44,662 nucleotides of DNA from a virus (Duplodnaviria; Caudoviricetes), in the IMG/VR virus record IMGVR_UViG_3300046698_000093, positions 1 to 44,662 of that record. The stretch is one strand, 5' to 3'. The notes beneath the pieces are model-generated. The model saw only the letters and a list, made by a program, of their open reading frames with translations. It did no database searches and had not been told where the DNA came from. Below, in pieces: positions 1 to 44,662 of this stretch. Position numbers and translations under genes: made by a program. How positions within the stretch are numbered: the stretch's first letter is position 1; each line of letters starts with the position of its first letter.

Positions 1-221
1 ATGGGAAAATGCCACCCCTACGAGCGGATCGACTACGCTTGCTTCCCTTACAGATGTTCTCCTATCGTCACCCACAAACGGGCAGGTGCTTACATACAAC
101 ACCGTGGCGATGAAATGGGAAAATGCCACCCCTACGAGCGGATCGACTACGCTTGCTTCCCTTACAGATGTTCTCCTATCGTCACCCACAAACGGGCAGG
201 TGCTTACATACAATACCGGGG
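1..221 (+). repeat. Tandem 114-nt (38-aa) coding repeat in the tail fibre gene
   Basis: 1-99 is identical to 115-213; a diverged copy lies at about 44475-44555. Confidence 0.95.
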
Positions 222-1039
222 TGGGTAAGTGGGAGAATGCCACCCCAGCCAGCGGGGGAGGCACCGTCACCGCGGTCACGGGCACTTCGCCGGTGATTTC
301 CAGCGGTAGCAGCACAACGCCCGCTATCAGTCTTGCCGGGCTGACAGGTCTGGGGACGGCTAGCTACTTAGTCGCTATGAATGCGGGCGGAACGGGCTGG
401 ACGTATGTGAATCCTACCAGTGTCGGGAATGTGGGCACGGTGACATCCGTGACCGGCACGGCCCCGATAAATGTAGCTACCGGCACAAGCACCCCGGTCG
501 TCAGCATCGGCGGGCTGACAGGTCTAGGGACGGCCAATTATGTCGTAGCCATGAATGCCGGGGGGACAGGATGGACGTATGTTAATCCATCCTCTTTTGG
601 AGGGGGTGGAAGCATCGCCAGCTACGGCCAGATGTATGTGAATAACGGTTCCACGACGATGACAATATCGGTAACGGGAACCTACGTCCGCGTGTCGGGG
701 GGCATGACCGCGGGCACCTTGTCGGGTGTCACCTTTCAGAATGCACGAGAACTCGTGGTTCCCAACACCGGCAAGTATTTCATCCAATGGAATATGTCCC
801 TATCCTGTGCGACCGCGGGTGCGCAACCCGCGGGCACCATCATGCTGAACGGCACGGCTAATACAACTTGCACCGCTCAGTCCTCTACGGCTTTTTCGAA
901 CACCGGATCACAGGTGTCTGGTTCGATTATTTTGTCGTTATCGGCTTCCGACGTGATCGCCCTGGCCGTGACCAACGATGGCGGTACCCAAAGCATAAAG
1001 GTACTAAATGCTAGCCTTTCGATCTTGCAGATTGGCTAG
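2..1039 (+). CDS. Tail fibre / receptor-binding protein, 3' part (5' part at 44242-44662)
   Basis: LTDVLLSSPTNGQVLTYN..KWEN fibre repeats, duplicated GTVTxVTGTxP...GLTGLGTAxYxVAMNAGGTGWTYVNP units, and a C-terminal beta-rich BclA-C/C1q-like head (YGQMY...LVVPNTGKYFIQWNMSL...LSLSASDVIAL). In frame with the ORF at the window end. Confidence 0.8.
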   Translation, partial: WENATPTSGSTTLASLTDVLLSSPTNGQVLTYNTVAMKWENATPTSGSTTLASLTDVLLSSPTNGQVLTYNTGVGKWENATPASGGGTVTAVTGTSPVISSGSSTTPAISLAGLTGLGTASYLVAMNAGGTGWTYVNPTSVGNVGTVTSVTGTAPINVATGTSTPVVSIGGLTGLGTANYVVAMNAGGTGWTYVNPSSFGGGGSIASYGQMYVNNGSTTMTISVTGTYVRVSGGMTAGTLSGVTFQNARELVVPNTGKYFIQWNMSLSCATAGAQPAGTIMLNGTANTTCTAQSSTAFSNTGSQVSGSIILSLSASDVIALAVTNDGGTQSIKVLNASLSILQIG

Positions 1040-1067
1040 AATCAGGTTACAATAGATTGACTGGAGA

Positions 1068-1664
1068 ATGGCTATGTCATCACTGCCAACTATGAGTCCT
1101 CAGAATAATCAGTATCTATCGCAACAGATGAATTCTCAGGCTCCCAGCGCCCCGAACTTGAGCGGGCTGTTCCCCGGCAATTCGGGGCTACAGGGCGTCC
1201 TCCAACAGCTACAGAATTCCCAGAATCAGGCGAATCAGGCGAATCAGACCCGCTACCAGGACATCCTCGGGATGTACTCGAATCTCGGCCAATCTGGTGC
1301 GCAGCAAATTCAGCAACAGACCCAGCAGATGCAGGGTCAGAATACTCAGAGCATGACTTCTCGCGGGTTGGGAAATACGACCGTGAGTGGGGCGATGAAT
1401 AATCAGATCGCTTCACTCGGCCAGCAAAACCTGCTCAACCTCCAGGATACCCTTACAGGCCAAGAGGCTGGGGCCATGATGCAGATGAACCAGAATGGCC
1501 CCAATCTCGGTCAATACGCCGGGCTTCTCCAGCAGGCCGGGATGGGTCAGCCTGGATCAAACGCTGCACAAATGCAGCAGAGCCAGATGCAATCCGCTTT
1601 CAATAATGCCGGTATGGGCGGGGGCGGCTGGGTTAGTTCCGATTCCAACTTCGACCAGAGCTAG
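1068..1664 (+). CDS. Gln/Asn/Gly-rich putative DNA ejection (internal virion) protein
   Basis: GGAG RBS; low-complexity helical Q-rich sequence with an SRGLGNTTV motif; follows the tail genes as in podoviruses. Confidence 0.6.
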   Translation: MAMSSLPTMSPQNNQYLSQQMNSQAPSAPNLSGLFPGNSGLQGVLQQLQNSQNQANQANQTRYQDILGMYSNLGQSGAQQIQQQTQQMQGQNTQSMTSRGLGNTTVSGAMNNQIASLGQQNLLNLQDTLTGQEAGAMMQMNQNGPNLGQYAGLLQQAGMGQPGSNAAQMQQSQMQSAFNNAGMGGGGWVSSDSNFDQS

Positions 1665-1673
1665 AGGATACCT

Positions 1674-2780
1674 ATGTCACTCGAAGTCAATTATGGCCCG
1701 GTGGGTCTGTTTGGTGCGATTGCAGCCCAGGCGGGTCAGAATGAAGGCAAGTGGCGTCAGGCTGGGCTTGATATGCAAGCCGCCCGGATGTCGATGGAGA
1801 ACCAACAGCAAGCCAACCAAATTGCCGCCCAGGATCGCGCCCATCAACTTCAAGCGTCGATGGAGGGCCAACGTATCGCCCTAGCGAAGCAACAAGCTGC
1901 CGATCAGAAGATGACTCCCGCAGCCGCGCATGTATCTAGCTATCTGGATCAGCAGAATCAAATAAGACAGCAGGACAAAGCCGCCAGTAAGTCCCAGCTT
2001 GATGATCTCTTATCCAAGGGAATCATAACACCCGAGGGCTATGGTCGCGCGATGACCGGCGTTCTTACGGGGTCCAAGAGCCTAATTGACAAAGCGGTTT
2101 TAGGGCCGGAGCAAGAAGCCGCTAACCAACAAGCGCAACAGACCGCCAGCAAGGCCCAACTTGACGATCTTCTTTCTCACGGGATCATATCGCCGGAAGA
2201 TCACGCCAAAGCCATGACGGGTCTTATCACCGGATCGAAGGGCCTAGTTGAGCGATCAGTAATGGGGAAAGAACAAGCTAACCCCTTGCAGCAAGCTGCC
2301 TTCACGGGGCAGCTTCGCACGATCCGCGAAAGCCGTCAGCAGGCATACCAGCAACTTCATGAATTCGCGACAAACCCGATAACTGGCGCGAAGACGCCCG
2401 TGGTTGATCCGGCTTCTCAGCATGGTAAAGACCTCCAGGCACAAATCGACAAGAGCTACGCCGACGAGCAGGGCCTCTACAAGCAGGCCGCGCCGAAGAC
2501 GCCCAACCCATTAAGTAGTACAGGCGGTGCGGGTGGAATGACCCCGCAGCAAATCAACAGCGCGATGGCAAAGGTGAACCTTGCGGCTTTCCAACTGCCC
2601 CCGAAGAATGTCCCCATGACCCCAGGGGTGGGATCAGCAGCCGCGCCGCAGCCCCCCAAACCCGTCACCTACCCCGACGCGACTTGGAACGACCAGCATA
2701 ATGCGTGGACGGTTGTACGGAATGGCCGTTTGATGAAGGCCGAAGACCCACAAGGGGGCACCCCCGATGCCACTCAGTGA
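1674..2780 (+). CDS. Putative ejection (internal virion) protein with two SHOCT-like repeats
   Basis: GAGG RBS; Ala/Gln-rich; ASKxQLDDLLSxGIIxPE...AMTGxxTGSKxL occurs twice. Confidence 0.6.
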   Translation: MSLEVNYGPVGLFGAIAAQAGQNEGKWRQAGLDMQAARMSMENQQQANQIAAQDRAHQLQASMEGQRIALAKQQAADQKMTPAAAHVSSYLDQQNQIRQQDKAASKSQLDDLLSKGIITPEGYGRAMTGVLTGSKSLIDKAVLGPEQEAANQQAQQTASKAQLDDLLSHGIISPEDHAKAMTGLITGSKGLVERSVMGKEQANPLQQAAFTGQLRTIRESRQQAYQQLHEFATNPITGAKTPVVDPASQHGKDLQAQIDKSYADEQGLYKQAAPKTPNPLSSTGGAGGMTPQQINSAMAKVNLAAFQLPPKNVPMTPGVGSAAAPQPPKPVTYPDATWNDQHNAWTVVRNGRLMKAEDPQGGTPDATQ

Positions 2781-5700
2781 TCTCGGCCCCGCTCAATCTG
2801 ATCCTTCGGGTCTGACCGATCTTGGCCCAACGGCACCCAATCCGGCGGGCCTTACTGATCTGGGTCCGGTCGTGCCTCCACCCGCGATGTCTCGGGAACT
2901 TGGTCCTGTCACCCCGGACAACTACGGCCGGGTCGCCGCTGCAAGGATCGCCCAAGCGCGCCAAGAACGCGCCAATCGTGCCCCTGGTCAAGACCTTAAT
3001 CAGAACGAGCAAGCTGCAATCATGGACACCTATCGTCGGTTGGCGATGGGGAACCTTCTAGGCCAACGCGAGACAGAACTTGGCCGACAGATGAACCCTG
3101 GTGAACAAGCAGCGTTCGCCCAGGCTCACCCGGAACTCCAGCCGATGTCGATGGTGGATACCTTCGCCAAGACCCAACACGAAATCGCCATGCACCAGAG
3201 CGATACGCTCAACCTTGCAAGAGCAACCTCGGCCAAATTTGAAACCAGTCTTGCGAACGTAATCGCCGTGGGTATGGACCAGATTTCAGACGGTTGGGGT
3301 ACGCAAGCTCGTCAGAACATTGCCGACAAGAACCCTTACGATCCAACACGACAGACTGCCGCGGTCGGCGGCATGGCGCTGCCCTTACTCCAGAGTCTTA
3401 CCTTCAAAAGTCCGCAGGCGGTAGCCGCCTTGATGGGTGTGCAAAGTGGTGCGGATTCTTTGGCCCATTCGGAGGACACCGGAGAAACCGGCGTTGACAA
3501 GTGGGGGAAGGCCGCTGGCCGTGCCGCATTGACTTACGGCACGGTCTACGCGGGGTCCAAACTTGGTAGCTGGGCAACTTCTGCCTTAGCTTCCCGAATC
3601 CCTGAATTGAGACAATTATTCGCATCCGGCAATATGGCTTCTGCCGGAGCGATTATACGGAGGGAAGCGATCAGTGCCGGAATCAATCTTCCGCCTCAAG
3701 TTGGCGCAATGATGGCCGGGACTATCGGGGATAACTTGATATCTGGCCGCGATTGGAAAACGGGTCTTGAAGACACCGCCCTCCAAGCGACAGCCTTTAC
3801 CCTTGGGACACACGTTGCTAAAGCAAGTGCGGATGTAGCCGGTGTGCGAACGGTACGCAATAATGTCCTCGGCGGTAGTCTGTCGCGCGATGGCGCAACA
3901 CAGATAGATGAATCTATCCCTCGCACTTTCACGACTCCCCAGAATGTGACGGTAGATGTCCACCAAGCTATCAATATCCACGAGCAAGCCGAAAAGGAAA
4001 GCCTGGATAGTGGCAAGACGCTTGAAGAATCCCACATGGATGCCCTCCGTGCGGAGCATGGCTACCTCAAGAATCTGGGGGTTGATCCCGCCGACTACGA
4101 ACAATTCCTGGCCCCGTACATTACTAAGCTGGGGCGCGGCATCACAATGGGGGACGAAGCCCCATTCGACCAGAGACAGAAGGCGGAAGTCACCCGTGAG
4201 ACGCCGGAAGCCGTCCCCGGCGAACCGACTAAGCCGCCGTCTGATGCTCCTCCCGGCACGGAGGACGTGGTTCAAGCCGCGATAGACGGGCAGCCGGGCC
4301 GCATCCAGCAGGGCTTGAATACTTTGGCCGATACCTGGAACGGTTTCAATATGAAACCCTATCCGGCAACCCACCGCGTGAGCCGGGAACTTGGCGAAGC
4401 CGCAGTGCGGCTGGCCAGCGCAGATACCGCCGTTCACTGGGAAGCCGCGGACATGGTGAATAAGATCGTGCCGCCTCCCGAAGATCGCGGGTTGTTTTCT
4501 CCGGCGACTGATCCCGAAGCATCCATACGAATCCGCCATGCGTTAGAAGAAGACAACCGCCGCCAGATCGCCGCGGAAAAGGCCGCGAATGGCGATATGG
4601 CGGGATCGGCTACGGTGATCGGGCGCCCCAAGAGTCCGTTCCAGACGGAAGCGGAATACCAGGCGTATCGCCAATCGCCGGAATTCAAGCAGGCCGAAGC
4701 CCGGATGCGGGAAGTTTATTCCCCGCGTATCGATGAACTTTACCGTCAGGCGCAGGGCTTGAGTGACGGAACCGATCTTCCGACACGCGGTATCCAATCG
4801 AATATCCGGGTGAATCTCCAGGCCCGTTTCGGCAAGGATATTAACAAGCCGGGCGTCGTCCAAACCCGTGAACTTACCCCGGATGAAATCTCCAAGTTCT
4901 CCTCCTACGGCAACGCGGTCGGTGGCGGTGGAACGCGACCCGGTTTCAAGAAAAGCCCCCTCGCCCGTCAAGCAACGGGTTTCGCTACCTTTGCTGGCGG
5001 CGATATGCACGACCTGATTGAGAACAGCCTCGGCAAAACGGCCCGGATTTCAGCGGGCAATACCTATCTCGATCAGGGTATCAAAGACGGGGTGATGGTG
5101 GATGTCACCGACGGTCGGCCTCCGACCACTATTGGCGGACAACCTGTCAAGTATTATCCCGGCATTACGAGGGTGATTAGCCGCGTGACGCCAGAAGGCA
5201 CAAAAACTTTTACCCGTACCACGGGCGTAGCGGTACGGGACGACCTTGACTCAGACTTCCGACGTGCATGGGGTCTGGACAAGCCCCACATGCCCGCGTT
5301 GGTTAAGCAGGCCGGGGACACAGCGACAGCCCTGAACCTCGCGGGCATCACAGATGGCGTGGCCCACGTTGGAAACCAGGCAACTACCGCCAGCGGGTTG
5401 CCGGTGTTTCCCGGTCGGGAATTGCCGTGGGTTGCCAAGGCAATCTACAATAGCGTGTTCAATCGCCCGGAATTTCATGCTGCCCTCACCGAAATGGCGC
5501 AGCGGGGATCACTGCATCAACAGATGGAAATCGGGTCAAAGGGGGACATCGCCAAACCTTGGACCTGGATGGGTGCGACGATCCGATACACCGACCAGAT
5601 CGCCCGGTTGGTCCACAGGGAATGTGCCCAACATCTTATAGACAAAGGACTGGTGCCTGACACCGACTCAGCACGGCGGGACTTTGAGAATAAACTAGGC

Positions 5701-6825
5701 CAGTACAACAAGAAGATGCAACCTTGGATCATTGCCACGGCTCGTGAAAGTGGTATGGCCCCGTTCGCCACGGCAACGCATCGCTTTAACCTGAGTACGC
5801 TTAAAAGCTCGGCATTAGGCGGGTTCAACCCCGAAATTCAAGCCACCAGTGTTGGTGCGGCGCTAAAGATGCGGGCGATGGTCGCCCTTCGGCAGACTGT
5901 CTTAATGGGGCTAACTGTCGCCGCCCCCAATCTTTTGCGGTGGGGTCGGGCTGACGGGGCCGATGACGTGCCTTTGGGTGCCGTCCGTTTGGATGACGGA
6001 CCAAATGGCGAACACCGCTACTTCAATGTCAGCAACCTAACCGGCCTTGGCCGTGCCATGCGGATTACCGGAATGCGGGCGATCTTTGAAGGTAAACGCA
6101 TGGGACAGACTGGCCCAGAAATCGCCAAGCAAGCGACCCAGGATATCGCAGGAGCCGCAATATCCCCCTTCGCTGGGCCGTGGCCAAATGCGCTTTCGAT
6201 CCTGGCGTCGGGCAAGACCCTATCTGGCTACACCGCCGCCCATCCTGTCGGATCGGATCAATACCAAATTGCCGAAGACCTCAAAGCTATGGTTATTCAC
6301 GCGAATCCGACTGTTTCCCAAATCTATCAAGCGGCGACCACAGGGAAGTCGGTGCTTGGCTCCCTCGGTGGGAAGTTTGCGCCGCAAGAAAAAGCCGTGC
6401 CCCAGACATCGGCGATGAAGTTGGCTTCCTTCTTGGCGGCAAAGCAAGTGCCCGAAGTTGCCCAGACGGAAGCGGCCAAAGCCCAGACCAAAGCAGAACA
6501 CGGCTACCGCGAAGCCTGGGCCAAGGGCGATCAAGCTCCTATGTTACAGGCGGTAGAACGGCATGAAATAAATGACGAACGTGCCCTAACCCTAGCGCGA
6601 GAAGCCAGGATGTCGCCACTGGCCCGGACGGTTCACGGGTTGAATTTTGATAGCGCCTTCCGCGTCTACGATAAAGCGATGACCGATAAAGAAGTGACCC
6701 CCCAACAACGTGCCGAATTGCAAGACATGATGAGACAACGTTTAATCAACGAAATTAATGCCAAGTCACCCAAGGCGCAAAGTCTGGAAGATGAATTTAA
6801 GAAACGAGGTATTCCCCTAGAATGA
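2767..6825 (+). CDS. Large internal virion / DNA ejection protein (1352 aa)
   Basis: Largest ORF, Ala/Gly-rich and helical, last of three consecutive post-tail genes; assigned by podovirus synteny. Confidence 0.65.
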   Translation: MPLSDLGPAQSDPSGLTDLGPTAPNPAGLTDLGPVVPPPAMSRELGPVTPDNYGRVAAARIAQARQERANRAPGQDLNQNEQAAIMDTYRRLAMGNLLGQRETELGRQMNPGEQAAFAQAHPELQPMSMVDTFAKTQHEIAMHQSDTLNLARATSAKFETSLANVIAVGMDQISDGWGTQARQNIADKNPYDPTRQTAAVGGMALPLLQSLTFKSPQAVAALMGVQSGADSLAHSEDTGETGVDKWGKAAGRAALTYGTVYAGSKLGSWATSALASRIPELRQLFASGNMASAGAIIRREAISAGINLPPQVGAMMAGTIGDNLISGRDWKTGLEDTALQATAFTLGTHVAKASADVAGVRTVRNNVLGGSLSRDGATQIDESIPRTFTTPQNVTVDVHQAINIHEQAEKESLDSGKTLEESHMDALRAEHGYLKNLGVDPADYEQFLAPYITKLGRGITMGDEAPFDQRQKAEVTRETPEAVPGEPTKPPSDAPPGTEDVVQAAIDGQPGRIQQGLNTLADTWNGFNMKPYPATHRVSRELGEAAVRLASADTAVHWEAADMVNKIVPPPEDRGLFSPATDPEASIRIRHALEEDNRRQIAAEKAANGDMAGSATVIGRPKSPFQTEAEYQAYRQSPEFKQAEARMREVYSPRIDELYRQAQGLSDGTDLPTRGIQSNIRVNLQARFGKDINKPGVVQTRELTPDEISKFSSYGNAVGGGGTRPGFKKSPLARQATGFATFAGGDMHDLIENSLGKTARISAGNTYLDQGIKDGVMVDVTDGRPPTTIGGQPVKYYPGITRVISRVTPEGTKTFTRTTGVAVRDDLDSDFRRAWGLDKPHMPALVKQAGDTATALNLAGITDGVAHVGNQATTASGLPVFPGRELPWVAKAIYNSVFNRPEFHAALTEMAQRGSLHQQMEIGSKGDIAKPWTWMGATIRYTDQIARLVHRECAQHLIDKGLVPDTDSARRDFENKLGQYNKKMQPWIIATARESGMAPFATATHRFNLSTLKSSALGGFNPEIQATSVGAALKMRAMVALRQTVLMGLTVAAPNLLRWGRADGADDVPLGAVRLDDGPNGEHRYFNVSNLTGLGRAMRITGMRAIFEGKRMGQTGPEIAKQATQDIAGAAISPFAGPWPNALSILASGKTLSGYTAAHPVGSDQYQIAEDLKAMVIHANPTVSQIYQAATTGKSVLGSLGGKFAPQEKAVPQTSAMKLASFLAAKQVPEVAQTEAAKAQTKAEHGYREAWAKGDQAPMLQAVERHEINDERALTLAREARMSPLARTVHGLNFDSAFRVYDKAMTDKEVTPQQRAELQDMMRQRLINEINAKSPKAQSLEDEFKKRGIPLE

Positions 6826-7109
6826 CTCCCGCCGAACACCAAGAAATAATGGACATCGCAGAAGTGCAAGTCAACAGGTACTTCGATCACTACCTATCGG
6901 AAGTCTTTCCGGCGCAGTTGGATCGTATGTTCGCTTCCCACAATGAAAGCACCGAAGCTCATCCCAAGGCGTTCAAGGCGGTAGCCGAAGTGACGAAGAA
7001 AGTGAACCGCTTGTTCTGGATGGGTGCCGGAATTGCTTTTCTTGTTACTGCGGCGGGGGCGGTTGGATCGGTAGTGTACTACTGGTATCAGGCGATTCCT
7101 CGTCCATAG
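6822..7109 (+). CDS. Small protein with a C-terminal transmembrane helix (holin-like)
   Basis: ATGA overlap with the upstream gene; hydrophobic LFWMGAGIAFLVTAAGAVGSVVYYWY; last gene of the late arm. Confidence 0.45.
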   Translation: MTPAEHQEIMDIAEVQVNRYFDHYLSEVFPAQLDRMFASHNESTEAHPKAFKAVAEVTKKVNRLFWMGAGIAFLVTAAGAVGSVVYYWYQAIPRP

Positions 7110-7398
7110 GAAGCGTGATCCCAAAGGTCGCCTGCTGGCGCGTGAAGCCATAGCACGAGACGGCTTCCGCCGCCCGGCCAAGGCGGGCAAGTTCGATGTA
7201 CCCTGACACGATCCTCCAGGCATCGGCGACGACGTGCCCCGGAATGTACTTAGTCTCGCCCCGCATCGTCCACCGGATCGGCGCGCCGTCTTGTGCGGCC
7301 TGGCCGAGAAGTTCCCACGGTATGTTGAAGCGCTTGTCGGGGCCAACGGACAAGAAGGGTTCATCATGTTCGATCTGGACACAGGCGGTGGGGTTCAT
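7045..7398 (-). CDS. Hypothetical protein
   Basis: ATGA-coupled to the upstream minus-strand gene; converges on and overlaps 6822-7109. Confidence 0.6.
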   Translation of the reverse strand: MNPTACVQIEHDEPFLSVGPDKRFNIPWELLGQAAQDGAPIRWTMRGETKYIPGHVVADAWRIVSGYIELARLGRAAEAVSCYGFTRQQATFGITLPMDEESPDTSSTLPIQPPPPQ

Positions 7399-7775
7399 AG
7401 CAGCACACTTCTCCGGGCTTCCCGGCGTTCAATGGCGAGGTCGCGCAAGACATCATACGATGCCGGATGATCGCCCGCGTAGACGGAATAGCGTTCCCGA
7501 CTGATCCGGGTACCGACCCAGGTGTGCCAGGGGATTTCGTCGATGATCCCCACACAATAGTCATGGAGATTGTCATACGGCACCACGGCGACAAGGTACT
7601 CGGTGCCATGCTTGGCCGTGATCTTGATAATCCAGCAGGGGTCGCCTTGGAAGCAGACTTCCGAGAAGCCGCCCAGCACTTCGACCCGGCCCGTAAGACA
7701 AGCCCGCCTTACAGCAGGCAGGTCTGTCTTACGAGCTACCAGGTCGATCAGACCTGTTCGATCTAGAAGGTTCAC
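7395..7775 (-). CDS. Hypothetical protein
   Basis: GTG start overlapping the stop of 7772-8773; globular-looking sequence. Confidence 0.65.
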   Translation of the reverse strand: MNLLDRTGLIDLVARKTDLPAVRRACLTGRVEVLGGFSEVCFQGDPCWIIKITAKHGTEYLVAVVPYDNLHDYCVGIIDEIPWHTWVGTRISRERYSVYAGDHPASYDVLRDLAIERREARRSVLL

Positions 7776-8773
7776 TTAAGGGTGCTCACTACATCAGCGA
7801 CAGGTGCGGGGGTAGCAACAGGCGGATGGGCTACAACCGCCGAATCCTGGACAGTCACTTGGGCAGGGGTCGCTGCCGGGGAGGATGCGGGTGACGTAGG
7901 GGAAACGGGGGTAGACGGCGTGATCGACGCCGGTGCTGGGGTCGATGCCGACGCCGTAGGGCTTGTCGTCTTTATATGGACTGTCTTGAGCCATGCGATT
8001 AGCTTCCCAATTTCGCCAGTGATGTAGGTCCATGCTCCGTGAAGCGCCCCGGCGATGGAGGCGAACAGGGGAGCCAGAGCGGGCACGAGGATCGGCAGGA
8101 TGAAGAATGCTGCGACCGCGATCCCGATGACCACGATCCACCAGACCCAACCCTTGAGCGTGTCAGAAAACCAGACGCACAGACGTTGCCACCAGGATTC
8201 ACCGGCTTGTTCCGTCTTGCTACCGCCACCCGCAGCCGCATGGATGCCAGTCTCGTCCACCGTGACAGCGGGGAGCGGGTTGTGGGTACGGGCAATCTTC
8301 TGGGTGGCGACCTTTTCAACCACGGTGCCGGGAGCTTCGCCTGCCCACGTCACCATACGACTCGCGCCGAGCTTGTCACCCTTCTGGGATTCCGGGGTGA
8401 TCGTGTAGGAAAAGCTTTTGCCCGGCGTCGGCTGAATCACGGTAACAGCCACGACCGGAGAAGGTTTAGGGGCCGATACCCCGCTCACGGAGGGTGCCGG
8501 TGCCGGTGCCGCGACTAGAGGGAGAGTCGCGGTAGGAACCGGAGCAAGGGGTATCGGCTGTACAGTTACGGTGCCGTCCTCGTGCGTGGACACGACGGCC
8601 CCTGGAGTCGCAGGGATATCGGCGGTCGCCCTGAGACCTTGGCCCACGTAGTCGCCTTCCTGGAAGGCGGCGGATTGGCATCCCGTAAGGAACAGGGCCA
8701 TAAGGATCAGGCCGATCAAGATTGCAAACCAACGGGAGTTCACATTACAGCCGAAATCATTTCCGAGTTCCAT
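7772..8773 (-). CDS. Lipoprotein with internal transmembrane segment(s) and Pro/Ala/Thr-rich linkers
   Basis: Signal peptide RWFAILIGLILMALF-LTGC (lipobox); hydrophobic WVWWIVVIGIAVAAFFILPILVPAL; GGAG RBS. Confidence 0.75.
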   Translation of the reverse strand: MELGNDFGCNVNSRWFAILIGLILMALFLTGCQSAAFQEGDYVGQGLRATADIPATPGAVVSTHEDGTVTVQPIPLAPVPTATLPLVAAPAPAPSVSGVSAPKPSPVVAVTVIQPTPGKSFSYTITPESQKGDKLGASRMVTWAGEAPGTVVEKVATQKIARTHNPLPAVTVDETGIHAAAGGGSKTEQAGESWWQRLCVWFSDTLKGWVWWIVVIGIAVAAFFILPILVPALAPLFASIAGALHGAWTYITGEIGKLIAWLKTVHIKTTSPTASASTPAPASITPSTPVSPTSPASSPAATPAQVTVQDSAVVAHPPVATPAPVADVVSTLK

Positions 8774-8882
8774 AGAGATTCTCCAGTGGCATCAGTGTAC
8801 CACAACACGAACAATCTGTCAAGTCTAAACACGTCCAGCATCCGTTAGGCTGCACGCGATAGTGGTATCCATTTATGAACAT
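8757..8882 (-). pseudogene. Probable 5' relic of an HNH endonuclease gene
   Basis: MFINGYHYRVQPNGCWT resembles the N-terminus of the HNH at 23203 (FRNGHHYMIAANGCWN); the similarity stops after about 16 aa. Confidence 0.45.
8794..8822 (-). promoter_or_regulatory. Sigma70-type promoter for the lipoprotein operon
   Basis: TTGACA-17 nt-TACACT with an extended -10 TG. Confidence 0.75.
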
Positions 8883-8886
8883 ACGT

Positions 8887-9765
8887 TCACACTCTCCCCC
8901 ACATCTCGCGAGTGGCGGGCTTGACCTTCACCCAAGCGGCACCGAGAGTTACAGGCTCATATCCCTTCTGTTCACCATAACTCGTGACACCTTGAGCGTA
9001 GGTCTTGAGGTATGAACCGGAGATCACGCCCAGGCGGGTTCGGTTCCTGATCTTGGTACAGTCTTCGTTGGCGCAGAGGGGCGTCAGCCGGGCACCCATC
9101 TGGTCATGTACATGGCCCATGAAGAATACGTCAGCCTCAAAATTCCGCATGAAGCTGACGAGGCGGTTGATCTTACCGCCCTTGGTCTGGGCACCTCCCG
9201 CTCCATGATGACACCAGACACGGAAGGAATTCTGCTCGTTGTACCGGACAGGCCCACGACGAGGGGGGAATGTTGCCCGGAGTTCGGGCGTCTTGATGCC
9301 CGTAGTTCGGCAGAACACTACGTCCATAAAGCAAGAATAGCCCAGGTCGGCGACACCGAGTTCGGTGCAGAGCCAGCCGTGGAGGTCTTCCTGCTGCTGT
9401 CGCCGCATGTACTGTTTCTCGTGGTTGCCAACGATCAGACCCAGGCACTTGTGGGTGATGGGCCGAAACAAGTCCCTGATCTGCGTGTACGTCACCTTGC
9501 CCAGCCGGGCCAAGTCCTGCACCGTTACGTGCTCGGCTACAGCATCCGGGTCGAACCGTTTGGCGTCACCGAATCCGATGAACTCGCCATAGTCACCGCC
9601 GCCGATCCAGAAGGTGAAGGGGTCCGCGAGTATCTCCGCGATCTGCTTGCGGACTTCCTTCTCGGCACAGGCTTTTGCCAACCAATGTATATCCGAAAAG
9701 TAGACCAGTTTGAATTCGTCGTTCCTCGACGAATGCCAGATGTATCGTTTTCCCGCGGCTTGCAT
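8887..9765 (-). CDS. Calcineurin-like metallophosphoesterase
   Basis: All five motifs are present: SDIH, GGDYGE, GNHE, HHG, GHVH. Confidence 0.9.
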   Translation of the reverse strand: MQAAGKRYIWHSSRNDEFKLVYFSDIHWLAKACAEKEVRKQIAEILADPFTFWIGGGDYGEFIGFGDAKRFDPDAVAEHVTVQDLARLGKVTYTQIRDLFRPITHKCLGLIVGNHEKQYMRRQQQEDLHGWLCTELGVADLGYSCFMDVVFCRTTGIKTPELRATFPPRRGPVRYNEQNSFRVWCHHGAGGAQTKGGKINRLVSFMRNFEADVFFMGHVHDQMGARLTPLCANEDCTKIRNRTRLGVISGSYLKTYAQGVTSYGEQKGYEPVTLGAAWVKVKPATREMWGRV

Positions 9766-9941
9766 TATGCACCTCTCAATTCAAATTGTGCCCGGAGCGT
9801 TGCCAATTCTGCCAATTCACAATCCGTGAAGGGTATGTCTCCGGGCATCTTTCGACGGTGTTCAAGAACTGTTCGACGCCGATCTTCGATATTGTACAAT
9901 TCCCGCTTGAGCATCTTCTCAATGAGGGCCTGTTCGAGCAT
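9765..9941 (-). CDS. Small hypothetical protein (58 aa, MLEQALIEKMLKREL...)
   Basis: Not in the ORF track; TAATG overlaps at both ends; AGGAGG upstream. Confidence 0.7.
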   Translation of the reverse strand: MLEQALIEKMLKRELYNIEDRRRTVLEHRRKMPGDIPFTDCELAELATLRAQFELRGA

Positions 9942-10951
9942 TACCTTTCCTCCTGTGCTACTTGGGCCAGAGCCACGACGCGAAGGATCGCCTGATCGAA
10001 ATTCGGTTCGATGGTCGTAAAGTTCCGGCAGAATAGATGCTCGTTAAAGACACGCGGACTGGCGCAGAGGATCACGGGCTTCTTGAAACCGATTGCCGCG
10101 GCACCCATTTCCATGAGAGAGCCGATGGACTGACGGAATGGTTCGTAGGGGAAATGGGCGAGAACGCAATCGGATACTTTGATGTCCATTTCGTCCCTGC
10201 TGGCGATCTCCGGGGCGGCAAGCTGGCCCTTGTAGCTCAGACCTTGATTACTGACATCACTTCGAGTCTTGCCACGGAGGGGATTCAAAGTTCGTATACC
10301 ATACCGGGCGAAGTTGGCGGTCGCTATCTCCCGCCATTCGTAGTCGATCTCCTGACCAGTGATCGGCCCGCAGAGATAGACGGTGAAGGGCTTGCCGGTC
10401 AGGGGCATCGGTCCCTGTGTACCTTCGGGCACCCGGATCAAATGAATTAAGCCGCCAGGCCCGTATTGCACGGGGCCAGGAACCATCTTGATCGGTGCCC
10501 CGGCCGGGATATCTTCGGCGGCGAAAGCGCCAGTGCCATTGAAGGCGTCAAGGTCGGCCTTGATCTTGGCTTCTACCGACGCAGAACGGGCGACGTACTT
10601 GGGCATGTCGTCCAGCGAGGCAGGCAGGCGACCAGCCTTGATCTCCTCCTCGTAGTGGAGGATGAATCCGGCGTTAGTGCGGATCGCGGCCATGTGATCC
10701 TCGTCGGCTTTGCCCAACTTATAGGCTTCAAGATGCCGGGCAAGGGATGCCACACATTCAGATATGGGCATACCTGCTTCCCAGTTCCGGGGCCGGTACT
10801 TCTTGGCACCAAGGGCTAACCACGCGCCTTCACGGGTGTTAGCATGAGGGGAAATCAAGTCGGGTCGGGGCTTGAAGTCGCCCCGGTCTCTGACGGTCCC
10901 TGTTTCAAACTGTCGTCGTTCGCCACTGTCTTGCATGGTTGGTTCTTCCAT
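9941..10951 (-). CDS. Fusion of a dATP/dGTP diphosphohydrolase domain (DUF5664-type) and a nucleoside 2'-deoxyribosyltransferase/N-glycosidase domain
   Basis: N-terminal DSGERRQFETGTVRD...KPRPDLI...GAKKYRPRNWEAG...SLARHL...EDHMAA; C-terminal VYLCGPI...LNP...RDEMDIKVSDCVLA...IGSLMEMG...KPVI. The start may be 10936. Confidence 0.85.
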   Translation of the reverse strand: MEEPTMQDSGERRQFETGTVRDRGDFKPRPDLISPHANTREGAWLALGAKKYRPRNWEAGMPISECVASLARHLEAYKLGKADEDHMAAIRTNAGFILHYEEEIKAGRLPASLDDMPKYVARSASVEAKIKADLDAFNGTGAFAAEDIPAGAPIKMVPGPVQYGPGGLIHLIRVPEGTQGPMPLTGKPFTVYLCGPITGQEIDYEWREIATANFARYGIRTLNPLRGKTRSDVSNQGLSYKGQLAAPEIASRDEMDIKVSDCVLAHFPYEPFRQSIGSLMEMGAAAIGFKKPVILCASPRVFNEHLFCRNFTTIEPNFDQAILRVVALAQVAQEER

Positions 10952-11037
10952 TGTATCCTACTCCAGTTAGATTCCCACTTCTTTCTATCAACCGGCCGGG
11001 GACGATCCCCTTTGCCGTATGATGACGGTCCGTGCAT
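10855..11037 (-). CDS. Small phage protein (GKGDRPRPVDRKKWESNWSRI)
   Basis: TAATG-coupled to the primase stop; motif of a kind often seen in small phage ORFs. Confidence 0.55.
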   Translation of the reverse strand: MHGPSSYGKGDRPRPVDRKKWESNWSRIQWKNQPCKTVANDDSLKQGPSETGATSSPDPT

Positions 11038-13283
11038 TATCGTCTCCCCACCAGGTAGCGGTCCACCGCGTCCTGGGTCAGCTTCACACCTTGGAAACAT
11101 CGGGCTTGTTTGCCCTGAAATATCAAGCGATCTGCAATGATGCCAGGATGGGCCATGCAGAACCGCTGGCTGAACTTCGTGATTGTACCCGCGAATATGC
11201 CCTGATCCTTGCACCAGCGAGCGTAAGCATCGTAGATTGTGGACACCGGCACCTGGGCTTCGGACCCAAACTCACAATATTCATCGGCGAACTCACTCAC
11301 CGGCGAAGACTGTTTACGGAATTCTTCGATCACTGACTGTGAAGAAGCCGGTGCAGTGAAGCCTCCCCGCCGTAGTCTAAGCAATCCCTGGAGTGCCCAG
11401 ACTGCGATGCCTGGCGCTTCCTTGACGATCCTATCTTTGAGCCGCGTATCTTCTCGGCCGTAGAAGGATTCGCCGAAATGCAGGAGAAGCAGGCGTCGAT
11501 CAAGACTGCGTTCGTGGTCCGGTAGATCGGGCATCGAGTTGACGGAGATTGTAAACCGACACGACAGTTTGTGGTCCGAGAGGAACTCTTTGTTTTTGCG
11601 ATTGATACCGACTCCGTCCCGGCCTGAGATTTCTTTGAGGACTTGGAGGGCTTTCGAGGGGTCGCCCCGCTTGGTAATGTGAGCGTCAGGCAGGATAGCT
11701 GCGAGTTTTCCGAGGAGAGGCTGTAAGCCGAAATCCCCGACGAGCGTATCAAAACTTGTAGAAGCAACTTGAGGACTCCCGAGCATGGCCCGTAGAGCTT
11801 CAAGGACGGTTCCCTTTCCAGCCCCTGGCCGACCGATAAAGAACATGAGTTTTTCTTGGCTTGTGTCTGCAACCAAGTTGTATCCAAACCACTCTTGGAG
11901 AAGGGCAATTTTTTCTGGGTCATTTGGGAATACCTCTTGTAATAACTTCGTCCAGGTCGGGCACGTCGCCGCCGCGTGATATTCATAGGGCATCGCTGTC
12001 ATTGAAAAGAACTTCGGTGTCACCGGCTCTGGCGTCAAGTCCGGCAGCGTCAACCAACCATTCTTGAACACCACCATATCTTGAGGCTGGGCGTGTTCAT
12101 CGTCGTCCAACCAGCACGGAGCATCCTTATAGATCGGGCAGGTCATGGATAGGGCGTCGATGATGTCGCTTACTTCATGGGCATTTGCTTCAAACGGCGT
12201 GATCGTGACTTCACCTTTACTGTTGAACTTTTTGACGGTCTTGCCTTTGAGAAAGCTATACAAGTCACCCCGGAGGAAAGTGGCACTGTCCACTTTAGTA
12301 TACTTTGCCCCGTCAAATCTGTAGTAACTACTTGCATACTGTCGGAGAATCGGAAGCCCTTCAAGATAATGTCGCTCTCGTAACCAGCGATCCGCAATGG
12401 CAAGTGGGGCGGCTGATTCCAATAGGTCAGATGCACTTGTTGTGACACCCGCCATCTTGATCGCTTCTTCAAGGCCCGTTCGGTCAAGGCCAGATCGCAC
12501 CCAGGCCCGGAGGTCTTTGATCCCGTCCGGGGGCAGGAGCTTAACGACGCTCTTGCATTTAGATTTGAGGGTTTCATACGTCTTCTCCATGCCGAGGCGA
12601 CCAGTCCCGGCGTCATTCTCACCGATGACTACGACATCCCGACCGACTAGAAGATCGGCGAGGAAGGACATGCCTCCCGTCGCGGAGGGCTTTCCGACTC
12701 CTCCAAACCCCAGATCGTGAGCGGCGGCTGTGTCGGACTGCCCCTCAACGACAAGCACCGGCAGAGTGGAGGAGGCGAGAATTCCACCCCCAACTTTCGA
12801 CACGCGACCAGATGACTTACGTATATGCAGATAGCCTGCGTCACCCATTGGTCGAACTGCCCCTTCCGGGGTCCGTCCACATAGCACCGCTTGAGGATCG
12901 CTCGGGCACTCAGATGAGACCATACACCAATGGGTGCGTCCGCAGATTGGACAGGGATAGTCCTCCGAACATCGCGTCCAGTTGTGCGAGCCGGGGATGT
13001 ACTTTTCCGAGTCCGGGTTGTAGTCTTGCGAGATCGCATACGTGAGTCCTCTCTTGCCGCCTTTGATGTCGTATTTCTTACCATTCGGATAGCGTCGGAC
13101 TAGTCCAATGACCCGACCTTCGGCGTCCCGCTCGGGGAATACCCAGCACTCGTCAAGCGGAATCCAGCCGATCCCGATGGAATACAGGGCATCAGATGAC
13201 ACACCCAAGTCTTTCGCAAGGTGGGCGACCATCGCGGGCCACGCATTCTTCTGATAACTTATAAGGTCTTCGGTGAAGTCCAT
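11037..13283 (-). CDS. DNA primase-helicase (TOPRIM primase, Zn finger, D5/P4-alpha-like SF3 helicase)
   Basis: TOPRIM VLVVEGQSD...IGENDAG; CPICGRTHWC; D5-like PYEYHAAATCPTW...LLQEWFGY; Walker A GRPGAGKGT; winged-helix-like tail IYDAYARWC. Start placed at 13283 because the track start 13322 lies inside the tRNA-like element. Confidence 0.9.
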   Translation of the reverse strand: MDFTEDLISYQKNAWPAMVAHLAKDLGVSSDALYSIGIGWIPLDECWVFPERDAEGRVIGLVRRYPNGKKYDIKGGKRGLTYAISQDYNPDSEKYIPGSHNWTRCSEDYPCPICGRTHWCMVSSECPSDPQAVLCGRTPEGAVRPMGDAGYLHIRKSSGRVSKVGGGILASSTLPVLVVEGQSDTAAAHDLGFGGVGKPSATGGMSFLADLLVGRDVVVIGENDAGTGRLGMEKTYETLKSKCKSVVKLLPPDGIKDLRAWVRSGLDRTGLEEAIKMAGVTTSASDLLESAAPLAIADRWLRERHYLEGLPILRQYASSYYRFDGAKYTKVDSATFLRGDLYSFLKGKTVKKFNSKGEVTITPFEANAHEVSDIIDALSMTCPIYKDAPCWLDDDEHAQPQDMVVFKNGWLTLPDLTPEPVTPKFFSMTAMPYEYHAAATCPTWTKLLQEVFPNDPEKIALLQEWFGYNLVADTSQEKLMFFIGRPGAGKGTVLEALRAMLGSPQVASTSFDTLVGDFGLQPLLGKLAAILPDAHITKRGDPSKALQVLKEISGRDGVGINRKNKEFLSDHKLSCRFTISVNSMPDLPDHERSLDRRLLLLHFGESFYGREDTRLKDRIVKEAPGIAVWALQGLLRLRRGGFTAPASSQSVIEEFRKQSSPVSEFADEYCEFGSEAQVPVSTIYDAYARWCKDQGIFAGTITKFSQRFCMAHPGIIADRLIFQGKQARCFQGVKLTQDAVDRYLVGRR

Positions 13284-13295
13284 CGTATTCTCTAC

Positions 13296-13367
13296 GCTGC
13301 CATGCAGGACTCGAACCTGCATCTAGTTCCGAACGGGAACCATCCTACCAATTGGACGAATGGCAGC
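13296..13367 (-). tRNA. tRNA-like RNA / atypical tRNA (8-bp acceptor stem, 5-nt anticodon loop CGUUC, no encoded CCA)
   Basis: Minus strand reads GCTGCCAT TC GTCC-AATTGGTA-GGAT G GTTCC-CGTTC-GGAAC TAGAT GCAGG-TTCGAGT-CCTGC ATGGCAGC. Confidence 0.8.
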
Positions 13368-13382
13368 AAGGCGAAGGGCTAA

Positions 13383-13562
13383 CTACTTGAGCGGCCGACC
13401 AACCTTGCGGATCGTCTTGCCATGCTCAATGAGCACACGACGGATCACGACGACGTTGAAACCGTGGACATCGCCGATGATCTTCATGCCTACCCCGGCG
13501 TCGTATCGTTCGCATATCTTGCGAACCTGGGCCGGGGAAACTTCTCTACGTTGTCGTGACAT
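13383..13562 (-). CDS. Small helix-turn-helix DNA-binding protein
   Basis: ICERYDAGVGMKIIGDVHGFNVVVIRRVLIEHG...GRP pattern; GGAG RBS. Confidence 0.7.
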   Translation of the reverse strand: MSRQRREVSPAQVRKICERYDAGVGMKIIGDVHGFNVVVIRRVLIEHGKTIRKVGRPLK

Positions 13563-13577
13563 TGGATTCTCCAAAGA

Positions 13578-13638
13578 GTCCCGGCGACCCGGCCCGCCAG
13601 CACACACCGCTGGGCATTCGGGCCGGGGTTGGCCGGGC
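13578..13638 (-). promoter_or_regulatory. Long GC-rich intergenic hairpin (possible processing or stability site)
   Basis: CCCGGC/GCCGGG, CCGGCCCG/CGGGCCGG and CCAGC/GCTGG nested stems; no U tract. Confidence 0.55.
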
Positions 13639-13643
13639 GCAGG

Positions 13644-14501
13644 CTAGAACACGCTGACCTGGGCAAGCACGGCATTCTTGACCGTGAGCCAATCGGCCGA
13701 CGTGAATGCGTCCTCGGCCTTGCCGATCTTCGTTGCTTCGGCGATCCACACCTCGGCGAGCTTCTCGTCCGTGATATCCTTCTGCTTCAACTCGCTGACG
13801 CTGGCCCAGGCCGAGTCCTTGGTTTCAATGGTAGCGGGTGCAGTAGGAGTAACGACGGTTGGCACAGCCGGGGCCACAACCGTGGTAGGAGTAGTCCCGG
13901 CAACCGGAGGAGGGTTTGTCGCCGGTGCCTTCGCTTTCTGGCTCTTGGGCGGTGCCTTGACCTTGGCCGACGCCGGTGCCTTGGCGGGAACCGCTGCGAC
14001 CGTTGTACCTTGGAGTGCGCCGCCCAACTTGGCGGTCAGCCCGGCCAGTTTGGTCGCGTCGAACTTGGGCAATTGCTTCACGGGGTTCGCATCGGCGGTG
14101 TCGATCCACGAAACCTGGAGAGACTTCTGGCCATTGTATTCGTGGTCGTCCACGCGGAACAGGATCAAGGTTTCACTGGTCTTGAGGTCGGCGAGACCTT
14201 GGAAGTCCAGACCGTTCCAGCCGAAGACCTTCTTGATCTGCTTGGCGTTCAGGCATTCCTTCCAGCCGGTTTCGGATTTGTTGTCGGTGGTGAACAGCAC
14301 GAGGTAGGCCGTGATGTCCTGGTCGAAGTCGCCCCAGGCGACGTAGCCCGGCTCGTGGTTTCCGGTCAATTCGCCGTTGGCGTCATAGAATTCAAGGGCC
14401 TGAATCGTGGCAACCCATTGGGGGAAGCCATTGCGGGTTTCGGATACACCGTGATCCGTCACCTTGCCCCGGAACGTGCCGGGTCTGTCAATCGCATTCA
14501 T
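13644..14501 (-). CDS. Putative ssDNA-binding protein (DUF669-like OB fold with Pro/Ala linker)
   Basis: PGTFRGKVTDHGVSET N-terminus and HEYNGQKSLQVSWI; lies downstream of the Sak4-like ATPase and exonuclease. Confidence 0.6.
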   Translation of the reverse strand: MNAIDRPGTFRGKVTDHGVSETRNGFPQWVATIQALEFYDANGELTGNHEPGYVAWGDFDQDITAYLVLFTTDNKSETGWKECLNAKQIKKVFGWNGLDFQGLADLKTSETLILFRVDDHEYNGQKSLQVSWIDTADANPVKQLPKFDATKLAGLTAKLGGALQGTTVAAVPAKAPASAKVKAPPKSQKAKAPATNPPPVAGTTPTTVVAPAVPTVVTPTAPATIETKDSAWASVSELKQKDITDEKLAEVWIAEATKIGKAEDAFTSADWLTVKNAVLAQVSVF

Positions 14502-14543
14502 AGTTCTCTCCGTCCATTTAGGACTTGTAAAAGGTAGATATAC

Positions 14544-14571
14544 ATCTTACCACAATTGTTCGGGTTGTCAA
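14544..14571 (-). promoter_or_regulatory. Sigma70-type promoter
   Basis: TTGACA-16 nt-TAAGAT with a TG extension. Confidence 0.65.
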
Positions 14572-14574
14572 GAC

Positions 14575-14904
14575 CTAATCGCGAATAATTCCCACGATGT
14601 CTGTGATGTCGCACAGCGAACAGGCCACGCCGTCATCCAGGATGACCGGGTACGGGATCGTGCGGTTAGTCGCACCCCGGCCCTGCTGAACCTGGGTCAC
14701 ATGCTGGGCCAGCATGACGCGATCCCCAGTCCTGACATCCGGCGTGATCTGCTTACCGCCGTCCCACCGGCCAGGGCCGACCGCCCGCACGACGCCAGTG
14801 ACGAAGGTATCTCCGAAGCCATCAGGTAGAACCAGCCCACCCGGAGTCTTCTTGTTAGTTGGGTCCAGTACGACGGTGACGAACGCATGGATAGGACTGA
14901 ACAT
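14575..14904 (-). CDS. groES: GroES-like co-chaperonin
   Basis: KTPGGLVLP mobile loop; GVVRAVGPGR...DVRTGDRVML; C-terminal DIVGII. Confidence 0.85.
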   Translation of the reverse strand: MFSPIHAFVTVVLDPTNKKTPGGLVLPDGFGDTFVTGVVRAVGPGRWDGGKQITPDVRTGDRVMLAQHVTQVQQGRGATNRTIPYPVILDDGVACSLCDITDIVGIIRD

Positions 14905-15825
14905 TTACTTCTCCTCGGTTGGGAACAATATCTGCCACAGAGAATCATCGGCCGGGGTCTCGAACGAGATCACGGCGTCGGTTAGGGTCCGGGTCTTGGC
15001 GAAGTACGACGGGTCGGACGGCATGGTGAAGATCGCCCTAGTTGTGGCACCGCTGATCTTCCCGGCGTGATCCTTGACGTGCCCTTTGTTGTCCACTTCC
15101 GACCGGGCACCCGTCACCTGCTGGCTTATGTAGTCAATTTTGAATACATGGTCGGCCCACTCGCAGGCAAAGCCCCGCGTTGTGAAGGACTGCTTACTGT
15201 CCGGGCCGGGCGAGTAAAGCTTCGGCCCGTCCTGGAGATAGTTGCCGCCGCTGGCGTTGGCGATCACGACAGGGCATTGCTGGCAAAGCACCACAACGTT
15301 TTTGCCCTGCCGCACGAGGCCGTCCAGGTCCGAGAATACCAGCCGCATCACGTCGAACATGTGCTGGTAGCCCTTGCCGTAACCGTAGTCTTCGATCCGC
15401 TGGACGCGGCTGCCCTTCTCGTGGGGGATCGTGTCGATGACATTCTGCATGGCAAGAAGCTCCAGCATGGTGCCGGTGTCGATCACGACTGTCTTGGCGT
15501 CGGCGAATAGGCCGGGCTGGTGCAGGGCATCGCGGACATCCTGGAACGTTTCGACGCCGGGGATGCGGCGGATCGGTTCGCCTGTCTTGGGGTTGCGAAC
15601 CATTCGGCCGCCGTCGTCAAGCCCGATGAATACCGGGGCCGGGGCCATAGACGCCAGCGTGGTCTTGCCCTTGCCACTGGCCGCGTAGATGATGAACTTC
15701 TGGCCTTCGCCCTTGCCGTCCCAGGTTTCGACCTTGAAGGTCTTAGCGGGTTGCTTCTGGACCTGGGGTGCCGTCGGAGCCTTGGGGGGTAACTTCGTTT
15801 TGATCGGTGGGGGTAGCGGGGGCAT
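14905..15825 (-). CDS. AAA_24 / Sak4-like ATPase (recombinase)
   Basis: IYAASGKGKTTLAS Walker A, TVVIDT Walker B, GYGKGY, EWADHV, AKTR. Confidence 0.85.
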   Translation of the reverse strand: MPPLPPPIKTKLPPKAPTAPQVQKQPAKTFKVETWDGKGEGQKFIIYAASGKGKTTLASMAPAPVFIGLDDGGRMVRNPKTGEPIRRIPGVETFQDVRDALHQPGLFADAKTVVIDTGTMLELLAMQNVIDTIPHEKGSRVQRIEDYGYGKGYQHMFDVMRLVFSDLDGLVRQGKNVVVLCQQCPVVIANASGGNYLQDGPKLYSPGPDSKQSFTTRGFACEWADHVFKIDYISQQVTGARSEVDNKGHVKDHAGKISGATTRAIFTMPSDPSYFAKTRTLTDAVISFETPADDSLWQILFPTEEK

Positions 15826-16075
15826 TAGTTTTCTCCGGTTGGGTTATCGCACGTAAACTATGGTACAAGGTATCCACAGAACGAGACCAGGGTTCTTGAT
15901 CGTTCTCCAATTCCGATATAATGGTACGACATAGAAATAGTAGCCAACCACCCTCTAACGCACTATCCATATTACGAATAAGGTAGCCGAATTCTTCCGG
16001 TGTGATCTGTGGAAGATCAACACTAAACGAAGAAGTCGTATCGTCGCATTCGATTCTAAATTCCATATGTTCCAT
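15743..16075 (-). CDS. Hypothetical protein
   Basis: GAGG RBS before MEHMEFRIECDD; fills the gap between the exonuclease and the ATPase. Confidence 0.55.
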   Translation of the reverse strand: MEHMEFRIECDDTTSSFSVDLPQITPEEFGYLIRNMDSALEGGWLLFLCRTIISELENDQEPWSRSVDTLYHSLRAITQPEKTNAPATPTDQNEVTPQGSDGTPGPEATR

Positions 16076-16077
16076 GA

Positions 16078-17346
16078 TTATTCCTCGGTTGTTTCGGGTT
16101 GGGTTAGGACGACCGTAGCGTTTAAACGCTTGTATCCTGGGGGCACGGTCACGCCGTCGCAACAAGCGACGTTGTTGTAACAGATCGGACAGTACGAGCA
16201 CTTGAATGTAGCTTCACACTGGTTGCCGTTCTCGTACCAAAATCCGGTGCGTTCCATTTCAGCCATCATCTTCTGGAGTGCCCATATCTGGTACTCAAAG
16301 TTCTTGAGTTCGGCATCGGTAAAGGACACTTCGCGGACGGCAAAGTAAAACTCCGGGCGGGTCGTCATGTCCTGGAGGAGCCGGGCACCGAACATGCCGG
16401 GCGTTTCACGAATCGAATAGGGCACTGGACCCGAACTTCCGTCTTTGCGGGGTTTCGGTACGGCCCCAAACTCGAATTTGACGTTGAATCCGTCAACGGC
16501 TATCTCGCAGGGACCATAACCCGGAACGCCGTTAGACCCCATTGAAACAGTCGTAGCCACTAATTGTTCTATCTTGAACTTTTGCCCGCAGTAGTCACCA
16601 GTCCTGACAAATTCCGCGGATTCGGCCATCGTCAACTTGCTCGGTTTGATCGTCGGCTTGTGCCATACGTCGTGCAGTAGGCCGGAGACGAGCGGGGCAC
16701 CTTGACCACTGGCACCGGGTGTCGCCACGGCGGGACAGGTGCCCGCTTCCTGGAGATCACGCATCGCCAGGATGTAATACTTGCTCTGCACATCTTTGCG
16801 GAGCCGATCCCAGTAGCTTGAACCAGAGTCGATGGACTTCGAGCTTGACTTATGCTCGCCGATGAACAGGCGACCGCTGGCTTTGTGCCGCATGAGCCGG
16901 TCGATCTTGCCGATCCGCACAAAGGTCGGTGTCTTATGGCCAGTCTCCGGGTTCACCAGGGGTAGCTCAAATTCCATCTCCGTCGCCACAGTCTCGTATT
17001 CGCTAGAACCAGCGGGGTGTAACCAGTGGTAGGCGGCGAGGGAGTTGGCGATGATCTCCCGCTCGACGGCCCAATCAGTCGGGTCGGCGTAGTCAGGGAT
17101 CGTCGTGTAGATCGCGGTCGCGGCTTCGACAGCCCGCTCCAGCCGGGTGTCTTCTTCCTCCGGTGAGGCGGGAGGAGCTTCAAGTACCTCCAGCCCGGTG
17201 TGCCAAGCGGTGCCCATCCGGGGTGCCGCGTCATCGACGGCCTTGCTAAGCCCTTCCACGTAATGCAGGCGGTACCGGGTCGGGCAGGCAAGGAAGGCGG
17301 CGATGCTGGATGCTGATACGAACTTCTTTGTGCATGTTGTTTCCAT
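16078..17346 (-). CDS. PD-(D/E)XK exonuclease, Cas4/RecB/AddB-like with Fe-S cysteines
   Basis: SASSIAAFLACPTRY, GTAWH, EMEF, GKIDRL, EHKS, QSKYY, C-terminal CEATFKCSYCPIC. Confidence 0.85.
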   Translation of the reverse strand: METTCTKKFVSASSIAAFLACPTRYRLHYVEGLSKAVDDAAPRMGTAWHTGLEVLEAPPASPEEEDTRLERAVEAATAIYTTIPDYADPTDWAVEREIIANSLAAYHWLHPAGSSEYETVATEMEFELPLVNPETGHKTPTFVRIGKIDRLMRHKASGRLFIGEHKSSSKSIDSGSSYWDRLRKDVQSKYYILAMRDLQEAGTCPAVATPGASGQGAPLVSGLLHDVWHKPTIKPSKLTMAESAEFVRTGDYCGQKFKIEQLVATTVSMGSNGVPGYGPCEIAVDGFNVKFEFGAVPKPRKDGSSGPVPYSIRETPGMFGARLLQDMTTRPEFYFAVREVSFTDAELKNFEYQIWALQKMMAEMERTGFWYENGNQCEATFKCSYCPICYNNVACCDGVTVPPGYKRLNATVVLTQPETTEE

Positions 17347-17347
17347 A

Positions 17348-17566
17348 TTATTCCCATTCCAAGGACAGGGTACCGTTAGCAGCTTGTTGGGCGCACAATA
17401 GACGCACGAGGGCGAGGAGGTCTTCCCGGTCAAATTCTGTGATTTCCATAGTTCGCCAAGTAACTTCAGAGGGAACTCCAGAAATCATGGGGGGCACCCT
17501 GAATTTATCCAGGGCCTTCTTTAGTACTTCCTTATATGTCAATGCGCCACAATGCGGGCAACTCAT
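17348..17566 (-). CDS. Hypothetical protein with CxxC
   Basis: GAGG RBS; directly downstream of a promoter. Confidence 0.6.
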   Translation of the reverse strand: MSCPHCGALTYKEVLKKALDKFRVPPMISGVPSEVTWRTMEITEFDREDLLALVRLLCAQQAANGTLSLEWE

Positions 17567-17587
17567 AAAACCTCACTTGTTAAAACC

Positions 17588-17615
17588 AGTATACCAGAAT
17601 TGTTTTATTTGTCAA
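17588..17615 (-). promoter_or_regulatory. Sigma70-type promoter for the recombination genes
   Basis: TTGACA-16 nt-TATACT with a TG extension. Confidence 0.7.
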
Positions 17616-17993
17616 TCACAAATTCAAATATTGATCGACAAAATCCGCTAGTGAATCCGCTAGGATGTACCAGCCTCCGGCATCCTGAATCTTCCGCTGC
17701 ATCTGTACTTGGTCATCGCGCTGCCGCCCACCCGGAGCCTTGCATTCGACCCCCAGGAATCGCCCACCGGGGATCAAACATGTCAGGTCGGGCCATCCAG
17801 CCGGGATGCCGCAGCCCATCCCTAGGCCCATGCGATTCAGGATACCAGCATCGGTGACTGCCAAGACGACGCCACGACTAATCAGCCATACCGCGATAGC
17901 CTTCTGGATTTTTGCTTCCGGCTTCTTGTTGCGTCGGCGTTGGGGGAGGCGATCTGTCACGATGGGATTGTAGAGTTCATCTTCAAGGGTCAT
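17616..17993 (-). CDS. VRR-NUC domain nuclease (Holliday junction resolvase-like)
   Basis: EAKIQKAI...GWPDL...GVECKAPGG...Q. Confidence 0.85.
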   Translation of the reverse strand: MTLEDELYNPIVTDRLPQRRRNKKPEAKIQKAIAVWLISRGVVLAVTDAGILNRMGLGMGCGIPAGWPDLTCLIPGGRFLGVECKAPGGRQRDDQVQMQRKIQDAGGWYILADSLADFVDQYLNL

Positions 17994-18208
17994 TGAAACC
18001 TCCTATCATACCGGCCCCGCCAGCCAGCCATCCAGCAGGCCCAGGCCGGGGTATCTAGTTCGTGAGGGCAGTTCACGGGGCTATCGCCCGCATCGAATGC
18101 CTTGGCCCCCCGGAAGGCTTCACCCCACCGGGTGCCCGCTTTGGCCGCATCGCGGGCGTCGATCATCTTCCGCCGAAGGCGGTTTACATATACCGGAGGG
18201 CGTCCCAT
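17990..18208 (-). CDS. Rmf/CrpP-fold-like small protein
   Basis: GAKAFDAGDSPVNCPH...WMAGW matches the Rmf-like pattern G..A...G.....CP(Y/H).......W..GW. Confidence 0.6.
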   Translation of the reverse strand: MGRPPVYVNRLRRKMIDARDAAKAGTRWGEAFRGAKAFDAGDSPVNCPHELDTPAWACWMAGWRGRYDRRFQ

Positions 18209-18435
18209 CGTCTGAGTCCTCGGCCCGTCCATGAACCGTCTAGTCTGCCTATCAGAGTTTCGATTTCGTCTAGGGTCATCGGTGGATGATCCTTGAACCG
18301 GGCCTGCACAAGCGGGTTGACGTGGGGCGGAATCTCGTCTCGGGCGACCGCGTTCTCCAGCCACTTGCCCCATGTACGAAGGGCGGCACAGACCTGGGCG
18401 GTCTCGCGGGGCGTGAGTTTATGCTTTTGGGCCAC
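18184..18435 (-). CDS. Hypothetical phage protein
   Basis: GTG start; LTPRETAQVCAALRTW...LDEIETL. Confidence 0.6.
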   Translation of the reverse strand: MAQKHKLTPRETAQVCAALRTWGKWLENAVARDEIPPHVNPLVQARFKDHPPMTLDEIETLIGRLDGSWTGRGLRRWDALRYM

Positions 18436-18637
18436 AGTCCACCAAGCCTTCCCGGGCAACGATTCGGCGGCGGAGTTCTTCCTGCTTCTCCGCGAGGGTG
18501 CCAGAAATTTCGGGGCACTGAATGCGCCCGTGGTGCGTCGGCGAACTATCCACCCGCCACTCCACATAATATGTAGGATCAGTACCGGGCCGCAATTTGT
18601 CGTACATAGGTTGTGTCGCGTATTCGAGTATTATCAT
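18419..18637 (-). CDS. Hypothetical protein
   Basis: ATGA coupling and GAGG RBS. Confidence 0.55.
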   Translation of the reverse strand: MIILEYATQPMYDKLRPGTDPTYYVEWRVDSSPTHHGRIQCPEISGTLAEKQEELRRRIVAREGLVDCGPKA

Positions 18638-18912
18638 GTTCGATCCTCGCGAACCGATGCCACCAGTAGGCCGACATAGGAGAACCACTTCTCTTGCTCC
18701 ACATCTTCGCCGCGATGAATGGCGAACGCAGTTAAATACGCCAAAGCATAGTGGTCTAACAAATGGGCGTCGTCCACGTAAACTCGCTTGGGGGTCCTGT
18801 GAACTTCTTCGTCCATCATCCCATGTATATACCCGGAGAGGAACCGGGGTGTCCAGTGTGGGTGTGCCAACTTTAACTTCTGGTACGCCGCCTCTTGCTC
18901 AACATTAGTCAT
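18634..18912 (-). CDS. Hypothetical protein
   Basis: Start overlaps the polymerase stop. Confidence 0.6.
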   Translation of the reverse strand: MTNVEQEAAYQKLKLAHPHWTPRFLSGYIHGMMDEEVHRTPKRVYVDDAHLLDHYALAYLTAFAIHRGEDVEQEKWFSYVGLLVASVREDRT

Positions 18913-20932
18913 ATCTTGATCCTATGGTTGCATCCACGTTAAGGGGCCAGCCTGTTGCCCACGCGGGCACGGTCTTCAAGGCGTCCGTCACACAAGCAAA
19001 CGCCAATGTCTGTTGTTCGGTTGGCGTTGCTACTACTATACTATCATGCACGTGGAATGCAACCCTAAATCCGTGATCTTCGCAAAATAAAATCGCGCCG
19101 GCTAGGATATCGCGGGACATCGCTTGTACACAATTTTCGGTTAGGGTGCCGCCGTAGAGTTTTCCCCACTGGTAGCCAAGCTGGTTGTCTCGGTCGATGC
19201 CAGCGTGGGGGTAGAATAGTGCCCGACCAGAGGGCAATCGGAGCACGACAGTTGATCCGTCCTTAGACAGCGATAAGCCCCGCAGGGTTTGGGGTTGGCC
19301 ATAACGCACCACGTATCTGAATGTATTTTCAATATCGGTCCAGAACTTAGGAACCATCCGATATGTGTTCCGGTAAATATCCACATACCGCTTGCACTCA
19401 GTTAAGTTTACTTGACCGGAGATCACAAAGGGCCGACCGTCTGGGTCTTCTTCTATAGATTCCAGCAGCCGATTGTGCCCCATACCATATCCTAGACCGA
19501 GAATACACTTTTTGCCGATGAACCGTCGCCCATATAAAAGCTTGTGGACCGGAGGTGGGTCATCTTTTTTGGGTTTTCGGCATGGGGCGGCGAAGGCTAT
19601 TTCGGCAAAGGCCGAATATATATCGCGATCCTCGCGGAACGCCTGAAGCAAGTCTTCTTGCCCCGCAATCCACGCCACGCCACGAGCCTCGATTTGCGCA
19701 GCGTCCGCGAGGATCAGAACATGCCCCTCCGGGGCGACCAGGCAGTGTTTGATCTCTACTTGCAAGCCCTTACCCCGTGTAGGTAAATTCTGGAGATTCA
19801 TGCCCTCGCCGCCCGACCAGCGACCCGTACTGGCACCGTAATAATTCAAGGGTATGGGCAATCGCCCACCGTTGGCCTTGGCCTGGGCAGACATCGACTT
19901 GATACGCTTGATATGGAGCGGGGTTGATTTCACGGTCTGCCGAGCAGCAATCAGGGCACGGACGCGGGGGTTGCGGTGTCTCTTGAGTTCTGCCAACGCG
20001 GAATCATCTTTTGCGAGTGCGGCGATCAGTTCCTTCTTACCCTGTTTCATCGGGACAACTTCGCCCGTCTCCGCAAGGGCAGCACCAAGTAAGGCGCAAT
20101 AGCTTTTGTCGCCGCTGATCTCCTTGACGGCGATTCCTACAGGCATATCCTTGGCGACCTGGGCCTCCATCCTGGCGGCTAGGTCGGCGGCAAGTTTGGA
20201 ATCAAATTCCAAATCAGAATCCCAGAACAGCCGAAGGGTATGAGCGGCCAGCCGAAGTTCGACTTCAGGCCGCGTCAGGCGGGGCAGGAGAAGGGCAAAG
20301 GCGTCCATCTCCCTCTCGGCGTCATTGTTCGCGTAGGAAGCCAGAGCCGTCTTCTGATCGTCGGTCATATCAGCCCAATGCAATCCCTCGAATTGCATCG
20401 TGTCACCCTTGGGCGGCAGTCCCAGGCGTTCGCAGATCACGCGGAGGTTGTGCTGGTTCCGGGCGTCTAAGTGCCTTGATAAAGCAAGGACATCCACGAC
20501 GTATGAAAGGGCAATACCATGCTTTCGTTTCAGAATTGTACCATCGAAACGAGCATTCTGAATCACTACGGTAGCACCTTCCAGATTCTTGCCGTATTGA
20601 CTTTGCAACCATGAGATTTGTTCCTCAGTGTTATGCCAGAAGGTAGACTGGCGAGGGGCAAAGGGTTGACCGTCTGGAATCACCAAACAGGCAACCCCCA
20701 ACTCCTCATAGTGGGGGGACATCACGTATTCTACCGTACTCAAGGAACCGGTCTTGCGGCCCATATGATATTGTTTGGAAAAGAAACACTCGAAATCGAG
20801 CACGACGATCTCGGTCGGCCAACCCGCGTCCTTCAATACGGAAGACCAGCCTGCCCCGACGTTGACCGGCCCAGGTGGAGGTTGTACCTGGGAGGGAGGT
20901 ATGGTCGGGAGGTTCGGGGCAGGCTTGGCCAT
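18905..20932 (-). CDS. Family A DNA polymerase with 3'-5' exonuclease
   Basis: ExoI LDFE, ExoII NARFD, ExoIII YANND; TGRWSG, NLQNLP; motif A DAAQIEAR; motif B RFIGKKCILGLGYG; motif C HVHDS. Confidence 0.95.
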   Translation of the reverse strand: MAKPAPNLPTIPPSQVQPPPGPVNVGAGWSSVLKDAGWPTEIVVLDFECFFSKQYHMGRKTGSLSTVEYVMSPHYEELGVACLVIPDGQPFAPRQSTFWHNTEEQISWLQSQYGKNLEGATVVIQNARFDGTILKRKHGIALSYVVDVLALSRHLDARNQHNLRVICERLGLPPKGDTMQFEGLHWADMTDDQKTALASYANNDAEREMDAFALLLPRLTRPEVELRLAAHTLRLFWDSDLEFDSKLAADLAARMEAQVAKDMPVGIAVKEISGDKSYCALLGAALAETGEVVPMKQGKKELIAALAKDDSALAELKRHRNPRVRALIAARQTVKSTPLHIKRIKSMSAQAKANGGRLPIPLNYYGASTGRWSGGEGMNLQNLPTRGKGLQVEIKHCLVAPEGHVLILADAAQIEARGVAWIAGQEDLLQAFREDRDIYSAFAEIAFAAPCRKPKKDDPPPVHKLLYGRRFIGKKCILGLGYGMGHNRLLESIEEDPDGRPFVISGQVNLTECKRYVDIYRNTYRMVPKFWTDIENTFRYVVRYGQPQTLRGLSLSKDGSTVVLRLPSGRALFYPHAGIDRDNQLGYQWGKLYGGTLTENCVQAMSRDILAGAILFCEDHGFRVAFHVHDSIVVATPTEQQTLAFACVTDALKTVPAWATGWPLNVDATIGSRYD

Positions 20933-20933
20933 G

Positions 20934-21206
20934 TTATTTCTTTTCCAATTTATCGGCTTGCAAAGCTACAAGGCGTTCAAATTGCCTTAGAAGATTGACG
21001 ACTTGTGCCTGTAGTTCTCCGCACCTTTGCTCCGCAGTGTGACTCCGATTGTTAGCGGCGTCGGTATCGGCAGAACACCGAGCGAGTTCCCTTACAGCCT
21101 GATTCCACTTTGTTTCAAGTTGGGCATTTTCCGCCCGTAGAGTAGTGTTGATCTGCCGGTATCTTGCCAAGGCAAGCTCATGCTGATTCTTGATAGAGAG
21201 TTTCAT
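20934..21206 (-). CDS. Coiled-coil hypothetical protein
   Basis: GAGG RBS; heptad-like sequence. Confidence 0.6.
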   Translation of the reverse strand: MKLSIKNQHELALARYRQINTTLRAENAQLETKWNQAVRELARCSADTDAANNRSHTAEQRCGELQAQVVNLLRQFERLVALQADKLEKK

Positions 21207-21592
21207 TTCTTTTCCTCGAAATCGGCAACCCAACCGACGCCGGGTTCGCCCACGATGCGATAGTCCCGCCCAACCAGCCGCTCGGCCTCGGCCACTACCG
21301 GCTCCAGGTCTTTGACGACGGCGTGGACGCGGATCATGCTGATCGCCTGTACGACCTTCGCCACGAGAATGCTCGTGCAGGTCGGGTGGTCGGCCCGACC
21401 CGTCAGTCCGATTTGCGGCAGGTCTTTGTGCTCGTTGTTCAGGCAGTCCAGCAGGACCGAAAACTTCTGTCGTGCAGCGGGGTCCGCTGAGGTCTGCATC
21501 TGGCCGCAGATGATCGTTCTTAGCCGCTGGACATATTTGCTTGGCTTGCCATCATCTTTGCGATCCGGCAATGCCGGGGGTGCTTCTACCAT
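21203..21592 (-). CDS. Hypothetical protein
   Basis: GGAG RBS before MVEAPPALP; downstream of promoter 21629-21656. Confidence 0.65.
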   Translation of the reverse strand: MVEAPPALPDRKDDGKPSKYVQRLRTIICGQMQTSADPAARQKFSVLLDCLNNEHKDLPQIGLTGRADHPTCTSILVAKVVQAISMIRVHAVVKDLEPVVAEAERLVGRDYRIVGEPGVGWVADFEEKK

Positions 21593-21628
21593 TGTATTCT
21601 CCAATAAAGTTCGATGCGTTACGCAGTT

Positions 21629-21656
21629 ATTGTACCAAAAGTTCATCCAGTGTCAA
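21629..21656 (-). promoter_or_regulatory. Sigma70-type promoter for the polymerase operon
   Basis: TTGACA-16 nt-TACAAT with a TG extension. Confidence 0.7.
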
Positions 21657-21657
21657 G

Positions 21658-21960
21658 TTAAATCCGTCCGGGGAATGCGATTTCAACTTGGAGTTTTCGT
21701 CCGTCCGACAGGATCAGGAACGCGGAATAGTTGCCTCCTGAATCCTTGCAACAATCACGGGCTTCCTTGAGATCGGTGATAAACTTGTGAAGTGCCTGGG
21801 GAGCATTGCACCGCACCCGCAGAAATTTAGGCTTGGCCGGGCCGTCTACTTTTTGCCCACAGCATAAGACCGGGGCAGGCATAGAAGGCATCGAAACGCC
21901 GGGGGTGGTGAACTTGCCAGTCTTTACGTTGAACGGTGCGAGGGTCGGGGGGTTACTCAT
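21658..21960 (-). CDS. Hypothetical protein
   Basis: ATGA coupling; AAGGAGG RBS. Confidence 0.6.
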   Translation of the reverse strand: MSNPPTLAPFNVKTGKFTTPGVSMPSMPAPVLCCGQKVDGPAKPKFLRVRCNAPQALHKFITDLKEARDCCKDSGGNYSAFLILSDGRKLQVEIAFPGRI

Positions 21961-22568
21961 TTGCAAGCCTCCTTCGCTATCGTGACCAAGTCAAATTTAG
22001 CCGCCCCAGCCGCCCAAGCCGCCGCCTCAGCTGCCGCCTCAGCCGCCCAAGCCGCCGCCCCAGCCGCCTCAGCCGCCGCCTCAGCCGCCCAAGCCGCCGC
22101 CTCAGCCGCCCAAGCCGCCCGCGCCGCCCCAGCCGCCGCCTCAGCCGCCGCCTCAGCCGCCTCGGGTGAACGGTCTTCACCAGATAGCCAAGCATCGGCC
22201 CACTTATTCCAAAGAGGGTTCGCACAGATTTTTTTGCCACAGAGTATCGCGAACCTCGCGACTTGCTCTGGCGTGATTTGGGGCATAGGAATACGATGGA
22301 GCGTCCTACCGTTTCGACACCCTACTTTCGAACCGCAATCATTTTTCTCTACGGTGCCTCGCCCCTCCCACAGATGAGCGGTTGCGAGATCAAAGTTACA
22401 ATGTAGCGGGTTTAGGAGCACCGCAAGTAGTGGATGAGTATACCAGTGCGTGAATCCCGGTCCGCACAATTCGCCCTCGCCGGATGTATTATGGGTCACA
22501 CCTGGACCCCATTGACATTTGTTGTACGTTTGGTCGTTTTGATCCGTTAGTTTGTATAGCTTATTCAC
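21957..22568 (-). CDS. Phage protein with an Ala-rich (AAEAAAWAA) C-terminal repeat
   Basis: GGAGG RBS and GTG start; YKLTDQ...GELCGPGFTHWY N-domain; GCC-rich repeats at about 22000-22162. Confidence 0.7.
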   Translation of the reverse strand: MNKLYKLTDQNDQTYNKCQWGPGVTHNTSGEGELCGPGFTHWYTHPLLAVLLNPLHCNFDLATAHLWEGRGTVEKNDCGSKVGCRNGRTLHRIPMPQITPEQVARFAILCGKKICANPLWNKWADAWLSGEDRSPEAAEAAAEAAAGAARAAWAAEAAAWAAEAAAEAAGAAAWAAEAAAEAAAWAAGAAKFDLVTIAKEACK

Positions 22569-22746
22569 TGTCCACCTCCAAGTCGTCGCCGGGTCGTCGG
22601 ACCGAGGCAACAGCGATCTTGAGCCGGATGTGGGCACCGCAGCCGGTCCACTTGCCCGCCGCGTCCCATCGGTTGGCGACCCACACGATCCGCCCGCCTG
22701 TCAATTCACGACGGCGGATTTCGGGATACGCTATCACATTTCCCAT
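22561..22746 (-). CDS. Hypothetical protein
   Basis: GGAGG RBS. Confidence 0.55.
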   Translation of the reverse strand: MGNVIAYPEIRRRELTGGRIVWVANRWDAAGKWTGCGAHIRLKIAVASVRRPGDDLEVDSE

Positions 22747-23203
22747 GCTACATGCCTCCAACTCTTGCCATTGGTTACTTGCTGAATTGCCGCCTTGCTA
22801 ACTCCGAACCATCGGGCCAGAAAACGCCACGAAACCCCCGTGCGTGGGCACCCCGACATAATCTAACAATGTCTTCCGTCAACTTTGCGGCACCCATCTT
22901 CTCGCCTTTCGCTTGTCTATTTTTCTTATCCCGGTCGGCATCGTTATCTGCCCTAGTTCCTAACCATAAATGAATCGGATTCACACAAGCCGGGTTGTCA
23001 CAAGCATGGCATACACACATACCAAAAGGAATGGAACCGTAGGTTAGAATCCAAGCCCGACGATGAGCCATGATAGGGTGCCCATGTAACTTGGACCGAC
23101 CGTAACCGGCAGGGTCTTTATACAATTGCCAATTCCAGCAGCCATTAGCCGCTATCATGTAATGGTGTCCATTTCGGAACGGTTTTGTTACTAGCCTACC
23201 CAT
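22734..23203 (-). CDS. HNH homing endonuclease with its C-terminal HTH split off by a frameshift at 22835-22839
   Basis: GCWNW...GYG...AHRRAW...VCHACDNPACVNPIHLWLGTRADNDAD...AKLTEDIV. The zero frame stops at 22775; the -1 frame gives VSWRFLARWFGVSKAAIQQVTNGKSWRHV. Confidence 0.85.
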
Positions 23204-23372
23204 TGTAATACTCCGCACAAAGGCCATCGCAGAATTGCTGGTCCGGAGCTTCCGGCACGAATTCACGGCCGCATTCCGGGCATTCCCGCGTGTGGTCTTT
23301 CCAGGCGTCGGGGCACCCGTGCTCGTGACACATAACGCCGTTAATCATCAACGCTCGACAATGCTTGCACAT
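23196..23372 (-). CDS. Small Cys-rich (Zn-binding) phage protein
   Basis: CKHC..MINGVMCHEHGCP...CPECG...FCDGLC; GGAGGT RBS. Confidence 0.7.
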   Translation of the reverse strand: MCKHCRALMINGVMCHEHGCPDAWKDHTRECPECGREFVPEAPDQQFCDGLCAEYYNG

Positions 23373-23384
23373 TTTTGCACCTCC

Positions 23385-23475
23385 AGGGCACCATGCCCAA
23401 AGGGACTCCGAGGAGTTACACCCCGGAATGGCCGACTGAAAGGAGCGAAAGATCGGCCTCTGCGCTGGCATCCCT
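23385..23475 (-). ncRNA. Structured intergenic three-way junction with a T-loop-like hairpin
   Basis: TTCCGGGG-TGTAACT-CCTCGGAG hairpin, GGCCGAT/GTCGGCC hairpin, and closing stem AGGGATGCCA/TGGTGCCCT. Confidence 0.55.
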
Positions 23476-23480
23476 AAGAA

Positions 23481-24089
23481 TTATCCGAGGTCTTTGGCGG
23501 TGCCGAAGACCTTGGCGGTGCCGAAGACCTCGGCGTTGCCGGAGACCCTGGCGTTGCCGAAGACCCTGGCGTTGCCGGAGACCCCGGCGTAGCCGAAGAC
23601 CTTGGCGGTGCCGAAGACCTCGGCGTTGCCGGAGACCCCGGCGTTGCCGAAGACCCTGGCGTTGCCGGAGACCCCGGCGTAGCCGAAGACCTTGGCGTTG
23701 CCGAAGACCTCGGCGTTGCCGAAGACCCTGGCGTCGCCGGAGACCCCGGCGTTGCCGAAGACCTCGGCGTTGTCGAAGACCCTGGCGTTGCCGGAGACCT
23801 CGGCGTTGCCGAAGACCCTGGCGTTGCCGGAGACCCCGGCGTTGCCGAAGACCTCGGCGTTGTCGAAGACCCTGGCGTTGCCGAAGACCTCGGCGTTGCC
23901 GGAGACCCTGGCGTTGCCGAAGACCTTGGCGAAAAAACCCACAAAAACAGTTTTGTCCACTATCGCGGTGTCAGCTACTAAACCACCACCGTTACAATGA
24001 CGATGGTATTTAACGCCGTCAATTGTAATGGCAGTGCCCTTGACTATTATTCCCATATCTTCGGGCCATCTTGCATACTTGATTTTCAT
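23481..24089 (-). CDS. Hexapeptide-repeat (left-handed beta-helix) protein
   Basis: HRHCNGGGLVADTAIVD leader followed by more than 20 V(F/S)G(N/D/T/Y)A(R/E/K/G) units; GGAGGT RBS. Confidence 0.85.
   Translation of the reverse strand: MKIKYARWPEDMGIIVKGTAITIDGVKYHRHCNGGGLVADTAIVDKTVFVGFFAKVFGNARVSGNAEVFGNARVFDNAEVFGNAGVSGNARVFGNAEVSGNARVFDNAEVFGNAGVSGDARVFGNAEVFGNAKVFGYAGVSGNARVFGNAGVSGNAEVFGTAKVFGYAGVSGNARVFGNARVSGNAEVFGTAKVFGTAKDLG
23490..23932. repeat. 18-nt degenerate coding tandem repeat
   Basis: GGCGTTGCCG(A/G)AGACCNN units with no spacers. Confidence 0.95.
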
Positions 24090-24118
24090 GCTTGCACCTC
24101 CAAGCCACTATCGGCTAA

Positions 24119-24167
24119 TCCTACGGCGGGGGGTTGCACCCCGCCTCACGGCGTAACCCGTGTAGGA
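24119..24167 (-). ncRNA. Minimal tRNA-like element (T-arm stacked on a closing stem)
   Basis: TCCTAC ACGG-GTTACG-CCGT GA GGCGGGG-TGCAACC-CCCCGCC GTAGGA; all three stems are perfect Watson-Crick. Confidence 0.6.
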
Positions 24168-24183
24168 CACAAATCGGCCCGCG

Positions 24184-24354
24184 TTAGCGGACCGGAGCAT
24201 CAACCAGCTTGCCGCCGCGTAGCACTTGAGCCTTGACAGGCGGCAGGTCCACCGGATCGGTTTTTGAATACGTCTTGAATGGAGCCTGCGGGTTGCCCAT
24301 TCCACCGAAACGACTCTTGACGGATTCTTTCATCTTGATCGGATTCAGGTTCAT
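24184..24354 (-). CDS. Small hypothetical protein (56 aa, MNLNPIKMKESVKSRFGG...)
   Basis: Not in the ORF track; GGAGGT RBS; directly downstream of tandem promoters. Confidence 0.7.
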   Translation of the reverse strand: MNLNPIKMKESVKSRFGGMGNPQAPFKTYSKTDPVDLPPVKAQVLRGGKLVDAPVR

Positions 24355-24395
24355 CTTTGCTACCTCCAGTTAAAGTTCTGTTCGGTCACAATTGA

Positions 24396-24447
24396 AGCAT
24401 AAGCGTAGTTTACCACGAAAGCAAATAATTGTCAAGACAATTATTTG
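24396..24447 (-). promoter_or_regulatory. Tandem sigma70 promoters with an overlapping palindromic operator
   Basis: TTGACA-17-TAAACT (24407-24435) and TTGCTT-17-TATGCT (24396-24424); perfect inverted repeat CAAATAATTGTC-NN-GACAATTATTTG (24422-24447). Confidence 0.75.
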
Positions 24448-24767
24448 GCATCATGGATTAGGTGGGTACCACCCCAATGATCGGCAAGCCATTGTTCTGC
24501 CTGGGGTTGTGCCGCAACGAAATCCTTGCCCGCAACCACAAGCCATGCCTTGTGCATACAGCAATTGCCCGAGGGTGTAGCTTTGAACCGGCATCGAATC
24601 TTGTAGTAATCCCGCAAGTAATCACGCAACTCTATCAACTCCCGTTTCGCTAAGCTTGCCGGAGCCGGGCCTTCCTCATCGGTCACAGAACACCCCGCAA
24701 CCGCGTATTGGGGGATGCGGTATGAATCGCGTCCCCAACCGTCATTACCCTTATGAAAACGTGCCAT
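24441..24767 (-). CDS. Hypothetical protein
   Basis: GGAGGT RBS before MARFHKG. Confidence 0.7.
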   Translation of the reverse strand: MARFHKGNDGWGRDSYRIPQYAVAGCSVTDEEGPAPASLAKRELIELRDYLRDYYKIRCRFKATPSGNCCMHKAWLVVAGKDFVAAQPQAEQWLADHWGGTHLIHDAK

Positions 24768-24789
24768 GATACGACCTCCAATTCTTCCG

Positions 24790-24831
24790 GTTTTACCGGA
24801 CAAAGCAAATAATTGTCAAGAGAATTATTTG
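24790..24831 (-). promoter_or_regulatory. Second copy of the palindromic operator overlapping a TTGACA promoter element
   Basis: CAAATAATTGTC-AA-GAGAATTATTTG (24806-24831), one mismatch from the 24422 copy; the -10 element is weak (TAAAAC). Confidence 0.6.
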
Positions 24832-24956
24832 ACTAGCAGACATATCGCCACGATCACGCCTGCCATGAGCACCGCCCACCCGCCTATGCACCATAGCAGG
24901 GTGCGGGTATCGCGGTGCATGAGTCTCGGACGGCCTAGCGGCGGAGTTACGTTCAT
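24825..24956 (-). CDS. Small single-pass membrane protein (43 aa)
   Basis: MNVTPPLGRPRLMHRDTRTLLWCIGGWAVLMAGVIVAICLLVK; not in the ORF track. Confidence 0.55.
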   Translation of the reverse strand: MNVTPPLGRPRLMHRDTRTLLWCIGGWAVLMAGVIVAICLLVK

Positions 24957-24966
24957 ACACCAGTGT

Positions 24967-25194
24967 TCAGGATACCTTGGCATTGTGGACCTCCGCTAAC
25001 GGTGTAAGAAGGTAGACATCATACCACGATCCGCCGACGATCCAGCCGACGTGCCTTGCTGATCCATCGGCATTGTCGCGATAGACGTTCCTAGCCGACT
25101 TCTTGCCGACACGTTCGAGCAGGGTTTTCCGGGGCGTCTCAGACTCATATACGACGCGATTGCCATACTGGTCGATTGCTAACCATTTACGCAT
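24967..25194 (-). CDS. Hypothetical phage protein
   Basis: AAGGA RBS; IDQYG...VYRD.ADGSARHVGWIVGGSWYDVY. Confidence 0.7.
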   Translation of the reverse strand: MRKWLAIDQYGNRVVYESETPRKTLLERVGKKSARNVYRDNADGSARHVGWIVGGSWYDVYLLTPLAEVHNAKVS

Positions 25195-25353
25195 GTCTTG
25201 TTCCTTTCCATAGTAAGTCTACATTGTCAAAAGGACGTAGGCAAATCCAACACGAACCATCGCCCAAAATATCTCGGAAGGGAGTGATATCATCTTGCGT
25301 CTCCTTATAGACTTCCGTCTAATCGCTTGCGTACGGTAGTTAGGTTGTAAGGT

Positions 25354-25650
25354 TTAATCGCCATAGGTTTCATCGGTTAGAGGATCGTAGTTAGAGGATG
25401 ATGGATCGATATTGACGTTGACCGGAGCTGCTCCATACATTGCGTTAACACATGAATGTACGAAGGCCGCTTTTTCTATGCTAGATAGTGTCTTTACCCG
25501 GATAGTCAATTGTGCACAGTCCAACGTCCCATGCCAACACTCTGAACATAGCGGGCCAGAAATCACGTGCCCACCTAAGAATTCAGGAAGAATGATATCG
25601 CCGTATGGATGCGACGTGTACTTGTGACAAGATGTGCAAATAATCGCCAT
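25354..25650 (-). CDS. Hypothetical Zn-finger-like protein
   Basis: CTSC...CSEC; GAGGTG RBS. Confidence 0.6.
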   Translation of the reverse strand: MAIICTSCHKYTSHPYGDIILPEFLGGHVISGPLCSECWHGTLDCAQLTIRVKTLSSIEKAAFVHSCVNAMYGAAPVNVNIDPSSSNYDPLTDETYGD

Positions 25651-25675
25651 AATTCACCTCTAATTGAAGTATACG

Positions 25676-25957
25676 TTACAAAACCGGCGGAAGCAAATTG
25701 GGTTTGGCCCCATTGGGTTTGGCCCGCTTGCCTTGGCACTCCGCCGTTAAGGTCTCCAATTGGGCTTTGAGCTTTGGACCCAACACAGGATCATCGTAGT
25801 ATTGATCGTAAAGCTCTGTAAGCCGATTGATTTCTTTGCGATTGTCAAGATACTTGTGCCAGCACCGCTTGCAATAGGCTTGGCTTCCGTAATCCCGACG
25901 ATGAATGGTTTGGCTGCATTTAGGGCACTCGCGATATTCTGTGAATTCTTTAGCCAT
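25676..25957 (-). CDS. Hypothetical Zn-finger-like protein
   Basis: CPKC...YCKRC; AGGAG RBS. Confidence 0.65.
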   Translation of the reverse strand: MAKEFTEYRECPKCSQTIHRRDYGSQAYCKRCWHKYLDNRKEINRLTELYDQYYDDPVLGPKLKAQLETLTAECQGKRAKPNGAKPNLLPPVL

Positions 25958-25979
25958 TGGCTAATCTCCTATGACGACC

Positions 25980-26008
25980 AATGTAGCATATTACTGTAAG
26001 GCTGTCAA
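25980..26008 (-). promoter_or_regulatory. Sigma70-type early promoter
   Basis: TTGACA-17 nt-TACATT with a TG extension. Confidence 0.65.
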
Positions 26009-26013
26009 GAGTA

Positions 26014-26325
26014 AACCTTACGGGTAAGGAAAATAACATGGGGTAAGGTCGAATGAGCAAACCCCTTGAAACAAGCTATTTACTGTTATTATCTCTGTTA
26101 TCTATTCTAATAAAGGAGTAGGACTATAGAGAAGACCTTACCCCCCTTACGGGTAATACTTATTCTACGGACGGAGACAGCAAATTGGGGGGGGTAATAG
26201 GGGTAATATCGGGTAAAGTAGGGGCAAAAGTGCCAAATATGGGGGGTTTTTGCATAAATGAGTATTACCCTAATAAGGGGGGGTAATACCGCTTTTTGGG
26301 CTTACCGTAATATTAGGGTAATACA
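26014..26325. repeat. Non-coding GGGTAA/TTACCC iteron cluster, candidate replication origin
   Basis: GGGTAA at 26022, 26041, 26151, 26192, 26201, 26211, 26281 and 26316; TTACCC at 26138 and 26265; AT-rich patch at about 26077-26114. Confidence 0.6.
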
Positions 26326-26420
26326 GGCCGCACAAAAACTGCGCAACTACACAAATAGTGTTGCCAAACGTCAACATGGTGGTGTGACGCCCGTTTGACC
26401 GGTGTCCCCCGCTCGCGAGC

Positions 26421-26463
26421 ATAAAATAAAACCCCCGACATGCTTCTTACACCATGTCGGGGG
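26421..26463 (-). terminator. Rho-independent terminator
   Basis: CCCCCGACATG/CATGTCGGGGG stem followed on the minus strand by TTTTATTTTAT; downstream of 26491-26790. Confidence 0.8.
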
Positions 26464-26490
26464 CACGTAGACCACAAGGTCTGCGATTAG

Positions 26491-26790
26491 TTACGGCTTA
26501 ACGTATTCAACTACGCCGTCTATCTCCAGATATACGCATGTCTGAAATAGTTCACGGGCGATTTGCTTGGCAAGGTCACGCCAATCGTCCCCGGTACCCG
26601 TAGGGCATGAGCAATCGAACACCGTCACTGGCTCCACGATCAATTGGCCTTGATCGTCCTTCCACCCGCCGACAGCCTGCGTGGCCGTGAACCCTCCAGC
26701 AATGTCTGCGATACAGGGACCGTAGTCCGGGATGGTCATGACCTTGCCATTTTTTAATCCGCAATTGGGCACGATCAGTCGAATCTTCAT
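26491..26790 (-). CDS. Small phage protein (DUF3574-like pattern)
   Basis: GGFTATQAVGGWKDDQGQLIVEPVTVF...Q.CVYL; AAGGA RBS; has its own promoter and terminator. Confidence 0.65.
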   Translation of the reverse strand: MKIRLIVPNCGLKNGKVMTIPDYGPCIADIAGGFTATQAVGGWKDDQGQLIVEPVTVFDCSCPTGTGDDWRDLAKQIARELFQTCVYLEIDGVVEYVKP

Positions 26791-26822
26791 GTCTTGTTCC
26801 TTACGGCGTTATTGCCAATGGA

Positions 26823-26851
26823 AGCATAAGCCACAAGCAAGGCGAAAGCAA
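26823..26851 (-). promoter_or_regulatory. Sigma70-type early promoter
   Basis: TTGCTT-17 nt-TATGCT, with the same flanks as 24396-24424 (ATTTGCTTTCG...GCTTATGCTTCNATTG). Confidence 0.6.
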
Positions 26852-26978
26852 ATTGACTTGAAAAATTTTTGCGGCGCTTTGTGCATGTACGCGCGCGTAG
26901 GCCCCATCCCTGTAGGCCCCATAGGGTGAAGGGGACGGGGTATGGCCTCCCGGATCGTCTTCCCCAAATGGGACTCTA

Positions 26979-27077
26979 GATTACCGGAACCCATCGACAC
27001 GAAATTCCAAAGCAAACAATATGGGAGGGCAAGCCACGATTACCGGCACCCATCGACTTAAACTTTCAATGCAAACA
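26979..27077 (+). repeat. Two imperfect 40-nt direct repeats, 59-nt period
   Basis: GATTACCGGAACCCATCGACACGAAATTCCAAAGCAAACA versus GATTACCGGCACCCATCGACTTAAACTTTCAATGCAAACA. Confidence 0.85.
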
Positions 27078-27086
27078 TTAAATAGC

Positions 27087-27129
27087 CCTTGACCGGCTTC
27101 GCCCTACCGGGTAGGATGAAGGGTCAAGG
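27087..27129 (+). promoter_or_regulatory. Candidate promoter of the morphogenesis arm, embedded in an inverted repeat
   Basis: TTGACC-17 nt-TAGGAT (27089-27117) inside nested CCTTGACC/GGTCAAGG, CTTC/GAAG and CCTAC/GTAGG. Confidence 0.5.
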
Positions 27130-27143
27130 AATAAGAACTATGG

Positions 27144-27572
27144 CTGGCTATATCTGCGAAAGGTAGGTGCCTCTTGGGTTGGACAAGTCTCGGCGATCCT
27201 GTACATGGCGAAGTCATCAGCACTGATGCCCACCTGGGCGTGGCGGCGATCCTCTATCCAGCCGGGGCGCAGGTTATTGCGGGCGTCGTCCAGCCCCGCA
27301 CCCAACTGGCCACCGAATTTGCCGTAGTCACGGACATCGAACTCTTGATGCCCGCGGGCGGCAACTACGAAATTCTGTTCTACCCCCTCGGTGGGGCGAT
27401 CACCAGCACCGCTGGCACCCGGATCGTCAAGGGTAACTCCAGCGTCTCTGGCGGCGTGGCCCATCACTTCGACACCCCCCGCACCGGCCCCAAGGGGTAC
27501 GGCGTGGCGGTTATAGCGGACGCCGGGCAGGCGCTGGACGTGGTTATCACTGGCGGCTTGTGCAAGGTCTAA
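27144..27572 (+). CDS. Hypothetical beta-rich protein, possibly virion-associated; start uncertain
   Basis: Open frame from CTG 27144 or TTG 27174; the RBS-linked ATG at 27140 is out of frame. Confidence 0.6.
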   Translation: MAISAKGRCLLGWTSLGDPVHGEVISTDAHLGVAAILYPAGAQVIAGVVQPRTQLATEFAVVTDIELLMPAGGNYEILFYPLGGAITSTAGTRIVKGNSSVSGGVAHHFDTPRTGPKGYGVAVIADAGQALDVVITGGLCKV

Positions 27573-27588
27573 ACCGAGGTCTCACTCA

Positions 27589-27879
27589 ATGATCGTAACT
27601 ATAAACATCAATTTATCCGATGCGGACCGGGCATCGTACAGTACTCTGGTAGCGCCGGATACGGTCACATTCCTGATCGCAAAATTGGCGGCTCAGTTGT
27701 CCGGGGCGATGCAAACTACGCTGTCGGATGGGACCGATATCATCGCGCTGCTCCAACCAGGGGACCAGGCGTCGCTTCAAGGGCTGGTTTCCGTGGTTCA
27801 AAACATGCCTGTCGCGGCGATTCCGCCCGGATCAGGTGGGGTCGCATCTCCCGCCCCGGCCACTACGGGAGGTGCGTAA
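27589..27879 (+). CDS. Hypothetical protein
   Basis: GAGGT RBS; TAATG coupling to the next gene. Confidence 0.65.
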   Translation: MIVTININLSDADRASYSTLVAPDTVTFLIAKLAAQLSGAMQTTLSDGTDIIALLQPGDQASLQGLVSVVQNMPVAAIPPGSGGVASPAPATTGGA

Positions 27880-28784
27880 TGGCCAGCAAATACTTCTATA
27901 TCGCCGGGGGAGGCAGCAGCCCCTATTCGACTGTGGGCAATTGGTATCTCGGCCCCAACGGAACAGGCGGTGCGGCGGGGTCGATTCCTACGGCGGGGGA
28001 CACTATCTACCAGTCCAACGGCACCATGACCTTCACCACGGGCGTTACAATACCTAATACTGGCAACGGAATTACCATCGCCAGTAACCTCACCGTATCA
28101 GGACTGTCTACTACAAGTCTAGTCCTGGGATCGGGGGTCGTCGTGAACGCGGGCGTGACGATCACAGATTCGTCCAACCTCATGCTTTTCACGGTAGGTT
28201 CGTCAACGAGCCATCCGGTTATTTTCATGGGGGACATGATCCTATCTGGGTTTGGTTCGGGAATAAACCTGGCATCTGGGAAATGGGAGATCAATAACGG
28301 CGCTGCCGGTGGTAGCCTCATATTCACTAATGTGGGCACATCGGGGTCAACTTCCACGATTACGCTGCAACCAGCGGCCTCGGGACAGGTGATGTCCTTC
28401 TCGAACCTGACTCTAGACCTCAGCACAAACACGTTGTATTCGTTCATTGATGTGACGGGCCTGCCGGTGGGAGCTTCAGCGTGGAAACTCACGGGTGCCT
28501 TGACAATCAACCAGTATACGGGACTTGTAGCGCCCACGGGCAACTGGCTAGTCCTCACCCCGGCTGCGGGCAGTAATCTAGGTTCAACTTCCGCTTTCGG
28601 TGTAACCGTGGCACACGTTCCCGCTCTGGGCGCGATCCTTACAACGGACAATTTGTTCGGAGCAATTGGTACGGTGGTCCTCCCAACAGCAGGACAGGTG
28701 GCGAACGGCGTGGCTTTTGGGCCGGGTGGAAGTCTTACAGGCAGCTTTTCGAGCGCGCCAGTTGGGATCGTCGTTGGCGGCTAA
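27879..28784 (+). CDS. Gly/Ser/Thr-rich beta-helix-like protein (putative spike/fibre-associated)
   Basis: GNW...PTAGDTIY leader; C-terminal LPTAGQVANGVAFG motif; GGAGGT RBS. Confidence 0.55.
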   Translation: MASKYFYIAGGGSSPYSTVGNWYLGPNGTGGAAGSIPTAGDTIYQSNGTMTFTTGVTIPNTGNGITIASNLTVSGLSTTSLVLGSGVVVNAGVTITDSSNLMLFTVGSSTSHPVIFMGDMILSGFGSGINLASGKWEINNGAAGGSLIFTNVGTSGSTSTITLQPAASGQVMSFSNLTLDLSTNTLYSFIDVTGLPVGASAWKLTGALTINQYTGLVAPTGNWLVLTPAAGSNLGSTSAFGVTVAHVPALGAILTTDNLFGAIGTVVLPTAGQVANGVAFGPGGSLTGSFSSAPVGIVVGG

Positions 28785-29160
28785 ACGTGACATCAAGACT
28801 CCCACAGGTGCCATTCTGAGTAAATATCTCAGAAGTTTGGCGCTGGATATCGAGACCCAGGACGACCACGGTGATCCCATTACCAAGGCAGCGGCGTTGG
28901 CCCAACTCGTTTGGAAGTCGGCGCTCGGCTTCAAGGAACTTGATCCCAAGACCGGCAAGGAAACTCGGTTTCCTCCCGACTGGCGCGCGATAGACATACT
29001 CTACAATCGTATCGAAGGCAAGATTCCTCTGGCCGTCGTGGAGGATCAAGGCCGGTCGTTAACGGAGAAGGTCACGGACTTAGGCAAGGCCCGGATCAAT
29101 TCGATGGCCAAGGCCGCGGCCGAGAAGTCTGAGGATGACGCCGAACCCGGCGAGGAGTAG
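28774..29160 (+). CDS. Putative terminase small subunit
   Basis: Helical protein ITKAAALAQLVWKSAL...AIDILYNRIEGK with an acidic tail; upstream of TerL; TTG start inferred. Confidence 0.5.
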   Translation: MAAKRDIKTPTGAILSKYLRSLALDIETQDDHGDPITKAAALAQLVWKSALGFKELDPKTGKETRFPPDWRAIDILYNRIEGKIPLAVVEDQGRSLTEKVTDLGKARINSMAKAAAEKSEDDAEPGEE

Positions 29161-29165
29161 GCCCA

Positions 29166-29663
29166 TTGGCGAAGGCGAAATCCACGACGATAGAGATACC
29201 GACTATCTCTACGATCCAGCCGAATCTGGCACCAGTCCTGGTGCCCCATTCCCGCGGGGGTAAAAAATGCCCGCGGTGTGGAGTATCGAAGCCCTGGTCG
29301 GAGTTCTACATCAGTCGTACCCGGAATAAGAAATATACTTCGTACTGCAAGAAGTGTTGCTGTGATCCGGCTCGTCAGAAGGATAGGGTATACCGGGAAA
29401 ACCCAAATAGTAGAAGGAAGCGTTTGTTTGAACGGTATGGGCTGTCAATTGAGAAATACGACGCCATGAATTCCGAGCAAGGCGGCGTCTGTGCAATTTG
29501 CCATAAGAAGACCCTCAAACGATTGTCTGTGGACCACAATCATATAACTGGTAAGATACGGGGTCTGCTTTGTGCTGAGTGTAATTATGGTCTTGGTATG
29601 TTTCAGGATAATGCCGACAATTTGAGACGGGCCTCCCGGTATTTGGATGAGGCCAATGGTTGA
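29166..29663 (+). CDS. Endonuclease VII-family (homing) endonuclease
   Basis: CPRCG...YCKKC; RYGLSIEKYD...QGGVCAIC...LSVDHNHITGKIRGLLCAECNYGLG. Confidence 0.9.
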   Translation: MAKAKSTTIEIPTISTIQPNLAPVLVPHSRGGKKCPRCGVSKPWSEFYISRTRNKKYTSYCKKCCCDPARQKDRVYRENPNSRRKRLFERYGLSIEKYDAMNSEQGGVCAICHKKTLKRLSVDHNHITGKIRGLLCAECNYGLGMFQDNADNLRRASRYLDEANG

Positions 29664-31575
29664 CACCAACAAACCCGAATTGGCGCACCCTTTCCCTAAC
29701 CAACCTGTTATATGGACGTGCCCCAAGACCGGTCTCAAGGTGCCTAAAGCGATCCATGAGAATCTGGAGTACCGGGCGCGGCTTTTGCGCGATGCCGATA
29801 GTGATCCCCAATTTCAGAATGACCTCTGGGCCGCTTGCCGGGATTCACTTCTATTCTGGGTGAATGCCTTTGTCTATACATTAAAGCTTCGAGAGATCAA
29901 CGATGAGGGCCAACAAAGGCTGAGGGAAGATGGATCGAATGCGCCCTTTGTAACTTGGGAAATACAGGACCGGCACTTGCTTGCCATAGAGGGGGCGATC
30001 CGCGATCAGCATGACTTGTTGACGGACAAATCACGCGACATGGGGGCATCTTGGGATCACATCCTGGTTTTTGAACACCAGTTTCTTTTCCGCACCGACC
30101 CCGTGTTCTTCCTTGAGATGTCCCGCACGGAGGAATACGTAGATGGGAGGGACAACCCCAAGTCGTTATTCTATAAACACAGGTACATACGAAAATGGCT
30201 TCCTACTTGGATGGTTCCCCCCATCAAAGATGTAACGATGTCCTTCACCAATTTGGCGACTAATAGCCGGATTGACGGTGAATCCACGAACCAGAACGCG
30301 GCATCCGGTGACAGGCGGGATGCCCTTCTTCTTGATGAATTCGCTAAAGTAGATGCGGGCCAGATGATTCGCAAGAGTACCGGAGATGTGGCGCAATGCC
30401 GCCTCGTTAATTCCACGCCCGCAGGGCCGGGAACAGAATACACCAAGTGGAAGAAGTCGGGTAAGATCAAAGTCTTCACTATGCCGTGGTGGGAACACCC
30501 AGAGAAGGGGAAGGGCCGGTATGTCGTCCAAGATGAAGTCACCCACGCATGGAAGATCAGGTCTAAGTGGTATGATTTTGAATCCGAGCGCCGGTCGCCC
30601 CAGGAAATGGCGCAAGAATTGGACATGGACGATATCGGTTCTGGGTCCACCTTCTTCGACGCGCACCCTATTGAGCAGCACCGGGCGTTGTTCGCCAAGC
30701 CCGCGACGTTTACACGCGGCTTCGACTTCCTTCGAAATGTGGCCCAGGATGCCATGCCTGGTATAATCGCACGTAAGCAGATAGATCAGATCAACATCGC
30801 TAAGACTGGAAGCTGGCGCTTCTGGTCGGCCAACGTAGGAGGGAGACCCGATCAAACCAAGAATTACATCTTCGGCGTCGATATTTCCAAGGGGCAGGGG
30901 GCTTCTAACTCAGTTGTATCGGTCCTTTGTGCCGAGACCCGTGAGAAGATCGCGGAGTTTGCTGATGCTAATGTACCTCCTTACGATCTCGCTCGAATTG
31001 TTTCTGCTGCTGCTATATGGTTTGGCGGTGCTCGTTCCGGTGGGCATCCACTGGTTATCTGGGAAGCTAACGGCCCCGGCTGGGATTTTGGCCGCGTGTT
31101 TGTCAAGACTTTGCAATATCCAAATTACTATGTTGATAAAGCTGCGGGCACGGTGACGGAGAAGACTGGTAAACGATACGGCTGGCACAGCACTAAGGAA
31201 AAGAAAGAACAGACCCTCGGCATCTTGCGCCGAGCTTACGCCCATGCGGGAATCATTAACCATTCGGCTGAGGCGCTTGACGAGGCTCTTACCTACGTCT
31301 ACTACGATTCTGGTGGCCTCGGACCCGCGGAATTCGTTAAAGAATCAGAATCGGCGCAACTTACTCACGGGGATAGAGTCATAGCTGATATGTTAATGCT
31401 CTTAGGGGTCGAAGATGCCCCTACAGGAAAACCCGTGGAACCGCTTCCTCCGGGAAGGTCTATTGGGGAACGAAAAAGATTCGCCCTTGCGCATAGGAAG
31501 ACTAATCGGTTAGAATGGGGTGCGGTGGTGGATTTCTCATCCGGCCACCCTGAGTTTTATAAGAAGGGCAGATAA
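29656..31575 (+). CDS. terL: Terminase large subunit
   Basis: KSRDMGASW Walker A, LLLDEFA Walker B, NSTPAG motif III; RNase H-like GVDISKGQG, WEANGPG, HGDRVIA. Confidence 0.92.
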   Translation: MVDTNKPELAHPFPNQPVIWTCPKTGLKVPKAIHENLEYRARLLRDADSDPQFQNDLWAACRDSLLFWVNAFVYTLKLREINDEGQQRLREDGSNAPFVTWEIQDRHLLAIEGAIRDQHDLLTDKSRDMGASWDHILVFEHQFLFRTDPVFFLEMSRTEEYVDGRDNPKSLFYKHRYIRKWLPTWMVPPIKDVTMSFTNLATNSRIDGESTNQNAASGDRRDALLLDEFAKVDAGQMIRKSTGDVAQCRLVNSTPAGPGTEYTKWKKSGKIKVFTMPWWEHPEKGKGRYVVQDEVTHAWKIRSKWYDFESERRSPQEMAQELDMDDIGSGSTFFDAHPIEQHRALFAKPATFTRGFDFLRNVAQDAMPGIIARKQIDQINIAKTGSWRFWSANVGGRPDQTKNYIFGVDISKGQGASNSVVSVLCAETREKIAEFADANVPPYDLARIVSAAAIWFGGARSGGHPLVIWEANGPGWDFGRVFVKTLQYPNYYVDKAAGTVTEKTGKRYGWHSTKEKKEQTLGILRRAYAHAGIINHSAEALDEALTYVYYDSGGLGPAEFVKESESAQLTHGDRVIADMLMLLGVEDAPTGKPVEPLPPGRSIGERKRFALAHRKTNRLEWGAVVDFSSGHPEFYKKGR

Positions 31576-32030
31576 TGCCAAAACGAGTCCGTGATCCTGA
31601 AAAGGTCCAGTTGCAAGGACAGCGTTATTACGCGAAAGACCCCGCCAGAAGACTACGTTCGAGAGAACGAGCGAAGCGGTGGTATTACGAACATAAGGCG
31701 CAAGCCTTGGCTGGAAGTAAGCGTAGACGTGAAGCCCGTTCTAACACCGACTACGATAGAGATAAGAATCTCTCCCGACTTTATGGTTTATCCGCGGCGC
31801 AGTATGATCGCATGTTTTTAGAACAAAACGGAAGGTGTTACATTTGTGGCCAGGAAGAAACAAGAACTCACGGAGGTAAACCTTCTCGTTTAGCGGTTGA
31901 CCACAACCACGAAACCGGACAAGTGCGGCGTCTACTGTGTTGTGGGTGTAACACCCTTCTCGGCGGGGCTAGGGAAAACCCCATGACGCTTGAAAAGGCT
32001 GCCGCGTATTTGCGACAGTTCCAGGTATAG
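31575..32030 (+). CDS. Endonuclease VII-family (homing) endonuclease
   Basis: LYGLSAAQYD...QNGRCYIC...LAVDHNHETGQVRRLLCCGCNTLLG. Confidence 0.9.
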   Translation: MPKRVRDPEKVQLQGQRYYAKDPARRLRSRERAKRWYYEHKAQALAGSKRRREARSNTDYDRDKNLSRLYGLSAAQYDRMFLEQNGRCYICGQEETRTHGGKPSRLAVDHNHETGQVRRLLCCGCNTLLGGARENPMTLEKAAAYLRQFQV

Positions 32031-32032
32031 AT

Positions 32033-33895
32033 ATGCCTACACGGGAAGTGACCGTTAAGAAAATGTACCGGGCTATCGCGTTGGGCGAGGAACGTCTCCG
32101 AACTTTCCGATCCTCCCGTCTTCTATTCTTGAGGGAGTTCGCCGGGCAGTATTACGATAAAGATTCTGCCACGATAGGTAACGAGCCGATCAACATGATC
32201 TTCGGGGCCGTAGCTACACTTGTACCTAATTTGGTCACAAACTTCCCCAAAACTGTCGTGACTTCCAAGTTTCTGATGTACCGTGGCTACGCGGAACTTC
32301 TGGGTCTGGGCCTGGACTTTCTCGCCAAAGAGATGAATCTACGCGATGAACTACGCAGATGGATCGTAGACTCGCTCTTTGTACTCGGAATTATGAAGAC
32401 CGGGATCGCCACGAGCGATGATCTGATAACCTTCGGGGACGACTTACGAATCGACGCGGGCCGTCCCTACGCGACCGTGGTGGACTTTGATGATTACATC
32501 CTGGACCCCGCGGCTCGCCGGTTAGAGGAAGCATCCTTCGTAGGGCACCGAGTTCGCGTTCCCCGGCAGATGCTGTTGGATTCAGGTCTCTATAAGAATG
32601 ACCTCGTGGAACGTCTGATTTCCGCGGATCAGGACCCCTACGCCCGGCGCGAAGTCGATCAGATGTCGATGCACGATGTCACGCCGACCGAGATCAGTAG
32701 CTTTCAAGACCTTGTGGATGTCCGGGAAGTCTGGGTTCCCGCGGCGCGGGCCATTGTCACGCTTCCCGCCAGTCGCAATGTGTTTGATGACTATCTCCGC
32801 GTCCAGGACTACGACGGGCCTGATGAGGGACCTTACACATACCTATCCCTCACTCCCCCGCTTCCGAATAACCCAATGCCTATCGCGCCGGTGGGTATAT
32901 GGTACGACCTCCATGTGGCCTCTAACAAGATGGCCAAGAAGATCATGGAGCAAGCTGAACGTCAGAAGGACGTGTTGACATACAAGCCTTCGGCCGCGGA
33001 TGATGCGCAGGAAATCATAGATGCGGGCGATGGCGAAGCAATTGGAGTGGCCGATGTACAGGGTGTCGCCGTGCAGCATTACGGCGGTCAGCAGAATTCC
33101 AATTCAGAACATCTCCAGCAGTTGTCCTACTGGTTTAACCTCGCCTCGGGTAACACCGATCAACTCGGCGGCGTGAAGTCCAACGCGAATACCGCGACCC
33201 AAGCCAATATCCTCCAGAGCAATGCGGGTGTTCGTATCGAAGATATGCGGGATATTGTATACATCGGCACCAAGAACGTTCAACGCAAGTTGGCGTGGTA
33301 TCTACACACCGACCCCCTGATTTCGCTCCCCCTCATCAAGCGGACGCCGATCCCGGCTCAAACGGTGATGAGTCCTATGGGGCCGGTCATCATCCCGCCC
33401 AAGATGATCCAGGAACAGACGATCCTCAGCCCGGATACTCGTCAGGGGGACTTCCTCGATTTCCACTTTGAGATCGAAGAAAAGTCCATGTCCCGGCTGG
33501 ACCCCAATCAGCGACTCCAGAAGGCGCTGCTATTCGCCGCGAAGGTTCTGCCGTCCGCGGCCCAAGCCGCAATGGTCTGCCAGCAGATGCAAGTTCCCTT
33601 CTCGTTCCCTGCTTTTGCTGTTCGTATGGCCAAGGAACTCGACCTGGAATGGATGGACGAAGTGTTCTATGATCCGAATTTCCAGGCGCAGATGCTACAG
33701 CAGATGAATGCCGGGCCGAAGCCCGACAACCAAAAACCGATGTCCGCACCGGGTGGCGGTATGGCGGCGATCCAGCAGAACGGTCAAGCTGGCAATACAA
33801 TGAACTCAGCCGACCTCAAGATGCCAATGGGAGCGGGCGGTGGTGGGACGATGGAGTCCGACGCCCAACCTAACCAGTCGGTGAACACACTTTAG
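32033..33895 (+). CDS. Portal protein
   Basis: 620 aa, follows TerL; GIMKTG, DYILDPAARRLEEASFVGHR, TATQANIL; Q/G-rich tail. Confidence 0.85.
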   Translation: MPTREVTVKKMYRAIALGEERLRTFRSSRLLFLREFAGQYYDKDSATIGNEPINMIFGAVATLVPNLVTNFPKTVVTSKFLMYRGYAELLGLGLDFLAKEMNLRDELRRWIVDSLFVLGIMKTGIATSDDLITFGDDLRIDAGRPYATVVDFDDYILDPAARRLEEASFVGHRVRVPRQMLLDSGLYKNDLVERLISADQDPYARREVDQMSMHDVTPTEISSFQDLVDVREVWVPAARAIVTLPASRNVFDDYLRVQDYDGPDEGPYTYLSLTPPLPNNPMPIAPVGIWYDLHVASNKMAKKIMEQAERQKDVLTYKPSAADDAQEIIDAGDGEAIGVADVQGVAVQHYGGQQNSNSEHLQQLSYWFNLASGNTDQLGGVKSNANTATQANILQSNAGVRIEDMRDIVYIGTKNVQRKLAWYLHTDPLISLPLIKRTPIPAQTVMSPMGPVIIPPKMIQEQTILSPDTRQGDFLDFHFEIEEKSMSRLDPNQRLQKALLFAAKVLPSAAQAAMVCQQMQVPFSFPAFAVRMAKELDLEWMDEVFYDPNFQAQMLQQMNAGPKPDNQKPMSAPGGGMAAIQQNGQAGNTMNSADLKMPMGAGGGGTMESDAQPNQSVNTL

Positions 33896-33901
33896 GAGAA
33901 T

Positions 33902-34141
33902 ATGATGGCTACGGCGAAACTAGGTGGCGCGACGGCGGATACCCCGGATGACTTCCAGGCAGAAGATGACGCCCGGCACTTGACCGAAGCGCAGAATATC
34001 CGGTTGGATGAGAAGCGGCACCAAGCCGCGCTCAAGCATATGAAGAAGAAGGCCGGGTCGATACAAGGCGCGGTCGATATGGAAACTAAGGTCAAGGAAG
34101 GGCTTGCCAAGGCATTCCCCGCCACGAAGGATGGTGCATAA
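33902..34141 (+). CDS. Small protein of the head region
   Basis: AGGAG RBS; FQAEDDARHLTEAQNIRLDEKRHQAAL. Confidence 0.7.
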   Translation: MMATAKLGGATADTPDDFQAEDDARHLTEAQNIRLDEKRHQAALKHMKKKAGSIQGAVDMETKVKEGLAKAFPATKDGA

Positions 34142-34626
34142 TGCCCGATCCCATGAGTGACATTCAACAGCCCGGCGCCCCCCAAATGCAATCCGAAGTA
34201 GAAGCCATGAGCAGTCCTTCCAAGGCGGCAATGGTTCAGGCTACTCGCGCTGCCGCAGTTGAGGCCCAGGCCAAGCAAGGACTCCAAGCGGCGACTGGAG
34301 GCGGCGGTCAAGTGCCCCCTCCTCTCAATGACCAGATCGCGATGCACTTGATGAGGGATACGGAAGTTGACCCTGAACACCCGGAAAAGTACATCCAGGC
34401 CGTCAAAGGGAGAATCAAGGAAACGACCAAGTTAGCGTCGGATGCTAAGACCGCGGGGAAGATGGACGCCTACAATACCTATTACCAAGTAGCAAGTATC
34501 ATGCAGCAGCATTTCAACACCCTGCTTGACAAGCACACGGCCCACATCAAGGCGATTGCCGCCGAAGCCATTGCAAAACAGAATGCTCAGGTTCAGGCAC
34601 AGAATGAAGCGTTGGGGTACAAGTAA
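34141..34626 (+). CDS. Hypothetical helical protein
   Basis: TAATG coupling at both ends. Confidence 0.7.
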   Translation: MPDPMSDIQQPGAPQMQSEVEAMSSPSKAAMVQATRAAAVEAQAKQGLQAATGGGGQVPPPLNDQIAMHLMRDTEVDPEHPEKYIQAVKGRIKETTKLASDAKTAGKMDAYNTYYQVASIMQQHFNTLLDKHTAHIKAIAAEAIAKQNAQVQAQNEALGYK

Positions 34627-34967
34627 TGCCTTTATACGACCATGAGTGCGAATGTGGCGAAACTCTAGCGGAATATCGCACGATTGCCAATTGGAACCGG
34701 CTTCCAACATGCCCTAAATGTGGGAAGTTGATGCCCATTTCTATCGCCCTCCAGAACTCGGCCGTTCGTGCCAACTATAAGAAGCCGATCCGCCTGGAGT
34801 CAATGGGCTTCCTTGCGGACCCCGAAGACGTGGCCGAACACCGAAAGAGGTTCCCCGATGTCGATCTTGAAATGCACGAAGGATCAGCCGTCCCGGTTCT
34901 CAAAAGTCTCGGGCAAAAGCGCGCCTATTTCAAAGCCGCTGGTCTCGCTGACATGCGGAGTTACTGA
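34626..34967 (+). CDS. FmdB-like zinc-ribbon protein
   Basis: MPLYDHECECG...PTCPKCG. Confidence 0.8.
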   Translation: MPLYDHECECGETLAEYRTIANWNRLPTCPKCGKLMPISIALQNSAVRANYKKPIRLESMGFLADPEDVAEHRKRFPDVDLEMHEGSAVPVLKSLGQKRAYFKAAGLADMRSY

Positions 34968-35452
34968 TGCGATATCTGACGAACCTCGTGAGCCTGATGC
35001 TTTTGGTACTCGCTTCTGGCATCACCTACGGCATTCTGGAGGCGAAGTACATCCCGACTGACACGGCGGGGTTCGCAACGATCCCTTGGCTGGGGAATCA
35101 CTTTGCATACTACCATCTGTGCCTGCTCTCTCTGATGACAGTCGCTTCATTTTCTTTGGCGATCTTGCACCTTCGGGATATGGCGGAACACCGAAAAAAG
35201 TATATGCTTCTTATGGGGTTCGCCATGCTTCCGCTCTCCCTCTTGATCGAGGATATCACATGGTTCTGCACTCGTTGGACGCCTATTCACCGCAACGAAT
35301 GGACGGTCTTTCCGGCTGGGTGGGCGCTGAACCTTGGGGTTACGTATATCCCTCTTTGGTATCTGGCAGTCTTGATCTTTTCGACATTGTGCCTGTGGCT
35401 GGCGGATCACTATGCGAAAATCGGCTCAAAGAAGTTCTTGACATCTCGCTAA
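34967..35452 (+). CDS. Multi-pass membrane protein
   Basis: About four hydrophobic segments; IEDITWF motif; TGATG coupling. Confidence 0.75.
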   Translation: MRYLTNLVSLMLLVLASGITYGILEAKYIPTDTAGFATIPWLGNHFAYYHLCLLSLMTVASFSLAILHLRDMAEHRKKYMLLMGFAMLPLSLLIEDITWFCTRWTPIHRNEWTVFPAGWALNLGVTYIPLWYLAVLIFSTLCLWLADHYAKIGSKKFLTSR

Positions 35453-35517
35453 GGTAGCGGATACAGTGGATAGATAGTCTCCTACCTCCCTTCGGGGACA
35501 GCAGCAAGGAAACAAAA

Positions 35518-36597
35518 ATGGTCGATGTAGCAGAACAACCGGCGTCAACAGCAATATCCCAAGGACCGGCCCCGCGTCTCTCTGATAACCCGGAAGTCGT
35601 CGCAGCGGTGACAGCACACCTGGCGGCGTTCGACGATATCGAGACCACGGACACCCCGGCCGTTGAGGAGCCTGTTGTTGCCGCACCAGTCGAAGAAGTC
35701 GTCGAGGCACCTGTTGCAGAAACCGTTACGACGGAAGTGCCGGAGAAGGTCTCAGACTTGATCCCCGGCCAAAAGTCAGAGGAAGCAGTGGCACCTGCCT
35801 CTACCCTTCCCGCGGCGTATGTCCGAACGGCAAAGGCGCGCGGCTGGACTGATGACGAGATCGCCAACTTTTCGAAGACCGATCCCGCCATAGCAATGAA
35901 GACGTTCGAGAGGATGCACGAATCTCGGACGAAGGAGATTCAGGAATGGGCAGAGATAGGCCGCAAAGTGAGAACTGCCCCGGCTGCTTCTTCCCCAGCC
36001 CCCGCCGTCTCATCTCCTGCATTGCCTGTTGCATCTGCGCCCCTCGCGCCGATCAACGTGCAGGAAATGGTCGAGAAGTACGGGAACAAGGACTTGATCG
36101 AAGCGCTGGCCGGGCCGGTCAACGCGGCGATTAGCGCCCTCGGCCCCATCGTGCAAGGCGCTCAGGCTGCGCGGGAACAATCCACCAAGGATGCCCAAGC
36201 AGGCTTGGCGAAGTCGGTTGGGGACTTCTTCGGCGACAAGACCATGAAGGGCTACGAATCCTTCTATGGCCCGGCGAACTTTACCGAGAAGACCCCGGCC
36301 CAAGTAGATGCGTTCAAGAAGGTTCTGGATACGGCCGACGCCCTTCGCGCCGGTGCCGCGTACCAGGGCCGGGAGTTGTCCGTTCAGGAAGCACTTACAC
36401 TGGCGCACGATTCCGTCGCCAGTGGCGTCAAAGAAACCGCAATACGGAGCCAGCTTCAAACGAAGGTTCAAAAGCGAAACGCGAATATCACCCTCCGACC
36501 GACCGCTCAAGGACGGCGATCAGCGGGTGGCCCTCCTCAGAATCGGCAAGAATTAATGGGCCGAACCGAGGACCGTCTCGCCAAGGCTTTCGGATAA
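35518..36597 (+). CDS. Capsid scaffolding protein
   Basis: Acidic/Pro-rich N-terminus, helical body and basic C-terminus; directly upstream of the major capsid gene. Confidence 0.7.
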   Translation: MVDVAEQPASTAISQGPAPRLSDNPEVVAAVTAHLAAFDDIETTDTPAVEEPVVAAPVEEVVEAPVAETVTTEVPEKVSDLIPGQKSEEAVAPASTLPAAYVRTAKARGWTDDEIANFSKTDPAIAMKTFERMHESRTKEIQEWAEIGRKVRTAPAASSPAPAVSSPALPVASAPLAPINVQEMVEKYGNKDLIEALAGPVNAAISALGPIVQGAQAAREQSTKDAQAGLAKSVGDFFGDKTMKGYESFYGPANFTEKTPAQVDAFKKVLDTADALRAGAAYQGRELSVQEALTLAHDSVASGVKETAIRSQLQTKVQKRNANITLRPTAQGRRSAGGPPQNRQELMGRTEDRLAKAFG

Positions 36598-36627
36598 CTG
36601 GTTCACAACAACATATGGAGATAAGAC

Positions 36628-37710
36628 ATGGGCATAGATAACGATAAATTGGTTGACCTCATAGCCACGACCCTCAAAGACCTGCCCAAGCAGACCTTCG
36701 AAGTCGCGTGGACCAACCAGAATTACGAGTTCTGCCGTATCTACCAGGAAGACCGCACCCAGATCGACGGCGGCACCAGCATCCAGCGCAACGTGATGCT
36801 GGATCAATCGGGCAATGCTTCGTACCGCAAGCTGTTCGACGTGGACCAGCCTACGGTCCTGAATCAACAGCGCCAGATCGACGTGCCGTGGACGCAGATC
36901 GGCACGAACTATTCCTGGGACATCGTGGAAATCCTGCGTAACAAGAACACGGCCAAGGGCTACATTAACCTCATGGAATCCCGTCGAACGGATGGCCTGT
37001 GGTCCCTTGCCGACCTGATCGAAGATCGCGGTTGGAAGACCCCGACCAATGCGACGGACAAGTTGTTCCCCTACGGCATCCCGTACTATTTGAACATGCT
37101 CAATTCCGGCGTCACCGCGGCCGGGTTCAGCGGCCAGACTATCCGGTATCAGGACGGCAGCACTGGGACGGTCTGCGCGGGTATCGACGGTTCCGTGGAA
37201 GCCAAGTGGCGTAACTACGCTGCGACCTATACCAAGGTTGACAACGCCCTCCTGCGTACCATGCGCCGGGCGATCCTGGCGACTCGGTTCAAGCCGCCTT
37301 TGTTCATCACCTCGCCGGGCAACGATGAGGTCGGTACTCGGCGTATGTACGCGAACCTGGACGTGAATACCGAGTTGCAGGACTTGGCCGACAAGCGCGA
37401 CGACGCGACCCAGCCGAAGGACCTGGCGGGCAAGAGCCTGATCGACGTTGAAGGCACCTGCTATTTCAATCGTATCCCGGTTCAGTACATCCCGAATCTG
37501 GATAACGTGCCCAACAATCCGATCTACACCGTGGACTTCAAGAAGTTCATTCCATTCGTCCAGGACGGTTTCTGGATGGAGGAATCGAAACCCATGACGG
37601 ATCGCCTCCAGCACACGACCGTCACGGTCTACCTGGATGGTTCGCACAACAACCTGTGCATCAACCGGCGCACTGCGGGCTTCGTGGTTCACAACGTCAC
37701 CACCAGCTAA
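36628..37710 (+). CDS. Major capsid protein
   Basis: 360 aa; LIATTL...IDGGTSI...C-terminal NLCINRRTAGFV pattern; strong RBS and C/G-ending codon bias. Confidence 0.85.
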   Translation: MGIDNDKLVDLIATTLKDLPKQTFEVAWTNQNYEFCRIYQEDRTQIDGGTSIQRNVMLDQSGNASYRKLFDVDQPTVLNQQRQIDVPWTQIGTNYSWDIVEILRNKNTAKGYINLMESRRTDGLWSLADLIEDRGWKTPTNATDKLFPYGIPYYLNMLNSGVTAAGFSGQTIRYQDGSTGTVCAGIDGSVEAKWRNYAATYTKVDNALLRTMRRAILATRFKPPLFITSPGNDEVGTRRMYANLDVNTELQDLADKRDDATQPKDLAGKSLIDVEGTCYFNRIPVQYIPNLDNVPNNPIYTVDFKKFIPFVQDGFWMEESKPMTDRLQHTTVTVYLDGSHNNLCINRRTAGFVVHNVTTS

Positions 37711-37721
37711 GGATAACATTT

Positions 37722-37762
37722 GAGCCGTCGCCCCCAAGGATCGACTCCTTGGGGGCAAGCTC
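37722..37762 (+). promoter_or_regulatory. Strong hairpin after the major capsid gene (no U tract)
   Basis: GCCCCCAAGGA-TCGAC-TCCTTGGGGGC with outer GAGC/GCTC. Confidence 0.7.
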
Positions 37763-37798
37763 TTAACCCCAAGGGGTCAACCCCCACGGAGAAACGCA

Positions 37799-38725
37799 AT
37801 GAGTGATTCACAAGTAACGACTGGATTTTCTGAGAAGGTTTCGATCAAGCGGGTATATTTCACGGGCACGGATTTGCTGGCTGTTGGTTACGCCCTGTGC
37901 TACGACGCAGCGACGAACTTCTCGTGGGCGCAGAAGTCGGGCGCTCTCAATGCCTTCGGTGTGGCTTCGTATCCCAGCAGCCTGCATGATACCTCGGCGG
38001 GTTCGACGGCACTGGCAGGCACCGATCTCGTATCGGCATCCGATCAGAACGTGACACGAGTTATCAACGTCATCAAACCCACCACGGCAACTCTGAACTT
38101 CTTCGCAGGCGTCGTGAAGGATTCCCCGCAAGGTAGCCTCCAGGGTCCGTGCTGGGTGAATATCTACGTCCCGACCGCCAATGGTCAGGGTGTCCCGGTC
38201 TTCACTAGCGCCAACTGCACCATCGACGTGACGGGTCTGACCGTGGTCAACGGTAGCTACGCGATGGCCGCAGTCACCGGCTCCCAGGTCGCCTTGGCGA
38301 CTGCGCTCGCCACTTGGGATCGTTCCACCACCAACGGTCAGATTTTCGCCCGTCTCGGCGGGGCAATTGCGACTGCTGGGGCCACGACTTCCAGTGGCAT
38401 TGCTGCGGTTGTGACGATCACGACCACGGCACCCTTGGCGATTCCGCTGTCGAGCCGGGTTGTCCAGTACCTTGATACGACCACGGTTGCGGGTGCCCTG
38501 ACTTTGGCCGATGGCTTTGAAGGCCAGACCTTGAGCATCCAGATCGTCGTGCCTTCGGGCACCGGCGGGTCCGTGACGATCACCCCGGCCGATCCGGGTA
38601 ACTTCGCCACCCTCATCGCGCCGGTGAATGCGAAGACCGAGTTCTCCATCACGTTCCGCTCCGGCAAGTGGTGGTTGGAAGGCGCGGCCACGAGTTCCTC
38701 GACCTACGCTGTGTTGCTCAGCTAG
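37799..38725 (+). CDS. Putative capsid decoration/cement protein
   Basis: Follows the MCP; GYALCYD, FAGVV and WVNIYVP motifs; C-terminal LTLADGFEGQ...ITP domain. Confidence 0.6.
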   Translation: MSDSQVTTGFSEKVSIKRVYFTGTDLLAVGYALCYDAATNFSWAQKSGALNAFGVASYPSSLHDTSAGSTALAGTDLVSASDQNVTRVINVIKPTTATLNFFAGVVKDSPQGSLQGPCWVNIYVPTANGQGVPVFTSANCTIDVTGLTVVNGSYAMAAVTGSQVALATALATWDRSTTNGQIFARLGGAIATAGATTSSGIAAVVTITTTAPLAIPLSSRVVQYLDTTTVAGALTLADGFEGQTLSIQIVVPSGTGGSVTITPADPGNFATLIAPVNAKTEFSITFRSGKWWLEGAATSSSTYAVLLS

Positions 38726-38884
38726 CTCCTCCGTCCTCCCCATCGGGGTCGGCTACCCCCATACTGTGAAGGTGTGAGCCGACTTCGGTGGGCGGATCAA
38801 GCGGGCGTAGGGAAAGTGTAAGCCCCTAAGGGGCCGAGAATCCCAAGTATGACGCCCGCTTGACCCGCCCATGCGGGATTGGAG
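38726..38884 (+). ncRNA. Highly structured intergenic RNA element of unknown class
   Basis: 16-bp stem 38739-38754/38777-38792 with G-U pairs; 20-bp stem 38789-38808/38852-38871 with nested hairpins. Confidence 0.6.
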
Positions 38885-38890
38885 ATTAAC

Positions 38891-39100
38891 ATGAGTATTG
38901 TCGAGAAGGCGATAGAGCGCGCAAAACTTACTGCCAACGGGAAGCCAGTCACCGAGGCGATCCTGAATGAAGCACTGAAGATTGAGAACGCCTACGCCGC
39001 GGCCTCGGCTAACCCGCCCGCGGTCGCTCCTCTGGTTCCGGCTCCATCCTTGGCCCAGAAGATCGAAACCGCCGTGGAAACAGCCCTGGGGATTAAGTAA
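38891..39100 (+). CDS. Small hypothetical protein
   Basis: GGAG RBS; ATG at 38891. Confidence 0.65.
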   Translation: MSIVEKAIERAKLTANGKPVTEAILNEALKIENAYAAASANPPAVAPLVPAPSLAQKIETAVETALGIK

Positions 39101-39258
39101 TGCCCGCCAAGAGTCAGGCACAACGCGGCTACCTCTATGCCACTAAAGGGGAATCGTGGGTGAAGGAACACCACTTCGACAACAAGGGCAAACTCCCGGC
39201 GCATAAGGCCAAGGCTGAAGCGAATGCCAAGAAGAACTTGAAGAAGGCTTTTGAATGA
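39100..39258 (+). CDS. Small basic phage protein (MPAKSQAQRGYLYA...)
   Basis: 52 aa, not in the ORF track; TAATG and ATGA coupling; MPxKSxAQR N-terminus of a kind common in phage late regions. Confidence 0.75.
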   Translation: MPAKSQAQRGYLYATKGESWVKEHHFDNKGKLPAHKAKAEANAKKNLKKAFE

Positions 39259-39620
39259 AATCTTCGATGAATATCCGTTGGGCTTATTATTTCGGGCGTT
39301 TTCACCCGCAATGGTTCGTTCAGTCTCGTCAGGATAAATTGGCGGCAATTCGTCAGTTTATTGCTCTGGATACTCATGGCGTAGTGCCCGCTAACCCCCA
39401 CCCACTTTTGGAATGGATTAAGTCGGGTAAACAATGGTTTACTAGCTCGCAGAATGCCGTCAGGAAAACATGGTGTACTGACAAATGGGAGGGCTTGGCT
39501 CACGATTTTTATTCGATGCCTGTTTGGGTATTTGACGGATTCTACGCTTGGATGAAAAACCTCGGCGATTTGAAGGACCAAATGAATGATGTTCTCCCGT
39601 CATGCGATAGGCGGATTTAA
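39255..39620 (+). CDS. Hypothetical Trp-rich protein
   Basis: ATGA coupling. Confidence 0.6.
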   Translation: MKSSMNIRWAYYFGRFHPQWFVQSRQDKLAAIRQFIALDTHGVVPANPHPLLEWIKSGKQWFTSSQNAVRKTWCTDKWEGLAHDFYSMPVWVFDGFYAWMKNLGDLKDQMNDVLPSCDRRI

Positions 39621-39623
39621 CTA

Positions 39624-40934
39624 ATGGCCTACGATTCATATGTCGCTCCGGTTCCCGGACCACAAGCCGTTGGAGAACCCAACTCGGCGCTGACGTATAA
39701 CGACCTGATCCTCAATGTGGCCGAACAATTGGGTGTGGCCTACTACGGTCCCAATGGGGATCAAGCTGCCCAGGTGCCCATCGACCCGTTCACACTCGAC
39801 AAGTGCCAGCGATATGTGGCCGATGGGATGCGCATGTTCATCGCCGATGGTCCTCCGAATGGCTGGCGATGGCAGCGTCCGATTGCCGAAATTGACATTT
39901 GGCAGGACGTGGGTATCCAGATGCCGCCGGGTTCGGCCGGGCCGACTCTCCTGAGTTCAACCACGATTGCCGGGACGACGCATGTGTACGCTTCCAATTC
40001 TGGCGCGTTCAGTCTATCTAACGTCGGGCAGATTCTTTCTGTAAGAAATATCGGTGTGTTTACCATAGCGGGCTTTGTATCCGACATGGAAATTACACTG
40101 ACGCCTGGCACCGACTACCAGTGGGTCGGGGCCGCGACGTACATGTTCACGGTGCCTCCGACCGTGGCCCCCTTCCTACCGACGTTGACCGCGACGTATG
40201 ATGCAGGAAGCAATACGACTACCATCGTCAGCCCATCGCTGATCTTTTATCCATCGGCTACAGGTACTAGCCTCTTTGTACTGGATATCGCCGGACCGAT
40301 TCCGCTGAACAACTTCTCCAGCAATACTCAAATGACTGTGGTGGGCAACTATGCTTGGATCGGGGCGAAGGAATTCTCGCTCGTTTCCAACGGCATATAC
40401 ATGTTGCCAAATAGTTTTGGCGGTGAGGTTTGCGGCGAAATCACATACCAGGCTGGATCAAACCGCGGTGTGCCGATCAATTGGATCAGCGAACTTGAGA
40501 TCAGGCGGTTGCGTGAAAATTGGAATTCAGTCAGTGGCAACCCTTACTACGCCGCCGTCCGGCGCGATCAATCGAATTCCCGCGCGTGGAACTTGATGAT
40601 CTACCCGAACACAGGCGGCACGTATCGCGTCGAGTTTCCATATCTGGTTTACTTCGACAAGATGGTGAATCCCACAGATGCACATATCGCCGGGTTCGCC
40701 CATGATGAAACTGTTAAAGCCGCATCCTTGGCCCAGGCCGAACTCCAAGGCGAGGACGTGTTGGCCAACCGAATGAGTTACTACCGGCAGATCGCTTTGC
40801 CGAACAGCTTACGGGTTGACGGCCGCGCCGCCGCAAGACGGCTCGGCTATTGCGGGAATCCTAGAAGCACGACGGTCGCGCTCCGGGACTTCCGGCAGTA
40901 TTTCAGAAGGCCCACTGTTAATTATAGGCAGTAG
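39624..40934 (+). CDS. Head-tail adaptor / tail tubular protein A-like with inserted beta domains
   Basis: LTYNDLILNVAE...GWRWQR, then an insert, then YMLPNSF...GNPYYAAV...LMIYP. Confidence 0.6.
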   Translation: MAYDSYVAPVPGPQAVGEPNSALTYNDLILNVAEQLGVAYYGPNGDQAAQVPIDPFTLDKCQRYVADGMRMFIADGPPNGWRWQRPIAEIDIWQDVGIQMPPGSAGPTLLSSTTIAGTTHVYASNSGAFSLSNVGQILSVRNIGVFTIAGFVSDMEITLTPGTDYQWVGAATYMFTVPPTVAPFLPTLTATYDAGSNTTTIVSPSLIFYPSATGTSLFVLDIAGPIPLNNFSSNTQMTVVGNYAWIGAKEFSLVSNGIYMLPNSFGGEVCGEITYQAGSNRGVPINWISELEIRRLRENWNSVSGNPYYAAVRRDQSNSRAWNLMIYPNTGGTYRVEFPYLVYFDKMVNPTDAHIAGFAHDETVKAASLAQAELQGEDVLANRMSYYRQIALPNSLRVDGRAAARRLGYCGNPRSTTVALRDFRQYFRRPTVNYRQ

Positions 40935-41036
40935 GTCGCTGGCAGAAGCCAGAGAAAGTGTTGGTGTCCCATTAACGAGTCAAATTTCCTTCGGCGCGTT
41001 TCTTACCTCACTCCAGGTGACGGGTTCCGTAAGGCC

Positions 41037-41663
41037 ATGAGTATCCCCGTCAGCACCGTGCGGAGCAGCACGGGGGTGGTCGTCGGCGCGGGAACGGTTC
41101 CCGTGGTTGCCGCATTGGAAACTAACTTCTATGGTCTCCAGGTCGCCCAGGGCCAGACATTCGCTGGCAAGGTGACTCTCACGGTGCCCCCGGACTACGA
41201 CAGCAGCATAGACGAATTGCGTATCCGTATCGCGGCTAATCGTGGGGACGATACCGCAGGCGATGCGACGAAGACCCTCAAGGCAACCATCTACCGCAAG
41301 CGGCCAGTGCCTAGCATCATCCCGGATGATGCCCAAGGCATTCTGCCTGCGGGGTTGGCTTTGTCCGCTGATCTCGGTGTGGTCAGCACATCGGCGGTTA
41401 TTCCGGGCTTGGGGTCCAATCTGGCTACGACTTGGCTGGAGATCAACGCAGATGCCTTCACAGGCACCGTCGCGCCGGAACTTGGTCAGGGCACGTCCAA
41501 CCGATCCCTGTCGGCTACGGCCGACGCTTCGATTCATCCGGGCGATTGTCTGGATATCAACTTGGCCCTGAATTCGGCTACGGGCACTGACGCCGTGAAC
41601 ATCTACGGCATCGAAATTTGGTATCGGTCGAATCTCGCATTTAGTGATATAAATTCCCGCTAG
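41037..41663 (+). CDS. Hypothetical virion protein (N-terminus may extend to about 40971)
   Basis: Beta-rich with VPPDYDSSIDELRIRI; lies between the adaptor and the nozzle. Confidence 0.6.
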   Translation: MSIPVSTVRSSTGVVVGAGTVPVVAALETNFYGLQVAQGQTFAGKVTLTVPPDYDSSIDELRIRIAANRGDDTAGDATKTLKATIYRKRPVPSIIPDDAQGILPAGLALSADLGVVSTSAVIPGLGSNLATTWLEINADAFTGTVAPELGQGTSNRSLSATADASIHPGDCLDINLALNSATGTDAVNIYGIEIWYRSNLAFSDINSR

Positions 41664-41689
41664 CGTTCGCTGTTCGGAAACAGTAATAC

Positions 41690-41727
41690 ATAGGCCCGCT
41701 CATTTTCTCGGGCGGGCCTATTTTCTT
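41690..41727 (+). terminator. Rho-independent terminator
   Basis: ATAGGCCCGCT/GGCGGGCCTAT stem followed by TTTCTT. Confidence 0.75.
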
Positions 41728-41737
41728 GGATAAGAAA

Positions 41738-44242
41738 ATGCCCCTACCAACAGATAGACGACCGGAAGAAGCCAAGCAAAAGGCTCCGATGGATAAAGAC
41801 TTCCCCGTGAAGGGGCTGGATGAAAATTGGGCATACAAGGCCCAGCCCGAAGGGACGACTCCGGCCTGTCTCAACGTGCGTCCCTACGACGCGACCGGCC
41901 AACGGCTCCGAGGCGGGCAGCGGGCGGGACTATCCAAGTGGATCGCCACCCAGCCCAACGGCGCGAACCCTATTCAGCGCATGGGTTACTTGCCGCCACA
42001 GTCGGTGGGCGTGGGTAGTCAAACTGTGCCCGTGCCTGTGACTCATGGAAGCGGCCTGACGGGAACGCCGGGGAGCGTTCTTAACGCACAACCCGATTTC
42101 AACAATGTAATTCTGGTATCTTCCCCCTCTTACCTGATGCAGTCGAGTACGACGCAGCCTCTAACAGGGGCGACAGGCATGTACCCTACAGGTACGACTA
42201 GTAGTGGGGTGATTCTAAACCACAATTTGACGGGGGCGAGTTTTTCCTTGTCGGCGAATACAGCCATGACTCAACCCCCGAATGGTGGTGTGGGGATGGC
42301 TATGGCTACTTCCACCATTGAGACTTCCATATTTGCTTCCTTGATAAACGATACGTTGCCTGTTCCGTATACCGGACCAACGTTTAGTGTATCGCTTGTC
42401 ACCCGTAATTTGTCATCCGGGTGGTCGGGACTTTTTCCGCCGATAACGCCGGGGTCGTCATACTACATGATTCAAGCCCAAGTACCGGGAGGTTCGCCTA
42501 TCGGGGCCACTATCGAAATTCCTTTTGGAAACACGTTGTCTACATCCATGAAATTTGTGTACAACCAACCTACGGGAAGTGTGAAAGTGTACGTCGGGGG
42601 CGCTCTTATAGGAACCACTTCAACGACCACATACGAATATGCGATACACCCAGGAGTTGCCCTCATCACGTCACCTTCTACCGACCCTGGTACTGGTGCA
42701 ACAGTTGCAGCCAGTAATTTGCAAATCACAGATGAAGGGGCCGTTCCTGGTGGGGGAAGCTCTAGTGGCTACCCAGGCTACCACGATGACGGATCGGGGA
42801 ACTTGGTCTACACCCCTTATTCGACTAACGGCCTTCTTCTCGCCGTTTCGGGGGGTAGCGTCTATTCGGGGTACGCGGGTAGTCCCTGGTCGGCGATTAG
42901 CGGCGGGTCGGGCGTCTTATCTACAAAGTTGAACGTGGTTCGAATGGCTTCCAATTTTGGCAAGATGTATTTCGTGGACGGCACTAATGCGGGATACCAT
43001 ATCTATGATCCCGTGACCAACACGGTGTCATCCTGGACCGCGGCGGTAGCGGCGAGCGGTGCCGGAACTTTGCCGACAAACAATCCAGCCGGACCCCTGG
43101 CACCCGTCAATACCTTGGGGGCCACGATCATCGTGCGATGGCGGGGGCGCATTGTCCTATCAGGATTGGCCAGCGACCCGCAGGATTGGTTCATGTCCGC
43201 GGCGGCTGACGAGCAGATCAATCCTCTACCCGCTGCGGCATTTCCCGCGTCGTTGAATTGGAACTACGGCGAGGTTCCCTTCAGCGCTACGTCCCCCGTG
43301 GCAGGTAACAATTCGGACGCCGGGCTTGTGGGCGATGTCGTTACTTGTCTTGCGCCGTACAATGACGACATCATGCTCATGGGCGGCATCCAGTCGATAT
43401 GGCTCATGCGGGGCGATCCCGCGAACAATGGCCAGATCGACAACGTGACACATGAGGTTGGGATCATCGGGCCGGACGCCTGGTGCCTGGACCAACAGGG
43501 CACGATGTATTTCTTCGGGGGCGGGACATTCTTCCGCATGGCCCCGTTTGGTATGAGCAGCATGTACCAGAAGACTCTCGGTGGTATGCCCGAAGCACTG
43601 AGTCAGGGACGATTGGATAAGGTCTTCGGACAGGTGGACGCCACAACCCACGAAGTCTTACTCCTCTGGGATGAACTCCTTAAAGGGGTGCATATTTACA
43701 TAACTCCCTTGGACAATAGTCCTACGATCCATTATTGGTGGGACCAGCGCACCGACGGTTTTTGGCCGGAACAGTACCCCACAAATTGTGACCCGACTTC
43801 GGTGCTGAATTTCAAGGCGACAGATTCAACTGCTCGTGCCGATCTTCTCGGTGGATTTGACGGCTATGTGCGCCAAGTGGACGGCGCGTCTAAATCGGAT
43901 GATGGGACAGCGATTCCCAGTATGGTTCGCCTTGCGCCCATGACAGCAGGTAGCACCCACCAGAATAGCCGTATTAACCGGATCACGACGGTTCTAGATT
44001 CTGCCAGCGATCCGGTGACGGTGAATGTTTACGCGGCACAATCGCCAGAGGAAGTGGTCAACGCGACGACACCCGCTTGGTCCTACACGGCGTCACCCGT
44101 GAACCGCTATGGTGTTCCCCGTATCCAGGGCAATTCTATCCTGCTGGAAATCACACAGAATGCCAACAATACTTCCTGGGGCTTGGAAAGCCTTAACGTC
44201 GTTTCGGCGATCACGGGTCGTACCCGGCACGGGAGAATCTAG
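41738..44242 (+). CDS. Tail nozzle / tubular protein B-like (beta-propeller) with an inserted domain
   Basis: FPVKGL...CLNVRPYD...LRGGQRAG N-terminus; MYFVDG, RGRIVLSG, WFMS, VGIIGPDAW propeller-like segments. Confidence 0.7.
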   Translation: MPLPTDRRPEEAKQKAPMDKDFPVKGLDENWAYKAQPEGTTPACLNVRPYDATGQRLRGGQRAGLSKWIATQPNGANPIQRMGYLPPQSVGVGSQTVPVPVTHGSGLTGTPGSVLNAQPDFNNVILVSSPSYLMQSSTTQPLTGATGMYPTGTTSSGVILNHNLTGASFSLSANTAMTQPPNGGVGMAMATSTIETSIFASLINDTLPVPYTGPTFSVSLVTRNLSSGWSGLFPPITPGSSYYMIQAQVPGGSPIGATIEIPFGNTLSTSMKFVYNQPTGSVKVYVGGALIGTTSTTTYEYAIHPGVALITSPSTDPGTGATVAASNLQITDEGAVPGGGSSSGYPGYHDDGSGNLVYTPYSTNGLLLAVSGGSVYSGYAGSPWSAISGGSGVLSTKLNVVRMASNFGKMYFVDGTNAGYHIYDPVTNTVSSWTAAVAASGAGTLPTNNPAGPLAPVNTLGATIIVRWRGRIVLSGLASDPQDWFMSAAADEQINPLPAAAFPASLNWNYGEVPFSATSPVAGNNSDAGLVGDVVTCLAPYNDDIMLMGGIQSIWLMRGDPANNGQIDNVTHEVGIIGPDAWCLDQQGTMYFFGGGTFFRMAPFGMSSMYQKTLGGMPEALSQGRLDKVFGQVDATTHEVLLLWDELLKGVHIYITPLDNSPTIHYWWDQRTDGFWPEQYPTNCDPTSVLNFKATDSTARADLLGGFDGYVRQVDGASKSDDGTAIPSMVRLAPMTAGSTHQNSRINRITTVLDSASDPVTVNVYAAQSPEEVVNATTPAWSYTASPVNRYGVPRIQGNSILLEITQNANNTSWGLESLNVVSAITGRTRHGRI

Positions 44243-44662
44243 TGAGCAACACACTGACAACCCTGGATCGCTTTCCGCAGTCCGATGTCCGTCTACGCCG
44301 GGCGTTACAAAATCTTGAAGTCAAAATTGGCGCTCTTGGTGGTTTGGGGATAACAGCGGGGGGAATTTCCGTCGTAGCCCAATCGCCCCTCTTTGTAAAC
44401 GGAAGCGGGGTAGGACTGCACTACGGCGCGGGCTTGTCAGTGGTTGCCGGGGCATTAACAGCGACAGCGGGAACCACCCTTGCCGGATTGACCGATGTCC
44501 TGATATCCAGTCCTACGAATGGCCAAGTGTTGACGTACAACACCGTGGCGATGAAATGGGAAAATGCCACCCCTACGAGCGGATCGACTACGCTTGCTTC
44601 CCTTACAGATGTTCTCCTATCGTCACCCACAAACGGGCAGGTGCTTACATACAATACCGGGG
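44242..44662 (+). CDS. Tail fibre, 5' part (continues at the window start)
   Basis: GTG at 44242 (TAGTG overlap); VSNTLTTLDRFPQSDVRLRRALQNL...LTDVLISSPTNGQVLTYN; no stop before the window end. Confidence 0.8.
   Translation, partial: MSNTLTTLDRFPQSDVRLRRALQNLEVKIGALGGLGITAGGISVVAQSPLFVNGSGVGLHYGAGLSVVAGALTATAGTTLAGLTDVLISSPTNGQVLTYNTVAMKWENATPTSGSTTLASLTDVLLSSPTNGQVLTYNTG
44536..44662 (+). repeat. 127-nt terminal overlap identical to 95-221 (circular contig junction)
   Basis: Direct sequence identity. Confidence 0.9.

Follow-up and report, generated by a model that had tools for sequence, protein, structure and literature searches.

The pseudo-tRNAs of phages are usually written off as debris, or else annotation tools miscall them. 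The locus studied here, within a 44,662-nt stretch of Caudoviricetes DNA (IMGVR_UViG_3300046698_000093, positions 1 to 44,662; hereafter the window), raises the question of what tRNA-like folds do between the protein-coding genes of an early phage transcript. The initial annotation had pointed to three minus-strand hairpins with T-loop-like sequences, and all three are found where it had placed them: TTCGAGT at 13315-13309 (element 1), TGTAACT at 23420-23414 (element 2) and TGCAACC at 24138-24132 (element 3). Scanning the whole genome for T-loop-consensus hairpins of at least 7 bp, a cut-off set after the data had been seen, returned exactly these three, with a mean of 0.31 expected from 100 local dinucleotide shuffles, none of which reached three. 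With stems of at least 5 bp, the excess is weaker (6 hairpins vs 2.3 expected; 6 of 100 shuffles reached 6). Folding z-scores are −3.7 for element 1, −2.7 for element 3 and only −1.3 for the core of element 2 (23401-23475), the latter reaching −2.15 when an extra hairpin that the initial annotation had included is counted.

Element 1 (13296..13367, minus strand), which separates a small HTH gene from the primase gene, is a whole tRNA-derived cloverleaf, a feature that the initial annotation had missed. It scores 44.3 bits against the Rfam tRNA family (RF00005; cut-off 29), and ARAGORN calls it a tRNA, labelled tRNA-Asn; the Rfam scan of the whole window overlooked it. Its acceptor stem comprises 7 bp and one additional G-C pair, its D arm carries G18-G19, its T arm carries TTCGAGT, and CCA is absent. 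The start, with U8-C9-GUC, presumably resembles that of tRNA-Glu. At the anticodon position stands a 5-bp arm closed by a 5-nt non-decoding loop, in place of a 7-nt loop with U33 and purine 37, which is absent from element 1. The acceptor, D and T arms are thus like those of canonical phage tRNA genes, from which element 1 differs by its 5-nt loop.

Upstream, a sigma-70-type promoter-like site (14544..14571, minus strand; a consensus match only) precedes a run composed of a 285-aa gene (13644..14501, minus strand), the HTH gene (13383..13562, minus strand; 59 aa, three helices), element 1 and the primase-helicase gene (11037..13283, minus strand). The 285-aa gene has no family match, and its product is presumed SSB-like by position only; relatives of the HTH protein pass Pfam HTH_58. 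Element 1 begins 15 nt past the HTH stop, moves with the HTH gene in relatives, and ends 12 nt before the primase ATG, a gap that holds only a weak Shine-Dalgarno-like word. We considered the HTH protein as an RNA binder and rejected this, as its model is an ordinary three-helix HTH (the fold search gave no match at E 0.001) and 10 of the 25 HTH loci lack an element, two of these carrying a variant T-loop or a near-canonical tRNA. Tight packing and a strong upstream promoter would also fit an RNA acting after its release.

Element 2 (23401..23475, minus strand) is a T-loop junction that starts 5 nt past the stop of a beta-solenoid repeat gene; it combines a 5-bp closing stem, a 6-bp arm with a 17-nt C/U-rich loop containing CUCCUU, and an 8-bp stem bearing the T-loop. 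A small hairpin (23386..23398, minus strand), which permits an alternative longer fold, separates it from the GGAGG belonging to the gene that follows (ATG 23372, 28 nt from the element). Element 3 (24119..24167, minus strand), 29 nt upstream of ATG 24089, is a three-way junction with a 6-bp closing stem, a 4-bp hairpin whose small loop has no AG for docking onto the T-loop, and a 7-bp stem with the T-loop itself. Seven nucleotides before it, a terminator-like hairpin (24175..24194, minus strand; a pattern match only) lies over the stop of a 56-aa gene, and a sigma-70-type promoter-like site (24407..24435, minus strand; again a consensus match only) would transcribe elements 3 and 2. The layout of element 3 recurs in an unrelated virus (L337), a T-loop junction stands at a probably equivalent place in relative G003, and an element resembling element 2 is present in G002 (L011 18882-18784; 1 of 300 shuffles reached the alignment score). 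T stems measure 5 bp in the element-1 type and 7-8 bp in elements 2 and 3, in neither of which ARAGORN or Rfam gave a tRNA match.

The direct stacking of the T stem on the closing stem into 13 bp, initially described for elements 1 (8+5) and 3 (6+7), is borne out by the sequence, and element 2 also stacks, as 5+8 with G-U pairs included. As a common feature, the 13 bp did not survive the comparison, the extra pair being present in only 7 of 16 aligned cloverleaf elements. Longer acceptor stems were likewise discarded as an element trait, acceptors of at least 8 bp being found in 12 of 26 elements vs 8 of 23 genuine tRNAs, with no clear difference.

Similar elements occur in all eight members of the primase clade and in 26 of 69 family rows; since the remaining 43 rows have none within 10 kb upstream of the primase, the element is dispensable. 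Across 151 loci, 44 of 60 distinct T hairpins form junctions (a count that takes in three genuine tRNAs and some chance matches), vs 3-6 when the sequences were shuffled (three shuffles) and 2-7 when decoy loops, four in all, were sought instead. The elements lie intergenically, on the sense strand. T hairpins come after the stop of the HTH gene at 15 of 25 loci, and after that of the SSB-like gene, the second site where relatives carry elements, at 13 of 98, the corresponding figure for seven other genes being 3 of 503 rows. The nearest ATG or GTG opening 35 codons is at most 24 nt away in 23 of 26 elements, distances that come from an automatic call in which the start for L124 is not genuine. 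Across the family, the elements stand where genes of the early transcript meet, a position that agrees with the proposed punctuation. Two further candidates were rejected: a tie to the primase itself, as the element follows the HTH gene even where the latter precedes the polymerase and most primase leaders have no element, and a loss of Shine-Dalgarno sites behind elements, the difference (6 of 12 primase genes behind an element have a site vs 66 of 98) not being significant (p 0.33). Cultured relatives were sought, and none of the 974 matching phage records covers 80% of the primase.

Covariation, proposed initially as the check on a tRNA-like role, is present for the element-1 type, in stems and elbow alike. 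In the stems, both partners have changed in 11 of 13 pairs and 88.9% of cells are paired, and none of 500 shuffles gave a covariation score as high. Among six pairs of sister phages, 12 stem pairs changed, of which 10 are still paired and 7 changed on both sides, and the length of the middle arm differs in five of the six. Covariation is seen in the acceptor and T stems and also in the contacts between D-loop and T-loop: counted without requiring GG in the D-loop, a T-loop UUC goes with GG in 19 of 19 family rows and UGC with AG in 2 of 2 (one being a genuine tRNA-Ala); in other viruses, UGC is matched by AG in 22 of 24 rows, and in L018 UGG goes with a loop holding AC. The AG/UGC combination is found in L186. 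A near-normal 7-nt anticodon loop is found in 1 of 26 position-defined elements; elsewhere among the relatives the arm is shrunk (loops of 3-8 nt), absent, or swapped for 60-110 nt. Because of the 5-nt loop of element 1 and of these small-loop, armless and long-insert forms, the elements cannot decode. In these tRNA-derived folds, acceptor stem, T arm and elbow are retained and the anticodon is lost; the compensation of stems and elbow in sister phages, with the anticodon arm left free, indicates that the shape is selected for a non-decoding role. For the element-1 type, the tRNA shape is under selection; elements 2 and 3 are not linked to this family by the cloverleaf covariance model (E 7.3 and 2, respectively, neither significant). 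Both fold like element 1 and yet go undetected by this model. The compact junctions aligned poorly with one another.

These data bear directly on another view, extremely improbable to us, of the elements as tRNA genes in decay, or as remnants of attachment sites, without present function. Ordinary tRNAs do occur in the family (4 of the 43 virus records searched; Asp, Ser, His, Ala, Glu), one relative (L211) sits in a Planctomycetota chromosome close to a tRNA-Arg, and integration is described, in the part of PMC9897764 drawn on here, as leaving tRNA fragments. However, the decay is limited to the anticodon arm, D arms are kept whole, and stems and elbow change in compensating ways. Elbow pairing and sister-pair compensation largely refute decay for the element-1 type. 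An attP or attR fragment was also rejected, as element 1 is a whole cloverleaf and not a 3′ fragment, and a tyrosine or serine integrase (PF00589, PF07508) is found in none of five records (the window and four relatives).

What remains to be accounted for is a tRNA shape without an anticodon at gene boundaries. The best reading is that the elements correspond, in phages, to the t-elements known from plant mitochondria and that host RNase P probably cuts them; we hold it with about even confidence. Elbow and acceptor are recognised by RNase P and RNase Z alike (PMC4919913, in the section cited), and t-elements, which are without an anticodon arm or a normal D arm, are reported in excerpts of PMC5499578 and PMC1920247 to direct such cuts. 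As far as the cited text of Forner et al. 2007 (PMC1920247) describes them, t-elements keep the T arm and acceptor, have lost the anticodon or D arm and adjoin protein genes, all of which applies here, the retained T arm and acceptor with a degenerate anticodon or D arm included. Unlike t-elements, the present ones belong to bacteriophages, often lie 1-24 nt before the next start and show elbow covariation; moreover, t-elements are defined in that text by the coincidence of their ends with mRNA ends, whereas the phage elements are known from sequence and contigs. For elements 2 and 3, it is their shape alone that suggests the same processing.

Under the t-element reading, two cuts would be made: one by host RNase P, at the acceptor stem's 5′ foot, and one past that stem, by a 3′ trimming enzyme. 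This would separate the message for the primase from that for the HTH (or SSB-like) gene and remove a stable fold from the primase start region, so that stability and translation of the two parts could be set separately, with a small free tRNA-shaped RNA as by-product. RNase P RNA is encoded in all three candidate-host genomes, and RNase Z is above the curated cut-off in none of the three, the host assignment being itself presumptive. The missing CCA was dropped as a sign of cis action, CCA being absent also from 14 of 16 sampled candidate-host tRNAs.

The available RNA data are assembled contigs from 8 of 10 listed peat metatranscriptome runs, and no contig end falls at any predicted site, contigs by nature being unable to show ends. 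Contig X1 (13328-13756) runs from the HTH gene into element 1 and passes the predicted RNase P site by 40 nt, in a library that may contain DNA. Within element 3, at 24158-24160 (8-10 nt in), three contigs from two studies come to an end; common stops are found elsewhere also, e.g. at 21428-21431. A contig spanning the 5′ boundary of element 1 would suit an element that stays uncut, its stable fold acting in the intact mRNA as a barrier to 3′ decay and as a damper or gate of translation. In 16 of the 26 elements, the fold comes to 14 nt or nearer to the start, overlapping the pre-start region needed by the ribosome, and element-free primase leaders are often structured (z < −2 in 32 of 94 vs 12 of 112 coding controls). 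A plain hairpin would suffice for such a role, however, leaving the kept elbow contacts and the gap-free stacking of a 5-bp T stem unexplained, and RNAs of tRNA shape whose acceptor measures 7 bp are usually RNase P substrates, as is the YrlA of M. smegmatis according to the account in PMC4201824. We therefore consider an uncut element distinctly unlikely.

The YrlA Y RNAs (Chen et al. 2014, PMC4201824), as presented in the text consulted, mimic D arm, T arm and acceptor without decoding, as here, and occur in phages, one of them being cut by RNase P; they differ by their permuted order and their place beside a Ro60 gene, the present elements following tRNA order and a TROVE (Ro60) gene being found in none of five records (the window and relatives). 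As trans-acting tRNA mimics of phages and bacteria in that same account, they lend some plausibility to the possibility that the product is what matters: an excised, anticodon-less mimic acting in trans, for instance as a decoy for tRNA-targeting defence enzymes or for other elbow-binding host proteins, with the cut in the mRNA incidental. The conserved elbow and acceptor, the free anticodon arm and the promoter-like site at 14571 agree with this, which we nonetheless judge unlikely. The elements keep a fixed position, following two specific genes and immediately preceding start codons, neither acceptor sequence nor discriminator is common to them, with middle arms that range from 8 to 110 nt they would serve poorly as a uniform decoy, and the papers listed by the search on decoys describe no RNA of this kind.

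C4 and CI are antisense repressors of temperate phages. By extension, the tRNA shell could be a stabilising scaffold for an antisense loop, a reading that fits element 2 best and that we find very unlikely overall. CUCCUU is complementary to Shine-Dalgarno words and stands in a C/U-rich loop in three early-region elements (element 2, G002 and G003). In G003, the two best matches of the loop are ribosome-binding sites in the phage's own genome, with 9 nt of pairing at each; in several relatives, long inserts replace the anticodon arm. Against this, the best own-genome match of the element-2 loop is 9 nt on the non-coding strand, other genomes match this loop equally or better, and most element-1 types have no loop for display. 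C4 (P1/P7), CI (P4) and M3 (phi80) are, like the present elements, small structured RNAs of phage transcripts, and host RNase P cuts them (PMC11143913, PMC5499578, passages cited), as it would the elements; as characterised in PMC5499578, they have no T-loop, unlike the phage elements, and the Rfam C4-type families have no match in the window or related loci. Own-genome antisense targets of the window elements were searched for and none was found beyond chance.

A broader version of the t-element reading, advanced only tentatively, is that domesticated tRNA genes form a modular cassette, opened by host RNase P, which would split and activate early mRNAs, yielding near-leaderless primase messages in several lineages, and whose anticodon arm would be a swappable cargo slot, holding an anti-Shine-Dalgarno loop in some. 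If true, it would combine a t-element of the bacterial world with a natural tRNA scaffold.

Two other groups of irregular tRNAs invite comparison. The kayfunavirus pseudo-tRNA (Petrzik et al. 2021, PMC8402661) is, in the text available, predicted at a common place in several lytic phages, and differs in being an annotation only, without structure or function, in another phage family. Allo-tRNAs and irregular tRNA polycistrons (Mukai et al. 2017, PMC5389517) are non-canonical tRNAs, some in phages and some charged yet unused in translation, according to the portion cited; they have 8/4 or 9/3 branches and anticodon loops, which the present elements lack. Within the text covered by our literature search, no such phage elements are described beyond the annotated kayfunavirus pseudo-tRNA.

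If host RNase P does use these folds, tRNA punctuation of protein-coding transcripts would reach beyond organelles, to phages. The forms range in size from near-normal tRNA-Glu, as in L271, where it follows the HTH gene, through 49-nt junctions to forms of up to 160 nt, a series that maps enzyme requirements. Besides tRNA, the Rfam scans of the window and of 16 + 20 related loci gave only sub-threshold matches, most of which fall in an 18-nt repeat gene; a tmRNA match was observed in other viruses.

Three minus-strand hairpins with T-loop-like loops had been read in the initial annotation as possible tRNA mimics at which host RNase P and RNase Z may cut the early mRNA, and all three were found on the sequence where they had been placed: element 1 (13296..13367), between a small HTH gene (13383..13562) and the primase-helicase gene, element 2 (23401..23475; loop TGTAACT) and element 3 (24119..24167; loop TGCAACC). 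T-loop-consensus loops that close at least 7 pairs number just these three over both strands of the window, versus 0.31 expected in shuffles (three reached in 0/100); this cut-off was picked after the data were seen, and lowering it to 5 pairs leaves a weak excess (6 versus 2.3 expected). Element 1 is a complete cloverleaf, called by ARAGORN and scoring 44.3 bits with the Rfam tRNA model. A tRNA with a 5-nt anticodon loop cannot decode, and element 1, whose anticodon loop is 5 nt, is thus unable to do so. Element 3 forms a three-way junction (folding z −2.7), and element 2 is the weakest fold of the three (core z −1.3).

Comparison with relatives indicates that anticodon-less tRNA shells at gene boundaries are a real, selected family, best shown by element 1, to which elements 2 and 3 likely belong. 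Covariation is present in the element-1 type, its score being reached by 0/500 shuffles. Among 16 aligned cloverleaf types, 11/13 acceptor and T pairs are changed on both sides and paired cells amount to 88.9%, a test leaning in favor of covariation because the rows, of several tRNA origins, were selected for having stems. The 13-bp stack first noted in the window does not generalize, the extra pair occurring in only 7 of these 16 types. Sister pairs and the elbow are less biased toward covariation. In six sister pairs, 12 stem pairs are changed, of which 10 are still paired, 7 by double changes, and the two unpaired changes are both terminal; that the folds are relics appears highly improbable. 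The middle arm differs in length in five of the six, growing in one from 21 to 110 nt next to an identical acceptor. At the elbow, parsed without requiring GG in the D-loop, GG goes with T-loop UUC in 19/19 family rows (duplicates and genuine tRNAs included), and AG goes with UGC in 2/2 family rows and in 22/24 rows from other viruses; locus L018 combines T-loop UGG with a D-loop holding AC. Loci L181 and L186 have nearly identical primases, yet GG/UUC is exchanged for AG/UGC between them. Anticodon-arm loops of relatives measure 3 to 8 nt, only 1/26 being near-normal; the arm is absent in L025 and replaced by 60–110 nt in others. One locus (L271, 1501-1572) carries, ~50 nt past an HTH-like gene, a near-canonical tRNA-Glu(UUC) whose T stem is flawed, possibly an early stage of element 1.

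Past the stop codon of the HTH gene, a T hairpin is present in 15/25 distinct loci, compared with 13/98 past that of the SSB-like gene and 3/503 rows past those of seven other marker genes; where the HTH gene is relocated ahead of the polymerase (L025, L081, L141 and L149), the element is relocated too. Of the 28 hairpins chosen by position, two (L020 and the first row of L124) were dropped as chance, and the other 26 have a stacked acceptor-like stem. None of these 26 encodes CCA, and a start codon lies within 24 nt in 23 and within 14 nt in 16 (automatic call, with at least one error). Through primase searches, 127 distinct upstream regions were collected. On the primase tree, from which fragments offering under 6 kb of upstream sequence were dropped save L125 and L126, the element occurs within 10 kb upstream of primase in 26/69 rows, including 8/8 of the window's clade, and its label requires 10 changes versus 21 in shuffles. 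A descriptor combining T-loop hairpin, stacked closing stem and inner hairpin retrieved 44 junctions among 60 distinct hairpins (151 loci), compared with 4, 3 and 6 in three shuffles and 7, 7, 2 and 6 with four decoy loops; the 44 include three genuine tRNAs (Asp, His, Ala) and about five expected by chance. Ahead of its primase, L124 (9620-9810) has a tandem pair of tRNA-like elements, the second combining a long insert with a variant T-loop. In L321 (4642-6713, minus strand of record G026), four different T-loop junctions lie among small genes within 2.1 kb, with genuine tRNA-Asp and tRNA-Ser on the opposite strand.

Elements 2 and 3 were not detected by the cloverleaf covariance model (E 7.3 and 2). 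The two are supported indirectly. UGCAA loops are present in genuine phage tRNAs and tmRNAs. An early element of a related record, G002, is similar, with the loop type of element 2 and a 7+6 stack, an equal alignment arising in 1/300 shuffles; in another, G003, a T-loop junction lies behind a weak homolog (E 0.49) of the gene preceding element 3, and an unrelated virus (L337) shows the element 3 layout directly past a stop. A wider pattern scan gave 73 distinct matches in 80/121 loci, 48 of them junctions; since these comprise tRNAs and tmRNAs as well as small unnamed junctions, T-loop junction folds extend beyond this phage family. CUCCUU lies in a loop of element 2 and of the G002 and G003 elements. 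In G003 (L009, 4708-4776), the junction loop forms 9-nt pairings with ribosome-binding sites at two early genes ~2.5 kb upstream, whereas neither element 2 nor the G002 element has notable partners in its own genome, and a role as antisense scaffold seems very unlikely. The gene between elements 3 and 2 (23481-24089), in which an 18-nt tandem repeat codes for a YdcK-type beta-solenoid, had no tblastn match in close relatives. L339 and L340 (about 940-1030, match orientation) hold an RNA of tRNA size that has a G3-U70-type acceptor and a TGCAACC loop, encodes CCA and lacks an anticodon arm; it is not called by ARAGORN and resembles a free tmRNA tRNA-like domain; L369, L403, L394, L411 and L417 look similar.

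In the virus record (44.7 kb; estimated completeness 93%), the minus strand carries polymerase, primase-helicase, exonuclease and Sak4-like genes, and the plus strand carries terminase and portal genes. Neither a tyrosine nor a serine integrase was found in the window or in four relatives, and coverage of 80% of the window's primase was not reached by any cultured phage. The host is probably a planctomycete, as searching cellular genome records for full-length relatives of the primase placed the best ones mostly in Planctomycetota bins and one Phycisphaerales chromosome; another lies in a Neptuniibacter bin.

The retained features, acceptor, T arm and elbow beside a free anticodon arm, are those recognized by RNase P and RNase Z (PMC4919913) and those that define t-elements (PMC5499578, PMC1920247); t-elements have also been employed for releasing RNAs in an archaeon (PMC6546412). 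These kept features favor reading the elements as cut marks in the early message, at which host tRNA-processing enzymes would cleave, a proposal we consider evenly balanced. The shells would work like t-elements and are candidate members of that class. A released decoy, which would share the same cuts, is rather doubtful. In three candidate-host genomes, RNase P RNA was found in all and RNase Z above cut-off in none; 14/16 sampled tRNAs lack encoded CCA, so that its absence is normal there. Contigs from eight peat RNA-library runs, which cannot show RNA ends, cover parts of the early region: none stops at a predicted cut site, one spans that of element 1, and three stop 8–10 nt within element 3. 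An uncut fold, stabilizing or damping the message, is unlikely. Full-text searches, with subscription papers mostly outside their scope, turned up no account of folds resembling t-elements in phage mRNA. A catalog of tRNA-like molecules, cited by title in a reference list, reportedly exists for T-even phages. In kayfunaviruses, a pseudo-tRNA is predicted at a common location (PMC8402661), and the tRNA-like candidates cataloged in viral genomes may include these folds (PMC10690425).

Elsewhere in the window, the replication module includes a gene for a GroES-like co-chaperonin (14575-14904). A fusion of dATP/dGTP diphosphohydrolase and nucleoside deoxyribosyltransferase domains (9941-10951), with a phosphoesterase alongside, points to a modified DNA base. 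The gene-free, A+T-rich stretch at 26000-26400 contains inverted repeats and short recurring words, separates the two gene arms and is origin-like. Two near-identical, near-palindromic 30-nt boxes (24418-24447 and 24802-24831) lie over promoter-like sites and are candidate operators, perhaps for the HTH protein. Units of a 114-nt repeat occupy both record ends (1-221 and 44473-44662), probably reflecting an assembly break within a tandem repeat.
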